Below are positions 1 to 56,402 of a DNA stretch of 56,402 nucleotides, in pieces. Position 1 is the first letter of the stretch; each line of letters opens with the position of its first letter. The DNA is from a virus. Its lineage: Duplodnaviria > Caudoviricetes. The DNA is taken from positions 1 through 56,402 of IMG/VR virus record IMGVR_UViG_3300042882_000312; one strand, 5' to 3'. The notes beneath the pieces were generated by a model. That model was not told the origin of the DNA. It did not search any database and was given only the letters and a program-made list of their open reading frames with translations. Made by a program: the position numbers and the translations under genes.

Positions 1-136
1 CGCCGAACGACAGGGCGTAGATGATCCGGTGTGACCCGGCGTTGCGAACGACTTTGCCGAAGCTCATGGCGCACCCCTTCTTTCTGCGGCCAGCGCCGCC
101 ATCGCACCCTTGGGTCGTGTTGCCTTGAGACGCCAG
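1..136. repeat. Terminal direct repeat (copy of 56267-56402); circularity overlap
   Basis: 136-nt identity with the contig end except A10 vs C56276; the gene at 55911-56333 and the 64-276 gene run across the junction. Confidence 0.95.
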
Positions 137-276
137 CACTTGCCGCACACCCACTGAGTGCTGCCCAGGTACACGCCATCGTCCTTGGGTTTGCGCACAT
201 CACAGCGAGTGCAGGTCGCCGAGTACCCGCTGATGTCACGGGACTGGTTGAGGTTGATGTTCTCGGTCAGCATCAC
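64..276 (-). CDS. Small zinc-finger-like hypothetical protein
   Basis: CTRC...CGKC; overlaps neighbours by 4 nt. Confidence 0.7.
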   Translation of the reverse strand: MMLTENINLNQSRDISGYSATCTRCDVRKPKDDGVYLGSTQWVCGKCWRLKATRPKGAMAALAAERRGAP

Positions 277-650
277 TCACCCATCACTTTCCCGGACTCA
301 CTCATGACGCGAGCCTTGTCGATCAAGTCGCTTGCGGATTCCTGAATGCGCAACGCATCGGCGAACACGTCGCGCATCTGCTCTTCCGTGAAGCCGCTGG
401 ACTTGACGTAGTACTTGACGATCTGACCGACCATGTTCATCTGCGCTTTGCAGATGTAGTCAGCCAGCTCCTTGGAATCTTCGCTTGCTGTGTCGCAGAA
501 GAAGTGCGCCGCGTTCTGAATGTTGTCAGCCAGGATCACCGCATGCACCAGCCGTGCGTAAGACTCGCCACGCACAGCACGCACGCTTGCCAGCATGTCG
601 AACGATTCGGTGCGGATGTTGCCCACACTCTTGAGGAATGACTCATTCAT
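273..650 (-). CDS. Hypothetical protein
   Basis: ATG at 650 (MNESFLK) coupled to upstream stop by ATGA overlap. Confidence 0.75.
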   Translation of the reverse strand: MNESFLKSVGNIRTESFDMLASVRAVRGESYARLVHAVILADNIQNAAHFFCDTASEDSKELADYICKAQMNMVGQIVKYYVKSSGFTEEQMRDVFADALRIQESASDLIDKARVMSESGKVMGE

Positions 651-940
651 TTCTGTACCCCGATCATTTGTTTGAACCACATTTCTTGATATGTCTTGCA
701 GATGGCAGTCAAGATGAAGTCGCGCTTGTCGGACTTGTTCATCTTGTTGCCTTGGTCGTATTCGGTATGGCAGGCATAGCAGAGCCATGCGTGCATACCG
801 TCGTGGGCCTTGAGCCCCATGCCCTTGCCGTGTTCGCCAAGGTTGCTGTGAGCTGCAACGACAGTGCCGTCGTCAGCCCCGCACATCACGCACCGCTGAC
901 CTTCAGCCAAGTCCAACAGCTTCCGGTTGCGGTATGTCAT
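647..940 (-). CDS. DUF1364/YbcO-like Zn-binding putative nuclease
   Basis: CVMCG..TVVAAHSN..GKGMGLKAHD..AWLCYACH pattern. Confidence 0.75.
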   Translation of the reverse strand: MTYRNRKLLDLAEGQRCVMCGADDGTVVAAHSNLGEHGKGMGLKAHDGMHAWLCYACHTEYDQGNKMNKSDKRDFILTAICKTYQEMWFKQMIGVQK

Positions 941-1188
941 GCAGTACCCCCTGCGCGGATAGCGGCGGCTATCTCGCGGTAGTCGTATGCCCACACCTCG
1001 CCGTCAAACAGTTTGGCTATTCGCTCGCGCTCTTCCTGTGCGCCAAGAAGCCACCCCGCCTCAAAGCTCTCCTTGTCCGCCAAGATGTTTGGTTTCGTCT
1101 GTGCGCTCATGACATCCTTCATGGCGTGTCCAAAATTCGCCATCAGCATTTCGTAGCGCTCTCTCCAGTACCGTGCTTCTTGGTTCAT
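937..1188 (-). CDS. Hypothetical protein
   Basis: Coupled ORF; ERERIA..AAAIRA pattern common in phage small proteins. Confidence 0.7.
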   Translation of the reverse strand: MNQEARYWRERYEMLMANFGHAMKDVMSAQTKPNILADKESFEAGWLLGAQEERERIAKLFDGEVWAYDYREIAAAIRAGGTA

Positions 1189-1430
1189 GCGGCGTCCCTC
1201 TTGTTGATCGCCGCCAGCAGGTCGGTCACGTTGGTGAACTCTTCCTTGGTATCGGTCAGCATGTAGGCGACCTCACCAAAACCCCACTCACCAGTCTTCT
1301 TGTTGCGAGGGGTGTGGACCTGCTTGCACAGACGGTGCTCTTCGTTCACGTACTGGCGCACGGCGTGGGTCTCAGCCGAGTAGCCGAACGTGTACCGGAA
1401 GGGCAGCAGCTTGAGTTCCTCGAGGGTCAT
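1185..1430 (-). CDS. Hypothetical protein
   Basis: ATG at 1430 (MTLEELK) with ATGA coupling. Confidence 0.65.
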   Translation of the reverse strand: MTLEELKLLPFRYTFGYSAETHAVRQYVNEEHRLCKQVHTPRNKKTGEWGFGEVAYMLTDTKEEFTNVTDLLAAINKRDAA

Positions 1431-1597
1431 GGCATGACCTTCCACAACCAAGCTGTCACGCCGCACAGCATCATCACGACGCCAGAGAAGGCCATCGCAA
1501 ATGCTGTGATCTCGATCCACTCAGGGACAATGAAGTCCGGCGGCATGTTGATGACGATGTACGCCACCACGAAGATGAAAAAACCAATAGCTGTCAT
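1427..1597 (-). CDS. Small two-TM membrane protein (56 aa; not in the ORF track)
   Basis: MTAIGFFIFVVAYIVINMPPDFIVPEWIEITAFAMAFSGVMMLCGVTAWLWKVMP; ATGA-coupled at both ends. Confidence 0.65.
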   Translation of the reverse strand: MTAIGFFIFVVAYIVINMPPDFIVPEWIEITAFAMAFSGVVMMLCGVTAWLWKVMP

Positions 1598-3321
1598 TCG
1601 CCGTCCTTTGCTGCGCGGTACTCGTCCGCTGTAGGTGGTGCATACGCACCGTCAAACTCCCTGAATCGTCCGCATTCAGAGCGCCACTTGAGATAGGCCA
1701 CACCGCGCTTGCCAAGCCAGCGGCTACGCACCTTCTGCACATGCACCTCGGTCGCCGCCTGTGGGTTGTTCAGGTCACGGTGGACCGCGATGATGTTGTC
1801 GGCCTTGTTGTAGAAGTGGGCTGAGCCACTGACCGTGTAGCCATCGGGCACGGGATAGACCCCGTCACGGTCCTTCATCAACTTCGCAGGGTGAGCCACC
1901 AGCCAGATGTGAATCTGGTTGTCACGAGCAAACTTGCGCATCTGCGTGAGGAACGTCGAGACGTACTCGGTCTCACTCACGCCGTCCTTGCGCTTGGTGT
2001 GATCGAGCTCGTTGTACGGGTCGATGATCAGACCCTTCATGCCGTGGCGGCGAATCAGAATCTTGGCCTTCGACAGCACGGACTCGAGGCTTGGTTCCTC
2101 GGGCATGATGAAATGGAAGTGCTCGTTGAGCCACGCCTTGGCCTCGGCGAACTTCATTGCGTTCACGCGGCCAGCGACCAGTCGCTCTTGCATGCGCTTT
2201 TCCATCAGCTTCGCGGCATGCCACGAGATCGGCTGGTTCTCAGGTGAGCACACGCCGAAGGACCAGCCAGCGTTCTCTGCGATGTTCACGACCAGGGCGT
2301 CAAGCCACTCGCTCTTGCCCATCGAGGGGATGCCGGTGACCAGCGTCCACTGCCCGGGGGCTGGCTTGTACAACCCATCGACAGAACCCCAGCCTGTGGG
2401 CTCGCCCTGAACCATGCCCATCTCGAGCATCTGGTTGATGTCGTCCTCAATGTCGTTGACTGAGAACACACCCTCGACAGGGAAGGGCTTGGCATCCTCG
2501 ATGCACTCGCGCAGACGTTGAGCGCCGTGCTTGACCAGCACCTCGTTGGCGTCCTTGCAGTCCTCTGGCCAGATGACGCGCAGGCATCTCTCGCGGCCGA
2601 GGCGGCGTGACAGCTCGTCTTCCAGCTTGCGGCCTGGCTCGTCAGAGTCCACGGCCAGCACCCATTGCTTGACGTTGTCGAGCCGCTCGTCATCGAGGAA
2701 CTCGAACTTCTTGTCGAAGTTCTTGGCCCGCTCCTCGGGTGCGCCGTCAGGCACAGAGATGCAGTGCTGGAACCCTGCGACCTCGAGGGACAGGGCGTCC
2801 ATCTCACCCTCGCAGATGATGGTCTGCTGGTCTGAGATGTCGTCGTACTTGTAGAGAATCTTCTCTGCGCCAGCGACCTGACGGAAGTTCTTGTTGTGGT
2901 CGCGGTACTTGAGGTTCACAACCTCGCCGCCCTTGTAGTAGGGGAAGGCGATCGCCGTTACCTCGTCCTCGATCTGAGGCATCCAGACCCGCTCCATGCT
3001 GACGCGGTTGCGCACCAGCACCTCGGTGGTGACGCCGCGCTTGCCGAACCACTCGTGAGCCTTCTCGCTCAGGCCAGCAGGACGGAAGTCAGGCTTGGGG
3101 TAGACGCGCCGTGAGGGTGGGGCAGATCGGTTGATGACGCCTGAGCCCAGGCCACCAGACCATCCGCAGTGGTGGCAGTGCCAGATGCCCTTGATCGTGT
3201 TCACGTTCAAGCAGGGGTAGTTCTGCTTCTTTCGTGTGTGGGAACACTGAGGGCAGGTCGTTTTGACCTCCTCCCCAGACCTTCCCTTCAGGTCGATTCC
3301 GAAATCCTGAAAAGTTTTCAT
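1594..3321 (-). CDS. Bifunctional DNA primase-helicase (T7 gp4/Twinkle-like)
   Basis: N-terminal Zn finger (CPQC..CHHC), TOPRIM (CEGEMD, DSD), SF4 helicase Walker A GIPSMGKS, IIDPYN, VAHP, QKVR. Confidence 0.95.
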   Translation of the reverse strand: MKTFQDFGIDLKGRSGEEVKTTCPQCSHTRKKQNYPCLNVNTIKGIWHCHHCGWSGGLGSGVINRSAPPSRRVYPKPDFRPAGLSEKAHEWFGKRGVTTEVLVRNRVSMERVWMPQIEDEVTAIAFPYYKGGEVVNLKYRDHNKNFRQVAGAEKILYKYDDISDQQTIICEGEMDALSLEVAGFQHCISVPDGAPEERAKNFDKKFEFLDDERLDNVKQWVLAVDSDEPGRKLEDELSRRLGRERCLRVIWPEDCKDANEVLVKHGAQRLRECIEDAKPFPVEGVFSVNDIEDDINQMLEMGMVQGEPTGWGSVDGLYKPAPGQWTLVTGIPSMGKSEWLDALVVNIAENAGWSFGVCSPENQPISWHAAKLMEKRMQERLVAGRVNAMKFAEAKAWLNEHFHFIMPEEPSLESVLSKAKILIRRHGMKGLIIDPYNELDHTKRKDGVSETEYVSTFLTQMRKFARDNQIHIWLVAHPAKLMKDRDGVYPVPDGYTVSGSAHFYNKADNIIAVHRDLNNPQAATEVHVQKVRSRWLGKRGVAYLKWRSECGRFREFDGAYAPPTADEYRAAKDGE

Positions 3322-3646
3322 TGCTCTCCGCGAGTAGTTACGTTGCTGTATGTAGCGATAGGCATCGTATATGAGTAGGGATGCGTACCGCCGTCCTTCT
3401 GCGTACTGCCGACCTATTTGCTAAGCTTGACCGTAAGACTTAAAACCATCTAAGTCAACGGCGTTACTAGCAAAAAAACGTAGACAAATCAGTGGGTTGA
3501 TTATCTGTCGCGAAAATTCAAATGCCATAGGTGTAAACCCCTACGCAACTTAGTTGCATCTGGAGATACACTACGACTCACAACTTGCTGATCCAGTCAA
3601 ATACATTTTGGCTATCGGCGATTGTCAACCAACCCACGGAGAACCC
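3322..3646. promoter_or_regulatory. AT-rich divergent control region
   Basis: Non-coding gap between divergent operons; inverted repeats GACTTA-N8-TAAGTC and GCAACTTAGTTGC; TAGGTGTAAACCCCTA. Confidence 0.55.
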
Positions 3647-4249
3647 ATGAAAGAAATCGCCTCGGCGTTGGTCAAAGCGCAAAAAGCCTTTGGCCCAGCT
3701 CTCAAGCAGAGCAACAACCCTCACTTCAAGAGCCGCTATGCGGACCTGGCCACTTGCGTTGAAGCCGTCATCGACGCGCTCAACGACAACGGCATCGCCC
3801 TGATCCAGCAGACAGACCTCTGCGAGAGCGGCGTGATCGTGGAGACGGTGTTCGTCCACGAGACAGGTGAGACCTACAACGCAGGAAAGCTGCACGTCCC
3901 CGCGTCTAAGCACGACGCCCAGGGGTACGGCTCTGCCCTGACCTATGCCCGTCGTTACAGCCTGATGGCCGCTTGCGGTATCGCCCCTGAAGACGACGAC
4001 GGCAATGCCGCGACAGCCGCTCCACCACAGCGCCGTGTCGTCGCCCAAGCACCGGCTCCCGCCAAGGCATCAGCCCTCGACGTGGAGACGATCACCAAGC
4101 TGGCTGAGTCGAAAGGCGTGGAAGTCGCCGCTGTGTGCAAGGCATACGGCGTGGCGTCCCTCACCGACCTGCTCGCCAACCAAGTGCAAGAAGCCGTGGC
4201 TCGTTTGCAAGCCGCGAAACCAAAGAACCCAGCAGCAACTCAGGAGTAA
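3647..4249 (+). CDS. erf: ERF-family ssDNA annealing protein
   Basis: NPHFKSRYADL...QGYGSALTYARRYSL..GIAPEDDDG signature. Confidence 0.93.
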   Translation: MKEIASALVKAQKAFGPALKQSNNPHFKSRYADLATCVEAVIDALNDNGIALIQQTDLCESGVIVETVFVHETGETYNAGKLHVPASKHDAQGYGSALTYARRYSLMAACGIAPEDDDGNAATAAPPQRRVVAQAPAPAKASALDVETITKLAESKGVEVAAVCKAYGVASLTDLLANQVQEAVARLQAAKPKNPAATQE

Positions 4250-4252
4250 TTC

Positions 4253-4522
4253 ATGTCTGCCACATACAACAACCAGATCGAGATCGTTCTCTTCGAGAAC
4301 ACACGCGCCACCAGCGGCAAGGCCCCAACCAAGACCGGCACCGTGACGTTCCCTGACGGGACCAAGTACGACGTTGCCATCTGGAGCAAGGTCAGCAAGA
4401 ACGGCAACCCGTTCGAGTCCGGCGTGTTGAAGCTGCCCGATCCTAAGTACGCGAAGAACGACGGCGGCAACGGCGGCTATCGCGCAGCTCCTGCGCGTCA
4501 GGACCAGGACATTCCTTTCTGA
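4253..4522 (+). CDS. Putative single-stranded DNA-binding protein
   Basis: Small beta-rich protein with Gly-rich linker and acidic DQDIPF tail, next to ERF. Confidence 0.7.
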   Translation: MSATYNNQIEIVLFENTRATSGKAPTKTGTVTFPDGTKYDVAIWSKVSKNGNPFESGVLKLPDPKYAKNDGGNGGYRAAPARQDQDIPF

Positions 4523-4529
4523 GGCCGCG

Positions 4530-5396
4530 ATGTCCCTCTACACCAACGTACACGGCCTGCCTGACGCATTCGTTGCGGCAGTCCTGAACGATCCCTACAC
4601 AGGCGGTGGTGACATCTCAGTCACCAAGCTGATCGACTCGCCCAAGCGGCGCACGTTGTACCGCCTGAACAAGGAGCACGTAGTTGAGGATGTCTCTGAG
4701 CGTGTCTGGTCCCTGATGGGCCAGGCCGTTCACGGCGTACTCGAGCGAGCTCAGACAAGCGCCCTTGTTGAAGAGCGCCTGTACGCAGATGTCGATGGAT
4801 GGAAGGTTAGCGGGCAGTTCGATCGCTTGCACTTAGCCGACCGCGTGCTGCAAGACTGGAAGGTCTGCTCTGTCTACAAGGCTGGGGGCGATGACGGCTG
4901 GACTCGTCAGCTCAATGTGCTTCGCTGGCTCGCCCATAAGAATGGCATCACGGTCGAAAGGCTTCAGGTCGTTGCCATTTTTCGCGATTGGAAGCGCAGT
5001 GAGTCGCTTAGGCGCGACGATTACCCTAAGCAGGCGATACAAGTGATTGACGTTCCAGTGTGGTCCTTGCAAGAGTGTGAGAACTACGTGACAGAGCGCG
5101 TCACAGCGCACAAGCGTAGCGACAGTGGTGAAGAGGTCGAGTGCTCTGAAGAAGAGCGCTGGTATTCCGGCACCACGTTCGCGCTGATGAAGGACGGTGG
5201 CAAACGCGCAAAACGCGTCGTGCCAATCCTTGCTGACCTGGGTGAAATCCCCTCGGGTCACCACGTCCAAGAGCGTCCCGGCCGCAACCGCCGATGCGAG
5301 GACTACTGCGAAGTAGCCCCGTTCTGCGCTCAATGGCAAGCCATCAAGGCAAGCCAACCAACCACAGGAGAAGACTCAAATGATGTCGATTTTTGA
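4530..5396 (+). CDS. PD-(D/E)XK exonuclease (RecB/Cas4-like)
   Basis: GQAVH, GQFDRL..DWK, QLNVL, C-terminal C..YCEVAPFC. Confidence 0.85.
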   Translation: MSLYTNVHGLPDAFVAAVLNDPYTGGGDISVTKLIDSPKRRTLYRLNKEHVVEDVSERVWSLMGQAVHGVLERAQTSALVEERLYADVDGWKVSGQFDRLHLADRVLQDWKVCSVYKAGGDDGWTRQLNVLRWLAHKNGITVERLQVVAIFRDWKRSESLRRDDYPKQAIQVIDVPVWSLQECENYVTERVTAHKRSDSGEEVECSEEERWYSGTTFALMKDGGKRAKRVVPILADLGEIPSGHHVQERPGRNRRCEDYCEVAPFCAQWQAIKASQPTTGEDSNDVDF

Positions 5397-5559
5397 AGCC
5401 GCCGAATACCTCGGCGTGAGCGTGTTCTCACTGCGCAAACTGGCGCGTGATCAGCGCATCCCCTCGGGCAAGATCGGTCGCCAGTGGCGCTTCCGCAAGG
5501 AAGACCTGGACTCGTTCTTGCGCAACCAGTACGGAGGCCAGGATGCAGCAGCAGCTTGA
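5380..5559 (+). CDS. xis: Excisionase-like HTH_17 protein (59 aa; not in the ORF track)
   Basis: MSIFEAAEYLGVSVFSLRKLARDQRIPSGKIGRQWRFRKEDLDSFL; AGGAG RBS. Confidence 0.88.
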   Translation: MMSIFEAAEYLGVSVFSLRKLARDQRIPSGKIGRQWRFRKEDLDSFLRNQYGGQDAAAA

Positions 5560-5842
5560 CCCCGCGATCTTCGAGCACCCGCTGTACCCCGTGTTCATCG
5601 CGGCGATCGAGCAGGCCATGTATGGCAAGGGCGAGCGGCATGGTGGCAACACCACACCGTTCCTCGAGCAACCGTGGGCGCACTACGTGAAGCTGCATGG
5701 CCGTGGGTTCGCCACCGGTCAGGCGGCAAAGAAGCTCGAGGAAGCCGCCTCTACCCGCGAGGGTAATGCCTTCGTGTCAGAGGTGCTGGGCGCGATCGTC
5801 TACTGCGGCATGGCCGTTCTCAAGGAACGGGGCTCGGTATGA
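5543..5842 (+). CDS. Phage hypothetical protein
   Basis: QAMYGKGERH..PFLEQP..GQAAKK..LGAIVY; GGAGG RBS. Confidence 0.75.
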   Translation: MQQQLDPAIFEHPLYPVFIAAIEQAMYGKGERHGGNTTPFLEQPWAHYVKLHGRGFATGQAAKKLEEAASTREGNAFVSEVLGAIVYCGMAVLKERGSV

Positions 5843-6186
5843 CAGACATCCCCGTCCTCGACGAGAAGCTGGCTGAGCTCGGTGCCGACGCCAGCATGAT
5901 GCTCGCCGCCTCTCACGCTGATCGTGAGGCGATGGACTGGACGCACTTCGCAGAAGAGCTGTTCATCCTCTACGCCATCCAACACCCGGACGGCTTCATG
6001 ACTGAGGACGTCAGGGTCTGGGCTGGAAAGCTCGGGTTCGATGCGCCGCCAGACAACCGTGCATGGGGCTACGTCGCCAAGAAGGTAGCCAATGACGGGC
6101 ACATCTCTGCCTGTGGCGCGGCCAAGCAAAAGAGTGCGAACTGCCACGGCTCGTACAAAACACTTTGGAAACTCAAGAAAGACTGA
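5839..6186 (+). CDS. Hypothetical protein (possible winged helix)
   Basis: Coupled ORF; PPDNRAWG motif. Confidence 0.75.
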   Translation: MTDIPVLDEKLAELGADASMMLAASHADREAMDWTHFAEELFILYAIQHPDGFMTEDVRVWAGKLGFDAPPDNRAWGYVAKKVANDGHISACGAAKQKSANCHGSYKTLWKLKKD

Positions 6187-6187
6187 C

Positions 6188-6355
6188 ATGGAACTGACCA
6201 TCAACATCAACACGCAAGAAGCCCAACTGATCCTCGTGGCCCTGAGCAAGCTCCCGCTCGAGACCTCGATCGACACATGGTTCAAGGTGAAGAGCCAAGC
6301 CGAAGCGCAGATCGCCCAAGCCGAAGCCGCTCCCAAGGCTGGAGGTACGGACTGA
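6188..6355 (+). CDS. Hypothetical protein
   Basis: MELTININTQEAQLILVALSKLP; fills the operon gap. Confidence 0.7.
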   Translation: MELTININTQEAQLILVALSKLPLETSIDTWFKVKSQAEAQIAQAEAAPKAGGTD

Positions 6356-6807
6356 TGCCGCACTCGAACTTCCAGCGCACCGCCGCCTGGTTGCAGGCCT
6401 GCGGTAAGGGCAAGACCGTGTCCAACCTGTCTGTTCAGATTGGTTGCGACATGGAGGAGACGGCCGAGTTCCTGGCCGCGATCCAGCTCGATGCGGGGTG
6501 GGACCGCCAGCTTCTGGCTGACATCGTTGAAGACCTCAACCATCTCGGCAAGTCGCTCAAGACCGGCGCGATCATGGCCCGCATCCCGAAGGACAGGCGT
6601 GCCGAGGTGCTCGATGCCCTGTGCGATCGCGAGGTGACGGGCAACGGCGTGGCCTACCTGGCTGACTTCGACAAAGAGGAGGCGGACAACGCCGTGCTCG
6701 ACTCGAACGACGCCAAGCTGGTCAACGGCGAGCCCGTGATCCTGCCGGGTGGAAAGATCGGCAAGCCAGAGGGTTGGACAGCACCGGACCTGTCGAGGTT
6801 CGTGTGA
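6355..6807 (+). CDS. MazG-like/PRA-PH nucleoside triphosphate pyrophosphohydrolase
   Basis: EETAEF, LDALCDREVTGNG, SNDAK, GKIGKPEGWTAPDL. Confidence 0.85.
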   Translation: MPHSNFQRTAAWLQACGKGKTVSNLSVQIGCDMEETAEFLAAIQLDAGWDRQLLADIVEDLNHLGKSLKTGAIMARIPKDRRAEVLDALCDREVTGNGVAYLADFDKEEADNAVLDSNDAKLVNGEPVILPGGKIGKPEGWTAPDLSRFV

Positions 6808-7046
6808 GGTTCTCCCTCGAGCAAGAGGCCAAGTGGGCAGCGGAACTCAATGAGGCCCGCTTGCGCATGATCGGTCGTGTGCGGCAGGCGTCCTCGATGT
6901 CCTCGCCCACACGTCGCATGGCGCTCTATCAAGAATGGCGCAGTGAGCTTGGTGATGTGGCCGCAAGGGAGCAGGCCAAGTTCTCTGAAGCCGTGGTGGG
7001 TGGGCGCCGCAAGCTGTACGAACTGGAGAGGATGGTGTCGCTATGA
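6804..7046 (+). CDS. Hypothetical protein
   Basis: GTG start overlapping upstream stop. Confidence 0.6.
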   Translation: MRFSLEQEAKWAAELNEARLRMIGRVRQASSMSSPTRRMALYQEWRSELGDVAAREQAKFSEAVVGGRRKLYELERMVSL

Positions 7047-7165
7047 AGCTGACCTCGATTCTCGATGTGCTTTTGATGGCCCTCTTGTGGGTGGCTTCGC
7101 TGGTGATCCTTGGCGTCATTGCCAAGGCGGCGGTGAATCTTTTCTGCATAGGGTTTGGGTGCTGA
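7043..7165 (+). CDS. Small membrane peptide (40 aa)
   Basis: MKLTSILDVLLMALLWVASLVILGVIAKAAVNLFCIGFGC; ATGA-coupled. Confidence 0.5.
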   Translation: MKLTSILDVLLMALLWVASLVILGVIAKAAVNLFCIGFGC

Positions 7166-7167
7166 AC

Positions 7168-7365
7168 ATGGACGACAAAATGCAAAAGGAACTCTTCCGC
7201 AAGAAGCTGGAAGAGCAGATCAACAAGGTGCCGCTGCGTGTGCAGAACGGCTCGATTCAAGCGACGAGAGACTGGGTGCGTCAGCGCGACCACGCCTCGA
7301 AGCTACTCAAGAAGCCCGGGGCGACCGTCACTCAGTTGATGACCGCGCTCGACTCGATTCAATGA
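7168..7365 (+). CDS. Hypothetical protein
   Basis: MDDKMQKELF; fills the operon gap. Confidence 0.65.
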   Translation: MDDKMQKELFRKKLEEQINKVPLRVQNGSIQATRDWVRQRDHASKLLKKPGATVTQLMTALDSIQ

Positions 7366-7375
7366 AAGGACTGTC

Positions 7376-7837
7376 ATGGAAATGTTTTTGGGGGTGAAGG
7401 TCATCCAGGCTCGCGAGATGAGCAGAGCCGAATACAACGCCTACCGCGGGTGGCAATTGCCCGCCGATGAGAACGGTGACGACGAGGGTTTCCTCGTTGA
7501 GTATCTGGATGGCGGCAAGAGCAATCACGCCGCGCACACGGGCTACATCTCGTGGTCGCCGAAGGATGTGTTCGATCGGGCCTATCGCCCAACGACCGGC
7601 ATGACCTTCGGCCTGGCTGTCGAGGCGCTCAAGCAGGGTCAGCGCGTTGCGCGTGCTGGCTGGAACGGCAAGGGCATGTACCTGCAATACGTCGATGGCG
7701 CGGATTGGGACATCTTCACGATCAACTCGGGCTTTCCCTTCCGCAGCTTCATCGCCATGAAGACGGTCGATGACGAGATCGTGCCGTGGCTGGCCAGCCA
7801 GTCCGATGTGTTGGCTGAAGACTGGAGCCTCGCATGA
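7376..7837 (+). CDS. tad2: DUF2829/Tad2-like protein with extra N-terminal domain
   Basis: C-terminal MTFGLAVEALKQGQRVARAGWNGKGMYL...PWLASQSDVLAEDW is the DUF2829 signature. Confidence 0.85.
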   Translation: MEMFLGVKVIQAREMSRAEYNAYRGWQLPADENGDDEGFLVEYLDGGKSNHAAHTGYISWSPKDVFDRAYRPTTGMTFGLAVEALKQGQRVARAGWNGKGMYLQYVDGADWDIFTINSGFPFRSFIAMKTVDDEIVPWLASQSDVLAEDWSLA

Positions 7838-8115
7838 TCGAGCTCGTCGAAACCATCCCCAACAAGCTCGAGATGAGCGACATCCTGGAACAGGTCAAGC
7901 GTACCGACTACGTGCTCATGCCCGATGGTCGCACCACGATCTGCCAGATCACGATGGCCAACGGGTTCACCGTGCGCGGCGAGAGCTCGTGCGTGGACAT
8001 CAACAACTTCAACAAGTCGATCGGCGAGAAGGTCGCTTGGGAAAACGCCCTTGATAAAATCTGGCTGCTTGAAGGCTACCGACTCCAGCAACGCCGATTC
8101 GAGGCGGGGCTCTGA
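7834..8115 (+). CDS. acb2: Phage gp49/gp66-family protein, Acb2-like anti-CBASS sponge
   Basis: TTICQITMANGFTVRGESSCVD..NFNKSIGEKVAWENALDKIWLLEGY. Confidence 0.85.
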   Translation: MIELVETIPNKLEMSDILEQVKRTDYVLMPDGRTTICQITMANGFTVRGESSCVDINNFNKSIGEKVAWENALDKIWLLEGYRLQQRRFEAGL

Positions 8116-8119
8116 TTAA

Positions 8120-8222
8120 GGGGGGAAAGAATCCGCAGCATGCACCGGTCAAGTGAGGGGGCTTCACCCAAGAAGCCAAGTGGCCACCCCTCCAGTCGAC
8201 CGAGCGGATACGAGTACCCCCA
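8120..8222 (+). ncRNA. Candidate structured RNA upstream of the integrase
   Basis: Nested stems GGGGG/CCCCC with GAA/AGUA internal loop, ATCCGC/GCGGAT, CGGTC/GACCG, GAGGGG/CCCCTC, GGCTTC/GAAGCC. Confidence 0.55.
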
Positions 8223-8324
8223 CCTTTTGCTACACACAAAGCCAGCTCCCGCAACCTAGAGCTTTACAAGAATCCGCAGGCCGTTGTATTCTGACAACGC
8301 GGCCTTCGGCGGATCGGAGAAGCT

Positions 8325-9416
8325 ATGTCGATTCATCGCCGTGGGGAAGTCTGGTGGTATGCGTTCTCGGTGCGTGGCAAGTTGTACCGGGGCTCCTGCA
8401 AGACCAAGGATGAGCATGCCGCCCAGGAGCTGCACGACAGGCTCAAGCACGAAGCCTGGAGTGAGCGGGTTCTGAAGAAGGCAGTGCGCCGTACCTGGGA
8501 GGATGCGGCCGACAAGTGGCTGGCCGACCATGCAGGCAAACGAAGCTACAAGGACGACGAGCGGTATGACGCGTTCTGGCGGCGGGAGTTCGCCGAGGTC
8601 GGTGTGAAGTATCTGGACGAGGTGACGCCTGATGTGGTCGCCGACATCCGGGACGAGGAAGTAGGTCGTCCGAAGCTGCGTGGCGATGGCGTGATCCAGC
8701 CCGCAACGGTCAACCGGCACCTGGCGTTCTTGCGCTCGGTGATGCTGGCGGCGGCGCGAGAGTGGTTGTGGATTCCGTCCTCACCCAAGTTCGTGTTGCT
8801 CGATGAGGCTGACTGGCGCATGCGGTTCCTCACGCCACCCGAGTTCGAGCGGTTGGCCAATGCGTTGCCAGAGCCGTACCGTGCGGCCTCGAGGTTCGCA
8901 GTGACCACGGGTTTGCGCAGGGCCAATGTGTTCGGCCTGACGTGGCGCAACCTGTCGGTGCAAGGCGGGCTGACGGTGGCGACGTTCGCGCAGCAAGTGA
9001 TGAAGAACGGCCTGCCGTTTGCGATTCCCCTGTCACCGACCGCGCAGGCGGTGATCAAGGCGCAGATGGGCAAGCACCCGGAGCTGGTGTTCCCGAGGCC
9101 CGATGGGGGCAGGGTGTGCGACATCCCCCCGGGCATGTGGAAGAAGACGCTGGCTGAAGCGAAGCTGTCGGACCTGCGCTGGCACGATCTCAGGCACACC
9201 TGGGCGTCGTGGCTGCGGCAGTCGGGGGTGAGTCTGGACCGCTTGCAGGAGCTGGGCGGGTGGAAGTCGCAGGAGATGGTGCAGCGGTACGCCCATCTGA
9301 ACGTCTCGCACCTTGCGCAGCATGCGTTTGTGATCGAGCAGATGCTCACGTCGCAGGCGCATTCGCCGAATCTTGGAATGGGCCTGGCTCGGCCGTTCCT
9401 TGAGGCGGTGGCCTGA
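8325..9416 (+). CDS. int: Tyrosine integrase
   Basis: TGLRRANV (R), WHDLRHTWASW (HxxR), LGGW, RYAH (Y); GGAG RBS. Confidence 0.96.
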   Translation: MSIHRRGEVWWYAFSVRGKLYRGSCKTKDEHAAQELHDRLKHEAWSERVLKKAVRRTWEDAADKWLADHAGKRSYKDDERYDAFWRREFAEVGVKYLDEVTPDVVADIRDEEVGRPKLRGDGVIQPATVNRHLAFLRSVMLAAAREWLWIPSSPKFVLLDEADWRMRFLTPPEFERLANALPEPYRAASRFAVTTGLRRANVFGLTWRNLSVQGGLTVATFAQQVMKNGLPFAIPLSPTAQAVIKAQMGKHPELVFPRPDGGRVCDIPPGMWKKTLAEAKLSDLRWHDLRHTWASWLRQSGVSLDRLQELGGWKSQEMVQRYAHLNVSHLAQHAFVIEQMLTSQAHSPNLGMGLARPFLEAVA

Positions 9417-9422
9417 AAGGAA

Positions 9423-9455
9423 AAGGGCACTGCACGTTTTTCGCACAGTGCCCTT
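9423..9455 (-). terminator. Intrinsic terminator hairpin between convergent int and late operon
   Basis: AAGGGCACTG...CAGTGCCCTT with an A-tract on the left. Confidence 0.6.
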
Positions 9456-9495
9456 GAGGGTCACGAGCACTTTGAAGGCAAGTGCTTGATTTTTA

Positions 9496-9540
9496 TGGCT
9501 CCCCGACCTGGGCTCGAACCAGGGACCTGCGGATTAACAG
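9496..9540 (-). other. attP: attP core: 3' half of a host tRNA-Asn(GTT)
   Basis: Reverse complement CTGTTAATCCGCAGGTCCCTGGTTCGAGCCCAGGTCGGGGAGCCA runs from the anticodon loop to CCA, 80 nt after int; no 5' half. Confidence 0.9.
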
Positions 9541-9671
9541 CCGGTAAAGTCTGTGTTGAGGTAGGTAGCAGTGTGTAGCTGGGTGTAGTGGAATCAACCA
9601 CTTACCGTACGAAGGCCGCTCTCCTTGTACATCCAGCTACCCTGCGCAACTACACGTTTTCAGCACAGTCC

Positions 9672-12600
9672 TCAGTCGTTGGCCAGCAGAACTTCACGCA
9701 TCTGCGGGTTGGTTTGCAGGATGCGCTTGACGGCGTTGGCCACCACTTGCTTCTCGGCCTCGCGGCTGCGGTTGTACAGCTCGACCTTGCGCTCTTGCGG
9801 GATGTTGGCCGACTCGAGCTCGTTGCGCACCTTCCTGATCGAGCCCACCTGGTAGTCCGCCGCAGTGATGATCGCCTTGGCGACACCCAGGCTTGGGTAC
9901 TCCTTGATGATCTCGGCCCGGTTGCCGGGGTTGATCGTGTAGTCGTCCACCTTCGTCTTGATGAAGGTCTCGGCGCGGCGCAGCATCCCGAAGTTGTAGC
10001 CCTCTGGGACCTTGGCAGTCAGACGGTCAACGATCGGCAGGGCGGCGTCCTTCGTGTCGTAGCCCTGAGCCTTGCGTGCTGACCACGAGGCGAACTTGTA
10101 CGTCTCGGCCGCGATACCAGGCAGGTAGCCGCCGACCAGGTAGTCGAAGGCACCGGGGTTCACGTCGATCACGCCAGGGTTCACCTTGTCGCCGCCAGTG
10201 ATGGCGTTCAGGCCACGGAAGACCGCGGTCGAGATCGGGCTTGCCGAGTCGAAGTTCATGTGCGAGTCGGCCCGCTTGCCGCCGCCGAACATCGAGGCTT
10301 CCTTGGCGATCGGTGCGCCGAACCGGTTCTCGTTGAGGACCAGGTCCAGCAGCGGAGACAGCACGGTCGGGGTGACAGCCTTCAGTACGCCAACACCGGT
10401 CGAGCTCGCATCCAGCATCGCGCCGCCCATAGGCGAGAACGACTCGAACGCAGTGCCAGCGATCCGCTTGATGGTGGTCGAGGGTGACTGTGAGCCAGCC
10501 CACAGTGTGTCGGCCATGAAGTTGCCAGCGGCGAAGAACACGTTCCAGCCGTACGGGATCGGGATCGCCATGCCAGGCATGTCAGGCCAAAGCACGATCG
10601 AGGTGGCACGCTTGAACACCGGCACCTTGTCCAGCTTGTCGATGCCGTCGTCGTCCTCGCCACCAAGGGCGCGAGCGATGATGTTGGCGATGAAGCCAGC
10701 GGAGGCCATGCCCAGGGCGATCTTGCCCATCGTCTTGGGGTTCTCCTTGGCCAGGCGGTACATCTTGTTCGTGCCCTGCACTGCGGGGTTGAAGAACAAG
10801 AACATGTTGCGCATGAACTTCGAGCTGCCGCGCATGTTGAAGTTCACCGTGATGTCGCCAGCAAAGCGTGCTGCCTCGACGGCCGAGTAGCCGTTGTCGC
10901 GCATGACCTTGAAGGCGGCGATCCGGGGAGCCATTTCCATCGGGATGTTGATGGACTCCACGAAGTCGGCCATCTTGCTCACGACGTCCTTGAACGAGCC
11001 AGGCTTTGCGGGGTTCATCAGGCGCTCGAGGTCAGCCACCTGGTTCTCGAGGCTGCGCAGGTTCAGGAAGCTGGTTGCGCCGCCTGCATCACGCATCTCG
11101 TTGTACGCATCGAGGACGTCCTGGTTGGCGCTGTGTCCACGCTTGCCATCGGTGGCGATGTGGAACGCCGCCTTGATAGCCTGCGGTTGCAGCTTGACCA
11201 TCTGAGCCGCCATCTCGCGGGTGATACGACCCTCGGTCACGGCGTTGAAGTACAAGTTCTGCAAGTCACGGGTGTAGTTGACCGCCGTCCAGGCAGGGTT
11301 CCATGTGGTCAGCATCTGACCCATGATCTGGTTGGCGCGGCCAGAGAAGCGCTGGAAGGCGTTGGTCGCCTCGGGTGGCCAGACCATGCCGTTGATCGCC
11401 TCAGCAAACGAGCCTGGACCCTTCTGCTTGAACTCCATCGTGATGGGCTTGCCCTTCACATGCACGACCATGACGTCGCGGTTCTGGATGTAGCGCTCGT
11501 CTGTCGCCTCGGTGACCTGGCCGTTCTCATCCAGCTTACGCACGGTGGCCAGCTTGTTGACCACCACGAAGTCTGGGTCGTAGTTGATCTCGAACATGGC
11601 CAGCACCTTCTGCTTGACCTTGTTCTTCTCGGCGTGGATCACCGCAGCCTCGAAGGACTGGAGTGTGCGGATCAGGATGTCGGACGCAGCATCACCGCGG
11701 CCCATTGCTCGGCGGTCCTTTCGGGTGCCGAACTTGGGACCACCGGCCAGGATGACCGGGTTGTCGAACTGGTCGATGTTCTCGTTCACGCCAGACAGGT
11801 TGACGTAGTAGTCGTACTGGCTGCGGGCCTTGAGCTCGTCCGTGCCGATCATGCCCGACTCGTACATCTCCTCGAGCTTCACGTTCGAGATGTCCTTGAG
11901 GACAGCCGTCATCTCGGCCAGTGTGTTGGCGTATGGCTGGTTCGACATGGCGTTCAGGATCGCGTCACCGTCAGCGGTGAAGATGCCGGAGCCACCGTCT
12001 TGCTGGTTGGGGTTCACCTTGGCGATCTGAGCGTTACGCTCTGCCGCGTGGCGTGCGCCGAGGTAAGCATCGAGCAGGCTGAGGTTGCCCAGGCGTGCGT
12101 CCTTGAGCTTGAGGCCAGGGAAGGCTTCGGCCAGCGTGGTGTCGCCACCCTCTTTGCCGAACTGCTCGACCAGCTTCATCAGCGGCTTCTCGAAGAACTT
12201 GCGGTACTTCTCCAGCTTCGCGCCAGTGCGTCGCTCGTACAAACCCTCGAGGTCTGGGCGAACGTCGTAGGCCTCGTTGATCTTGCCGCTGCGCTCCAAG
12301 TGGTTGACCACCTCGAACACGGGCGTGTACTCGTTCTGATACCAGATCGTGGCGTTGCGCTTGACCAGGTTCCAGGCTGTCTTCAGACCTTCCTTGCTGG
12401 TGAAGTTGACGTCCTCTGCAAGGATGCGGAAGTCGGGAATCTTCGCCAGGTCGGAAGGAATCTTGTTGTCGATGTAGACACCAGAGCGAGTGCGGCGCTC
12501 GATGCGACCGAGCTTGCGCATGGAGGCGACCACCTTGTCGTAGTCGGCCTCGATGGCGGTGTTGAAGCCCTTGCGCATGTCGTCGCCAGTGGCGGTGAAG

Positions 12601-15600
12601 ACGGACCAGCGGTCCAGCACAGGGTTGTAGCGGGCGTACGCAACGGTCTTGCCGCCCTTGGCAGAGAACAACTCGTACGGGGTGCGTGTCGCCGCCAGAC
12701 GCAGGTCATCAGGCGTGCCCTGCACAGGACGATCGCCACGGCGAACAGCTTGTTTGGCACCGCGCAGCAGGTAGGCAACCTCGAACTCACCCTTGCTGGC
12801 CATCCAGTTGGCAACGCGCTCCATGCCGATCTTGCGCAGGCCAGCGATGACCTTGCCGATGTAGCCCTGGAAGACGCCAGAGTTCTTGCCCGAAGCCTGC
12901 ATGTCGGACAGCACTTCGTCCACAGCCTCGAGGCGACCCATCGACTCCTCGGCCATACGCGCATCAGCGGCACGGCGAACGTCGGGGCTGGTCTTGTACA
13001 AGCGCTCGAGGTAGGCGTCGAAGTCAGCGCCCATGAAGGCACGCATGCCGTAGTGACCCTGCACTTCGTGGAACAGGGTGAACTCGGCATCAGCCAGCGA
13101 CTCGGCGTGGTCGGTGAAGACGAACGCTTCACCGTTCAGGTACAAGCCCTTGGCGTACATGTTGTCGCCCAGCTTGGCCATGACCTTCTCGCGCAGATCG
13201 GCGGGCAGGCTCTGGAGGTTGGGCACCACATGGATGTGGGGTGCTGCCGCCCACTTGGCGGTGATCTTGCCCAGGTGCTCGGCAACGACGGCCGGGACCA
13301 GGTTGCCTTGGTAGAAACCCTTGCGGAAGCGGTACTGCTCGCCGCCAAGCAGAGAGCTGGGAACGTCCACTGGACGGACGCTGCGCTCACGGCGCTCAGC
13401 AGCAAGCTCACCCTGTGAGCCTTCTGTTTCGGTCTCGATGTCTGCGTCTTCATCGACAGGCGCAGTCAGGGACGCCATGCCCTCGACGTCAGCCTCGGTC
13501 ACCAGGCCAGCGTTCTGGAGCTCCTCCAGAGATTGGTCGGTCTCGTAGGTCTGCTCGGCCAGGCCGCGATCACGATCGCCAGCCATGTCGACCGTCATGC
13601 CAAAGCCCTCGTCAGGCATGAACTTGGCACCGATGTTCGAGCGTGGTGGCTCAACCATCATGGCGTTCATGTAGACGCTGTCGATGTACTCGGCAGCAGC
13701 AGCTTCGGCGGCGGCTTGGCTCTCGAAGATTTCACCCGTCTCCATGTCGATGCCGCTGGTCATCAGGGAGCGGACCTTGGCGACCGCATCCAGCACGGAT
13801 GGCAGCTCGTTCAGTTCGGAGTTGGCGACGGTGGCGTACAGGCGCTCGATGTCAGCAGGAGTGGTGCCAGGCACGCTGGTCAGAACCTGCTCGGCGTAGT
13901 CCATGTTGCGGATTTCGGCGAAGGCTGGAACCTTGGCCAGGATCACGGCTTCCTTGGCGATCGCGTCCTTCTTCTGCTGCACCCAGGAATCGAACGCAGC
14001 GCGGTCATCGGCCAGGCCTGTGAGGATTTCACCAGACAGGTCAGGGCGGCTGCGCAGTGCGAAGGCCACGTCCTGCATCCATGCCTCACGGGCATCGCCC
14101 AACCACTTGCTCAGCGTCTTGTCCTTGACCGCATCGGCCAGGGTGTAGTTGTTGAACAACAGGGCTGGGAAGGCGTCGTCAGCGTTGTCCGCGGCGACGG
14201 TCTGCTCCGTGACTTTGCGGCGTGAACGCAGCTCGCCACGCTTGGCAAACACGTTCTCGTGCAGCGCCAGCTCCTCGGCCGTGAAGCGAGCACGGGAGCC
14301 TGGGTTCACCGACATGACCTTGTCCATGCTGGTGAGCCATTCCATGCGGGTGGCGGTGGAGTGGCCAGCCTCCTCGAGGTGCTTGGCCAGAGGCTTGCGC
14401 ACAGCCAGTTGGCTGCTCACATCCAGTACGCCGCGAGGGATGTCGAGGCGGAACGAACGGAACGCAGCCGTCACGTCTTGGAAGCTGAAGTCGCCGTCAC
14501 GCAGGCCCTGGTCGATGTAGCCGTTCAGGTCACTGGCCGACAGCAGCTTGTTGCGGTAGTCAGACACGAAGCCCATCGCCACGCGCAGGCCGTCGAACAT
14601 GTCGCTCTGGGCATCAGCCACAGGCAGCTCGATGCGCTCAGCCTCTTCAACAGCTCGAGTCTCGCGGAAGGAGATCGCGCTGTAGTAGTCGTTGAACACC
14701 TTGCGTGCGTCCGCTTCGGGCATGCCGCCAGAGATCGCCGAGCGTGCGGCAGTCATCAGGCGGTCAGCCACACGGCTCATCGACTGCTTGAACAGGCGGG
14801 CCTTGGCGGAGATCGAGTTCTCGCGGACCTTGGTCAACTCCTCGGTCAGCAGGCGACGTGCGGCCAACAGCTCTTGGCGTGAGCTCGGCTTGTCCGCCAC
14901 GAAGCCATCGGCGAACCGGTCGTAGGCGTTCATGTCGTAGATGCCCCACAGACCGGGAGCTTCGTCGTCATCGTTGATGGCGGTGAACGTCTTGCCGTCT
15001 ACCTCGATCTTGTCCAGCGCCTTTATCTTCGACTCGATGTCGGCGATCTGCTGCTCCAGGCCCACGATGGTGTCCTGGAAGAACTTGATGCTGCTGGCAC
15101 CCTTGATGATGCCGTCCATGCGCTCGCGCAGCCGGGTCATCGAAGGCGTGTCTGTGGATGGGCGAGGACCGAACGACAGTCGCAACTGGCCGCGAGGCTG
15201 GGTCGTCTGCTCGGTCCTGGATTCGGGTTTACCCTTAGTCTTCGGAGCGCTGACGAAGGTCATGCCTTCTTGGTCATCGGTCACCGGGGTCTCGTCCGTG
15301 CGAGCCACCTGTACGGCGCTTGGGTTGGTGACGAGCTGGCCACTGCGGTTCACGTAGTCGCCATAGCGCTTGCGCTCATCGACGCGGACAGTGCGGCCGT
15401 CATCCGTGGTTACGGTCTGCTGGCGATCAGCGGGCACAGGAGCGGCTTTCGCTGCTGGCGCAGGGGTTGGTGCCACCGCCGCCTTTTGAGGGGCTGGAGC
15501 GGCCGTCTGGGCAGGCTGCGTGGCCATGCGTTGCAGCTCGGTGAACGAGCCGAAGCCCTTGGCGTACAGACCAGCCTCTTTGAACGTGCGTGCTGCCGCT

Positions 15601-18281
15601 GGCAGGTTGCCTTCTCGCAGCAGATTGACCACCCGCTCGAGCGCCTTCGCGTCGTCTGCTGGCTTGGACGGCATCTCGTCCATGTCAGAGACTTGGGGCG
15701 GCAGTGAGGGTTTACCCTTACCTTGAGCGGCTTGTTGGATGCCCTGGCTCGCGAAGCTGGCCATCATGTCGCGCACCTTCTCGAACTGCGCGATCTCCTT
15801 GCCGATCTGCTGGCGGCTGCTTTCGGCGTTGGCGCGGAAGCTGGAGATGATGGTGTCCATCGCTTGCAGGATGCGGTCCAGCAGGGATGGGTTGCGCTGG
15901 CCGAGCTGCTGCCAGAACTTCTTGTCCGTGAACATCGTGCCCATGACGTCGGCAGCGATCTCGCTGTCGGTCTTGTTGGCCTGGCCCTTGCCCTCGTAGA
16001 ACTGCTTGTAGCGAGCCTGCGCTGCGCTGCTCAGGTAGGACTTGATCTCGAGCGCGAGCTGCTGCGCCTGGATGGGGAAGCGGCGCTCCAAGTCATGGAA
16101 CACTTCGTGGCCCAGCACGAACAGGCTGGCGTTGTCGGCTGCGGTCAGGTTCAGCAGCACGGTGCCACGGCCGTTTGAGTTGGCCATGTAGCGACCCGAC
16201 TTCTTGCGGATCGCGGGGTTCTTGCCGGTGTAGTTGTAGGCGACGACGTTGACGCCGAACAGGTTGCCGATGCGGTTGAAGTAGGTCGGTGCCTTGGTCT
16301 GCTGGAAGTTCTCCAGAGGCTCGCCGAACTCGACAGACATCGTCTTCGACAGGTTCTCGAACGTGCCCTCGCGGCCGGTGACCACGCTCCTTGGCGCTTC
16401 GCTGTTCAGGATTTCGCTGGCCTCTTGCGCCGTGAACCCGATCTCGAGCATCTCCTTGGTGGCGTTGTTGATCGCCGACTGACGCACCGCTGGGTTGGTC
16501 AAGCCGTTGATCTCTGAGCCGCGGCGAGCGAACTCAGCCTCGTAGCCGCCACGGTTCTTGTCGGTCAAGGGAACCACAGTGCCGTCAGGCGTGGTCATCT
16601 TGCTGAGGTCGACCGTGGGGCGATCGGCATCGCTCGCGGCTTGCTCGAGGCCGGAGCCTGTCTTACGCACACCCAGGCCTTGGGCCAAGGCGCTTGCCTC
16701 GAACTGGTCGGCCGGGTCCAGCTCCTCGCGACTCTCATCGGCGACGGGGTTGGTCTGCACCTCAGCGGCGGGGGCTGGGGCGGCAGGCTTGCGGACCTGC
16801 ATGTTGGCAGCAGCCTCGTTGGCTTTGATCTGGTCGGCTTCCTGCTCGGTCTGAGACGCGTAGTCGGCGCTCTCCCACATCTCGTCCCAAGTCTGGAACA
16901 GGCCTTCCTTGGGGGATGGCACCTTGTAGGTTCCAGCAGGCGGCTTGCCGTTGGCGTACATGTCCATCGACGACTGGAGGTCGGCCATGAAAGCCTGCGC
17001 CGTGTCGTTGGCCAGCTCGCGACGGGTGTCTTCCATCAGCTTGGCGTCAGCCAGAGCTTCTTGCACCTGGTCACCAACCTCGGAACGGGCAATGGCGCGG
17101 CTGATGAGCTCACGCTCCTCGTCGGTCTTGGCGTCCTGAGACATCACAGCCAGCAAGGCAGGCTTGGCCTGGAGGGTTTGGTTCACCTCCATCCAGCTCA
17201 TGGGTGGCAGCTCGGTGCCAGCCATGCGGTCGTCCGGTGCGTCACCCGAGGGTTTACCCTGAGATGGGGGCTTGTTGATGATGTCGCCGCCGACATCACC
17301 AGTGCCGCTCTCGGCTGCGTTGCCTCGGTAGGTGATGCCCTTGACGATGCCGCCAGACAGGCCACCGATCAGAGCTTCCTCTGACACGCCCTTGCCGGTG
17401 GGCTCATAGCCCATCACGTTGGTCAGCGCCTTCTGGCTACCTTCTTGACCACCTTCGGCCAGGACAGACTTGCCTGCCTGGGCGATGCGGCCACCCTTGT
17501 CGGCGAAGAAGCCGAGCTTGTTGGTGATGAAGGTCAGCGGCAGGTTGTAGGCGATCGCCTTATAGCCCTGACGCTCAGCCACGGTCTCGTTGCCGGTGTT
17601 CTTGAGTGCGCCCTCGAAGGCTTCTTGTCCAATCGAGGGGGCTTCCATTGCTGCGGCAGCGCCAGCGCCAACGATCCGGGCCAGGCCTGCGCCAGCACCC
17701 AGGGCACCAGCGCCAGCACCGACAGCCAAACCGCCAGCGATCATGGGCAGCGTAGAGGCCACGCCACCGACAACCTTCTGGAGCAGGTCTTGGTCTTCAG
17801 GGGTGAGAGCCGCAGCATCGACCTGAGCCTTCTGGCCCAGCTCCTCGATCGTCTTGATGCCGGTCTGACGGCCGACGTACTCAGCCGTTGCGCCAACCAT
17901 GTTGGCCAGGCCAGCAGCAGCGGAGTCAAACGTCTTCATCCCGTAGCCACGGGACTTGTCGTCGGTGCCCAGCTCTGCGCGGCGGGCGGTGATCTCAGCC
18001 TGCTTGGCCTTCTCGTCAGCCTTTACGCGCTCGATGCCGGTGGCGTCGATCTCGTTCGGGTTCGCGGTGTTCGTGCCGAACAAGCGAGTGATGGCGCTGT
18101 CCACCTTGTCGAAGGTGGTCTCAGGCTTCTTGGCCGGGGTGACCATTTCCTGGACTTCCTGCCTTGCCGCGTCATCGGGCTTGTAGAACAGGTTGTCCAG
18201 GTTGACACCAGCGCCAGGCCCCTTGAGGCCGCGTGTCGGCGGTGGATTGTCGAACAGCTTAGAGAGGTCCACCGACGACAT
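9672..18281 (-). CDS. Giant internal virion/ejection protein, large polyvalent protein with LPD38-like C-terminus
   Basis: 2869 aa at the end of the structural operon; Gly/Ala-rich hydrophobic N-terminal segments; LGHEVFH and FHEVQGHYG motifs; C-terminal ITVNF.RG..FLFFNPAVQG..IPIPYG. Confidence 0.8.
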   Translation of the reverse strand: MSSVDLSKLFDNPPPTRGLKGPGAGVNLDNLFYKPDDAARQEVQEMVTPAKKPETTFDKVDSAITRLFGTNTANPNEIDATGIERVKADEKAKQAEITARRAELGTDDKSRGYGMKTFDSAAAGLANMVGATAEYVGRQTGIKTIEELGQKAQVDAAALTPEDQDLLQKVVGGVASTLPMIAGGLAVGAGAGALGAGAGLARIVGAGAAAAMEAPSIGQEAFEGALKNTGNETVAERQGYKAIAYNLPLTFITNKLGFFADKGGRIAQAGKSVLAEGGQEGSQKALTNVMGYEPTGKGVSEEALIGGLSGGIVKGITYRGNAAESGTGDVGGDIINKPPSQGKPSGDAPDDRMAGTELPPMSWMEVNQTLQAKPALLAVMSQDAKTDEERELISRAIARSEVGDQVQEALADAKLMEDTRRELANDTAQAFMADLQSSMDMYANGKPPAGTYKVPSPKEGLFQTWDEMWESADYASQTEQEADQIKANEAAANMQVRKPAAPAPAAEVQTNPVADESREELDPADQFEASALAQGLGVRKTGSGLEQAASDADRPTVDLSKMTTPDGTVVPLTDKNRGGYEAEFARRGSEINGLTNPAVRQSAINNATKEMLEIGFTAQEASEILNSEAPRSVVTGREGTFENLSKTMSVEFGEPLENFQQTKAPTYFNRIGNLFGVNVVAYNYTGKNPAIRKKSGRYMANSNGRGTVLLNLTAADNASLFVLGHEVFHDLERRFPIQAQQLALEIKSYLSSAAQARYKQFYEGKGQANKTDSEIAADVMGTMFTDKKFWQQLGQRNPSLLDRILQAMDTIISSFRANAESSRQQIGKEIAQFEKVRDMMASFASQGIQQAAQGKGKPSLPPQVSDMDEMPSKPADDAKALERVVNLLREGNLPAAARTFKEAGLYAKGFGSFTELQRMATQPAQTAAPAPQKAAVAPTPAPAAKAAPVPADRQQTVTTDDGRTVRVDERKRYGDYVNRSGQLVTNPSAVQVARTDETPVTDDQEGMTFVSAPKTKGKPESRTEQTTQPRGQLRLSFGPRPSTDTPSMTRLRERMDGIIKGASSIKFFQDTIVGLEQQIADIESKIKALDKIEVDGKTFTAINDDDEAPGLWGIYDMNAYDRFADGFVADKPSSRQELLAARRLLTEELTKVRENSISAKARLFKQSMSRVADRLMTAARSAISGGMPEADARKVFNDYYSAISFRETRAVEEAERIELPVADAQSDMFDGLRVAMGFVSDYRNKLLSASDLNGYIDQGLRDGDFSFQDVTAAFRSFRLDIPRGVLDVSSQLAVRKPLAKHLEEAGHSTATRMEWLTSMDKVMSVNPGSRARFTAEELALHENVFAKRGELRSRRKVTEQTVAADNADDAFPALLFNNYTLADAVKDKTLSKWLGDAREAWMQDVAFALRSRPDLSGEILTGLADDRAAFDSWVQQKKDAIAKEAVILAKVPAFAEIRNMDYAEQVLTSVPGTTPADIERLYATVANSELNELPSVLDAVAKVRSLMTSGIDMETGEIFESQAAAEAAAAEYIDSVYMNAMMVEPPRSNIGAKFMPDEGFGMTVDMAGDRDRGLAEQTYETDQSLEELQNAGLVTEADVEGMASLTAPVDEDADIETETEGSQGELAAERRERSVRPVDVPSSLLGGEQYRFRKGFYQGNLVPAVVAEHLGKITAKWAAAPHIHVVPNLQSLPADLREKVMAKLGDNMYAKGLYLNGEAFVFTDHAESLADAEFTLFHEVQGHYGMRAFMGADFDAYLERLYKTSPDVRRAADARMAEESMGRLEAVDEVLSDMQASGKNSGVFQGYIGKVIAGLRKIGMERVANWMASKGEFEVAYLLRGAKQAVRRGDRPVQGTPDDLRLAATRTPYELFSAKGGKTVAYARYNPVLDRWSVFTATGDDMRKGFNTAIEADYDKVVASMRKLGRIERRTRSGVYIDNKIPSDLAKIPDFRILAEDVNFTSKEGLKTAWNLVKRNATIWYQNEYTPVFEVVNHLERSGKINEAYDVRPDLEGLYERRTGAKLEKYRKFFEKPLMKLVEQFGKEGGDTTLAEAFPGLKLKDARLGNLSLLDAYLGARHAAERNAQIAKVNPNQQDGGSGIFTADGDAILNAMSNQPYANTLAEMTAVLKDISNVKLEEMYESGMIGTDELKARSQYDYYVNLSGVNENIDQFDNPVILAGGPKFGTRKDRRAMGRGDAASDILIRTLQSFEAAVIHAEKNKVKQKVLAMFEINYDPDFVVVNKLATVRKLDENGQVTEATDERYIQNRDVMVVHVKGKPITMEFKQKGPGSFAEAINGMVWPPEATNAFQRFSGRANQIMGQMLTTWNPAWTAVNYTRDLQNLYFNAVTEGRITREMAAQMVKLQPQAIKAAFHIATDGKRGHSANQDVLDAYNEMRDAGGATSFLNLRSLENQVADLERLMNPAKPGSFKDVVSKMADFVESINIPMEMAPRIAAFKVMRDNGYSAVEAARFAGDITVNFNMRGSSKFMRNMFLFFNPAVQGTNKMYRLAKENPKTMGKIALGMASAGFIANIIARALGGEDDDGIDKLDKVPVFKRATSIVLWPDMPGMAIPIPYGWNVFFAAGNFMADTLWAGSQSPSTTIKRIAGTAFESFSPMGGAMLDASSTGVGVLKAVTPTVLSPLLDLVLNENRFGAPIAKEASMFGGGKRADSHMNFDSASPISTAVFRGLNAITGGDKVNPGVIDVNPGAFDYLVGGYLPGIAAETYKFASWSARKAQGYDTKDAALPIVDRLTAKVPEGYNFGMLRRAETFIKTKVDDYTINPGNRAEIIKEYPSLGVAKAIITAADYQVGSIRKVRNELESANIPQERKVELYNRSREAEKQVVANAVKRILQTNPQMREVLLAND

Positions 18282-18290
18282 AGAGATTCC

Positions 18291-19448
18291 TTATTTCTTC
18301 TGGGGAGCGAACAGTCCAGATGTGATGGGCACAACCACACGTACGCCGTTGTATTCGACGCCGCGCAGGCCAGATTGCTTGTCGTCCTTGACCAGGGCTC
18401 GCCCAGCTTTGTGGGCTTCCATAACGTCAATGAACTGCGGGCCAGTCACGCGTGAACCAAGCACATCGTAAGTGGTGTCGAAGGCAACGCGACCGGCTGA
18501 TCGAGCCGAGTTCAAAGCGACTCGCTCCTCGGGCGTCATCGGGATGCCAGAGTTGCGGTTGGACGCGCCCAAGGCGTTGTCGATGTCCTTCTCGAAGTCG
18601 TTGTACGCCTGGACCTTCATCTGATCCTTGCGGTAGTCGTCACGACCCTCCTTCGAGATGCGTGCAGACTGAAGGCCGTAGCTACCAGTCACGTTGGCAC
18701 GCTGGAGTGCTGCGGCGTTGTCCTCTTTGTTGAGGTCGCGCTTGAGGTCACGGTTCTTGGTGTTCTCACCGGACTCGAACTCGCGCCCTGTCGCCAGCTC
18801 GCGCTCACGGATCAGGCTCTTGGCGGCATCAGCCGGGTTCAGTGCGCCCAGCAGGTACTGATTGGCCAGGACATCACGCTTGACGTCATGGGTCTTGATG
18901 GTGCCGTCCTTGTCCTTGTACGACAGGGTGAAGGTGTCGGTCTCAGGGTTGAACGCGCCGCCTTCCAGGCTTCGGCCGTCCCGGTACATCTTGTTGTACG
19001 GGTTCTTGAGAAGCTCGACGCCAGAAGGATCGCCGGTCTGCACCAGTTGGGCAGCACGCATGGTCGTCTGGGCGTAGCGCTCTTGCTCCATCGCCTTCAG
19101 AGTCTGGCGCACCTCGAGGGGGCTCTTGCCAGCCAGCATGGCCTGCTGCTCGAGCAGAGGCTGGATGCGCTGGTAGTGCATGCCTGACGCCTGATCGCTC
19201 GCAGGATCGTACTGAGCGCCTTCGCCCGGGGCGTATGAGCCCTGACCAGACTGCCAGTCCTTTGTCTCTTGAAAGAGCTGGGTTTGCAGCTCCTTCATCT
19301 GGGTCTCGCGGTTGACGCGGAGCTGCTGCTCCTGCTTTTGCATGTCCATCAAGCCACGACGAGTGTCGGCGTCCTCCAGATCGGAGCGCAGACGAAGACC
19401 CTTTGCAACGCCATCGGCGAAGCCACTAAATGCAGCACCAAGCGCCAT
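18291..19448 (-). CDS. Putative internal virion (ejection) protein
   Basis: Position; MALGAAFSGFADG N-terminus; helical and Gln-rich. Confidence 0.65.
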   Translation of the reverse strand: MALGAAFSGFADGVAKGLRLRSDLEDADTRRGLMDMQKQEQQLRVNRETQMKELQTQLFQETKDWQSGQGSYAPGEGAQYDPASDQASGMHYQRIQPLLEQQAMLAGKSPLEVRQTLKAMEQERYAQTTMRAAQLVQTGDPSGVELLKNPYNKMYRDGRSLEGGAFNPETDTFTLSYKDKDGTIKTHDVKRDVLANQYLLGALNPADAAKSLIRERELATGREFESGENTKNRDLKRDLNKEDNAAALQRANVTGSYGLQSARISKEGRDDYRKDQMKVQAYNDFEKDIDNALGASNRNSGIPMTPEERVALNSARSAGRVAFDTTYDVLGSRVTGPQFIDVMEAHKAGRALVKDDKQSGLRGVEYNGVRVVVPITSGLFAPQKK

Positions 19449-19451
19449 GAC

Positions 19452-20450
19452 TTAACTCCTTAATCCGCGAGCCTGCTGATTCTTCAGGCCCTCTTTGTTC
19501 ATCTTCTCGAGCTTCGCCAAGCCGTACTTCTTGACCGCGCCCTCGTTCAGCACGAACTCGCCATCCGAAAGCATCGCTGGCACCTGGTCGTCACGAGGAC
19601 CGCCTGGTCCCTCGACCTTGCCGCCATCCTTTTTAAACATGCCGAAGCCCTTGGTGCCGCCGAAGGCCATGCCAGCAGCGCTGAACAAGCCGCCGACAGC
19701 AGCCTGGTCCGCCTGGTAGCCCTGCATTTGTGCGCCGAACTGACCGAGGTACAGGTTTCCAGCGGACTGGTTGGCCTGGATTGCGGTGTTGAAGCCGGAG
19801 CCCACCGTTGCGGTGTTCTTGTTGACGGCGTCCATGCCCGCGGCCGAGATACCACTCGCCTGACTACCGGCCGAGTTGGCGTTGCTGTAGTAGGTCGCAG
19901 CGGTGTTGGGCATGTTGCGGCCGAAGTTGGCAGCGCCAGCACGCAGGGCGATACCCTTGTCACGGGTCTCGAAATCAGCCTGGTTCTGAGCCGTGGCGTT
20001 GGTCAGAGCCTGGTTGCTGGTAAGGGATGCGTTGGCCCTGGCGAATGCACCCGAGTTCGGGTTGACGCCGTAAGCCGCCAGCGACCTGGACTGCTGGTCT
20101 CGAGCATTTGAGAACGCTTTGTTGACGCTGGCCCCAGCAATGCCTCGACGCTGAGCGATGTTCTCCTCAGAGTCATAGCCCATTGCCTCTTCCACCATCT
20201 TCTTCTCGACGGGTTGGAAGGTGTCCTTGTAGTAGGCATTCTGGTCTTCAGCGAACTTCTGCTGCTGCTGCATCGAAGTGCGCATGTCGCCGATGAGTCC
20301 CTCGCGAAGCGCTTGGTCCTTCTGCTGCATCGGCTTGATGTCGGTTTCATAGATCGACTTGTAAAAGTCGAGCGACTCCTTCGCGAGCGCGGCTTGCGCC
20401 GCTGCGGCGGCTCCAATCGCCGGGTCTGGACCTGGTGCGTCTTTACACAT
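19452..20450 (-). CDS. Putative internal virion/DNA pilot protein
   Basis: Ala/Gln-rich; C-terminal GGKVEGPGGPRDDQVPAMLSDGEFVL. Confidence 0.7.
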   Translation of the reverse strand: MCKDAPGPDPAIGAAAAAQAALAKESLDFYKSIYETDIKPMQQKDQALREGLIGDMRTSMQQQQKFAEDQNAYYKDTFQPVEKKMVEEAMGYDSEENIAQRRGIAGASVNKAFSNARDQQSRSLAAYGVNPNSGAFARANASLTSNQALTNATAQNQADFETRDKGIALRAGAANFGRNMPNTAATYYSNANSAGSQASGISAAGMDAVNKNTATVGSGFNTAIQANQSAGNLYLGQFGAQMQGYQADQAAVGGLFSAAGMAFGGTKGFGMFKKDGGKVEGPGGPRDDQVPAMLSDGEFVLNEGAVKKYGLAKLEKMNKEGLKNQQARGLRS

Positions 20451-20453
20451 TGT

Positions 20454-21062
20454 TCACTCCTGGAATACCTTGACGTACTTATTGGCCACATGCGTGTAGC
20501 CGCAGTACTCGTTGAGCTTGTGTACTTTGTTCAGTACCTTGCTGTCGGTGCGGACTTCGCGCACCCCGATTGTTTTGAGGCAGTCCTCCATGAACTGCCA
20601 GAACCGGAGGGCGGCAAATCCTTTCCTGAACTCAGGAAGGACGTAGTACGTGTCCTCGGTCGCGTAGAGGGTTCCGGTGTGCAGGCTGGTGTCGACATAC
20701 ATGCGAATGTTGCCAACCAGCCGACCGGACTCCGCGTCCCTGCAAGTGAACTGGACAAGTCGGCCAGCCTTCTCGTAGGCCATGAGCTTGTCGTAGTCCA
20801 TGTCTAAGCCGAAGCCAAGGCGGTGCTTCTCAGTTTCCTGGAAGTGAGCCTCGTGCAGCGGGTGAATCTCAGGGATGATTTCTGACAGGCGCTCAGCCTG
20901 GAAGGTCATGCCCTTGTAGTCCTTGACGCCGAACTTCGTCGGCTCATGGGAACGATCGAGCTGCATGAAAGCTTCCTGCTCGATCTGAGCTGCAACTTCC
21001 GGCGTCAACACCTGGCCCAACTGGCGGGCCATAGCGTATCGAAATTGCTGGAGGTTGGTCAT
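20454..21062 (-). CDS. GNAT-like acetyltransferase
   Basis: EDTYYVLPEFRKG motif A-like; located before the ejection genes as in other podoviruses. Confidence 0.7.
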   Translation of the reverse strand: MTNLQQFRYAMARQLGQVLTPEVAAQIEQEAFMQLDRSHEPTKFGVKDYKGMTFQAERLSEIIPEIHPLHEAHFQETEKHRLGFGLDMDYDKLMAYEKAGRLVQFTCRDAESGRLVGNIRMYVDTSLHTGTLYATEDTYYVLPEFRKGFAALRFWQFMEDCLKTIGVREVRTDSKVLNKVHKLNEYCGYTHVANKYVKVFQE

Positions 21063-21099
21063 GGGTGTTGATTTTATTTGGGAGGTTCTCTACGTGCGG

Positions 21100-21411
21100 T
21101 CACCAGAGAACCTTCCTTGCCCAATAGTTCGCGCTGAACGGGTCATCCTTGGTCAGCTTCCCGCCCTTGCCTTTGATGCCTGCTGACCGAGCCAGGTAGT
21201 TCTTGCGGCGCTCAGGGTCTTTGTGCTGGGTGAAATCCTTCATCCCGCGCAGGCCGAACCGAACGAGCTTGACCTCGTCGCCCTTCTTTGCCAGGACCAT
21301 CTTCTTCTGCTTGGCACCGGCCGGGGCGTCCACAGGCTTGTTGAAGCCGGGGAACTGGTGACCCCGGTAGTTGAGCTTGCCGTCGAGGCGCTTGATTCCT
21401 GCTGCTTTCAT
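21100..21411 (-). CDS. Basic protein, DUF5754-like
   Basis: VRFG..GMKDFTQHKDPERRKNYLAR..SANYWARKVLW. Confidence 0.7.
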   Translation of the reverse strand: MKAAGIKRLDGKLNYRGHQFPGFNKPVDAPAGAKQKKMVLAKKGDEVKLVRFGLRGMKDFTQHKDPERRKNYLARSAGIKGKGGKLTKDDPFSANYWARKVLW

Positions 21412-21417
21412 AGGGCC

Positions 21418-21612
21418 TCAATCGAGTCTTGCAATGATCTTGTTGACGGCGGCAATCACGTCAGCCAGGGACGCCGCAGAAGGCAGCGCGACAAGGGCTG
21501 GCACGTTCCTCGACTGGCCAGTCACCTCGTCTACGTTCTGCTTGAGCGCCGCAAGAACCCGATTCAAAGCCGGGTCTTGTGTGTTGTGGGTGGGTACGCC
21601 AGCCTTGCTCAT
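21418..21612 (-). CDS. Small putative structural protein
   Basis: Coupled to the tail gene; LPSAASLADVIAAVNKII. Confidence 0.65.
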   Translation of the reverse strand: MSKAGVPTHNTQDPALNRVLAALKQNVDEVTGQSRNVPALVALPSAASLADVIAAVNKIIARLD

Positions 21613-23630
21613 CAGGAAGCCCCCGCCAATTCTGCGAAGCTCTCCGCGATCGTGACGGAGTAGGTTGGCGATGAGGCATTGATGCCAACGCTGACGACCT
21701 CTGTGCGGTAGCCAGCAGGCAGGCGAAATGGCTTCACCGAATCCACTGACTTCGTGAAGACCGGCGTGCTGCCCTTGTAGAGGGTGAACTGGACCTTGCG
21801 AGAAGACTCAGCCGACACCGGCACAAGGTTCGAGCCACCAACAACCACTGCCGCAAACTCGTCACCGCACACAAACCCGCCAACCGCGTCAAGGTTGGCC
21901 ATCAGCGCTTCGTTGGCCGCGACCTGAACCGTGTCAATCGGGCGCGACTCCGCGTAATCGGCGTGAACCTGCGCGACAGCGAAGTTCAGCGGGCGACCGA
22001 GCTGGACGTCGACAGACTGCCAATCAGACTCGTAGTACGAGCCTTCATTTGCGTCCCAAGAAAAAATCTTGTTGTCCTTGGCAATGTAGAGCCGTCCATC
22101 AAACTCGTTGCGGAACATTGCATCGGCGGAATCATCAACCTCGATGATGCTGTCGCGATCAGTGAAATTGAAGATCAGAATGCGCGGCTTATCGTCAGCG
22201 ATATAGCGTGCGTAGTACTGACCGTCATAGTAGTCAGCGATCATTGTCGACGGGTTCAGCTTCGACCACTCCTCGATCCTGTAGAGGTTGGTTGTGACCT
22301 TCTGCGCCACACCGGGTCCGACCATCCACAGGCCATCGAAGCTGGGGTAGATGCAGCCGCCACCGATGTTGGCCACAGCACGCTTGCTCACGCAGGGTGC
22401 GTAGGTCTCCATGACGGAAGGGCTCATGCCAGAGGGGTCTGAGCCGGTGTACAGGATTGGGGACGATTCAGTCAGGACGATCACCGAGTTGCCAGCAGGC
22501 ACAAGGGCTACGCCGCGACCGGCAAAGCTGTATCGGTTCTGGTCCGGCCACACATACGGCCTGCTTGGCTCACTGAAGCAGATTTCGTTTCCAGACAACC
22601 CAACCAGGCAGCCGTTTGGCAGCGTGATCAAGCAGGTCAGGTTCTTGGGCGGGGTATAGAAGCCGCTGGTCGAGACCTCCTCACCAAGGTCGGCGGTCGC
22701 CACAGCATCCAAGTGCGTCGTGTTGCCTACCGCGATCTCGGCCACAAACAAGAAGGCGGCAACAGTGCCAGCACTGCGGTAAATGCGCTTGGTCATGCCG
22801 ATGGTGTTGTGAGGGGCGTCCTTGGCCCAGGAGCCGCCGCTGGTGTAGGTCTGCGCCGTCACCAGGTTGACCACCACGCGGCTGTTCACCGTGTCCACAG
22901 AGACGATGCGATGCGACTTGTTCAGATCGGTCATGCCGACCACACCGGACAGCGTGATCATGTCGCCCGCTACAAGACCAAAGACGGTGTTCAGGGTGAC
23001 CCTGACCTGGTTGTTCGCCGGGATGATCGAGATCGCGTCTGAAACGGTCCCCGAGTTTGGAGGAGCTGTCTGCATGCCGCTGACGGTCCAAGAGCCATTG
23101 ATGTAACCCGTCACGACAGCAGAGGCTGGGCTTGGGGCAGACTCTTCGCCGAGGGGCGTGACGTATGTCACCAGGTAGGTCCGCGACTCTTGAGTGCCTG
23201 AGCCGCCGACGCTCGCAATCGTGGGTGCTGCTGTCGGGGCGAAGACGCCGAGTGCGTACCAGGCAGATGGGTATGCACTGCCAAAGCCGATGCCAGCATC
23301 CCTGGTGGTCATGCGTGGCTCGAAGTCCTCAGACGTGAAGTACACGCGGCCGACACTGTCGTTGGCGATCGGTGACAGCACGGCATCGACGTCGGACCGC
23401 CATGTGAACCACTGCTCGGTATAGGAAGAGCCGGACCATGCGCGGTAACGGAAGATCGACTTGATGGCCGACATGGTTGACGTCAACTCGAGACCCAGGC
23501 CACGCAGCGGCTCGAGACGGCCAGACGTGATCTTGCAGTTCATCGCACGCTTGGCGCGGTTGGGCTCGAGCAATCGGTCGCTCACGCGAGGAACCTGCCC
23601 TCGAAATGCCTTGATCGTCAGTGCAGCCAT
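21612..23630 (-). CDS. Tail tubular/stabilisation protein (P22 gp10/T7 gp12-like)
   Basis: ~670 aa beta-rich; FSEP..P..WP, CVSKR, YPSFDGL; start MAALTIKAF. Confidence 0.75.
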   Translation of the reverse strand: MAALTIKAFRGQVPRVSDRLLEPNRAKRAMNCKITSGRLEPLRGLGLELTSTMSAIKSIFRYRAWSGSSYTEQWFTWRSDVDAVLSPIANDSVGRVYFTSEDFEPRMTTRDAGIGFGSAYPSAWYALGVFAPTAAPTIASVGGSGTQESRTYLVTYVTPLGEESAPSPASAVVTGYINGSWTVSGMQTAPPNSGTVSDAISIIPANNQVRVTLNTVFGLVAGDMITLSGVVGMTDLNKSHRIVSVDTVNSRVVVNLVTAQTYTSGGSWAKDAPHNTIGMTKRIYRSAGTVAAFLFVAEIAVGNTTHLDAVATADLGEEVSTSGFYTPPKNLTCLITLPNGCLVGLSGNEICFSEPSRPYVWPDQNRYSFAGRGVALVPAGNSVIVLTESSPILYTGSDPSGMSPSVMETYAPCVSKRAVANIGGGCIYPSFDGLWMVGPGVAQKVTTNLYRIEEWSKLNPSTMIADYYDGQYYARYIADDKPRILIFNFTDRDSIIEVDDSADAMFRNEFDGRLYIAKDNKIFSWDANEGSYYESDWQSVDVQLGRPLNFAVAQVHADYAESRPIDTVQVAANEALMANLDAVGGFVCGDEFAAVVVGGSNLVPVSAESSRKVQFTLYKGSTPVFTKSVDSVKPFRLPAGYRTEVVSVGINASSPTYSVTIAESFAELAGAS

Positions 23631-23658
23631 CTTGTGTACCCCTGGGTTTGCCGGTCGA

Positions 23659-24270
23659 TTATCCGTGGGAGGCCGACAAAACCTGCATGGCTTCAGCGAT
23701 GTGCTTCTTGCGGTCGTCGAGGCCAATCAGCCCGCCGTTGATCTTCTTGGTCAGGCCAGCCCAATCGCCAGCTTCAGCCAGGCGGTTGCAGTCGTGGGTG
23801 GACCAGAACCAGCCAGCGGTCATCGCGGCGTACTTGGGCGTGGCCACGAGCTCAGGCTCCTTGGTGAAGTCGACGCCACAGGACTTGCTCGCGTGGAAGT
23901 AGTTCGCGTGCCCCGTGAGCTGGATGCAGCCCCGGCCGCGGAAGCGGTAGCCATCCCCTGACGCCTCGTCACGGTTGCCCATGCGGCTGGCGTAGACCTT
24001 GTTGGCGATCTTCTTGGGGTTGCGGGCGTACTCGAGGGCGTAGTCCAGGCTGGGGAAACGCTTGGGCCAGAGCTTGGACAGCGTCTCGGCCCGGTAGTTC
24101 AGGTTCTCCTCGAGCACGCGGAAGTTGCCGCACTCGTGGCTGCACTGCCCGATGAACGCCGCTTGCTGGCGCAAGGTCGAGATGCCAAAGCGCTCGAACG
24201 TCTCATTGAGGGCTTCAACCCACTCAGGCCCAATCTTCAGCTTGGCGAGCTGTTCAGCGGTTACTGCCAT
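23659..24270 (-). CDS. Endolysin, glycoside hydrolase family 19
   Basis: FIGQCSHECG, ENLNY, FRGRGCIQLTG, INGG. Confidence 0.93.
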   Translation of the reverse strand: MAVTAEQLAKLKIGPEWVEALNETFERFGISTLRQQAAFIGQCSHECGNFRVLEENLNYRAETLSKLWPKRFPSLDYALEYARNPKKIANKVYASRMGNRDEASGDGYRFRGRGCIQLTGHANYFHASKSCGVDFTKEPELVATPKYAAMTAGWFWSTHDCNRLAEAGDWAGLTKKINGGLIGLDDRKKHIAEAMQVLSASHG

Positions 24271-24757
24271 TGATCTGCTCCCTTACTGTGTTGTAGGCGT
24301 CGATGCACGAGTTGAGTTGGTTGATTGCCCGGTCGCCGTCTGCTGCGATTTGGGCGATGAGGCGGAGGGTTTCTCGCTCGGCATCAGAAGCTGGGTCAGC
24401 CTCTCGGTCAGGTTCGGCTCGCGCTTCTTGGCGATCTCCGGTGCCAGCGGCGGGACTTGCGGGGGCTTGTACGCAACTTGGGGCGGGGAGGCGCACCCGG
24501 CCAGAGCGGATAGCGCGATCAAGAGCAGACTGCTTTTCGTCAAGGGCATTGTTGGCCTCCTGTAGCTTGGTGGTGTTGGCGTTGAGCTGCTCGGCCAGGC
24601 GCTGTTCCGTCTGGCGAGCCTCTTCGTTCTTTACGGCGATCTCGGCCTGCATCTCTGCATCACGCTTTCCCCAGCCGCTGCTGAAGCCGTAGCGGTAGAT
24701 GCCGAAGATGACGAGCAGGGTGATCAGGACGGCGATACCCAGGCGCTGGATGCTCAT
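24254..24757 (-). CDS. Rz-like i-spanin
   Basis: N-terminal TM, coiled coil, ADGDRAINQLNSC..Y. Confidence 0.85.
   Translation of the reverse strand: MSIQRLGIAVLITLLVIFGIYRYGFSSGWGKRDAEMQAEIAVKNEEARQTEQRLAEQLNANTTKLQEANNALDEKQSALDRAIRSGRVRLPAPSCVQAPASPAAGTGDRQEARAEPDREADPASDAERETLRLIAQIAADGDRAINQLNSCIDAYNTVREQINGSNR
24283..24549 (-). CDS. Rz1-like o-spanin embedded in Rz
   Basis: Alternate frame inside Rz; lipobox LSALAGC; Pro-rich. Confidence 0.8.
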   Translation of the reverse strand: MPLTKSSLLLIALSALAGCASPPQVAYKPPQVPPLAPEIAKKREPNLTERLTQLLMPSEKPSASSPKSQQTATGQSTNSTRASTPTTQ

Positions 24758-25260
24758 GACTCACTCCTTGCTGCGGCACGCTCGTGCGCGATCTCCTCCG
24801 CCTCTGGCGGGATGTAGTCGGCAGGGGTGGTGGGCGGTGGAGGTGGAACCCAGCTCTCATCGAGGGCGGCGTTCTGAAAGCCCATCCAGTTCCAGTCAGA
24901 GGCTGCTGGATGGGCCGGAGGCTTTGGGGGCGTGTCTCCCGCAGCCGTGGGCGCTGGCGCTGGTGGTGTCGGTGTTGGCGCGATGGCCTTGGCGATTGCG
25001 CCTGTGGCACGCTTGGACATGACGCCACCGATGCCGCCAACGATCAGCAGCACGATGTCGTTGAGCATCTTGGTGTAGGCCATGTCGATGGGAGCCATCG
25101 ACTTGATCGGCTGCACAACGAACGTGACCGAGTACAGCATGGCCACGACGATGAAGCACAGGATCAGGGTGACTGTGATGACAACGAAGCCCCAGATGCG
25201 GACCTCGATGTCGTCAGCGGTTAGGTGCTGCTTCGGGTGTGGTTTGAGAAGGTTGAGCAT
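24754..25260 (-). CDS. Two-TM membrane protein with Pro-rich tail (holin candidate)
   Basis: TMs IWGFVVITVTLILCFIVVAMLYSV and IVLLIVGGIGGVM. Confidence 0.75.
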   Translation of the reverse strand: MLNLLKPHPKQHLTADDIEVRIWGFVVITVTLILCFIVVAMLYSVTFVVQPIKSMAPIDMAYTKMLNDIVLLIVGGIGGVMSKRATGAIAKAIAPTPTPPAPAPTAAGDTPPKPPAHPAASDWNWMGFQNAALDESWVPPPPPTTPADYIPPEAEEIAHERAAARSES

Positions 25261-25441
25261 TGATCTGGTCTTTCAGGACGGGGGCAACTAAGTACTCGGG
25301 GCACATCTGCGTGAACAGGCATTTGGGTTTCTGGCACTCAGGTTTGGCGAAGTTGTCCGGATTCTGGCAGGGGTAGCGGTAGCGATCTTCGCAACCAGCA
25401 AGGGCCAGCGCCGCAAGGAGTAAGGCGACGTACCGCATCAC
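25214..25441 (-). CDS. Small Cys-rich lipoprotein
   Basis: Lipobox LALAGC then EDRYRYPCQ..ECQKPKC..MCP. Confidence 0.8.
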   Translation of the reverse strand: MMRYVALLLAALALAGCEDRYRYPCQNPDNFAKPECQKPKCLFTQMCPEYLVAPVLKDQINAQPSQTTPEAAPNR

Positions 25442-25944
25442 TTGCCAGACAGCGGGTTCGACGTGGCTCGCTTGAGCACGTTCATCTCGGCACGCAGCGC
25501 TGCCGCGGTGCTATCGAGGTCTTGCTTGAGGGCGTTCAGCCGGGTCTGTACTTCACGGCCCTGGCTCTCGATCGAGGACTTCACCTCGCGGCCGGTGGCG
25601 GCAGCTTCAGCCGATGCGCCCTGGGCCACAGCCTTTGTCTCGCGGGCCAAGGCAATCGCGTCAGACGACTTCTCGGCAATGCGGACGGCCTGCTCAGCGA
25701 TCGTGAGCTGACGCTCCTTGAGCGCCTTGACCTCGATCTCGAACGCCTGAATCCTCTCGCGGAACTCGGTGTCGTCGTAGGGCTTGAACTTGTCTACGGC
25801 CTCGATGGTCTTTTCCATCTTGCCCCAGAACTTAATCCCCGAATACGCCGCTCCCCCGATAATTGGCAGGAAGGTCACGATCAAGCCAAGAATCATTTGA
25901 CTGGATAAGTTCAAGGAGTAGGTCTTGTTGGCGTCTGTACTCAT
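25438..25944 (-). CDS. Single-TM coiled-coil protein
   Basis: N-terminal TM, long heptad helix, C-terminal NPL. Confidence 0.8.
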   Translation of the reverse strand: MSTDANKTYSLNLSSQMILGLIVTFLPIIGGAAYSGIKFWGKMEKTIEAVDKFKPYDDTEFRERIQAFEIEVKALKERQLTIAEQAVRIAEKSSDAIALARETKAVAQGASAEAAATGREVKSSIESQGREVQTRLNALKQDLDSTAAALRAEMNVLKRATSNPLSGK

Positions 25945-26962
25945 TCGGTAGCTCCTGTTTCAATGTGATTTGTTCAACGATATTTGCCTGCTTCGGCATA
26001 GCGCCGATCAGCGTCAGCCTCTGGACCAGTGCCGCTGCTCTCGCACCAGGTCCGGCAGGAGTGGACGGAGCAGAGCTTCCCGTTGACGGGGCAGCGGAAC
26101 CTGCCGAGGAAGTTTGGGGTGGGGCTGCGGACTGGCTCGCGTCCTGCGACGATTCCGATGTCGTCGTCGGCACAGGAGTCGTCGGCGCAATTGCAGCGGC
26201 GCTCGGTGTGACGAGGACAGGCGTGGCCATCACTGGCGATGCTGGGTTCAGGGGGCTCACCGGGCTCACGGGCGACAGCACGTTGGTCGCGTTGGTCATC
26301 GACTTGACGCACGAGTTTGATGAAGTCGTCCACTCGCCCCACAAGAGTTGCCCATAAGGATTGGGGCAAGCGCTGGTCTTGATCTGCGTGATGGCACCCA
26401 CATACCCGGCAGGGCATGACTGCGTCTGCGTCTGCGTGCTTGGTTGGCATGTAGGTGGGTTCCATTTGCATGTGTCCTGCGTCAGTTGCCATGCGCCCCA
26501 CACAGGCTGACCGTATGGGTCGGGGCATGCGCTTGTGCGAGTGAACGTCTTGCCGCCACTCTGGTTCGCGAGACATGGCTCTGTGCGTGACTCGCTGCTT
26601 GGTTTGCATGTTGGCGGGAGAGGCGTGCAGGCTTCAGAGACCTTGAACCACCCACTGTCAACGGCAGACCCGCCGATGCAGTTGCTCTCGCGCTTCCAGG
26701 TTTCAGTGCCTGAGAAGTTGACGGGGCACGCTCGTTGCTCAGTGACTGCGGAGTAGGTGCAGGCAGGTGCTGGAGGCACGTAGTTCGCGCAGTAGGATTG
26801 CTGCCACGCGATGTTGTACGCACCAGGAACGCAGGCCCAGCAGGAGGCGTTGGCGTAGCAATTACCCGTTGTTGGGTTGAGCTGGGTTGTGCAGTAGCAG
26901 CTTTGAGCCAGGGCATTACTTGTCCCCAGCAGGAGTGACAGCCAGATCAGGAACCTTGCCAT
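25832..26962 (-). CDS. Secreted Cys-rich repeat protein
   Basis: Signal peptide; three ~50-aa repeats with 4 Cys each; Pro/Ser/Thr-rich linker. Confidence 0.8.
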   Translation of the reverse strand: MARFLIWLSLLLGTSNALAQSCYCTTQLNPTTGNCYANASCWACVPGAYNIAWQQSYCANYVPPAPACTYSAVTEQRACPVNFSGTETWKRESNCIGGSAVDSGWFKVSEACTPLPPTCKPSSESRTEPCLANQSGGKTFTRTSACPDPYGQPVWGAWQLTQDTCKWNPPTCQPSTQTQTQSCPAGYVGAITQIKTSACPNPYGQLLWGEWTTSSNSCVKSMTNATNVLSPVSPVSPLNPASPVMATPVLVTPSAAAIAPTTPVPTTTSESSQDASQSAAPPQTSSAGSAAPSTGSSAPSTPAGPGARAAALVQRLTLIGAMPKQANIVEQITLKQELPNEYRRQQDLLLELIQSNDSWLDRDLPANYRGSGVFGD

Positions 26963-27365
26963 AGAGCTTCTTGAACCTTTCAGGGTGCAGCTTCACCCAA
27001 GCCTCACGGGCCGAGTCGCCGATCGAGCCGCCGATCGGGCAGGGACTGCCAGACATTTCCATTGCTTCCCAGACGCGGATGTCGGCACACAGGATCGCGA
27101 CAGCGCCGACCTTGAGCCCCTGGTTGGAAAGCTCTCTGGCCAGCTTGATGCGTTCGCAGTTCGCGTCGGTGACAGTTGCGCCTCCAGCGATGCCGATCAC
27201 CGTGGAGCTGATTGCTCCCGAGACAGGAACAGCGCACACGTCGCTGCCCATCGCGGTGACGGAAGGAGCCATCGCCGTAGGTGGCGGCTGGCCCTTGTAG
27301 TTGATCGTGGTGTCCTGAGCGAAGACCGCCGCAGGGACCAGTAAAGCGAAAAGAAAGTACTTCAT
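26916..27365 (-). CDS. Secreted Cys-containing hypothetical protein
   Basis: Signal peptide (AVFA/QD); PPPTAMAPS..SDVC..DANCERIKLAREL..LC..GSPCP. Confidence 0.8.
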   Translation of the reverse strand: MKYFLFALLVPAAVFAQDTTINYKGQPPPTAMAPSVTAMGSDVCAVPVSGAISSTVIGIAGGATVTDANCERIKLARELSNQGLKVGAVAILCADIRVWEAMEMSGSPCPIGGSIGDSAREAWVKLHPERFKKLYGKVPDLAVTPAGDK

Positions 27366-27369
27366 ACAA

Positions 27370-27822
27370 CTACCTGACGATTGCTATCCCGACGACGATT
27401 AGGACGACGAGCACGACTACGGCAACAGCAAACGCCATCCATTGCGCAAACTCTTCGAGCTCCTTCTTGCGCATCTCGACAGCCCGCCTGGCGGCTTCTT
27501 TGGCCTCACGACGACCGCGAGCAGCCTCAGCCTGGAACCTGATCCAGTCGTCCCACATGCCTGGTCGGCCTGCGTAGACCATCGACTCGCGCAGATGCTC
27601 TTCTTGCTGGCGCAGTTGCTCGAGAGCCATGAACTCCTCGATGTCAGACCTGCCCTCGAGGGGTCTGCCTCCAGCCTTCCGGGTGGCCCGCTCTTGAATC
27701 TTTGCCTTGCTGTCGAAATACTCAACAAGCTTTCTTCCGGCGCTCACCAACTCGCCACCGTTCGCGATGGTCGCCTTGATTACTGCGAAGGCGGCATTTG
27801 CTGCGGCGAGTTCTGCAATCAT
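27370..27822 (-). CDS. Membrane-anchored helical protein
   Basis: MIAELAAANAAFAVIK amphipathic N-terminus, charged helix, C-terminal TM. Confidence 0.75.
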   Translation of the reverse strand: MIAELAAANAAFAVIKATIANGGELVSAGRKLVEYFDSKAKIQERATRKAGGRPLEGRSDIEEFMALEQLRQQEEHLRESMVYAGRPGMWDDWIRFQAEAARGRREAKEAARRAVEMRKKELEEFAQWMAFAVAVVVLVVLIVVGIAIVR

Positions 27823-27824
27823 GC

Positions 27825-28064
27825 TTAGGTCCTCAAGTTGTCCTTGAAGGACTGCCACGCGATGGCTGCGGCGGTGCATGTCGCACCAATGAAAAGAATC
27901 GGCCTGGCGATCTTGCCGAACCAATCAAGCACAAGGAACGCGCCCTGAGCTGCATCAAACGCCTTGACGACGTCAGCGGTGTTCTTCTCGATGCTGTCCA
28001 CCTTCAGCTCCACGGCCAAGAGGCGGTCGTAAATTGCTCGGTGTGATACGTCGACGGATTCCAT
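27825..28064 (-). CDS. Small membrane protein (holin/antiholin candidate)
   Basis: Short coiled coil plus one TM. Confidence 0.65.
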   Translation of the reverse strand: MESVDVSHRAIYDRLLAVELKVDSIEKNTADVVKAFDAAQGAFLVLDWFGKIARPILFIGATCTAAAIAWQSFKDNLRT

Positions 28065-28132
28065 GAGGCAACTTTCGGAAGTTCGTGTATTTCAGTTTTC
28101 TGGATGCGCTGCTTGGGACGCAAAGCCAGACG

Positions 28133-28864
28133 TCAGTTGGTGCGAATGAACTTGATGAACACGGCACCCATATCCAGGTGCCACCATCTTGTTCGGAACG
28201 ATGCTCGACCAGGGTGGTCGTGATGCGTCTTGTGCTGCCATTCGCCGCCAGTCGGGAAGATGAACTCGAGCAGCGGCAAGTCACGAGCACCGCCTTCGCG
28301 GCGATGACTGAGAAGCTGATGGACTACGCCGAACGCTTGAGCAGTCCCCATCGGCATCAGGTAGCCGAAGATGAAGACTGTGGGCGAGATGGCGAACAGG
28401 GCTGCGGCAAAGGCAAACCAGAGCGCAAACCAGTAGCGATGCACGAAGTCCAAAGTCGGGTCGCCAACGACGCTCTTAAAGCGCCCCATCACCATCGGCA
28501 CACTGCGGAACTGCTTGAACAGGACGTACCGCCAGTTCACCTCATGCGGGTCCAGGTCAGTGTCTGAGTGGACATGGTGCGTGGTGTGAGCGGTGGTCCA
28601 AGCGTAGGGAGACCCATAGAGCATGGTCACGCTGTAGTACGCCATGAACTTGTGCCAGAACGGCGTTGTCTTGAAGGCTCCATGCGTGAAGTAGCGATGC
28701 AGGCCAGCGGACACGATCATCGTGTTGAAGTGGTGGACGATGGGCCACAGCAGCAGCCACCAGGCACTCACCTCACCAGAGGCTACCAACCAAAGGCCGA
28801 CAGCGATACCGGCAAGGCCGATCAGGTAGCCGAATCCAACATGCCAACCAGCGTGTTTAATCAC
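28133..28864 (-). CDS. Membrane fatty acid desaturase (delta-9-like)
   Basis: His boxes HRYFTH, HTTHH, HKTHH; D.DPH; several TMs; WWHLD; GTG start with GGAG RBS. Confidence 0.9.
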   Translation of the reverse strand: MIKHAGWHVGFGYLIGLAGIAVGLWLVASGEVSAWWLLLWPIVHHFNTMIVSAGLHRYFTHGAFKTTPFWHKFMAYYSVTMLYGSPYAWTTAHTTHHVHSDTDLDPHEVNWRYVLFKQFRSVPMVMGRFKSVVGDPTLDFVHRYWFALWFAFAAALFAISPTVFIFGYLMPMGTAQAFGVVHQLLSHRREGGARDLPLLEFIFPTGGEWQHKTHHDHPGRASFRTRWWHLDMGAVFIKFIRTN

Positions 28865-29402
28865 GGTCCGCTCCAATCAAAAAACCATAGCAGTCACCGT
28901 CAGCAACCAGTGCGCTGCCGTCATGAACAAATGCGCTGCCGTTGAGGTGTGCGCCAAGCTGACCTGCGCACAAGAGAACGCGAGCTCCGGCAGCAACTGA
29001 AATTGCTTGCCCGCTTGGGATTCGCAGAATCTCGACTTGCGGGAGAGCGCCCCGATTTGCGTGCCAGTTGAAGCACCAGAACTCAAATTCATTCAGCGCT
29101 GTGTGCGTCATCACACCGGCTGGCGTATCTGGCCGATCACCAGAAAACATACCTGGCACCCGTTTGTCAAAGACGGTGCCGTCCTCATGGGTGAAGCTGG
29201 CCTCGCCGCGCACGTACAGCGTCATGTTTGGCGCAGAGCTGCGGCTAACAGCCTGTGTTGCCCGCGTAACCAATTTTCCGCCGGGGGCGAATACATGGCG
29301 ATGCACCTTCCAGCCGAATGCAAGCATCTGCTGCACAAGGGGCTGTTGTGGGCCGACTGGCTTGTCAGCCCTCCAGTCGCGTCGAGTTGGTACTGTCGTC
29401 AT
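28857..29402 (-). CDS. Hypothetical beta-rich protein coupled to the desaturase
   Basis: Overlaps desaturase start; short beta-strand pattern (cupin-like is a guess). Confidence 0.7.
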   Translation of the reverse strand: MTTVPTRRDWRADKPVGPQQPLVQQMLAFGWKVHRHVFAPGGKLVTRATQAVSRSSAPNMTLYVRGEASFTHEDGTVFDKRVPGMFSGDRPDTPAGVMTHTALNEFEFWCFNWHANRGALPQVEILRIPSGQAISVAAGARVLLCAGQLGAHLNGSAFVHDGSALVADGDCYGFLIGADRD

Positions 29403-29411
29403 GGCGCGCCC

Positions 29412-29792
29412 TCACTCGATCTGGCTCAGGTCATACGTAACGGACGGCACGGATGCTGGCTGCGCGAGCTGGAATGAGGGCGTAGCCTTGACCACTTTTG
29501 CATCAACAGCTTTTTGCTCAAGGATTGACTTGTGGATGTCCGTGAGCATGTCGATGAAAGTCTGACCGCCTTCCTTCGTGAGCACCCAATCAGAAACCTG
29601 TGCCGCTGTCACTTGCTCAAACGGCGTGAACTGTTCGATGTTGTCCACATCAAGCAAAGTCTCGCCGCCAGCGATTGACTCGTGGCCGTCTTGGGCGAAG
29701 ACGATCTCCCATTGGACTTTGGCAAGAACATTGCTGAGAGCGCCGTGCGTTGGCAGGGTGAATAGGCCGGTGATATGAAATGTGTGGTTCAT
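29412..29792 (-). CDS. Tail-fibre-associated hypothetical protein
   Basis: Position after fibres; FTPFEQVTAAQVSDWV. Confidence 0.7.
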   Translation of the reverse strand: MNHTFHITGLFTLPTHGALSNVLAKVQWEIVFAQDGHESIAGGETLLDVDNIEQFTPFEQVTAAQVSDWVLTKEGGQTFIDMLTDIHKSILEQKAVDAKVVKATPSFQLAQPASVPSVTYDLSQIE

Positions 29793-30247
29793 GGATTTGC
29801 CGCTCCGTAGAGTTGACTGATGGAAATAGTCCCGCTACTTGGGACGCCAGTGTTGATGGCCTGCTGATACGAGGACGGGTAAGTTCTGTAGATGCCGTAG
29901 AACCAGGTGACCTGGTTGCTTTTGCTTCCGGTAGTCTGAAACTTGTATGTACCTTTAAAATATGTGACGCCGCTTACTGTATAGCTCGTAGGCCCAATGA
30001 CTCCGGTAAAAACGTTGGTGCCGTACCAACGCCCGACGGAGTAACCGTCGCTGGTTTCTGCCCAGTCGGTGGTATTTGGCCAGGTAATGAATGAGTCCCC
30101 ACTTGCGGGTTCCCTGGCCGTGTACCCAACAGTTCTGTTTGCTGGAACGTAAGCGCCGCCACGGTAGTACTCGCTCATTGAGATTGGATTCGCGCCGCCA
30201 AGCGCCGCCTGGACGTTGGCTAAGTTGTACTGCGTTACGGTCCCCAT
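29789..30247 (-). CDS. Putative fibre-tip/adhesin protein
   Basis: NPISMSEYYRGG and PSSGTISISQLYG flank an aromatic-rich, lower-GC core. Confidence 0.6.
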   Translation of the reverse strand: MGTVTQYNLANVQAALGGANPISMSEYYRGGAYVPANRTVGYTAREPASGDSFITWPNTTDWAETSDGYSVGRWYGTNVFTGVIGPTSYTVSGVTYFKGTYKFQTTGSKSNQVTWFYGIYRTYPSSYQQAINTGVPSSGTISISQLYGAANP

Positions 30248-30248
30248 G

Positions 30249-31346
30249 TCAGACCCCCAACTTCTGCTTCAGGGCGACCAGTTCTCGAGCAAGCGCTACG
30301 CACGACGCGAGCGCCGCGTTGCCGTAAGCGACTGAGAGGTTGCCGTCAGAGTCAGTGTGGACCGCGTGCGGAAGTGCTTCGTCGCGCAAGCTTGCAGCGC
30401 CAACGCCCACCTGAGTCTTGCCGGTGTCCTTACGGTCGAATGCACCCATCTTCACTCTGGCTAAGCGCTCAACGAAGTCGTCTGGCAGGTCGCGCCAGTT
30501 CTCTTTCAGACGCTCGTCCGAGTAGGCTGTGATGTCGCCAGCGGCTGTCGTATTGCCTGAGCCGTCGACAGAAAGGAGCACGGTTGATGCGCCGCCGCCA
30601 CCGTTTGTAATGGCAAGGCGGGTGACGCCGTCTGTGTTCAAGTACCAAGCACGCGCCGAGTTGCCCGGGATGTGCATCTCGTACATGGCCAGCGAGCTGT
30701 TGGCGATCACGATTCGCGGTGACGAAAGCGAAAGCAGGCCGCTGAACACCTTGTCGCCGCTAATCGTCTGGGTGCCGATCGTGTACACGCCATTGGTCAC
30801 GGTGGCGGCATTCCCGGCGAGCGATCCGTTGATCGGCAGATTGAATGTAGCCGACCCAAGGAAGGTCGATGTCGAGGAGAACGAAACACCTCCGCCGAAG
30901 CTGACAGCCTCAGAGAATGATGTGGCGGTCGCGAATAAGGTGCTTCCGTAGAACGCGGTCGAACCAGCAAACGAATTGGTCCCGGTAAACGCGTTGTTCT
31001 TTGAGACGATGTCGACGATGGAGTTGATGTCGGCCGCGGTGAGGCGCAGGCCTACTACAGCACCGGCAGAGAAGTCTCTTGCCGTTGTTCCCTCTTGCCC
31101 CCGAATCACATTGCCAAGCACGCCAGAGCCAGACACTCGAGTCCTGACATAGACGATCTCAATGTTGCCCAGCGAGTCCTGCAAGACGGCCTTGAACCAG
31201 TTGTTCAGAGATGGCACAGCACCCGTCCCCACGTTGGCGACAGGGAACGCGTCAGCCATCACAGCGTCGATGGTGAGGCTGGTCGATGACGAGGTAACAG
31301 CCGCCACCAGAAATGCGCGTGCGTTGTTTGAAAATAGCTGAGCCAT
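30249..31346 (-). CDS. Tail fibre 2 with C-terminal S74 intramolecular chaperone
   Basis: EIVYV..RGQEGTTARDF N-terminal module; GDITAYSDERLKENW. Confidence 0.85.
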   Translation of the reverse strand: MAQLFSNNARAFLVAAVTSSSTSLTIDAVMADAFPVANVGTGAVPSLNNWFKAVLQDSLGNIEIVYVRTRVSGSGVLGNVIRGQEGTTARDFSAGAVVGLRLTAADINSIVDIVSKNNAFTGTNSFAGSTAFYGSTLFATATSFSEAVSFGGGVSFSSTSTFLGSATFNLPINGSLAGNAATVTNGVYTIGTQTISGDKVFSGLLSLSSPRIVIANSSLAMYEMHIPGNSARAWYLNTDGVTRLAITNGGGGASTVLLSVDGSGNTTAAGDITAYSDERLKENWRDLPDDFVERLARVKMGAFDRKDTGKTQVGVGAASLRDEALPHAVHTDSDGNLSVAYGNAALASCVALARELVALKQKLGV

Positions 31347-31389
31347 CTAGCTCTCCTTCAATGCTTCAGAATTATCATTGGTGGCCCGC

Positions 31390-33102
31390 TCAAGACTGCA
31401 TTGCTGCGAGCTTTGCTTCGAGGGCGACGACGCGCTTTGCGAGCTCGATCGCGGACACCAGGGCCGCGTTGCCGTAGGTCAATGTCAGAGTCTTGTCGTC
31501 ATCCGCGCCGACAGTAACGACCTCCGGTAGCAGCTCTCTCCAGTCCTGAGCCGAGGAACCGGCCTGGCGATCGCCTGTGTCAATCCTGGTATACGTGCCA
31601 CCCTTGATGCCAGCCAAGCGCTCGACAAAATCAGCAGGCAATGCGGCCCAGTCTTTTTTCAAGCGCTCGTCTGAGTAAGCGGAGACGTTTCCTGCGGCAA
31701 CCATGTCGCCGTTCGGGGCTGAGTACCAAGACCATGCCCCACGGCTCCATCCGCCAAGACCGAAGTAGCCGTCGGCCCTCAGATGCATGTGTATTGCGTA
31801 GGTGCCTGTGCAATGGAATCCGATAGCGGCCACGTTTGCATCGCCCGTGCCACCGTTGTTCCTGAACTCTGCGCTTACCACGCCGCCAGACGTGGTCGAG
31901 CCCGCAACTGGAGCGCTTGTCCATTTGGCGTTTGCGCTGTTGCAGTTTGTTGCCGTAGCAGCGTTGCCGCTCGAGGTGATGTACCCGCTTGGGTTGGTGC
32001 TGTTGTACGGCGTGAAGCCAAGCGCACCCGTCACGTCACCAGAAGACAGGGTCACTGCGCCCGTACGGGTGTTGAAGCTACTCACGCCACCACCGGACCC
32101 GTTAGATGCGGAAGTGATTCGACCCTTTGAGTCAACCGTAAGGCTGACGTTGGTGTAGCTGCCAGCAGTCACGCCGCTGGCGGCAAGCGTGAGCGCGGTG
32201 CTCGAGCCAGTTGAACCCGACCCAGTCACGTCGCCCGTGAACGCCAGCGACCCAGACGGAATGCTCACTGCGACATTGCTAACCGAAGTGATGCGCCCCT
32301 TTGCGTCAACGGCGAGCTGGGGGATGTTTGTTGCATCGCCGTAGGTGCCAGCAGTGACGCCGCTGTTTGCGAGCGTCAGTGAAATGATGGCGTTGCTTGA
32401 GCCGTCAAAACTAGCGGAGCCAGAGGCGTCACCACTTAGCGAGATCAGCCTAGAAGTCGCCAGGGCGGATGCTGTAGAGGCGTTCCCGAGCAGAGACGCA
32501 GTGATTGCGCCAGCGCTGAAGTTCCCGCTGCCATCGCGAAGAACAACAGTGTTGCCGACGTTTGAGCTGGTGCGTACGGCTGCTGGCTCAGTGGCCTCTA
32601 CAAGAACCGCTCCATTATTTGCGTGAGAACGCAAGACATAAGCGATGGCTTGATATGTGCCAGAGCTTGGCTGGGTCGCGCTCAATCCACCGGATGCATT
32701 TGGGTAAACGACCGACCCTTCTGCAAACGAAGATGTGTCAAAGCCCTCGAGCACGCCGGTATTGATAATTGCGCCGAAGTGGCCTGATGCGAGGGTGTCG
32801 TGCGAAAGTCCAATAGCAACATCCAGCGAAGATGATGTTGGGGCGACCTCAAACGCGTTCGCGCCAGAGTTGTAGCCAACAAATTTGACGGGCTGGCCTT
32901 TAGAAATAGCGGCACTTGCCTTGACCTTGAAGTGGATGTGATCCGCGCCAATCGTGTTGGTGATTGAATCAATCGTTTTGTTGGTTAGCGTGCGAACATC
33001 AGCGGGCTCAATCTTGTCGCCGTTAAGGTTCGTGAAGTTGGCATCGACCTCCGCGTTGGTCAGCGGAGACCCCTTGCCAGCGCGGGTGACGATGGTTGCC
33101 AT
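31390..33102 (-). CDS. Tail fibre 1 with C-terminal S74 intramolecular chaperone
   Basis: KGSPLTNAEVDANF; repeated SGVTAGTY..VDAKGRIT; GNVSAYSDERLKKDW. Confidence 0.88.
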   Translation of the reverse strand: MATIVTRAGKGSPLTNAEVDANFTNLNGDKIEPADVRTLTNKTIDSITNTIGADHIHFKVKASAAISKGQPVKFVGYNSGANAFEVAPTSSSLDVAIGLSHDTLASGHFGAIINTGVLEGFDTSSFAEGSVVYPNASGGLSATQPSSGTYQAIAYVLRSHANNGAVLVEATEPAAVRTSSNVGNTVVLRDGSGNFSAGAITASLLGNASTASALATSRLISLSGDASGSASFDGSSNAIISLTLANSGVTAGTYGDATNIPQLAVDAKGRITSVSNVAVSIPSGSLAFTGDVTGSGSTGSSTALTLAASGVTAGSYTNVSLTVDSKGRITSASNGSGGGVSSFNTRTGAVTLSSGDVTGALGFTPYNSTNPSGYITSSGNAATATNCNSANAKWTSAPVAGSTTSGGVVSAEFRNNGGTGDANVAAIGFHCTGTYAIHMHLRADGYFGLGGWSRGAWSWYSAPNGDMVAAGNVSAYSDERLKKDWAALPADFVERLAGIKGGTYTRIDTGDRQAGSSAQDWRELLPEVVTVGADDDKTLTLTYGNAALVSAIELAKRVVALEAKLAAMQS

Positions 33103-33114
33103 TCAGTTCCCCAA

Positions 33115-33564
33115 TCAGGATGCAGTGATGGTCCAGGTGATGGCCATCGCGTCGGCTGCGCCCTTGTTCACCACGGCGAATGTGGTGCGGCACAGCATGG
33201 TTCCGCTGGAGCCAGCGTTGAAGATGCCAGCCTCAACCAAAGCGCCAGTGCCCGTGCCAGCAGGGAAGCTGGCGGTGTAGGTCACCACGTTGGCGGCAGC
33301 GTTTGCGGAAGCCAGAGCTACGCGGCCAGCCTCACCACCCAGGGCGGTGTCGCCAGCAGAGGCGGCGGTGGAGGTTGTGCCAACAGCCATGTGGGTCATC
33401 GCCACAGGGGAGTTGGTGGTGGTCTTCAACATGCTGGCGGCGATGAAGGCCTTGCCAGCGGAGACCACCAGGTTCTTGATCTGGCGGGTGTCCTTGACGT
33501 TGCCGCTCTCATCGAACAGCGTGATCTGGACATCGCCCGTGATCTTGATGGTGTCGTTAATCAT
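33115..33564 (-). CDS. Virion structural protein
   Basis: KNLVV..G..THMAVG..GTGALVEAGIFN..TWTIT. Confidence 0.75.
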   Translation of the reverse strand: MINDTIKITGDVQITLFDESGNVKDTRQIKNLVVSAGKAFIAASMLKTTTNSPVAMTHMAVGTTSTAASAGDTALGGEAGRVALASANAAANVVTYTASFPAGTGTGALVEAGIFNAGSSGTMLCRTTFAVVNKGAADAMAITWTITAS

Positions 33565-33574
33565 GGGATGCTCC

Positions 33575-34480
33575 TTAGAAAGAAATTGCGGTGCCTACGT
33601 AGTCCTGGGCGAAGTACGTCAGGTCACAGTAGTCTTGGGACAGAATGAATCCACTGTCCGTGACGCCAACTGAGTCAGCGAACGCGGGCGCGGTGGACAG
33701 GGTTGCCTCGTCGCTGATGAAAGCGACGTTGCTGAAGGTGGTGGAGAGCGAGAAGTCGAGGCCGTCAGTGGCTCCGAATCCGTCGTTCATTGCGAAGCCG
33801 TCAGACAGCTCCTTGCTGTGGCTGAAGGCGAGATCGTCGATGACTGGCTGGCTGTCGTTGAGCGCCTTCTCGATCGAGAAGACAATCAGGTCGACCATCT
33901 CAGAAGCGTCAGCTACAAGCTTGCTGTAGCTCAGGGTCGCGGCATCATCCAGCGAGTAAGAGTCCGCCAGTGCCTTCGCCGTGGCGATCGACGCCGCATC
34001 AGCCAGCGCCTGGACGTCTGCGAAAGGTTTATCCAGTGAGAGCGCAAGCGCATCAGAGACGATCACCGAGTCGACGGCAGCTTTGGCGATGTCCAGCACC
34101 AGCTCATCGCTGAGGTCGTACTGGTTCGCGAAGTCGCGCAGGAAGATCAGGGTGACAAGGAGGCTTTCCTCGAACGAGACCTGGTCCTCGAGAGCCTTGT
34201 CGACAAGCAGGGCGGCGGCGTCAGCCAGCGAGAACGAGTCCTGTGCTGGCTTCGATAGGGAAAAGACGAGCTGGTCAGTCGTGACGACCGAGTCAGGGAT
34301 GAACTTGAACAGGCCGCTGGTGTCCAGCTCTGCTGAGACGCCGAGCTCGACGTAGGCGATGCTGGACGCCGCGATCGAGTAGCTCACACTGGTCACAGGG
34401 TCGACCACAACCACACTCGCCCTCGGCTTTGCCGAAGCGACTGATGTAGCCGTGGTGTTGCCGGTGACCTTGATCGCCAT
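33575..34480 (-). CDS. Acidic repetitive structural protein
   Basis: ~19-aa K.L.D....D repeats; C-terminal YFAQDYVG. Confidence 0.7.
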   Translation of the reverse strand: MAIKVTGNTTATSVASAKPRASVVVVDPVTSVSYSIAASSIAYVELGVSAELDTSGLFKFIPDSVVTTDQLVFSLSKPAQDSFSLADAAALLVDKALEDQVSFEESLLVTLIFLRDFANQYDLSDELVLDIAKAAVDSVIVSDALALSLDKPFADVQALADAASIATAKALADSYSLDDAATLSYSKLVADASEMVDLIVFSIEKALNDSQPVIDDLAFSHSKELSDGFAMNDGFGATDGLDFSLSTTFSNVAFISDEATLSTAPAFADSVGVTDSGFILSQDYCDLTYFAQDYVGTAISF

Positions 34481-34812
34481 CAGAAGTCTCCGCGCACCTT
34501 GAACTTCAGCAGGTCGAACACGGTCTGGACCTGGCCGTCAGCGAAGGTGATCTCGATCTCACCCTCGTACTCGCCTGGCTCGCCTTGCAGCATTGCCGGG
34601 GCAGACGCCGGGTAGAACGCAACCTGGCCAGCAGCGCCATCAGTGACTGAGCCCGGGACGGTTGCCTGAAGGGTGTCAGCGCCAGCGGCACGGAACTTCA
34701 GCGCCAGGGTTGCGCCAGTGATGTTGATCGGCTGGCCGGTGGTGTCATCCGTGATCGTGCAGACCAGGGCAGGGCGGGTGTCGCCTTGAACGAGCTTGAT
34801 CTTGTCGGCCAT
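34480..34812 (-). CDS. BppU N-terminal-like structural protein
   Basis: QGDTRP..INITGAT..GEYEGEIEITF. Confidence 0.7.
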   Translation of the reverse strand: MADKIKLVQGDTRPALVCTITDDTTGQPINITGATLALKFRAAGADTLQATVPGSVTDGAAGQVAFYPASAPAMLQGEPGEYEGEIEITFADGQVQTVFDLLKFKVRGDF

Positions 34813-34813
34813 C

Positions 34814-35467
34814 TCAAATCTTCCTTAACTTCACGCTCAGGTTCGAGCGCGTATTGCCGTGCAGGGCGCGGCTGCGGGCGACGTTCACACCCTGGTCGAA
34901 CTTGCCCTTGTGGACCGCAGACAACTCTGGGCTGGTGTATGCCTTGCCAGCGCTCGACATCAGGCGATGCAGAGCTCCAGAGGCGATCACCTCGGCGTAG
35001 TCCTCGAAGATGACGTCGTCGATCGCGGTGGATGCGCGGGTGGGCTTGAGCGCCACGCGAAGGGTCAGGCCGCTCGGGTAGCGGCGATCGGGCAGGGGCC
35101 ACACGCTGATCGAGCGCTCCTCTTTCTGGAGGTAGGCCTGCGGAGTGCTGCCGCTGCCTGTGTTGTACGAGGAGAAGAGGCGGTTGTAGACCGACGCCTC
35201 GCGCACCACGTCGGGGGCCATCGGGTCGATCGGGTTGTTCTCGACCCAGGCCTTCTGGACCTTCACCACCAGGTAGCCAGTGGGCGGCTCGAGGTCGTAG
35301 TCACAGATTTTGGGGATCATCGTGATCGGGTCGTGGTCGCGGGTGAGCACCAGGCTCTTCTCGCAGAACTCGATGCAGGCGCTGCGGATGGCCAGCAGGA
35401 CAACGGGCTCTGGCGCACCAGGCACCTCGGTCAGCACGTAGGGGAAGAACGCCTCGTAGTTCGTCAT
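34814..35467 (-). CDS. Head-tail adaptor-like protein
   Basis: Start MTNYEAFF; VPGAP..AIR.ACIEFC; position after capsid. Confidence 0.7.
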   Translation of the reverse strand: MTNYEAFFPYVLTEVPGAPEPVVLLAIRSACIEFCEKSLVLTRDHDPITMIPKICDYDLEPPTGYLVVKVQKAWVENNPIDPMAPDVVREASVYNRLFSSYNTGSGSTPQAYLQKEERSISVWPLPDRRYPSGLTLRVALKPTRASTAIDDVIFEDYAEVIASGALHRLMSSAGKAYTSPELSAVHKGKFDQGVNVARSRALHGNTRSNLSVKLRKI

Positions 35468-36159
35468 GCGACACCCCCGAGCTGCACGGCAGCAGTGTTG
35501 GGCATACCGCCTGCGCGGTTGATGATCGCGGAGTAGGCGTTGTCCTTGGTGAGCTTGACGCCCAGCTTGTTGGCGAATGCAGCCAGGTATGCAGCCTGCT
35601 GCGCGGGATTGGCGGTGTACTCGGTGTCCTTGCCGTAGGAGCGGTACATGACCCAATCAACGATCGGGTCGAAGTACATGTCGGCCATCGCCAGGTCATC
35701 TGTCAAAGAATCGACAGTAGCGGGGCGCTGGGACAGGAGGACTTCGATCTTCGTACCGGCCAGTGCTGGCGGGTAGACGAAGTAGGTGTTCGGTGCGCGA
35801 TCATCCACGGTGAAGTGGCGGACCTCTGCTTTGGCGGCAGCGGAGTGCCAGCTTGGGTCGAACTGGTCGAGGACTTCACGCTCGATCATGCGGATGGCGC
35901 GGCCGGGGGTGAGGCCGTCTTGAGCCACGTTGCGCACGACGTCCATGAGCTTGAAGCAGTCTTCCGGGGTGGCCTGCTTGGTGCCTGCGGCCAACGTAAC
36001 CACGCGCTGAGACGGGCTCGAGTCGGGCCTGGCGACAGCGACGGCGCGTTGCGCGTCGTCAGTCCAGAGGATCAGCTCTTCATCCTCCCAGCGCCGAAGG
36101 CTGGGATCGGTGTCGTTGAGCAAATACCTTGCGCGTGAAATTACGTCAGAGACTTTCAT
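35464..36159 (-). CDS. Head-tail adaptor (DUF6682-like)
   Basis: RW...EL..W.DDAQ, FVYPP, YRSYGKD. Confidence 0.75.
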   Translation of the reverse strand: MKVSDVISRARYLLNDTDPSLRRWEDEELILWTDDAQRAVAVARPDSSPSQRVVTLAAGTKQATPEDCFKLMDVVRNVAQDGLTPGRAIRMIEREVLDQFDPSWHSAAAKAEVRHFTVDDRAPNTYFVYPPALAGTKIEVLLSQRPATVDSLTDDLAMADMYFDPIVDWVMYRSYGKDTEYTANPAQQAAYLAAFANKLGVKLTKDNAYSAIINRAGGMPNTAAVQLGGVA

Positions 36160-36410
36160 GCTTCACTCGTTGCCGTTCTGGGCTTACGTGGAGCCCGTGT
36201 GACCTGTCTGCGAAAAGCTGCCTTAGCAGCCTCCAGCTCCGGGGCTGGCGGCACTTCCGCGCTGGTAGTGGCCTGATTCTCGCTGGTGTTTTCTGGCGCT
36301 TGCACAGGCTCGAGAGCAGGGGTGTAGTCCTCCATGTCGTCGCGAGCAGCGAGGTTGGCGGTCCACACGTAGATGTGGCCAGATGTCTTTTGCTTGAGGA
36401 GTTTTTGCAT
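36156..36410 (-). CDS. Hypothetical protein
   Basis: ATGA-coupled ORF after capsid. Confidence 0.65.
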   Translation of the reverse strand: MQKLLKQKTSGHIYVWTANLAARDDMEDYTPALEPVQAPENTSENQATTSAEVPPAPELEAAKAAFRRQVTRAPRKPRTATSEA

Positions 36411-36442
36411 AAAAAAAGGGAGGGGAGTTACCCCCTCCCCCT
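36411..36442 (-). terminator. Intrinsic terminator after major capsid gene
   Basis: GGGAGGGG/CCCCTCCC hairpin followed by T7 on the minus strand. Confidence 0.75.
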
Positions 36443-36458
36443 CACGGGTTAACGTGGA

Positions 36459-37442
36459 TTACTTGGACACGTAGCCGTGGACCAAGGCTTCAGGCTTGGT
36501 GGTCTTGAAGCCGTACACGTTCAGGCCGCGCATGATGTTGCCGAACGTGGTCTGAGCACGCAGGCTCTCGACGTTGGTGATCTGCGAAGCGAACGAGATG
36601 GCGTCACGAGTGCCAGCCATGATGTTCCAGGCCGACTTGTCGGCTGCGCCACCAGTGCCGCCAGCAGCAGCGTCCGAGCCCAGGTCGGTGACCTTGGACA
36701 GGTTGTTGCTGATGTACACGGTGAAGCGGTCGATCATGCCGATCTTGCCGTTGCGCAGCGGGGTCACGCTGTCACCGGTCAAGTAGGCCTGCTTCAAGTC
36801 AGAGCGCTTGATCATGCTTGCCATCCAGGCGGGCAACACCATCCAGCGGCCGTCTTCAGGCACGTTCTGCTCGTCCAGCACCTGGCCCATGTCCAGGATC
36901 ATGTCCAGGACGTTGTCCTTGGTGACTGCGCGAGGAGCACCCACGGCACCCAGGTTGATGTCGCCAGAGATGGCACCAGCGGTGGCACCCTTGTTGGCGG
37001 CAGCAGCGTCTGCGTACACAGAGCCCAGGACGTCGCCGTCGATGGCGATCTTCATCTGCTGACTTGCGTCGTTGGTGAAGATGTCCATCAGCTTGACGTC
37101 GGCCTGCACTTCATCCACGTCGTCCAGAACGACTTGGAAGTACTTGCCCTTGTCGATGTTCAGTTCCAGCGGAGTGCTGGTAGGAACTTGCGACGTCAGG
37201 TTCATACCCTTCGTGTAGTTGCTGATGTTGATGGTTGGGATGGTGCGGATGTGGACCTTGTCGCCTTGGCCCTTGATCTCGCCTTCCCAATCGTTGTTGG
37301 TGATCTCGCCCAACACGGTGGACTTGTAGAACTTGACCTGGAGCTTGCCCGACCAGACTTCAGGGATGAAGCCGGAAGCGCCGCTGTAGGAGTCAACACC
37401 GGAACCTGCGCCGTAACGGTCGCCAGAAACTGCAACTGACAT
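36459..37442 (-). CDS. Major capsid protein
   Basis: FIPEVWSGKL..EGEIKGQGDKVHI, LDEQNVPEDGRW, RGLNVYG; follows scaffold. Confidence 0.92.
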   Translation of the reverse strand: MSVAVSGDRYGAGSGVDSYSGASGFIPEVWSGKLQVKFYKSTVLGEITNNDWEGEIKGQGDKVHIRTIPTINISNYTKGMNLTSQVPTSTPLELNIDKGKYFQVVLDDVDEVQADVKLMDIFTNDASQQMKIAIDGDVLGSVYADAAAANKGATAGAISGDINLGAVGAPRAVTKDNVLDMILDMGQVLDEQNVPEDGRWMVLPAWMASMIKRSDLKQAYLTGDSVTPLRNGKIGMIDRFTVYISNNLSKVTDLGSDAAAGGTGGAADKSAWNIMAGTRDAISFASQITNVESLRAQTTFGNIMRGLNVYGFKTTKPEALVHGYVSK

Positions 37443-37468
37443 ATCAATACCTCATAGAGCTGTGTCCG

Positions 37469-38413
37469 TCATCGCACTCGTTGTTCGCGAATGGCGGACT
37501 GGATTTCTGCATCAATGGCAGAAGCCTGCTCCTCGGTGTAAGCGCCGCGACGATCTGCTGCGTAGAACGCTGCGATCTCAGCACGGGTCCAGAGCTTCTT
37601 CCCCTTGGGGACATCTGGAGTCCGCGTGGCTTCAGGAGCCACTTGCGATTCCAACGAGGCCGAGCTTTCTGCCGACCTGTCTTGGTGAACCTTCTTGAAC
37701 GCTTTGAAGAATCTGGCAACACGATCTGCATCGCGCTTCTCTTCGGCCTGCGACAGGATGTCTTGACGTTGTGAGCCAGTGAGGTCATCGACTTCACTCA
37801 GCCAGGTGTGGAACTCTGGGTCGTCGTTGATGGTCTGCCAGTCAGGCACTTGCGACGCGAGCCGGTCGTAGAAGCTGACTTCCACGTTGGCGTTTGTTGC
37901 ACCCATCAGCGATTCCAGCTTTCGCTGGAGTTCTTTGACCTCGCCGTCCTTCGCCTGCACCTCTTCACGAGCTGCGCGGCGGATCAGATCAACGAGTGGT
38001 TCGCCGAACTCACTCACCTCTTCGGTACTGACCAGCTTCTCTTGCGGAGCAGCCATCCGTACCTTCAACGCTTCCACCTCTTCGGTCAGGCTATTCAACT
38101 TTGAATCACGCTCCTTGATCGCAGCATGCAGTCGCGGAACTTCGGCGTTGTACTTGCCGGACAGCGTTTTGAATCGCGCTTCCCACTTCTCGTCTCCCTC
38201 TGCGCTTGCGGGCGCGGCCGGGGTGGTAGGGGTTGCAGCGGGTGCCTGCGCTGTCTGTTCGCTCGGGGTCACCATAGTGGGCAACTCCGGATTCGGCACG
38301 ACGGGTGGCGTCCCATCGGCTTGTGGCTGCTGCGGCTGTCGAGCCTGTTGCAGTCGTTGAAGAGCTTCTTCTGCCTTTCTTTCCGCCTCAATGACGGCGC
38401 GTGGTAGGTTCAA
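37469..38413 (-). CDS. Capsid scaffolding protein
   Basis: GKYNAEVPRL, PDWQTIN..F..WL; upstream of capsid gene. Confidence 0.8.
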   Translation of the reverse strand: MNLPRAVIEAERKAEEALQRLQQARQPQQPQADGTPPVVPNPELPTMVTPSEQTAQAPAATPTTPAAPASAEGDEKWEARFKTLSGKYNAEVPRLHAAIKERDSKLNSLTEEVEALKVRMAAPQEKLVSTEEVSEFGEPLVDLIRRAAREEVQAKDGEVKELQRKLESLMGATNANVEVSFYDRLASQVPDWQTINDDPEFHTWLSEVDDLTGSQRQDILSQAEEKRDADRVARFFKAFKKVHQDRSAESSASLESQVAPEATRTPDVPKGKKLWTRAEIAAFYAADRRGAYTEEQASAIDAEIQSAIREQRVR

Positions 38414-38539
38414 TTTTTTCTCCTAGAGCCTTCACATTCCTTTGGGAGCCCTATTAGGGTTTTCCCTTACGGTTGATCCGGTGTTCTCGGTGCCAGCAAA
38501 TGCCGCTGCTGGACAGGCGGGTTGCCCCGACGGGGCGAA

Positions 38540-38773
38540 TCACTTCATCTTGTAGAGCGTGTCCCGGGCGGCTCGCTTCTTTTCGAGAAGCTCACTGATT
38601 GCCTGGGATGCTCCCTGGTTCCACCTGGTCTGAACTTCATCCCGGGTGGAATCATTGAGGGTGCGTATCTCGCTCAACGACTCGTCGAGCCACTTACACA
38701 CTTCCTCGAACTCACTGTTGCCATCCAAGGATGCCAACGCTGCGATAACTCTAGCTGGTGGTTTTGAAAGCAT
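38540..38773 (-). CDS. Hypothetical protein
   Basis: Small helical ORF between portal and scaffold. Confidence 0.7.
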   Translation of the reverse strand: MLSKPPARVIAALASLDGNSEFEEVCKWLDESLSEIRTLNDSTRDEVQTRWNQGASQAISELLEKKRAARDTLYKMK

Positions 38774-39522
38774 CAGCGCTTAGGCAGCAATGTTTTTGGA
38801 TCGACCTCGCCTGGGCGGGTGTCGCGCAGGATGCGGTCTTGGCCACGAGGGCTTGTTGCTGGCGCAGTGGTGCGGAGCTTGTAGCCCATCAAGCGGTTGG
38901 TCTCGGCAGCGCTCTGGTCGTTGCTCATTGACTTGCTGCTCAGGCGCTTGGACTCAGCAGCAGACTCATCAGGCGCGGATGCGCGTGTGGTTGAGCCAGA
39001 TACCGAAGACGTTGCGCGGCGACGAGCTGGCGCTGTGGACCGGGCGGGGGAGCTCGAGGCTTCTGACGCCAAGGAATACGCAGGGGTGTTGTCGCCGGAG
39101 CCCGCCTCGTTGAATGCGCCGAGGTCGTCGGTAGCCTTCACTTCTACTGGAGCCGCAGCGGGGGGTGTCAAGCGAGTTGAGGAGCGGATTGCCAACTCCT
39201 CGCTGGCCGCTTCGCTGTCCATCCTGCCCCGACCAGCGCCGAAGCGGTTGTACGCCTCGCTACCAGCTTGGTCGATGTTGCCCATGCGCATGCGCTCGAA
39301 GAAGCCGACCTTCTCGTCCTTGGACGCCTCGAGGCCGCGAGCTTTGTAAGACTCTTCGGTGTCGCCGTCAGCCAGGCGCAGAGGCTTGGCCATGCTCTTG
39401 CTCTGCGGAGCGGGGGCGCTGTGAAAGAGTGGGCCACAGTCCTTGCGGCTGGGCGTGGTGGTGGGACCGGAGGCTCCGGTCTTCTTCATGTTCTGGCGAG
39501 ACCAGTCAGGTACGAATCCCAT
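38773..39522 (-). CDS. Hypothetical low-complexity protein
   Basis: Ser/Ala/Pro-rich ORF with GAGG RBS. Confidence 0.65.
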   Translation of the reverse strand: MGFVPDWSRQNMKKTGASGPTTTPSRKDCGPLFHSAPAPQSKSMAKPLRLADGDTEESYKARGLEASKDEKVGFFERMRMGNIDQAGSEAYNRFGAGRGRMDSEAASEELAIRSSTRLTPPAAAPVEVKATDDLGAFNEAGSGDNTPAYSLASEASSSPARSTAPARRRATSSVSGSTTRASAPDESAAESKRLSSKSMSNDQSAAETNRLMGYKLRTTAPATSPRGQDRILRDTRPGEVDPKTLLPKR

Positions 39523-39530
39523 GTGTCACC

Positions 39531-39758
39531 TCACTTCTTTGGCTTGCCAGTCGCCTTGTCGGCGTACTGCTTGGGGGACATCTTGCCGCTGGCCAGGGCT
39601 TTACCCTTGGCCATCAGGGCACCCTTGGACTTGGAGTCGCCTTCGGCTTTTTCCTTGGCGGCGTATTGGGCGGGCGTGACCTTGCCGGACTTCACGGCCT
39701 TTGCTTCGGCCATTTCTTCCTTCTTGGTCTGCTTGCCTGCGAATGGTTTGAATGCCAT
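39531..39758 (-). CDS. Small Lys-rich protein with internal duplication
   Basis: KAVKSGKVTPAQYA / KALASGKMSPKQYA; GGAG RBS. Confidence 0.7.
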   Translation of the reverse strand: MAFKPFAGKQTKKEEMAEAKAVKSGKVTPAQYAAKEKAEGDSKSKGALMAKGKALASGKMSPKQYADKATGKPKK

Positions 39759-39767
39759 GTTGGCTCC

Positions 39768-41786
39768 TTATTGCATGAGGTTGGCTTCGCCGCCTGCGGG
39801 ATTGCCAGCAGCGTCTAGTGTCATTGGTGCTTTGGCCTGCTGTTGCTGGCCACCCATCATCTGGGCCTGCTGCATCATTTGCTCGGCCATCTGCTTTTGC
39901 TGACGGAACTCGAGCTGCTCGGTGGTGGGCACCAGCTTGTCGGTGTCCATCTGGAGGCTCTTGGCCACTTCGCGCAGCAGGTAAGAGCGACCCATCGGGC
40001 CGATGATCTGGAGGTCGACAGGGTTGGCCGTCGCCTGCAAGAACTCGTTGCGGCGGACCTGGAGCTGCTCCTTGGCAACCAGACCCATTGCGCCACGGGC
40101 GATGACCTTGAAGTCGCCTTTGCACGCAGCGTCAGCGTCGTAGATCATGTTGTGGATGTACAGGCGCTCGACCAGTGCAGCGACCACGGTGTCGATCGAA
40201 CCGATCGCCGCCTTGATACCCTTGGCTGCGTTGTCCATGAGCATGCTCAGGCCAGACGCCGTGCGACCCACGCCACCGCCACCTGTGTTGCCGTAGACGT
40301 AGTTCGGGATGCCCGTGACTTCGTCGGCCTGGCGGCTGAAGTATTGGTAGACGCTCATCAGCGCCTCGGCGTTCATGTTCGGCTGGAAGAACCGGACGGC
40401 AGGCTGGCCACCGCCAGTGCGGTCAGACGTGGTCTGCCAAATCTTCCAAGGGAACATCGAGGTGACGTCCTCGCCGTCAGGCAGGCGGTCGACGTGGACC
40501 TCGGCCTGCGGGCCAGAGGCGATGCCCATGTTGTTGGCCAGCGATCGAGCCGCGGCGTTGCACAGCACCTGGGTGTCACGCATCTGCTCGGGCAGGGCGG
40601 AGCCCCAGAAGCTGCCAGGGATCGGAACCCACTGAGCGATCTCGTAGGGACGACGGCCGAGTGGGTCGGGGTTCAGGATCGCCTTGATGACGAACGGACC
40701 GATCACCCAGATGTTTGCCTCGTACTCCTTGTACGGGTCGAGCTTCTTGCCCTTGTAGCCCCACTGGTTGAGCATGCGGCCGGAGACCGAACCCCAATAC
40801 TCGACGGCCTCGATCACGTCCTTGGTGTACAGGCGTGAGTGAGGCTTGCCTTCCAGGCGATCGCGCTCTTGGTCGCCCATGAGCCACTGGCGGAAACCCG
40901 TGTCGCCGAAGCGCTCGAGCACCTGGTCGATGTCGTCGTTGCTGTAGCCGGGGGTGCCCTTCATGGACTCGAGGGCTGCGCGGCTCAAGCGGTGGCGCTC
41001 GATGAAGTAGCCGTCGTGGATCGTGCTCGAGCTGGGTGATGGGAAGGCGTCGTGCGGGGAGACGCGCTCAACCTTGCGCACGAAGTCGGTCAGGATGATC
41101 GGCTTGTACCCAGGCCCCCACTTCATCACCTTCTTGCGGCGCACCACCGGACCCTTGAGGATGGCGGTGGGGTAGGTGACGAAGTCGTCGATGAACTCGC
41201 GGAACGCAGGATCAAAGCCGCCCTGGTTGAGCTGGTCCTCGATCTTGTTCTCCATGCGGAAAGCCTTCTGCTTGGCCTCCTCGCGCAGCTTGTCCATGAT
41301 CTCGTCCTGGACCTGCTCCATGCGGACGCGGAAAGCTTCGGGGTGAACCTGGCCACCAGCGGCCACGAACTCCTGCATTTCGAGGCGAACCAGGTCCACG
41401 ATGCCAGCCGAAATCTCGGGAGGCAGCTCGGGCTCGCGGGCAGGGTCCAGGTTGAAGGCTCGGCGCCCGCCGCTGACCATCACGTCGATGATCCAGTTCG
41501 CCGCTGCCCGGGACTTCACGTCCGTGATGCGCATGTAGATGTCAGAGCCGCCGGTCTTGGCGATGTCCATCGCCTTGTCCGGGTCGTAGACGCCGCGCCG
41601 CTGACGTTCGCACTGGAGCAAACGCTCAGTGATCTCGGTCTTGGCAAACTTGGCCCGACTCCAGGCGTCATTGACGTGAGCGGCAAGCTCTGTGCCGATC
41701 GTGTCGATGAGCTGATTCTTCTCGTCAACGAGGACTTCAACCTCGACGGGTGGCTGCACGGCAGCCATTGCGAGTCCCATTTTCAT
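39768..41786 (-). CDS. Portal protein
   Basis: ~670 aa after terminase; PGSFWG, ADEVTGIP, RTASGLSMLM; Gln-rich tail. Confidence 0.9.
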   Translation of the reverse strand: MKMGLAMAAVQPPVEVEVLVDEKNQLIDTIGTELAAHVNDAWSRAKFAKTEITERLLQCERQRRGVYDPDKAMDIAKTGGSDIYMRITDVKSRAAANWIIDVMVSGGRRAFNLDPAREPELPPEISAGIVDLVRLEMQEFVAAGGQVHPEAFRVRMEQVQDEIMDKLREEAKQKAFRMENKIEDQLNQGGFDPAFREFIDDFVTYPTAILKGPVVRRKKVMKWGPGYKPIILTDFVRKVERVSPHDAFPSPSSSTIHDGYFIERHRLSRAALESMKGTPGYSNDDIDQVLERFGDTGFRQWLMGDQERDRLEGKPHSRLYTKDVIEAVEYWGSVSGRMLNQWGYKGKKLDPYKEYEANIWVIGPFVIKAILNPDPLGRRPYEIAQWVPIPGSFWGSALPEQMRDTQVLCNAAARSLANNMGIASGPQAEVHVDRLPDGEDVTSMFPWKIWQTTSDRTGGGQPAVRFFQPNMNAEALMSVYQYFSRQADEVTGIPNYVYGNTGGGGVGRTASGLSMLMDNAAKGIKAAIGSIDTVVAALVERLYIHNMIYDADAACKGDFKVIARGAMGLVAKEQLQVRRNEFLQATANPVDLQIIGPMGRSYLLREVAKSLQMDTDKLVPTTEQLEFRQQKQMAEQMMQQAQMMGGQQQQAKAPMTLDAAGNPAGGEANLMQ

Positions 41787-43243
41787 GTCCACCCCTTACT
41801 GGATGCGCTGACCACCTGGCGAGCCCGAACGGGTCTCAGGCCATCACGCACCCGCATGCACAAATATTGGAGAGCGTCGTGAGGATGAGAGAACTGATCC
41901 TTCACGGGGCGGTCCCTGTATCGTGCCGAGCCTGAAATCTTCATGCGCTCGTAGCGGTAGCGACCATTGAAACCTTTTCGCAGAGTCGTGCATCGAGGGT
42001 CCAGCAAGAAGGCCGGACCGCCGTCGATCATCCGCGTGAGGAAGTACGCCACTGATTCTCGCCGGGGTATCCAGTCGTTGGTGCCCGCGGGCTCAGTGGG
42101 AATGCCGATCTCGGCCAGCTCCATGAAGCAGGTCCGAGTGTCTGTCTGTGCGCGGATCGCGCCAGCAGGGTCGCCGTCGCTGAACCGCATGAAGCCGCTG
42201 TAGCGGTTGACCAGGATCGGGCGCACCACGTCAGAGGCGAACTCCCGAATACCCATGTCCTCGCTGATGATCTCCTCGAGGATGTGCAGTCGGCCGTTGG
42301 GCATTTGCTGGCCGATGATGCACGCCGGGGTGAGACCGAAGTCCCAGCCCAGGATGATGGGCAGGCCACGCACGGGCTCGAGGTTCTTCTCGCTGACATG
42401 GACCCGATCGTTCCACTCTGCGAAGACGGGCTTGCCGTCAGCGGTGGTGCCGTAGTTGCCAAGCAGGAAGACGTTGATCCAGGTGTCTTGTTTGCCGCCG
42501 AGCTGCTGAAGGTAGTAGCCGTGCCCGTTGGGCAGGTTGTCGATGTTCTCGGCTTCGGGGTTGGGCTTGTAGGCGTCTTCGTCGTGGTCGTAGTACAGAC
42601 CACCGGGTTGACGGAAGAACTTCCAGCCCTTGGGTGTTTCCTGCTCAGCGATCTGATACCACCAGTGGTCGTCGTCTGGTGGGTTGGTGTCCATGATGAC
42701 GCCGCACCAGGTAGGCCCGCCCTTGAGCTTCGAGGGGAAGCGGCCGACACGCTGGGTACACATGTCGAAGACGGCCTTGGGAATTTCTGAGGCTTCGTTG
42801 ATCCAGGCCCCGGTCAGTTCGAGGGAGCGCAGCTTGCCGGTGTCGAGCTCAGAGTCGAGCGCCAGGAAGATGACCTCGAGCTCCATCGCGGTGCCATCGC
42901 CGATGTCGTCGATGCGCATGAAGCTGGTGATGGGGGTGTCCCAGCGGATGGGGGCTACGTTCTGCGGGAACCAGGTCTGCCACGTCTTGATGGTCGTGGA
43001 CTTCAGTTCGGGGTAGGTGTTCCGAATGACTGCCCATCGGGACCTACGGACACCGTCGTAGTAGGGTGCTTGAGCGATAGCACGCATGACGATTTCAGAG
43101 CAGCAGGCAGAGGACTTGCCGCTACCAACAGGCCCCATGAGACCTCGTACGAAACCGGAGTCGTGATGAAATTCGGAAGCGACAGGGCCAGGCGGATAGT
43201 AGTTGACCGCCCCTTCGTCGACATATTCGGCGACCTCGGTCAT
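41783..43243 (-). CDS. terL: Terminase large subunit
   Basis: Walker A GPVGSGKS, WINEASE, DTNPP, GWDFG, HPHDALQY. Confidence 0.95.
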   Translation of the reverse strand: MTEVAEYVDEGAVNYYPPGPVASEFHHDSGFVRGLMGPVGSGKSSACCSEIVMRAIAQAPYYDGVRRSRWAVIRNTYPELKSTTIKTWQTWFPQNVAPIRWDTPITSFMRIDDIGDGTAMELEVIFLALDSELDTGKLRSLELTGAWINEASEIPKAVFDMCTQRVGRFPSKLKGGPTWCGVIMDTNPPDDDHWWYQIAEQETPKGWKFFRQPGGLYYDHDEDAYKPNPEAENIDNLPNGHGYYLQQLGGKQDTWINVFLLGNYGTTADGKPVFAEWNDRVHVSEKNLEPVRGLPIILGWDFGLTPACIIGQQMPNGRLHILEEIISEDMGIREFASDVVRPILVNRYSGFMRFSDGDPAGAIRAQTDTRTCFMELAEIGIPTEPAGTNDWIPRRESVAYFLTRMIDGGPAFLLDPRCTTLRKGFNGRYRYERMKISGSARYRDRPVKDQFSHPHDALQYLCMRVRDGLRPVRARQVVSASSKGWT

Positions 43244-43482
43244 TCAGCCTTCGGCTTCGGGGCCGTATTGAGGTTGAACGTGATGCCTTGAGCGCTGGTC
43301 TCGATCTTCACGTCCGACAGGTTTGGCAGGCTCTTGTCCATGAGGACTTTGATGGCCTGGACCTGCTGGGTCGAGAGATCGACTTTGCCCATAGCGCAGT
43401 CGGTCAAGCGGTTGATCAACGAGCTGACCTGGATTTTCTTTCGCACATCCTCTTGATGCGTCTTGCGGAGTCTTGCTGCCAT
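43240..43482 (-). CDS. terS: Terminase small subunit (putative)
   Basis: MAARLRKTHQEDVRKKIQ; coupled to terL; GAGG RBS. Confidence 0.65.
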   Translation of the reverse strand: MAARLRKTHQEDVRKKIQVSSLINRLTDCAMGKVDLSTQQVQAIKVLMDKSLPNLSDVKIETSAQGITFNLNTAPKPKAE

Positions 43483-43538
43483 ATCAACCTCTGTGGTTAT
43501 GTCGGTGGCTTTGCGAGGATTGTGGCTGGTGGTTTGAA

Positions 43539-43624
43539 TGGCGGAGCCTGAAGGAATCGAACCCTCACCTGTCGCCAAGTGGCCGAGGGTTCAAGCCCCG
43601 TTTGTGCCCTGCACGCCAGGCTCC
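43539..43624 (-). tRNA. tRNA-Ser(TGA), non-canonical 8/4 allo-tRNA-like fold
   Basis: GGAGCCTG/CAGGCTCC acceptor, G discriminator, CCA; D arm GTGC-AGG-GCAC; loop CTTGAAC; long variable arm; T arm AGGG-TTCGATT-CCTT. Confidence 0.8.
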
Positions 43625-43628
43625 GAAT

Positions 43629-43702
43629 TGGCATACCCCCAAGGACTCGAACCTTGACCAGCGGTTTTGGAGACCGCCGTGCTGCCGTTACACCAGGGGC
43701 AC
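43629..43702 (-). tRNA. tRNA-Trp(CCA)
   Basis: GCGGT-CTCCAAA-ACCGC anticodon arm; GGTTCGAGTCC; CCA end. Confidence 0.9.
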
Positions 43703-43705
43703 ATG

Positions 43706-43781
43706 TGGCTGTCCGGGTAGGCATCGAACCTACGCACACCGCCTTAACAGGGCGGCGCTCTACCGACTGAGCTACCGGACA
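43706..43781 (-). tRNA. tRNA-Asn(GTT)
   Basis: TAGCTCAGTCGGTAGAGC D arm; CCGCC-CTGTTAA-GGCGG; CCA end. Confidence 0.92.
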
Positions 43782-43800
43782 AAAATCTTCAGGGGGATGA

Positions 43801-43887
43801 TGGTGGGGGTGGAAGGATTTGAACCTTCTCGACTCTTGGTCAACGGGTTTACAGTCCGCCGCGCCTCACCATCTGCGCCGCACCCCC
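43801..43887 (-). tRNA. tRNA-Tyr(GTA)
   Basis: CTGTAAA loop, variable arm, GGTTCAAATCC, ACCA end. Confidence 0.9.
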
Positions 43888-43941
43888 ATGAGCGGGGGTG
43901 TCAATACGACGAGGGTGTCGTATTACGCCAAGAGTTTGAAT

Positions 43942-44017
43942 TGGTCTGGGTGACAGGGATCGAACCTGCGGCCTCACGCTCCCAAAGCGCGTGCTCTACC
44001 TTCTGAGCTACACCCAG
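43942..44017 (-). tRNA. tRNA-Pro(TGG)
   Basis: TTTGGGA loop; GGTTCGATCCC; ACCA end. Confidence 0.92.
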
Positions 44018-44057
44018 AGAAGTCGGTCGCGGTTGAGAAACGGTTTGCATGGGACGA

Positions 44058-44063
44058 ATTATA
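44058..44063 (-). promoter_or_regulatory. Putative -10 box of the tRNA/late transcript
   Basis: Perfect TATAAT on the minus strand ~40 nt upstream of tRNA-Pro; no clear -35. Confidence 0.5.
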
Positions 44064-44481
44064 TCGAGCTTTGGCGGCTTATCCCTGTTGGCTAAACCAG
44101 GGTAAACCCTATAAGGAGGGTGACCCGTGACGTGGGTCAGTCGGCGTGGTCACCGGGCGAAAGGAAGTCGCGGAGAAACTCCCAGCCCACGCTGCGGTGG
44201 TTATCTCCCCACCAGCCGCTGGGGTCATGACACCCTCTGCAAGGCGCACAAATGCAGTGTGACTGGTGGTCTTTACCAGGGTCAAAACAAAAACCTGGCA
44301 TGGTCTTTGCTGTATTAAGGTATATAAGGATAAAGGTATCCCATAGGAATACCGGTATCCTTAGACAATGTACTCAATAATGCGTAAGCATTATGGTTTT
44401 CTAACCTATGGTTATCCACGTAGTGGGATATAACCAGAATACCGTAAGGTAACCATAGGCTGGATACCGGTATCTACGGCG

Positions 44482-44754
44482 TCAAACCGGAATTTGACCG
44501 CGCTTGACGTGTTCGGCTGCGCCAGCAAAGGCCAGCAGGAGCTGCTTGGCCAGCTTCATCAGGTCGTCTTGACCCCCGAACTCACGCAGATCGAGCTCTG
44601 ACTCGAAGGCATGAGGCTCACCGTAGACCAAAACGGTCCCGTGAAGCTTCACATGCCACGGCGCATAGACGAATTGACTCGTCTCATCCACGCAAACTTC
44701 CCTCAACGGCTCGAACTGTCGCAGGAAACCCTGCATCTCAACGGCTGTCAGCAT
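44482..44754 (-). CDS. Hypothetical protein
   Basis: MLTAVEMQGF with GGAG RBS. Confidence 0.7.
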   Translation of the reverse strand: MLTAVEMQGFLRQFEPLREVCVDETSQFVYAPWHVKLHGTVLVYGEPHAFESELDLREFGGQDDLMKLAKQLLLAFAGAAEHVKRGQIPV

Positions 44755-45214
44755 GTCTTTCTCCGGTTGTTGTGAAAAAAACATTCTGACCGGGGTTCCT
44801 GAAGGCCCCCCATAGTCCTTTTTCTGGGTCCGGTAGGGGGGTAGTACCAACCACACCGTTTTGACGCAGCCACGGGCCTAAATAAGCGTCCTGGATGGGG
44901 AGATATGACTCCCGCACGAGTGATCCTATACGTGCTGGAGTCCTCATACCCCCCGGTATACCCCACGGTGTCCACTAGGCCACCCCCTCCAGCTCACCAC
45001 CATCCCTTCCTGATCCATAGTCCGTAGTAACCCTAGGTATTTCAATGGGTTATCTACCGTCTGTGTACTTTTTAGGTCCGTTGTCTACCTTTCTTTGGGA
45101 GAAAGGTAGCCAACTTGAGTTGTTTATATGGGTTTTGATCTGTAGGAAACGACTCTTGTATGTGTTTCCTTATATCTCAACCCCCTAACCCCTTGATTTA
45201 AAAAGCAAATCACC

Positions 45215-45352
45215 ATGAAACCACCCATTGCCAAACCCTATTCTGAGTACCTTTCCTACTGCCACAGACGTGGGCTTCGACCAGCACCTCTGGTTACGTA
45301 CACACAGATGCTTAAAGCAAACATAAACCCCTTCACAACTACATGGAGCTAA
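45215..45352 (+). CDS. Small hypothetical protein (45 aa; not in the ORF track)
   Basis: MKPPIAKPYSEYLSYCHRRGLRP; first plus-strand ORF of the early region. Confidence 0.45.
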   Translation: MKPPIAKPYSEYLSYCHRRGLRPAPLVTYTQMLKANINPFTTTWS

Positions 45353-45354
45353 TC

Positions 45355-45534
45355 ATGCTGCTCGTCATTGCTGCCCTCGCCTTAGTTGGCATCGTTCCCG
45401 GCTTTTACTTCGCATTCCCGTTTCTGGTTATCAACCTCGGGTTGCCATTCATCGTCGGCTTTGCGCCGTGCTTTGTGCTGGTTGGCGTCTTCTGCTGGTG
45501 CGTCCACCGCTACGAGATCAACACCTACCGTTGA
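45355..45534 (+). CDS. Small two-TM membrane protein
   Basis: Very hydrophobic; GGAG RBS. Confidence 0.6.
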   Translation: MLLVIAALALVGIVPGFYFAFPFLVINLGLPFIVGFAPCFVLVGVFCWCVHRYEINTYR

Positions 45535-45654
45535 CTGTGGTTTGCGTGAGCCTGTGGGCTTACGAGCCGAATTCTGTCTGGCTCTCCTGCGGAGAGAGCC
45601 AGCCAGCTTTCTCTTGTGTTTTTTGTTCTCAACCCTTTGTAAAGGAACCTCATC

Positions 45655-46092
45655 ATGTTTTTCACCACCAAATCTTTGAACGCCAACGCTCCCACTCCCA
45701 AGCAGCTCGAGTGGTTCGCCAAGCGTCAACTGCAATGCCCTGCTACCCGCGAGGAAGCCAGCCAGATGATCGCCGTCGAGATCGCCAAGCAGGAAACCGC
45801 TCCTGCTCCCGACAATGTTCTAGGCGCTGCCTACATGATGGGCGTTGGCCTGGGCTGGTGCGGCAAGGAATTGCCTGGCGCTGGCATTCGCGAGGCGATG
45901 ACCCAGGTCAAGATTCTGGAGTGCGTGCAAGCAATCCAGCGAGCCATGCTGGACGACAGCAAGACTCAGGACGACGTGGACAGCGCCGTCAAGATGCTGA
46001 TGGCAACCTGCATGGAACGCTTGGCCAAGCCGATGGCTGTCGAGCGCCGTGTGGTGAACCAGATGCCCGTCGCTGAAGAAGCGCCGATGTAA
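45655..46092 (+). CDS. Early hypothetical protein
   Basis: AAGGA RBS; PTPKQL..TREEASQMI; followed by terminator. Confidence 0.75.
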   Translation: MFFTTKSLNANAPTPKQLEWFAKRQLQCPATREEASQMIAVEIAKQETAPAPDNVLGAAYMMGVGLGWCGKELPGAGIREAMTQVKILECVQAIQRAMLDDSKTQDDVDSAVKMLMATCMERLAKPMAVERRVVNQMPVAEEAPM

Positions 46093-46095
46093 GAC

Positions 46096-46160
46096 AAAGG
46101 GGGTGGCTACGGTCACCCCTTTTTCTTTTTCAAAGAGCTACTCCCAATCCAGTATTTACA
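46096..46160 (+). promoter_or_regulatory. Terminator + CTCCC-N7-TATTTACA module, copy 1
   Basis: Hairpin with T-tract, TTCAAA, CTCCC 46141, TATTTACA 46153. Confidence 0.7.
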
Positions 46161-46177
46161 CGAGAGGACACCGATGA

Positions 46178-46792
46178 ATGACTGCACCTGACTTTCAATA
46201 CGTTCACGACCAGTACTACCTGGCGATCGTCAATGACGGCACTTGGCACAACAACCTTCAGGCTGTGCTTAATGACCGCAACTTCAAGCCGTTCGTCACG
46301 AGGGTGGATGACTTCGCAGACATCCTGCGCAAGAGGCACAAGCTTGACGACCTCGACCTGAACCACAAGGTCTACATCAGGCTGATGGTGCTCGAGTACA
46401 TGCTGAGCAAAGAGATGGTCCGCGCCAGGTTTGTCAACGACGACATCTTCTGCAAGCACATCAGCTATGCACACAGCCACGGCTTTGGCTGGCTTGCCAG
46501 CCGAGTGATGGGCACCAATCCCGCAACCCCCGAGGCCATCAATGGCCAACCAGAAACCCAACCTATCCAGGAGAACCCTATGCCTTCCATCGAAATCAAG
46601 AACATCACCTACATCAACAACGCCGACGTGAGAGCACTCAGCGACGAGCAGCTCATCGGCACCATCAAGAATATCGAGCTTGAGATTGCTGACCTGGGGC
46701 TGGTCAAGACCGAGTCGGTCAAGATCAAGGCCAAGATCGCCGCGTTGCAAGACACGCTGACCAAGGTCGTCGCCATCCTCGACGCCCGGTAA
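46178..46792 (+). CDS. Early hypothetical protein with C-terminal coiled coil
   Basis: GAGGA RBS; possible internal start MPSIEIK with AGGAG. Confidence 0.75.
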   Translation: MTAPDFQYVHDQYYLAIVNDGTWHNNLQAVLNDRNFKPFVTRVDDFADILRKRHKLDDLDLNHKVYIRLMVLEYMLSKEMVRARFVNDDIFCKHISYAHSHGFGWLASRVMGTNPATPEAINGQPETQPIQENPMPSIEIKNITYINNADVRALSDEQLIGTIKNIELEIADLGLVKTESVKIKAKIAALQDTLTKVVAILDAR

Positions 46793-46810
46793 ACACCATG
46801 ACCCCATGAC

Positions 46811-46867
46811 AAGGGAGCTTCGGCTCCCTTTTTCTTTTCCAGAACCACTCCCGATTCAATATTTACA
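46811..46867 (+). promoter_or_regulatory. Terminator + CTCCC-N7-TATTTACA module, copy 2
   Basis: GGGAGC-TTCG-GCTCCC with T-tract; CTCCC 46848; TATTTACA 46860. Confidence 0.7.
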
Positions 46868-46879
46868 CAAGGAGCAGGC

Positions 46880-47074
46880 ATGACCGAAGTCATCAGCATT
46901 GACCGCTATGAGCCCGACTACAAACACAAGTGCGAAGTCTGTGGGCAGAAACCGGTAGTCACCGGCACGAAGAACGGCAAGGTCGTTTACCAGGGTGAGA
47001 TGTGTGGCCCTTGCACCTGGGGGGAATCCAGCGCCGTCGACCCGTCCACATGGAATCAAGGAGATCAGGCATGA
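46880..47074 (+). CDS. Small Zn-ribbon protein
   Basis: CEVC..CGPC; AAGGAG RBS. Confidence 0.7.
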   Translation: MTEVISIDRYEPDYKHKCEVCGQKPVVTGTKNGKVVYQGEMCGPCTWGESSAVDPSTWNQGDQA

Positions 47075-47439
47075 CCACCGACACCATCACCCTTCAGTCC
47101 GAGCTCGAGCAGTTCATCGGCACTGAGCAGTACCACTTCAACCCGCTGTACCGGTGGATGAACTACACGGACGGCGTCAAGTACTTCGCCACCAATGCAG
47201 GCGGCGGATCTTACTGGCTGCTCGACATCATCGGCACCGAGCTGCAACCACTGGCCCGCAAGCACAGGTTCATGACTGTCGATCTGCGGGTTCACGCCAA
47301 TGAGTCGTGCGACATCGTCGTCACCGATGGCAACGACAGCGAGCTGTGGGCCAAGCGAGTCTCGTTCACCGACTGCCCGAAAGGAGACTGGCGCTTCTTC
47401 CTTCAGAGCGGCGTGCTGATGCTCACTTCGGAGTACTGA
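47071..47439 (+). CDS. DUF6876-like protein
   Basis: QFIGTEQYH..YTDGVKY..YWLLD..TDGN..FTD..LMLTSEY. Confidence 0.75.
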   Translation: MTTDTITLQSELEQFIGTEQYHFNPLYRWMNYTDGVKYFATNAGGGSYWLLDIIGTELQPLARKHRFMTVDLRVHANESCDIVVTDGNDSELWAKRVSFTDCPKGDWRFFLQSGVLMLTSEY

Positions 47440-47440
47440 C

Positions 47441-47752
47441 GTGGGCAGGATGAAGAAACTCTACGAGCTGTCTGAGCTCATCGACCGACGCACTTGTACC
47501 TACGGTGACCTCGACCAGGCGGCAGAGGTCATGCGCATGGCACACGCCGCGGTCAACCAGGTGCTGGACCTGGTGCGCAAGTCTGAGTTCCTGCTGAACG
47601 ACTGGCTTGCGACAAGCACCGAGCATGTGTTCGAGGAGCAGCCCGACATCGACGCAGCTCGCAACTACCTGCTCGAGGCAATCGAACTACTGGAGGAATC
47701 AACCAATGGAAGTACCAAAGGGCGAGGCACAGAGGCCGCTCACGCAGGCTGA
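47441..47752 (+). CDS. Hypothetical protein
   Basis: Contiguous ORF in operon. Confidence 0.65.
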   Translation: MGRMKKLYELSELIDRRTCTYGDLDQAAEVMRMAHAAVNQVLDLVRKSEFLLNDWLATSTEHVFEEQPDIDAARNYLLEAIELLEESTNGSTKGRGTEAAHAG

Positions 47753-47951
47753 GAAAGCAGCCAAGTCCATCGAGCGCATGAAGACGGAAGCGATCCATGC
47801 GCAGGCGATGCAGCTCGAGTACATGAGGCTCAGGCTCATCGACCTCGAGGACCAGGTCAAGCAACTGACCAAGGACAAACGAAGCCTTGAGCTCAAGCTC
47901 ATGTCTTCACAACGAATCATCAACGCACAAGGAGAACGTCGTGGGTCTTGA
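47706..47951 (+). CDS. Coiled-coil hypothetical protein
   Basis: GGAGG RBS before MEVPK. Confidence 0.65.
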   Translation: MEVPKGEAQRPLTQAEKAAKSIERMKTEAIHAQAMQLEYMRLRLIDLEDQVKQLTKDKRSLELKLMSSQRIINAQGERRGS

Positions 47952-48327
47952 TATGTACGCATTCACATGCGACCAGGAGCAAATCGGTGACAAGCAGGTC
48001 GACATCGACCTCGAGAAGATCAAGGAGCTGGACAAGAAGTTTGCCTACTGGCGCAAGTTCAACAACCTGCATCAGTGGATGGCAGACCTGTACTTCAAGA
48101 AGGGAGGACAGAGCAGCAGCTTTAACTGCGACACGGTCAGGCTCATGCGTGAAGACCTCGATCGCCTGGAGGCTGAGGCCAAGACGCTCAAGCCTGCATC
48201 CGGGTTCTTCTGGGGTGACGAGGATGAGATGACACCCGAGGCTACGCAAGAAGTGCTCGAGTTCGTTGAGAAGTCACGGCTTGCAATAGCCAACGGCAAG
48301 GCGGTGATCTACGACAGTTGGTGGTAA
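47941..48327 (+). CDS. Phage hypothetical protein
   Basis: MGLDMYA..YWRKFNNLHQWM..NC..GFFWG..YDSWW; AAGGAG RBS. Confidence 0.8.
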   Translation: MGLDMYAFTCDQEQIGDKQVDIDLEKIKELDKKFAYWRKFNNLHQWMADLYFKKGGQSSSFNCDTVRLMREDLDRLEAEAKTLKPASGFFWGDEDEMTPEATQEVLEFVEKSRLAIANGKAVIYDSWW

Positions 48328-48345
48328 TCACCAGCGATAAACAAC

Positions 48346-48401
48346 AACGCCCCTTCGGGGGCGTTTGCTATTCAAAGGCAACTCCCACTTCAATATTTAC
48401 A
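48346..48401 (+). promoter_or_regulatory. Hairpin + CTCCC-N7-TATTTACA module, copy 3
   Basis: AACGCCC..TTCG..GGGCGTT; TTCAAA 48371; CTCCC 48382; TATTTACA 48394. Confidence 0.7.
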
Positions 48402-48414
48402 TCAAAGGACAACG

Positions 48415-48585
48415 ATGAACACCAGAGCACTGAAGATCGTACGCCACCTGTTCTGCTCAGAGCACATACCACGCGAGCACAACCGTTCGTATCAACGCCA
48501 GTGGGTGAGACAGGTGCGACTGCTTGGCGACAAGTGGCTGCTGGCCAAGCACGTAAACAAAGGAGGTGGCCATGCTTCCGTATGA
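48415..48585 (+). CDS. Small basic protein (56 aa; not in the ORF track)
   Basis: MNTRALKIVRHLF..NRSYQRQWVRQVRLLGDKWLLA; AAGGA RBS. Confidence 0.7.
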   Translation: MNTRALKIVRHLFCSEHIPREHNRSYQRQWVRQVRLLGDKWLLAKHVNKGGGHASV

Positions 48586-48751
48586 CTACAGCCGATGCAA
48601 GCCTGAGCTGGTCGATACCTACTGCAAGAACTGCAAGCGGTGGGCAGACCACCCAGATCAGACATGGGGTGAGCGCACGCCATTCAACACAGCGGAGTCA
48701 TCGAGTGACGAGCGCTGCTCATACGTACCGATCGTGGGCGAGGACAAATGA
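48572..48751 (+). CDS. Small Cys-rich protein
   Basis: D.SRC..CKNCKRW..CSY; AGGAGG RBS. Confidence 0.65.
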   Translation: MLPYDYSRCKPELVDTYCKNCKRWADHPDQTWGERTPFNTAESSSDERCSYVPIVGEDK

Positions 48752-48936
48752 CCAGGCCAGTCGTCATCCTGTTCGCCGTGACGTACGTGTCGCTGTGTTC
48801 CTTCGGGATTTACCTGGCGTACCACAGTGCGCCGAAGGTCAAGCGCATCAACTGTTCAATCGCAGAGATAAGCCCTGACTTCACGCCTGAGATGCGTGCT
48901 CAGTGCCGAGCCATTAAAGGAGAAAGACTTCTATGA
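48748..48936 (+). CDS. Small membrane protein
   Basis: N-terminal TM; CSIAEISPDF..C. Confidence 0.65.
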   Translation: MTRPVVILFAVTYVSLCSFGIYLAYHSAPKVKRINCSIAEISPDFTPEMRAQCRAIKGERLL

Positions 48937-49370
48937 CCAAAGACGAAGCACTCGACAAGGCGCTGGAGGCGTTGACTGTCCTGCTGGATGAGTGGACGCA
49001 AGCAAGACAAGCGCAATTAAAAGGCATAGATGCCATCACCGCCATCAAGCAATCCCGTTCAGCACAGGTGCAGGAGCCTGTGGCGTGGCTGAAACGGCAC
49101 GAATTGGCAGACCTTCAGACATGCAATTACCGCAGGCTTGGTGCAGATAGCCCGCGCATCTGGGCACCTAATGCACCAGATGCCCCGCCGCCTGAACTGG
49201 ATTTGGTTGCCGTCTACACCACCCCACCCACAGCACAGCGGCAATGGGTTGGGCTGACGGATGAGCAGATAGACAAACTCTTTGGCGATGGCCCTTATGT
49301 GCCAGCTATGTTGTTGCGTAATGTTGCCAGAGCCATCGAAGCCAAACTCAAGGAGAAGAATGGCTCGTAA
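48933..49370 (+). CDS. Mosaic phage hypothetical protein
   Basis: QEPVAW..YTTPP..WVGLTDE..ARAIEAKLKEKN. Confidence 0.75.
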   Translation: MTKDEALDKALEALTVLLDEWTQARQAQLKGIDAITAIKQSRSAQVQEPVAWLKRHELADLQTCNYRRLGADSPRIWAPNAPDAPPPELDLVAVYTTPPTAQRQWVGLTDEQIDKLFGDGPYVPAMLLRNVARAIEAKLKEKNGS

Positions 49371-49755
49371 GCGTGCGAACCGGGACAAGGTACTGGCCGC
49401 ACTGCCAGGCAGCAACGCCGACGTGAGACAGCGCACAGGGTTGAGTCTGGCCACCACACACAGGTGGCTCAAAGACCTGCTCGATGCTGGCGACATTCAT
49501 GTGCATCACATGGAGGTCAACCCTCACGGCGGACCAATGATCCATGTGTATCACCCTGGCCCAGCGCCAGCGAAGCACATGATCAAGATGCCGAAGCTGA
49601 CCACCGATGCCGATCGAGTCAAGCAGTATCGACGTCGGCTCAAGAAGGACGGCGGATGGGAGGACCTGCTTGCCAAGAGCAGGGCTTACTACTGGACCAA
49701 GAAGAAACCACAGCGCGACCCACTGACGGCGGCGCTATTCGGAAAGCAAGCATGA
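49360..49755 (+). CDS. Putative winged-HTH DNA-binding protein
   Basis: ADVRQRTGLSLATTHRWLKDL; RDPLTAALFG. Confidence 0.65.
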   Translation: MARKRANRDKVLAALPGSNADVRQRTGLSLATTHRWLKDLLDAGDIHVHHMEVNPHGGPMIHVYHPGPAPAKHMIKMPKLTTDADRVKQYRRRLKKDGGWEDLLAKSRAYYWTKKKPQRDPLTAALFGKQA

Positions 49756-50228
49756 GGAAGAAGTCAAAGTACAAACCCAAGGGCGTGAGACTGGACACGA
49801 TGGCGTGGATCAAGAGCGGCATGCTCAAGGCTGCACAGGTGGGCGGCGGCGGCATCATCCTCGACACGCGCATCAAGAACCACAACGCCATCGACAAGCT
49901 GCGTCTTGGCCAGGCAGACAAGGACGACGTGGACATCCTGATCCAGGCGTTCAACGTCACCGAGGCGCTGGCTATCAAGAACATCGGCGATGACTTCAGA
50001 GCCGAGATCAAGGCTGGGCAAGACGCCATCTACAGCCTCGGCGTCAGGTCGGTAGGGATCGGGAGGTTCGTGGCCACAGGCCCCGAGCTCAGCGCCATCA
50101 ACCTGACGATGGAAGTTCACGACGCACAGCTCGACATCTGCACCGTCGCAGAGATGGAGAGTGCGCTCGACTACGTGTGGGATCAGATCAGGAAGAAGAA
50201 AGCCAGGAGGATTCCAGCGCCAGCTTGA
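49752..50228 (+). CDS. Hypothetical protein
   Basis: MRKKSKYKPK..TGPEL..HDAQL; coupled ORF. Confidence 0.75.
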   Translation: MRKKSKYKPKGVRLDTMAWIKSGMLKAAQVGGGGIILDTRIKNHNAIDKLRLGQADKDDVDILIQAFNVTEALAIKNIGDDFRAEIKAGQDAIYSLGVRSVGIGRFVATGPELSAINLTMEVHDAQLDICTVAEMESALDYVWDQIRKKKARRIPAPA

Positions 50229-50309
50229 TTCAGGGAGTGTCTTCCCCTCTTTGGGGAGGGGAATCCTCTCTTGCTGTTTGTATGTAGACCCTGTTTGAAC
50301 GTGACCTTG

Positions 50310-50333
50310 GCCCGCCTTATGGCGGGCTTTTTC
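50310..50333 (+). terminator. Intrinsic terminator
   Basis: GCCCGCC-TTAT-GGCGGGC-TTTTT. Confidence 0.75.
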
Positions 50334-50352
50334 ATTTCTATTCGGAGATCAA

Positions 50353-51711
50353 ATGAAACCGAACGCATACCTCATTCGGCTTATGAGCGGGACTCAAGGC
50401 GAGCAAGCCGCTTTTGCAAAGCGCATCGCAGATCGTGCAAGGGATGGCGGCAACGTCAACAGCCTGCTCTCAATCCTCGATCAATTCCCGCGCTACGTCG
50501 GCAACACCGTCTGCACATTCATGAGTGAAGATGACGACGGCCACCACATGCTTCGCATGCGCCTCGAGCTGCGCAACAAGTACCTGAGTGAAATGTCGAT
50601 GTACGGGCTGCACGACTGGCTCAACTCGTACAGCGATGCCGACGACTACGACGACATCATTGACTACCTCGAGCGCAAGAAGGGTCTGGTCCGCTGCGAT
50701 GACTGCGGTGAATGGGAGCTGGAAGATCACGCACGCTGCTACTACGGCAACGACGAAGCATCAATCTGCCGCAACTGCATCGACAACGAGTACCAATGGT
50801 CGGACCGTTACGACGAGTACGTCTACGGCGACGACGCAAGGACTGCGATCGACGAGAACGGCCAGCGCTGCACGATCTCCAGCGATGACGACAACTTCAG
50901 CTACAACGAAGACGAAGACACTTGGGTTCACGAAGACTACGACCCTGCATCCAGGATCATCGGCAACTACCACAGCAGCAAGCACTCGCAACGCGAGCAG
51001 CCAAGCGAGTGGACCAAGCTGAAGAAGCGCTACCTGGGTGTCGAGCTCGAGGTCGAGGTGATGTCGGATCGCGCAGACCGCGCCACCAAGGCCAAGGAAA
51101 TCTTCGAGCACGTCAACGACGGCGAGTTCGGCAAGCGTGTGTTCTTCGAGAACGATGGCTCGATCAGCCACGGCTTCGAGATCATCAGCCAGCCGATGGG
51201 TCTCGACAAGCATCGTGAGCTTTGGGCCTGGCTCAATGACCGCAGCCTGGTCAAGCATCTTCGCTCTCACAACACGACAACCTGCGGACTGCACGTTCAC
51301 GTCAGCAAGCAGAACCTGTCGAAGCTTCAGATCGCCAAGATCGTCACGTTCGTCAACGACGTAGACAACGAGCAGTTGATCCGCGCAGTCGCACGTCGGT
51401 ACGCCGAGGGCTATTGCAGGATCAAGCACAAGAAGATCGGCGCTGCTGCCCATTCAGAGGATCGCTACGAGGCGGTGAACATCACCTCTCGCAAGACGAT
51501 CGAGTTCCGCATCTTCAAGGGCAGCTTGAAGTACGAGTCAGTCATGGCAGCGATCGAGTTCTCGAACGCAGTCGTCGACTTCTGCGGCCTGGCCAAGACC
51601 TCAATCAAAGACCTCAAGGCAGACAAGTTCCTCGAGTTCATCAACAGCGACGAGTCGAACGAGACCGAGTTCCTGCGCCCCTACCTGGCACAGCGTCTCG
51701 AAGCAGCTTAA
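50353..51711 (+). CDS. Putative amidoligase (COOH-NH2 ligase, Amidoligase_2-like) with Zn-ribbon
   Basis: LGVELEVE, DGSI..GFEIISQP, TCGLHVHV, RYEAVN, TIEFRIFKGSL; CDDC..CRNC. Confidence 0.85.
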   Translation: MKPNAYLIRLMSGTQGEQAAFAKRIADRARDGGNVNSLLSILDQFPRYVGNTVCTFMSEDDDGHHMLRMRLELRNKYLSEMSMYGLHDWLNSYSDADDYDDIIDYLERKKGLVRCDDCGEWELEDHARCYYGNDEASICRNCIDNEYQWSDRYDEYVYGDDARTAIDENGQRCTISSDDDNFSYNEDEDTWVHEDYDPASRIIGNYHSSKHSQREQPSEWTKLKKRYLGVELEVEVMSDRADRATKAKEIFEHVNDGEFGKRVFFENDGSISHGFEIISQPMGLDKHRELWAWLNDRSLVKHLRSHNTTTCGLHVHVSKQNLSKLQIAKIVTFVNDVDNEQLIRAVARRYAEGYCRIKHKKIGAAAHSEDRYEAVNITSRKTIEFRIFKGSLKYESVMAAIEFSNAVVDFCGLAKTSIKDLKADKFLEFINSDESNETEFLRPYLAQRLEAA

Positions 51712-51740
51712 TCAAACATCAATTACCAAGGATCAACAAC

Positions 51741-52727
51741 ATGTGTCTTCTCGTTCAGCAAACCACGAGCTCCAACTTCACCGACGAGTTCCTCGCCGAC
51801 GTCTTCAACAAGAACCAGGATGGCCTGGGTGTGATGTACGCCGAGGATGACAAGCTGCACATCTTCAAGTGCTTGCCCGCCAACGCTCAGGAATTCATCG
51901 GCTTCTACCGCGCACACGCCGAGGGCAAGAACTGTGTGTGGCACGCACGCATGCAGACGCACGGCGACATCGACTTCGACAACTGCCACCCCTACATGGT
52001 GACGAGCGATGTCTGGCTCGCGCACAACGGCATCCTGTCGACAGGCAACGCCGCCGACAAGACCAAGTCGGACACCTGGCACTTCATCAAGAACTTCATC
52101 CGCCCAGCGTTGATCGGCAACCCAGAGCTGCTGACTGATCCCGAGTGGCAGAAGTTCGTCGGCGAGATCATCGGCCGCAGCAACAAGTTCGCACTGGTTC
52201 GCAACGATGGTGAGATCGTGGTCATCAACGCCAGCGCTGGCGTCAACTACGAGAACGCCTGGCTGTCGAACACGTACGCCTGGTCGTACTACAAGTTCAC
52301 CAACAACGGCGGCTACACCAACATGTACAGCGGGTACGGTGGCAGTCGTTCGCACTGGGCAGACGGCGACGATTACTACGACAACATGTACTCGAGCTAC
52401 GGCACCAACTTCAAGGACAAGACGACAGTGGCCAAGGGCTCGTACGTCAACGACAAGTCGGATGCCAAGCACGAGCTCACCACCCTCACGGCTGCGCAGG
52501 TTCGTCCGTACGTCAAGGCTGCGTTCAATCAGTGGTCGCGCCGCGGCGTAGAAGGTGTTGAGCAGTGGGTGTTCGACGCACCGCACAAGGCGGCGGCTCT
52601 GCTGTCGTACTGGTACGACGACGTCGACGATGTGTTCGACATGGTCGAGGACTTCCCTGAGACCGCAGCCGAGTGGATCGCTGACCTGTTCCAGTCCGAC
52701 TCGATCTCCCCCAGCCTCATCGACTGA
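51741..52727 (+). CDS. Class II (Ntn) glutamine amidotransferase
   Basis: N-terminal MC; NQDGLG; HARMQTHG; NCHPY; HNGIL; SDT. Confidence 0.88.
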   Translation: MCLLVQQTTSSNFTDEFLADVFNKNQDGLGVMYAEDDKLHIFKCLPANAQEFIGFYRAHAEGKNCVWHARMQTHGDIDFDNCHPYMVTSDVWLAHNGILSTGNAADKTKSDTWHFIKNFIRPALIGNPELLTDPEWQKFVGEIIGRSNKFALVRNDGEIVVINASAGVNYENAWLSNTYAWSYYKFTNNGGYTNMYSGYGGSRSHWADGDDYYDNMYSSYGTNFKDKTTVAKGSYVNDKSDAKHELTTLTAAQVRPYVKAAFNQWSRRGVEGVEQWVFDAPHKAAALLSYWYDDVDDVFDMVEDFPETAAEWIADLFQSDSISPSLID

Positions 52728-52741
52728 GCGGAAGGAGGACG

Positions 52742-52933
52742 ATGGACGACTGGAAGCAACACGTAAAGCTCGAGATCACGGACGCGTCGACAGACGTGTT
52801 CCGTCTTCTTCAAATCAATATGGCAATCAACGACATGAAGGAAATTGACCTGATCCCAAACACCGTACACACCGAACTCTCAACCCTCATCCAGACAGTC
52901 AACGATGTCAGCAATCAAGGCGGTAGCAAGTAA
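52742..52933 (+). CDS. Hypothetical protein
   Basis: AGGAGG RBS. Confidence 0.65.
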   Translation: MDDWKQHVKLEITDASTDVFRLLQINMAINDMKEIDLIPNTVHTELSTLIQTVNDVSNQGGSK

Positions 52934-53174
52934 GCGCGTTGAGCTGGAGTACCTGCTTGTCTGCAAGGATGGCTCGCGTGCGCGTGGTGCCAACCTTGAG
53001 GAAGCAACCCAGCGCATCAAGCGCATGACCAGCTCGCCGGTGATGATGTCGTTCCTGGTTCACCCAGAGACGACCATCAACAGCTTCGGGTACATCGTGT
53101 ACCCCGATGGCTACCCACCGGAGGAGATCACCTACAAGAAAGGAAAGGAGTGGACCGCCACCATCTCGAGATAA
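52905..53174 (+). CDS. Hypothetical protein
   Basis: Overlapping operon ORF. Confidence 0.6.
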   Translation: MSAIKAVASKRVELEYLLVCKDGSRARGANLEEATQRIKRMTSSPVMMSFLVHPETTINSFGYIVYPDGYPPEEITYKKGKEWTATISR

Positions 53175-53353
53175 GGCGTCTGATCAGGGGGCTCGGGCTT
53201 CGGCTCGAGTCCACCAATCAATCAGGCGGACACATCAAGGCATCCGTCCGCAAGGACGACATCATCAAGAACGTGATCTTCCCCGTCTCGCCAAGCGATG
53301 CAAGGTGGAAGCGAAACATGGAGTCTTACCTCAAGAAGACATTCAACCTATGA
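53150..53353 (+). CDS. Small basic protein (HicA-like pattern possible)
   Basis: GGHIK..VSPSDARWKRN. Confidence 0.55.
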   Translation: MDRHHLEIRRLIRGLGLRLESTNQSGGHIKASVRKDDIIKNVIFPVSPSDARWKRNMESYLKKTFNL

Positions 53354-53715
53354 CAGAAAAGAAATCACGCCGCAGCGTTACTCATCGCGCCGTCTCGCCA
53401 GCCGAGCGCATGACCATCATCCAGCTCTGGACCAGCGGGCAGGGCAAGGTCAAGGACATAGCCGATGCGATGCGGCGTCCACCCTCAACCATCTACAACG
53501 TGATCATCAACGCCGGGTTGTGGCCAGGCTACGATGACTACACACAGGCCGGGAAGATCAACAAGACGGGCGTCATCCGCCGACCTCGCGTCAAGAAGGT
53601 CGACAAGCCTGTCGAGATCAGCGCACCGGTCGAGCCTGCGCCAATGGCTCCCATCGAGTTGATCGCTGGCCCACGCCGTGGCGTGTGGCAGCGGATCAAA
53701 GACTTCTTCGCCTGA
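53350..53715 (+). CDS. HTH DNA-binding protein
   Basis: KVKDIADAMRRPPSTIYNVI. Confidence 0.7.
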   Translation: MTEKKSRRSVTHRAVSPAERMTIIQLWTSGQGKVKDIADAMRRPPSTIYNVIINAGLWPGYDDYTQAGKINKTGVIRRPRVKKVDKPVEISAPVEPAPMAPIELIAGPRRGVWQRIKDFFA

Positions 53716-53718
53716 CCA

Positions 53719-53776
53719 GTGGGGGCTTCGGCCCCCATTTCTTTTTTCAGACTCAGCCGCCAAGTCGATATTTACA
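53719..53776 (+). promoter_or_regulatory. Terminator + TATTTACA module, copy 4 (no downstream gene)
   Basis: TGGGGGC-TTCG-GCCCCCA with T-tract; TTCAGA; CCGCC 53757; TATTTACA 53769. Confidence 0.6.
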
Positions 53777-53789
53777 CGAGCCACAAAAG

Positions 53790-53821
53790 AAAAACCCCCG
53801 GTCAGGGTTGCCGGGGGTTTA
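53790..53821. terminator. Probably bidirectional terminator at the convergent junction
   Basis: AAACCCCCGG...CCGGGGGTTT. Confidence 0.7.
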
Positions 53822-53866
53822 TGGTTCAGCTCACCGCATTTGGGTGGAGGTACATACCTCAACGCT

Positions 53867-54316
53867 TCATGCCGCGATCTTATGTGGTGATTCGTTGCTT
53901 TGTAAAGCGGTATGCAAACGCTCCCTCACCAGGGTGGCAAACGCCTTGAGGCTCAGCTCAATGGTGAAGTCCACATCCTCGTCCCACTCCTCGTCCATCA
54001 TGAATCCCCACGGGATTCGCACACGCCACGAGCAGAAGTCCTCCCGGTACGCCAGCACTGGCTCGGCATCGACACGCTTCGCTTGATCCACGGCCTGCGC
54101 CCAGAACCTGACGATGTCCCCCTCCTTGATTACCTTGTACCGTTTGATCTCGATCGCGAAACCCTCTAGCCCCACGATGTCGTGACCGCCTTTGCGGGTC
54201 TGCTCGAGGTTGCGCTTGAGCGGCTCAGTCAGCGTGTCGCCCAGCAGCTCGGCCAGCTCCTTGCAGAACTCCCTCTCGGCGCTTGCGCCCTTGGCCCTTG
54301 AATTGATCTTGCCCAT
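53867..54316 (-). CDS. PD-(D/E)XK endonuclease, putative Holliday junction resolvase
   Basis: NSRAKGASAERE, GGHDI, IEIKR, WAQA. Confidence 0.8.
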   Translation of the reverse strand: MGKINSRAKGASAEREFCKELAELLGDTLTEPLKRNLEQTRKGGHDIVGLEGFAIEIKRYKVIKEGDIVRFWAQAVDQAKRVDAEPVLAYREDFCSWRVRIPWGFMMDEEWDEDVDFTIELSLKAFATLVRERLHTALQSNESPHKIAA

Positions 54317-54720
54317 CACTTGCCTTTCTTTTCCTTGCTGTCGATCTTACTGAGCCGCGACGAGAACTCCGCCATCAGCTCCTGCGCCACCGCCTGAATG
54401 GCGTACGCCTCCTGCTCACGGCCAGGCATTTGCTCGCCGTAGTAGTCGCAGTATTCCTGCCAGATGTGAACCGCCTCGTGGACCAGCAGGCCAGCCACCT
54501 CGATGGGGTCTCGTCCCTGCCATCCCGTGAGGCAAACAACGCAGGCCAGCCCTTTGCCTGAGATCAGGTGGTGCGCTGTTGCATCAGCCTGCTCGGACTT
54601 GATCCAGTGCGGCGGCGACTCGATCCTCAAGTGCCTCATCGCCTGCTTGTACTCTTGCTCACTCAAGCACAGGGTCAGGTACGGCCCAGGTGCTGAGATT
54701 CTTCGGTCCAACCAGTTCAT
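54316..54720 (-). CDS. Hypothetical protein with HEXXH motif
   Basis: LVHEAVHIWQ..E.EAY. Confidence 0.75.
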   Translation of the reverse strand: MNWLDRRISAPGPYLTLCLSEQEYKQAMRHLRIESPPHWIKSEQADATAHHLISGKGLACVVCLTGWQGRDPIEVAGLLVHEAVHIWQEYCDYYGEQMPGREQEAYAIQAVAQELMAEFSSRLSKIDSKEKKGK

Positions 54721-55022
54721 GTCTTGCTTTCAAATACCAGTCGACGCATGTCTTCCAGGTGATACTTGATTGCCTCGACCTGACCGGTCGAACCAATCGA
54801 CTGCGATGGCTTGACGCCTGCCTGCCACAGCTCGTCCATCAGGCGCTGCGCCGCATCGAGCGGTAGCCTGAGCGTCGGCTGTATCAGCGAGCCGGGGTCG
54901 ATGACCTGCATCGTGGGCGGCATAGCCACCGCAAACCCTGACTCACCCCTGACGCCAAGGCGGATGCCGATGGTGTCACTCCAGATTTCCCGCTGTGCGT
55001 TGACGTGCCAGGTCTCGGTCAT
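54717..55022 (-). CDS. Hypothetical protein
   Basis: AQRLMDELWQAGVKP..HLEDMRRLVF; coupled. Confidence 0.75.
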   Translation of the reverse strand: MTETWHVNAQREIWSDTIGIRLGVRGESGFAVAMPPTMQVIDPGSLIQPTLRLPLDAAQRLMDELWQAGVKPSQSIGSTGQVEAIKYHLEDMRRLVFESKT

Positions 55023-55255
55023 GACGCGTCCTTCCTCACGCCGTTGATGGCGACCTGTAGGGTGATGCCCTCGAGTCCGAAGTCGCGCACCTCATGGACT
55101 CGAGCGACGATGTCGCGGCAAGCCTCCTCGATCACGGCGTCGATCTCGTCGTTGATCACCTGAGCAAGGCGCTTGCGAAGATCAGCCTTGATGACCTGCT
55201 TGAGGTTGGCCTCGACCAGCGGGGCCACTGCTGTGTACTTGAGGGTGATGCTCAT
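55019..55255 (-). CDS. Hypothetical protein
   Basis: ATGA-coupled ORF. Confidence 0.65.
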   Translation of the reverse strand: MSITLKYTAVAPLVEANLKQVIKADLRKRLAQVINDEIDAVIEEACRDIVARVHEVRDFGLEGITLQVAINGVRKDAS

Positions 55256-55587
55256 GCCTTTGTCCCCAGCCCTGCGCAGGCGTTGTCCCATTGGTCCTTC
55301 GTGATAGGTGATGCCGTGTCAACCCAGGTGGGCGCAGGGGCCATGCCGTATGCCAGCTTTCTCGCCTCGTCCTGAACGGCTTTGTAGAATTCGTCGTAGG
55401 TGCAGACGAACAGCTCACACTGGAATTCGGTGTGGTAATCGTGGCGCTTTTCGATGACGCCGATCCTGCCAATCTTGTCGGCGATCTGCATCCGCATCTC
55501 GTGAATGATGCGATCCCGAATGAAGTCGGGGTTTGAGTTGTAGGCCAGATTGCTTGCTGTCAGTTTCAGTCCAATTCTTTCAAACAT
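55252..55587 (-). CDS. Hypothetical protein
   Basis: MFERIGLK with GGAG RBS. Confidence 0.65.
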   Translation of the reverse strand: MFERIGLKLTASNLAYNSNPDFIRDRIIHEMRMQIADKIGRIGVIEKRHDYHTEFQCELFVCTYDEFYKAVQDEARKLAYGMAPAPTWVDTASPITKDQWDNACAGLGTKA

Positions 55588-55588
55588 T

Positions 55589-55921
55589 TCACGCTCCGTA
55601 TGCGCGGCGCTCCGCACGTTCGTTGGCTGACTTGGTGCGGAAGATTTCGATCTCCAGCTCCACGGCCTTGAGGTGGTAGCGCACCTTCTCCTCGTCATGC
55701 ACGGCGACACGCAGGTCCTCGAGCAGCTTCTGGTAAGTGGGGTGGGCAGCAGCCTCACGCTCTTGCGCAGCAGCAGACGCATGGCCACCCTTCATGGCGT
55801 CCTTCATGAGCATGGCGAGGCAGCTCTTCTTGTAATCCTCGAGGTAGCCTCGAGTGGCTTTGGCGGGGGCGTAGCGATCAGCCAGTTGGCGGTAACGCTC
55901 AAGCAATTCTTCAATGTCCAT
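55589..55921 (-). CDS. Helical hypothetical protein
   Basis: AAQEREAAAHPTY..FRTKSANER; GGAG RBS. Confidence 0.75.
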   Translation of the reverse strand: MDIEELLERYRQLADRYAPAKATRGYLEDYKKSCLAMLMKDAMKGGHASAAAQEREAAAHPTYQKLLEDLRVAVHDEEKVRYHLKAVELEIEIFRTKSANERAERRAYGA

Positions 55922-56333
55922 TTGTAATCTCCTTCACAGTTCCATCTCGGTAATACAGTTTGTTTCCAATGCGGCTGGGTAGCTCGAGGAAGTCCTCAGA
56001 GCCTGGCCGCGCAGGGGCCTGGTAGTCAGCGGGCTCGTAGTGCGGTGCCTTCATGACCGAATCCCTGAAGCTCTTCGACTGCGGGTTGAGGCCGGGTACA
56101 GGGCCGAGCTCGTTGAGCTTCTCTGTGCCCTGCGTGGTGAGCGACCAGCCTTTGAAGACCTTGCGCACGTAGCCCGCGGCGACAAGGCGGGACATGTACT
56201 CGCCATCGAATCGGCTGATGCTGTTGATGGCACCGACCACCAGCTTCAGTTCCTTGCTGGTCTTCACGCCGAACGCCAGGGCGTAGATGATCCGGTGTGA
56301 CCCGGCGTTGCGAACGACTTTGCCGAAGCTCAT
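55911..56333 (-). CDS. Putative winged-helix protein
   Basis: RLVAAGYV..WSLTTQG; RPGSEDFLELPSR. Confidence 0.7.
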   Translation of the reverse strand: MSFGKVVRNAGSHRIIYALAFGVKTSKELKLVVGAINSISRFDGEYMSRLVAAGYVRKVFKGWSLTTQGTEKLNELGPVPGLNPQSKSFRDSVMKAPHYEPADYQAPARPGSEDFLELPSRIGNKLYYRDGTVKEITNGH

Positions 56334-56402
56334 GGCGCACCCCTTCTTTCTGCGGCCAGCGCCGCCATCGCACCCTTGGGTCGTGTTGCCTTGAGACGCC
56401 AG
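56267..56402. repeat. Terminal direct repeat (copy of 1-136)
   Basis: Direct sequence comparison. Confidence 0.95.

What the first reader, a model, noticed from the sequence alone, without database searches (positions are those of the whole stretch)
24754..28064. Seven-gene envelope-targeted cassette inserted ahead of the spanin/endolysin genes
Seen: seven consecutive overlapping or abutting minus-strand genes, each with an export or membrane signal: small TM protein, C-anchored helical protein, Sec-exported 4-Cys protein, Sec-exported Cys-rich repeat protein, N-anchored coiled coil, Cys-rich lipoprotein, and a 2-TM Pro-rich protein. They lead directly into Rz/Rz1 and the GH19 endolysin. Known: canonical lysis needs only holin (plus antiholin), endolysin and spanins, and tailed-phage virion proteins do not normally carry signal peptides. 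Inference: this is an uncharacterised disulfide-bonded complex spanning inner membrane, periplasm and outer membrane. It could be a lysis-timing or superinfection sensor, a second fusion machine, a receptor blocker or a surface adhesin system. This is the best candidate for an undescribed system in the window.
Basis: partly seen in the sequence, partly recalled or inferred. Interest (0 to 1): 0.8.

Follow-up and report, generated by a model that had tools for sequence, protein, structure and literature searches.

The report
Extended phage lysis cassette with exported triad
The seven membrane or exported genes are real but are not one machine: they form a modular lysis cassette whose core is a widespread, unnamed three-gene exported module that sits beside holin and endolysin genes in many aquatic phages and may help breach the outer cell envelope.

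Summary
Seven tightly packed minus-strand genes (24754-28064), each with a signal peptide, lipobox or hydrophobic anchor, run into Rz/Rz1 and a GH19 endolysin.

They are not one co-inherited unit. g3 (exported 4-Cys protein), g4 (exported Cys-repeat rod, Pro/Thr linker, helical tail) and g5 (N-anchored helical protein ending in a conserved NPL motif) form a separable triad.
- In 86 related loci, tblastn found g3 in 85, g4 in 80 and g5 in 73, always in that order.
- The triad recurs in Pelagibacter and Roseobacter phages of podo-, sipho- and myovirus types.
- The g3 family has 1746 clusters at 50% identity.
- No Pfam, NCBIfam, PDB-sequence or significant PDB-fold match was found.

In 28 non-redundant loci, 27 have an endolysin of one of four families within 3 kb. 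22 have a GTA-type holin-like gene. Only 4 have an Rz/Rz1-type pair.

g6 (Cys-knot lipoprotein) and g7 (2-TM holin candidate) travel with Rz/Rz1 and GH19 in a myovirus that lacks the triad. g1 and g2 are variable single-span proteins.

Best reading (0.4): a composite lysis cassette whose triad is a periplasm-spanning complex acting at the last, outer-membrane step. Function is untested. The one complex prediction gave no answer.

The parts
27825..28064 (-). g1, 79 aa. A small protein with an N-terminal helical part and a weak C-terminal hydrophobic segment. A variable single-span lysis-cassette protein.
   Evidence: ORF. Hydropathy maximum 1.53 at residues 52-70. tblastn hits in 6 of 86 loci. 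No Pfam, PHROG or NCBIfam match. Other small single-span proteins occupy this position in relatives.
27370..27822 (-). g2, 150 aa. A helical protein with a C-terminal (tail-anchor) TM segment.
   Evidence: Hydropathy 3.51 at residues 131-149. PHROG phrog_32327, unknown function, E 7.6e-6. Found in 8 of 86 loci. In L028 it lies after g5, and a 221-aa analogue is present in MW202462.1.
26916..27365 (-). g3, 149 aa. An exported protein: signal peptide, short Thr/Asn-rich N-terminus, then a 4-Cys domain with a helical C-terminal half. First gene of the conserved triad.
   Evidence: 26-sequence alignment with four invariant Cys and conservation starting after the A-x-A site. AlphaFold2 model with pLDDT about 90 for residues 68-135. 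No PDB fold match: Foldseek best E 1.3, VIA-align best Z 3.4. Family of 1746 clusters at E<=1e-3. Atlas cluster is 98% viral.
25832..26962 (-). g4, 376 aa. An exported modular protein: signal peptide, Cys-rich beta repeats (18 Cys), a Pro/Thr/Ser/Ala linker and a short helical C-terminal domain. Second gene of the triad.
   Evidence: 37-sequence alignment with a variable number of repeats and a conserved C-terminal region. AlphaFold2 gives pLDDT about 95 for residues 70-225 and below 50 for residues 241-307. Only weak resemblance to SasG/Aap G5-E rods: Foldseek E 0.16, Z 3.5. One unnamed viral look-alike, H6BJ76, at E 1.7e-7.
25438..25944 (-). g5, 168 aa. An N-terminally anchored helical protein with no Cys and a conserved C-terminal tail ending in an N-P-L motif. 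Third gene of the triad.
   Evidence: Alignments: near-invariant R159, T161, N163 and L165. TM at residues 17-35. The same architecture and tail occur in Pelagibacter and Roseobacter phages. No Rz-like family match. hhalign against this phage's Rz family gives probability 0.8%.
25214..25441 (-). g6, 75 aa. A small lipoprotein with four further invariant Cys.
   Evidence: Lipobox L-A-G-C with Cys17. In the 12-sequence alignment C17, C25, C36, C41 and C47 are invariant. It follows g5 in 10 of 28 loci. It also occurs without g5 in MW202462.1.
24754..25260 (-). g7, 168 aa. A 2-TM membrane protein with a Pro-rich C-terminal tail. The best holin candidate in this phage.
   Evidence: Two hydrophobic segments. 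16-sequence alignment with a conserved loop between them. The 10 more distant sequences are 87-109 aa and lack the tail. PHROG phrog_25359, unknown function, E 1.8e-6. The window has no GTA-type holin.
24254..24757 (-). Rz-like i-spanin, 167 aa.
   Evidence: PHROG phrog_1327, Rz-like spanin, E 7.7e-13. N-terminal TM. Found by the pair detector.
24283..24549 (-). Rz1-like o-spanin, 88 aa, embedded in Rz in another frame.
   Evidence: Lipobox L-A-G-C and 15% Pro. Weak matches to Pfam O_Spanin_T7 (E 0.0032, below cut-off) and PHROG phrog_3198 (E 2e-4).
23659..24270 (-). GH19 endolysin, 203 aa, with no N-terminal hydrophobic segment.
   Evidence: Pfam Glyco_hydro_19 E 7.2e-11. PHROG phrog_181, endolysin, E 1.4e-77. 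No TM or signal found.

Best explanation
The run 24754-28064 is the upstream part of an extended, modular lysis cassette in a 56.4-kb podovirus-like phage genome. It combines three separately inherited modules.

1. **g1 and g2.** Variable single-span membrane proteins whose soluble parts probably face the cytoplasm. They may tune the holin; this is inference.
2. **g3-g4-g5.** A conserved exported triad:
   - g3 is a periplasmic 4-Cys protein.
   - g4 is a secreted protein with a host-variable N-terminal beta domain, a long flexible linker and a helical tail.
   - g5 is an inner-membrane-anchored helical protein with a conserved C-terminal N-P-L tail.
3. **g6 and g7.** A small disulfide-knotted lipoprotein and a 2-TM protein that travel with the Rz/Rz1 and GH19 genes. 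g7 is the most likely holin here.

**Proposed mechanism for the triad (inferred, not shown).** The three proteins assemble into a periplasm-spanning complex. g5 supplies the inner-membrane anchor and g4 supplies the wall- or outer-membrane-proximal end. The complex acts after the holin and endolysin steps, at the final outer-envelope step of lysis. It would be analogous to spanins but would not depend on a lipoprotein. In this phage it coexists with a canonical Rz/Rz1 pair.
For: **Shown: conservation and order**
- The gene order g3-g4-g5 is the same in every locus where tblastn finds them (85, 80 and 73 of 86 loci).
- The architecture 'g3-like, then a 338-810-aa protein (most with a signal-like N-terminus), then an N-anchored helical protein ending in N-P-L' recurs in 17 of about 19 distant loci that have room.
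- It recurs in cultured Pelagibacter phages HTVC023P (podovirus), HTVC202P (siphovirus) and Mosig (myovirus), and in Roseobacter phage CRP-810.

**Shown: lysis context**
- In 28 non-redundant loci with at least 2.5 kb after g5, 27 have an endolysin within 3 kb: GH19 10, Phage_lysozyme 8, Peptidase_M15 7, GH108 2.
- 22 of the 28 have a GTA-holin-like gene.
- In Mosig the triad sits beside a Pfam GTA_holin_3TM protein (E 1.6e-5).
- The triad is combined with four endolysin families and several holin types. That is how an independent third lysis step would behave.

**Shown: spanins are scarce**
- An Rz/Rz1-type pair was found in 4 of 28 loci. A g5/g6-type pair was found in 10 of 28 (nine by the pair detector, L028 by tblastn and clustering). 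Neither was found in 18 of 28.
- None was found in 2 of 2 complete triad-bearing genomes, MW202481.1 and HTVC202P.

**Shown: export**
- Signal peptides and even, invariant Cys counts fit periplasmic proteins.

**Shown: modularity**
- MW202462.1 has a g2-like gene, g6, g7, Rz/Rz1 and GH19 without the triad.
- Occurrence in podo-, sipho- and myoviruses argues against a virion role.
Against: - No experiment and no homology links any of g3-g5 to a function.
- This phage already has a canonical Rz/Rz1 pair, so a second outer-membrane device would be redundant here.
- In HTVC202P the triad lies before the terminase, about 19 kb from the M15 endolysin.
- The spanin detector is crude. The strict form found 2 of 4 textbook pairs. 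The relaxed form found 3 of 4 (lambda, T7, Mu) and missed P2 lysB/lysC. It gave eight spurious pairs in the GC-rich window.
- Loci hold at most 8 kb on each side, so spanins elsewhere would be missed.
- CRP-810 has an unannotated lipoprotein-like ORF after its small N-anchored protein gp54 that could be a spanin pair.
- g5's topology is not established, because flanking charges are ambiguous. If its helical domain is cytoplasmic, the model fails.
- g7 co-occurs with a separate holin-like gene in 11 loci. Its holin role is therefore uncertain.
Confidence: 0.4

Rival explanations
1. The triad is a lysis-timing device. It would be a periplasmic sensor or antiholin-like regulator, comparable in logic to T4 RI/RIII lysis inhibition (recalled, no call). 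It would report envelope or superinfection status to the holin through the membrane-anchored g5.
For: - The triad sits directly next to holin-like genes in 22 of 28 loci and beside the GTA-type holin in Mosig.
- Extra small membrane proteins (g1, g2 and the c1, c6 and c12 clusters) surround it.
- In one clade a c6-like small membrane protein is fused in frame to the N-terminus of g3.
- Additional membrane factors acting at the holin level exist in other phages: Lcc6 in LambdaSo (abstract read).
Against: - The triad is combined with at least three unrelated holin candidates: the c1_173 type, the phrog_6637 type and g7. A specific holin-binding regulator would be expected to co-vary with its holin.
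- g4's size (338-810 aa), rod-like repeats and long linkers are excessive for a sensor.
Confidence: 0.2
2. The triad protects the infected cell or the progeny rather than lysing the cell. Exported late, it would mask or modify a surface receptor or envelope structure. That would give superinfection exclusion, or stop new virions from sticking to debris.
For: - g4's N-terminal domain is the most variable part. It is Cys repeats here and an unrelated domain in pelagiphages, as expected for a host-specific binder.
- In podoviruses the block follows the tail-fibre genes.
- A desaturase-like membrane enzyme lies just upstream in this phage.
Against: - Placement is tied to holin and endolysin genes, not to tail fibres, in Mosig. 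In HTVC202P the triad lies before the terminase, away from both tail and endolysin genes.
- The g3 core and the g5 tail are highly conserved across phages of very different hosts. That fits a conserved envelope feature better than a strain-specific receptor.
- No match to known exclusion families was seen, although PADLOC was not searched.
Confidence: 0.15
3. g5 and g6 are simply a second classical two-component spanin (i-spanin plus o-spanin). g3 and g4 are unrelated passengers.
For: - g5 has an N-terminal TM and a long helical domain. g6 is a small lipoprotein whose start overlaps g5's stop by 4 nt.
- The pair detector reports g5/g6 alongside Rz/Rz1.
- g6 follows g5 in 10 of 28 loci.
Against: - g5 occurs without g6 in 18 of 28 loci but with g3 and g4 in all of them.
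- g6 occurs without g5 in MW202462.1, after a 45-aa protein.
- g5 and g6 match no Rz-like family at E<=0.1.
- hhalign of g5 against Rz gives probability 0.8%.
- g6 is a Cys-knot with only 12% Pro.
Confidence: 0.1
4. One reading: all seven proteins form one disulfide-bonded complex spanning both membranes. It would be a single novel system inserted ahead of the lysis genes.
For: - The seven genes are tightly packed and probably co-transcribed.
- The full set recurs in three near-identical IMG/VR contigs, held as loci L003/L011, L009 and L010.
Against: - Occurrence counts differ sharply: g3 85, g4 80, g5 73, g7 27, g6 20, g2 8 and g1 6 of 86 loci.
- The modules occur apart.
- g5 and g2 have no Cys. 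g1 and g7 have one each.
- g2's and g1's soluble parts are probably cytoplasmic, which is an inference.
Confidence: 0.05

Closest known systems
Two-component spanins (lambda Rz/Rz1 type)
   Same: Both are encoded in the lysis cassette. Both have an inner-membrane protein with an N-terminal anchor and a long helical periplasmic domain (g5). Both seem to need a partner reaching the outer membrane. Both are mix-and-match with different holins and endolysins.
   Different: No sequence relation was found. The constant partners are two Sec-exported non-lipoproteins, g3 and g4. The lipoprotein g6 is optional (10 of 28 loci). That makes three components rather than two. The triad coexists with a true Rz/Rz1 pair in this phage.
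Spanin-less outer-membrane disruption by phiKT gp28 ('disruptin', a cationic peptide)
   Same: Both would be an alternative to spanins for the last lysis step in phages that lack recognisable spanins (abstract of bioRxiv 10.1101/515445 seen in the listing).
   Different: gp28 is a single small cationic peptide. The triad is three proteins with export signals, disulfides and a membrane anchor. No similarity was tested or expected.
GTA_holin_3TM holins plus endolysin (RcGTA-type lysis cassette)
   Same: This is the commonest neighbour of the triad in relatives (22 of 28 loci, and Mosig).
   Different: The window itself has no such holin. There the slot is taken by g7 and Rz/Rz1.
SasG/Aap G5-E repeat rods and CCP/sushi bead-like repeats
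   Same: g4's confidently modelled repeats are elongated beta modules. The top, non-significant fold matches are to these rod- or bead-like repeats.
   Different: Scores are at noise level: E 0.16, Z 3.5, E about 0.03. g4's repeats each carry four Cys, and no Pfam G5 match was found.
Accessory lysis-cassette membrane proteins (for example Lcc6 of Shewanella phage LambdaSo)
   Same: They show that lysis cassettes can need small membrane proteins beyond holin, endolysin and spanin (abstract read). g1, g2 and g7-short could be of this kind.
   Different: No sequence relation was tested. Lcc6 is a 65-aa protein acting at the holin level.

Membership tests
Two-component spanin (g5 as i-spanin, g6 as o-spanin) | The i-spanin has a single N-terminal TM domain followed by a long helical periplasmic domain. 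| tested here: inconclusive
   One TM at residues 17-35. The helical character is inferred from the alignment and from weak helical-family matches. Topology and coiled coil were not tested with a dedicated predictor.
Two-component spanin (g5 as i-spanin, g6 as o-spanin) | The o-spanin is a small lipoprotein gene embedded in, overlapping or just after the i-spanin gene. | tested here: met
   g6 has the lipobox L-A-G-C, is 75 aa, and its start overlaps the g5 stop by 4 nt. The pair is reported by the detector.
Two-component spanin (g5 as i-spanin, g6 as o-spanin) | The two genes are inherited together as a pair. | tested here: not met
   g6 follows g5 in 10 of 28 loci and is absent in 18. g6 is present without g5 in MW202462.1.
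Two-component spanin (g5 as i-spanin, g6 as o-spanin) | Sequence membership in a described Rz or Rz1 family. | tested here: not met
   No Rz-like Pfam or PHROG match at E<=0.1 for g5 or g6. hhalign of g5 against Rz gives probability 0.8%.
Two-component spanin (Rz 24254-24757 and Rz1 24283-24549) | Family match plus an embedded lipoprotein gene. | tested here: met
   PHROG Rz-like spanin E 7.7e-13. Rz1 is embedded, has a lipobox and has weak Rz1-family matches.
Holin, class II (g7) | A small membrane protein with two TM domains encoded beside the endolysin or spanin genes. | tested here: met
   Two hydrophobic segments. The gene's stop overlaps the Rz start by 4 nt. Relatives are 87-109 aa.
Holin, class II (g7) | Membership in a described holin family. 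| tested here: not met
   Only PHROG phrog_25359, of unknown function. No Pfam or NCBIfam holin match.
Holin, class II (g7) | It is the only holin-type gene of the cassette. | tested here: inconclusive
   This is true in the window, which has no GTA-type holin. In 11 relatives a short g7 is followed by a separate holin-like gene.
Holin, class II (g7) | Lethal, timed hole formation in the inner membrane. | not testable with these tools
   Needs expression and membrane-depolarisation assays.
Sec or lipoprotein export signals (g3, g4, g6) | An n-, h- and c-region with an A-x-A site or a lipobox, where the region varies in sequence but keeps its character across relatives. | tested here: met
   Heuristic sites. 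Alignments. 57 distant g3 relatives have a predicted signal upstream of the core. SignalP itself was not available.
G5/E-repeat rod proteins (g4 repeats) | Significant fold or sequence match to G5 or E domains. | tested here: inconclusive
   Foldseek best E 0.16 (4fun, 8deo). VIA-align Z 3.5 over 102 residues to SasG and Z 3.2 to the RpfB G5 domain. No Pfam match.

The most novel reading that the evidence does not exclude
g3-g4-g5 is a new class of outer-envelope-breaching lysis machinery that does not depend on a lipoprotein. It would be a three-protein, periplasm-spanning complex. It would do the job of spanins in many aquatic phages that lack them, including phages of SAR11 and Roseobacter, and it would explain how these abundant phages complete lysis.
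Probability: 0.3. Interest if true: 0.85.

Novelty: new variant of a known kind. Interest (0 to 1): 0.62.

Why it matters
Phage lysis of Gram-negative cells is taught as three steps: holin, endolysin, then spanin. About 15% of phages have no recognisable spanin (abstract of bioRxiv 10.1101/515445, seen in the listing), and only one alternative has been described.

This analysis finds a three-gene exported module with no named family and no solved-structure relative. It is physically tied to holin and endolysin genes in podo-, sipho- and myoviruses. It is present in cultured phages of SAR11 and Roseobacter. It is large in metagenomes: 1746 clusters at 50% identity for g3 alone.

If it acts in lysis, it adds a new component to a textbook pathway. 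It would also give a handle on how abundant marine phages release progeny. If it instead regulates lysis or blocks superinfection, it is still a widespread unknown envelope system. It can be tested directly in existing phage-host pairs.

Tried and rejected
- **Complex prediction.** The job used g3 (17-149), the g4 C-terminus (297-376) and g5 (40-168) with row-matched alignments. The verdict was 'no answer', score 0.00. It counts neither for nor against binding.
- **Sequence searches of the PDB.** g3 and g4 gave 0 hits at E<=10. The g3 profile gave a best E of 0.15.
- **Fold searches.**
  - g3: Foldseek best E 1.3, VIA-align best Z 3.4.
  - g4: Foldseek best E 0.16, VIA-align best Z 3.7.
  - In the viral library, one unnamed match (H6BJ76, E 1.7e-7) and nothing informative.
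- **Protein atlas.** g3 falls in viral hypothetical clusters. g4 gave no usable hit.
- **Fused longer forms of g3.** There were 75 hits of 290-429 aa with no informative Pfam fusion. Three carried unrelated domains and look like gene-call chimeras.
- **Pfam on distant relatives.** Searches of g4-like and long g3-like proteins, and of the small membrane proteins, gave nothing above cut-off.
- **TraN idea.** From recall, g4's Cys repeats resembled plasmid TraN. No Pfam match supports it, so it was dropped.
- **TonB-box idea.** From recall, g3's mature N-terminus resembled a TonB box. Across 57 relatives the N-terminus is merely Thr/Asn/Ser-rich. Only 11 of 57 start with D/E-T within the first five residues, so it was dropped.
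- **GTA-type holin in the window.** tblastn best E 0.045, and HMMs of both holin clusters gave no hit at E<=10.
- **Bacterial genomes.** A profile scan of one genome per species found only 18 loci, all in MAG bins. Three of those bins are implausible hosts (Bifidobacterium and two archaeal bins, probably mis-binned). The family is therefore not a common prophage gene of cultured bacteria.
- **Earlier notes of this scan.** Nothing was found.
- **Literature.** Searches turned up no paper on this triad. Only listings and abstracts were seen, plus the outline of one preprint. Supplementary files were not consulted.

Full report
**Setting.** The window is the whole assembly: one contig of 56,402 bp. 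The minus strand carries a long late block:
- terminase (41783-43243), portal (39768-41792) and major capsid protein (36459-37442);
- tail-fibre genes (30249-33102);
- a desaturase-like gene (28133-28876);
- the seven genes of the finding;
- Rz/Rz1, a GH19 endolysin, an internal virion protein (PHROG phrog_511, E 3.9e-129), an acetyltransferase-like gene, two more virion-type genes and a 2869-aa giant protein.

It is a podovirus-like phage genome. The lysis genes lie between the tail genes and the internal-virion genes.

**Observation.** The seven genes exist as described. Spacings from g1 onward are +2, +4, -47, -113, -4 and -47 nt, then -4 into Rz and -17 into the endolysin. No sigma-70-like promoter and no minus-strand terminator-like site lies inside the block.

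Signals:
- g1 has a weak C-terminal hydrophobic segment (1.53).
- g2 has a strong C-terminal anchor (3.51).
- g3 and g4 have signal-peptide-like N-termini.
- g5 has one N-terminal TM.
- g6 has a lipobox.
- g7 has two hydrophobic segments.

Comparative data back the export signals. In 26 g3 relatives the N-terminal stretch varies but stays hydrophobic, conservation begins right after the A-x-A site, and four Cys are invariant. g4 relatives keep a similar leader. In 12 g6 sequences the lipobox Cys and four more Cys are invariant. The mature exported proteins have even Cys counts (4, 18 and 4), which fits periplasmic disulfides. The downstream genes are a bona fide Rz (PHROG E 7.7e-13), an embedded lipobox-bearing Rz1 with only weak family matches, and a GH19 endolysin without any membrane segment. 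No SignalP, DeepTMHMM or coiled-coil program was available.

**No known family.** Pfam, PHROGs and NCBIfam give nothing above cut-off for g1-g7. The only matches are unknown-function PHROGs for g2, g3 and g7. PDB sequence searches are empty.
- The AlphaFold2 model of g3 has pLDDT 71.7 overall and about 90 for the helical half, residues 68-135. It has no fold match: Foldseek best E 1.3, VIA-align best Z 3.4.
- The model of g4 is very confident for the Cys-rich beta repeats (pLDDT about 95, residues 70-225). It is disordered for the Pro/Thr linker (241-307) and of low confidence for two C-terminal helices.
- The best matches for g4 are non-significant resemblances to elongated repeat rods: SasG/Aap at E 0.16 and Z 3.5 over 102 residues, and the RpfB G5 domain at Z 3.2.
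- One unnamed viral protein matches g4 at E 1.7e-7.

**The seven genes are not one unit.** A scan of IMG/VR with g3 confirmed 100 relatives, of which 80 loci were kept. A scan with g4 gave 6 loci. With two GenBank records this made 86 loci. tblastn of the window's proteins on these 86 loci gave g3 85, g4 80, g5 73, g7 27, endolysin 22, g6 20, Rz 13, g2 8 and g1 6. g3, g4 and g5 always appear in the same order. Many loci are truncated and some are duplicates, so these are raw counts.

The full seven-gene set recurs only in three near-identical contigs, held as loci L003/L011, L009 and L010. Conversely, the myovirus record MW202462.1 has a small C-anchored protein, a 221-aa g2-like protein, a 45-aa membrane protein, g6, a long g7, Rz/Rz1 and GH19. 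It has no g3-g4-g5.

The block is therefore composite:
- g1 and g2 are variable single-span proteins;
- g3-g4-g5 is a separable triad;
- g6 and g7 travel with Rz/Rz1 and GH19.

**The triad is old and widespread.** g3's core domain is found by tblastn in 11 GenBank phage records, including six Pelagibacter phages and two Roseobacter phages. Reading the neighbours shows the same three-gene architecture:
- HTVC023P: gp45 (g3-like), gp46 (461 aa, signal-like N-terminus, acidic linker), gp48 (N-anchored helical protein ending in N-P-L), then an M15 endolysin.
- Pelagimyophage Mosig: a Pfam GTA_holin_3TM protein (E 1.6e-5), a g3-like gene, a 611-aa exported protein, a g5-like gene, then a C-anchored DUF7201 protein.
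- Roseobacter phage CRP-810: gp54 (small N-anchored protein), gp53 (g3-like), gp52, and gp51 (g5-like).
- The siphovirus HTVC202P: gp24-gp26.

Among 23 distant loci with a g3 HMM hit, 17 of about 19 with enough downstream sequence show this pattern. The middle protein is 338-810 aa, and most have a hydrophobic, signal-like N-terminus. The count is 14 loci flagged automatically, plus L089 and L095 by eye, plus L090 by HMM. An HMM of g5 reaches nine loci, seven of them distant at E 1.8e-7 to 1.5e-3.

A profile search of 1.84 billion cluster representatives finds 1746 g3 relatives at E<=1e-3, 518 at <=1e-10 and 66 at <=1e-30. The atlas cluster for g3 is 98% viral. In one genome per prokaryote species only 18 loci were found. 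All are MAG contigs, mostly marine Alpha- and Gammaproteobacteria bins. The family therefore belongs to uncultured, mostly aquatic phages, not to common prophages.

**Context of the triad.** I reduced the loci to 35 non-redundant ones. Of these, 28 have at least 2.5 kb after g5. Downstream ORFs were clustered, and cluster representatives were checked against Pfam and PHROGs.
- An endolysin lies within 3 kb in 27 of 28: GH19 10 (one seen only by tblastn), Phage_lysozyme 8, Peptidase_M15 7 and GH108 2. L013 has none.
- A holin-like gene of the GTA type lies between g5 and the endolysin in 22 of 28. Fourteen are of a cluster with weak holin-PHROG and sub-threshold GTA_holin_3TM matches. Eight are of phrog_6637, the PHROG of the Mosig holin.
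- A g7-like 2-TM gene is present in 16 of 28, and g6 in 10 of 28.

The five loci without a GTA-type holin are L013 and the four that, like the window, have the long g7 and an embedded Rz/Rz1 pair. The window has no GTA-type holin anywhere. So the triad is a lysis-cassette component. It is combined freely with four endolysin families and several holin types.

**Spanins.** A pair detector looks for an N-anchored ORF plus an overlapping or adjacent lipobox ORF. It recovers both g5/g6 and Rz/Rz1 in the window. On the 28 loci, the strict and relaxed versions find the following on the coding strand:
- an Rz/Rz1-type pair in 4 loci;
- a g5/g6-type pair in 9 loci, or 10 counting L028, which was seen by tblastn and clustering;
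- nothing in 18 loci.

Two complete triad-bearing genomes, MW202481.1 (41 kb) and HTVC202P (32 kb), give no pair and no unimolecular-spanin-like ORF.

The detector is imperfect. On four textbook lysis regions the strict form found 2 of 4. The relaxed form found 3 of 4 (lambda, T7 and Mu) and missed P2 lysB/lysC. The relaxed form also produced eight spurious pairs in the GC-rich window. CRP-810 shows a possible lipoprotein ORF after gp54. With these limits, triad-bearing phages appear strongly depleted in recognisable spanins compared with the roughly 85% expected (abstract of bioRxiv 10.1101/515445, listing).

**Mechanism.**

*Shown:*
- export signals and conserved disulfide Cys in g3, g4 and g6;
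- a membrane anchor plus a conserved C-terminal tail in g5;
- modular, rod-plus-linker architecture in g4, with a variable head;
- constant linkage of the three genes;
- linkage to holin and endolysin genes;
- independence from virion type.

*Inferred:*
- The three proteins form a periplasm-spanning assembly anchored in the inner membrane by g5. It reaches the wall or outer membrane through g4. g3 would be a conserved adaptor.
- The most conserved pieces, the g3 core and the g5 tail, are the best candidates for a direct contact.
- The assembly acts at the last step of lysis.

I give this reading 0.4. The single complex-prediction job returned 'no answer' and counts for nothing either way.

g7 is the best holin candidate in this phage. 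It has two TM segments, sits immediately before Rz, and there is no other holin-type gene. However, short g7 relatives coexist with a separate holin-like gene in 11 loci, so it may be an accessory membrane factor. g6 is not a typical o-spanin: it is a Cys knot and it occurs without g5. g5 is not related to this phage's Rz (hhalign probability 0.8%).

**Rivals.**
- A lysis-timing sensor (0.2).
- An envelope-masking or exclusion function (0.15).
- g5/g6 as a plain second spanin (0.1).

**Comparison with the known.** The nearest functional analogues are two-component spanins and the spanin-less 'disruptin' route. The triad is a member of neither. It fails sequence membership and pair co-inheritance for spanins, and it has nothing in common with a cationic peptide. 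Four literature searches returned no description of this triad (listings and abstracts only).

**Verdict.** This is not a seven-protein machine. It is an extended lysis cassette whose core is a widespread, unnamed exported three-gene module of unknown mechanism. I file it as a new variant of a known kind (a lysis cassette with a new module). There is a 0.3 chance that the triad is a categorically new outer-envelope lysis device.

Noticed in passing
window 28133-28876 (-): A 247-aa membrane protein sits between the tail-fibre genes and the lysis cassette. It carries three His-box-like motifs and has a partial NCBIfam match to DesA-family fatty-acid desaturases (E 1.9e-7, far below cut-off; no Pfam match). 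It may be an auxiliary lipid-modifying gene in a late operon. One weak relative (24% identity) lies in L062.
   Followed up: partly
window 9672-18281 (-): A 2869-aa ORF follows the internal-virion genes. Its only Pfam match is LPD38, a large polyvalent-protein domain, at residues 2548-2739 (E 6.5e-24). It is probably a giant ejected or virion-associated polyvalent protein.
   Followed up: no
window 25832-25944; also L010 9254-9363: The end of g4 and the start of g5 overlap by 113 nt in different frames. A similar overlap of about 110 nt is kept in close relatives. In the distant group (for example L041) the overlap is only 4 nt.
   Followed up: partly
L057 7872-8444, L082, L085: In one clade the g3 ORF carries an N-terminal extension of about 45 aa. 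It resembles the small C-anchored protein (cluster c6) that is a separate gene upstream of g3 in L013, L021, L049 and MW202462.1. This is an apparent in-frame fusion in which that protein's TM serves as g3's leader.
   Followed up: partly
L088 (Roseobacter phage CRP-810) 6255-6677 and 4651-4911: gp51 is annotated 'lysozyme' but has no Pfam lysozyme domain (0 families). It has the g5 architecture and tail. An unannotated 86-aa lipoprotein-like ORF lies between gp54 and gp53 and could pair with gp54 as a spanin.
   Followed up: partly
L050 9508-9828 and L047: In two loci the g7 position is taken by a 105-106-aa single-TM protein with an N-terminal EF-hand match (Pfam EF-hand_5, E 1.6e-6). This is a calcium-binding motif on a lysis-cassette membrane protein.
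   Followed up: no
L013 4721-7870: This locus has g3-g4-g5 and a short g7. It lacks the holin-like gene and the GH19 endolysin that its close relative L005 has at the same place. The lysis genes may have been deleted or moved.
   Followed up: no
L109 (Pelagibacter phage HTVC202P) 7336-9674: In this siphovirus the triad (gp24-gp26) sits just before the terminase, about 19 kb from the M15 endolysin (gp53). This is the clearest case where the triad is not next to the endolysin.
   Followed up: partly
window 50353-51711 (+) and 1594-3321 (-): Early-region genes include an Amidoligase_2-domain protein (E 1.8e-9) and a Toprim plus DnaB-like primase-helicase.
   Followed up: no
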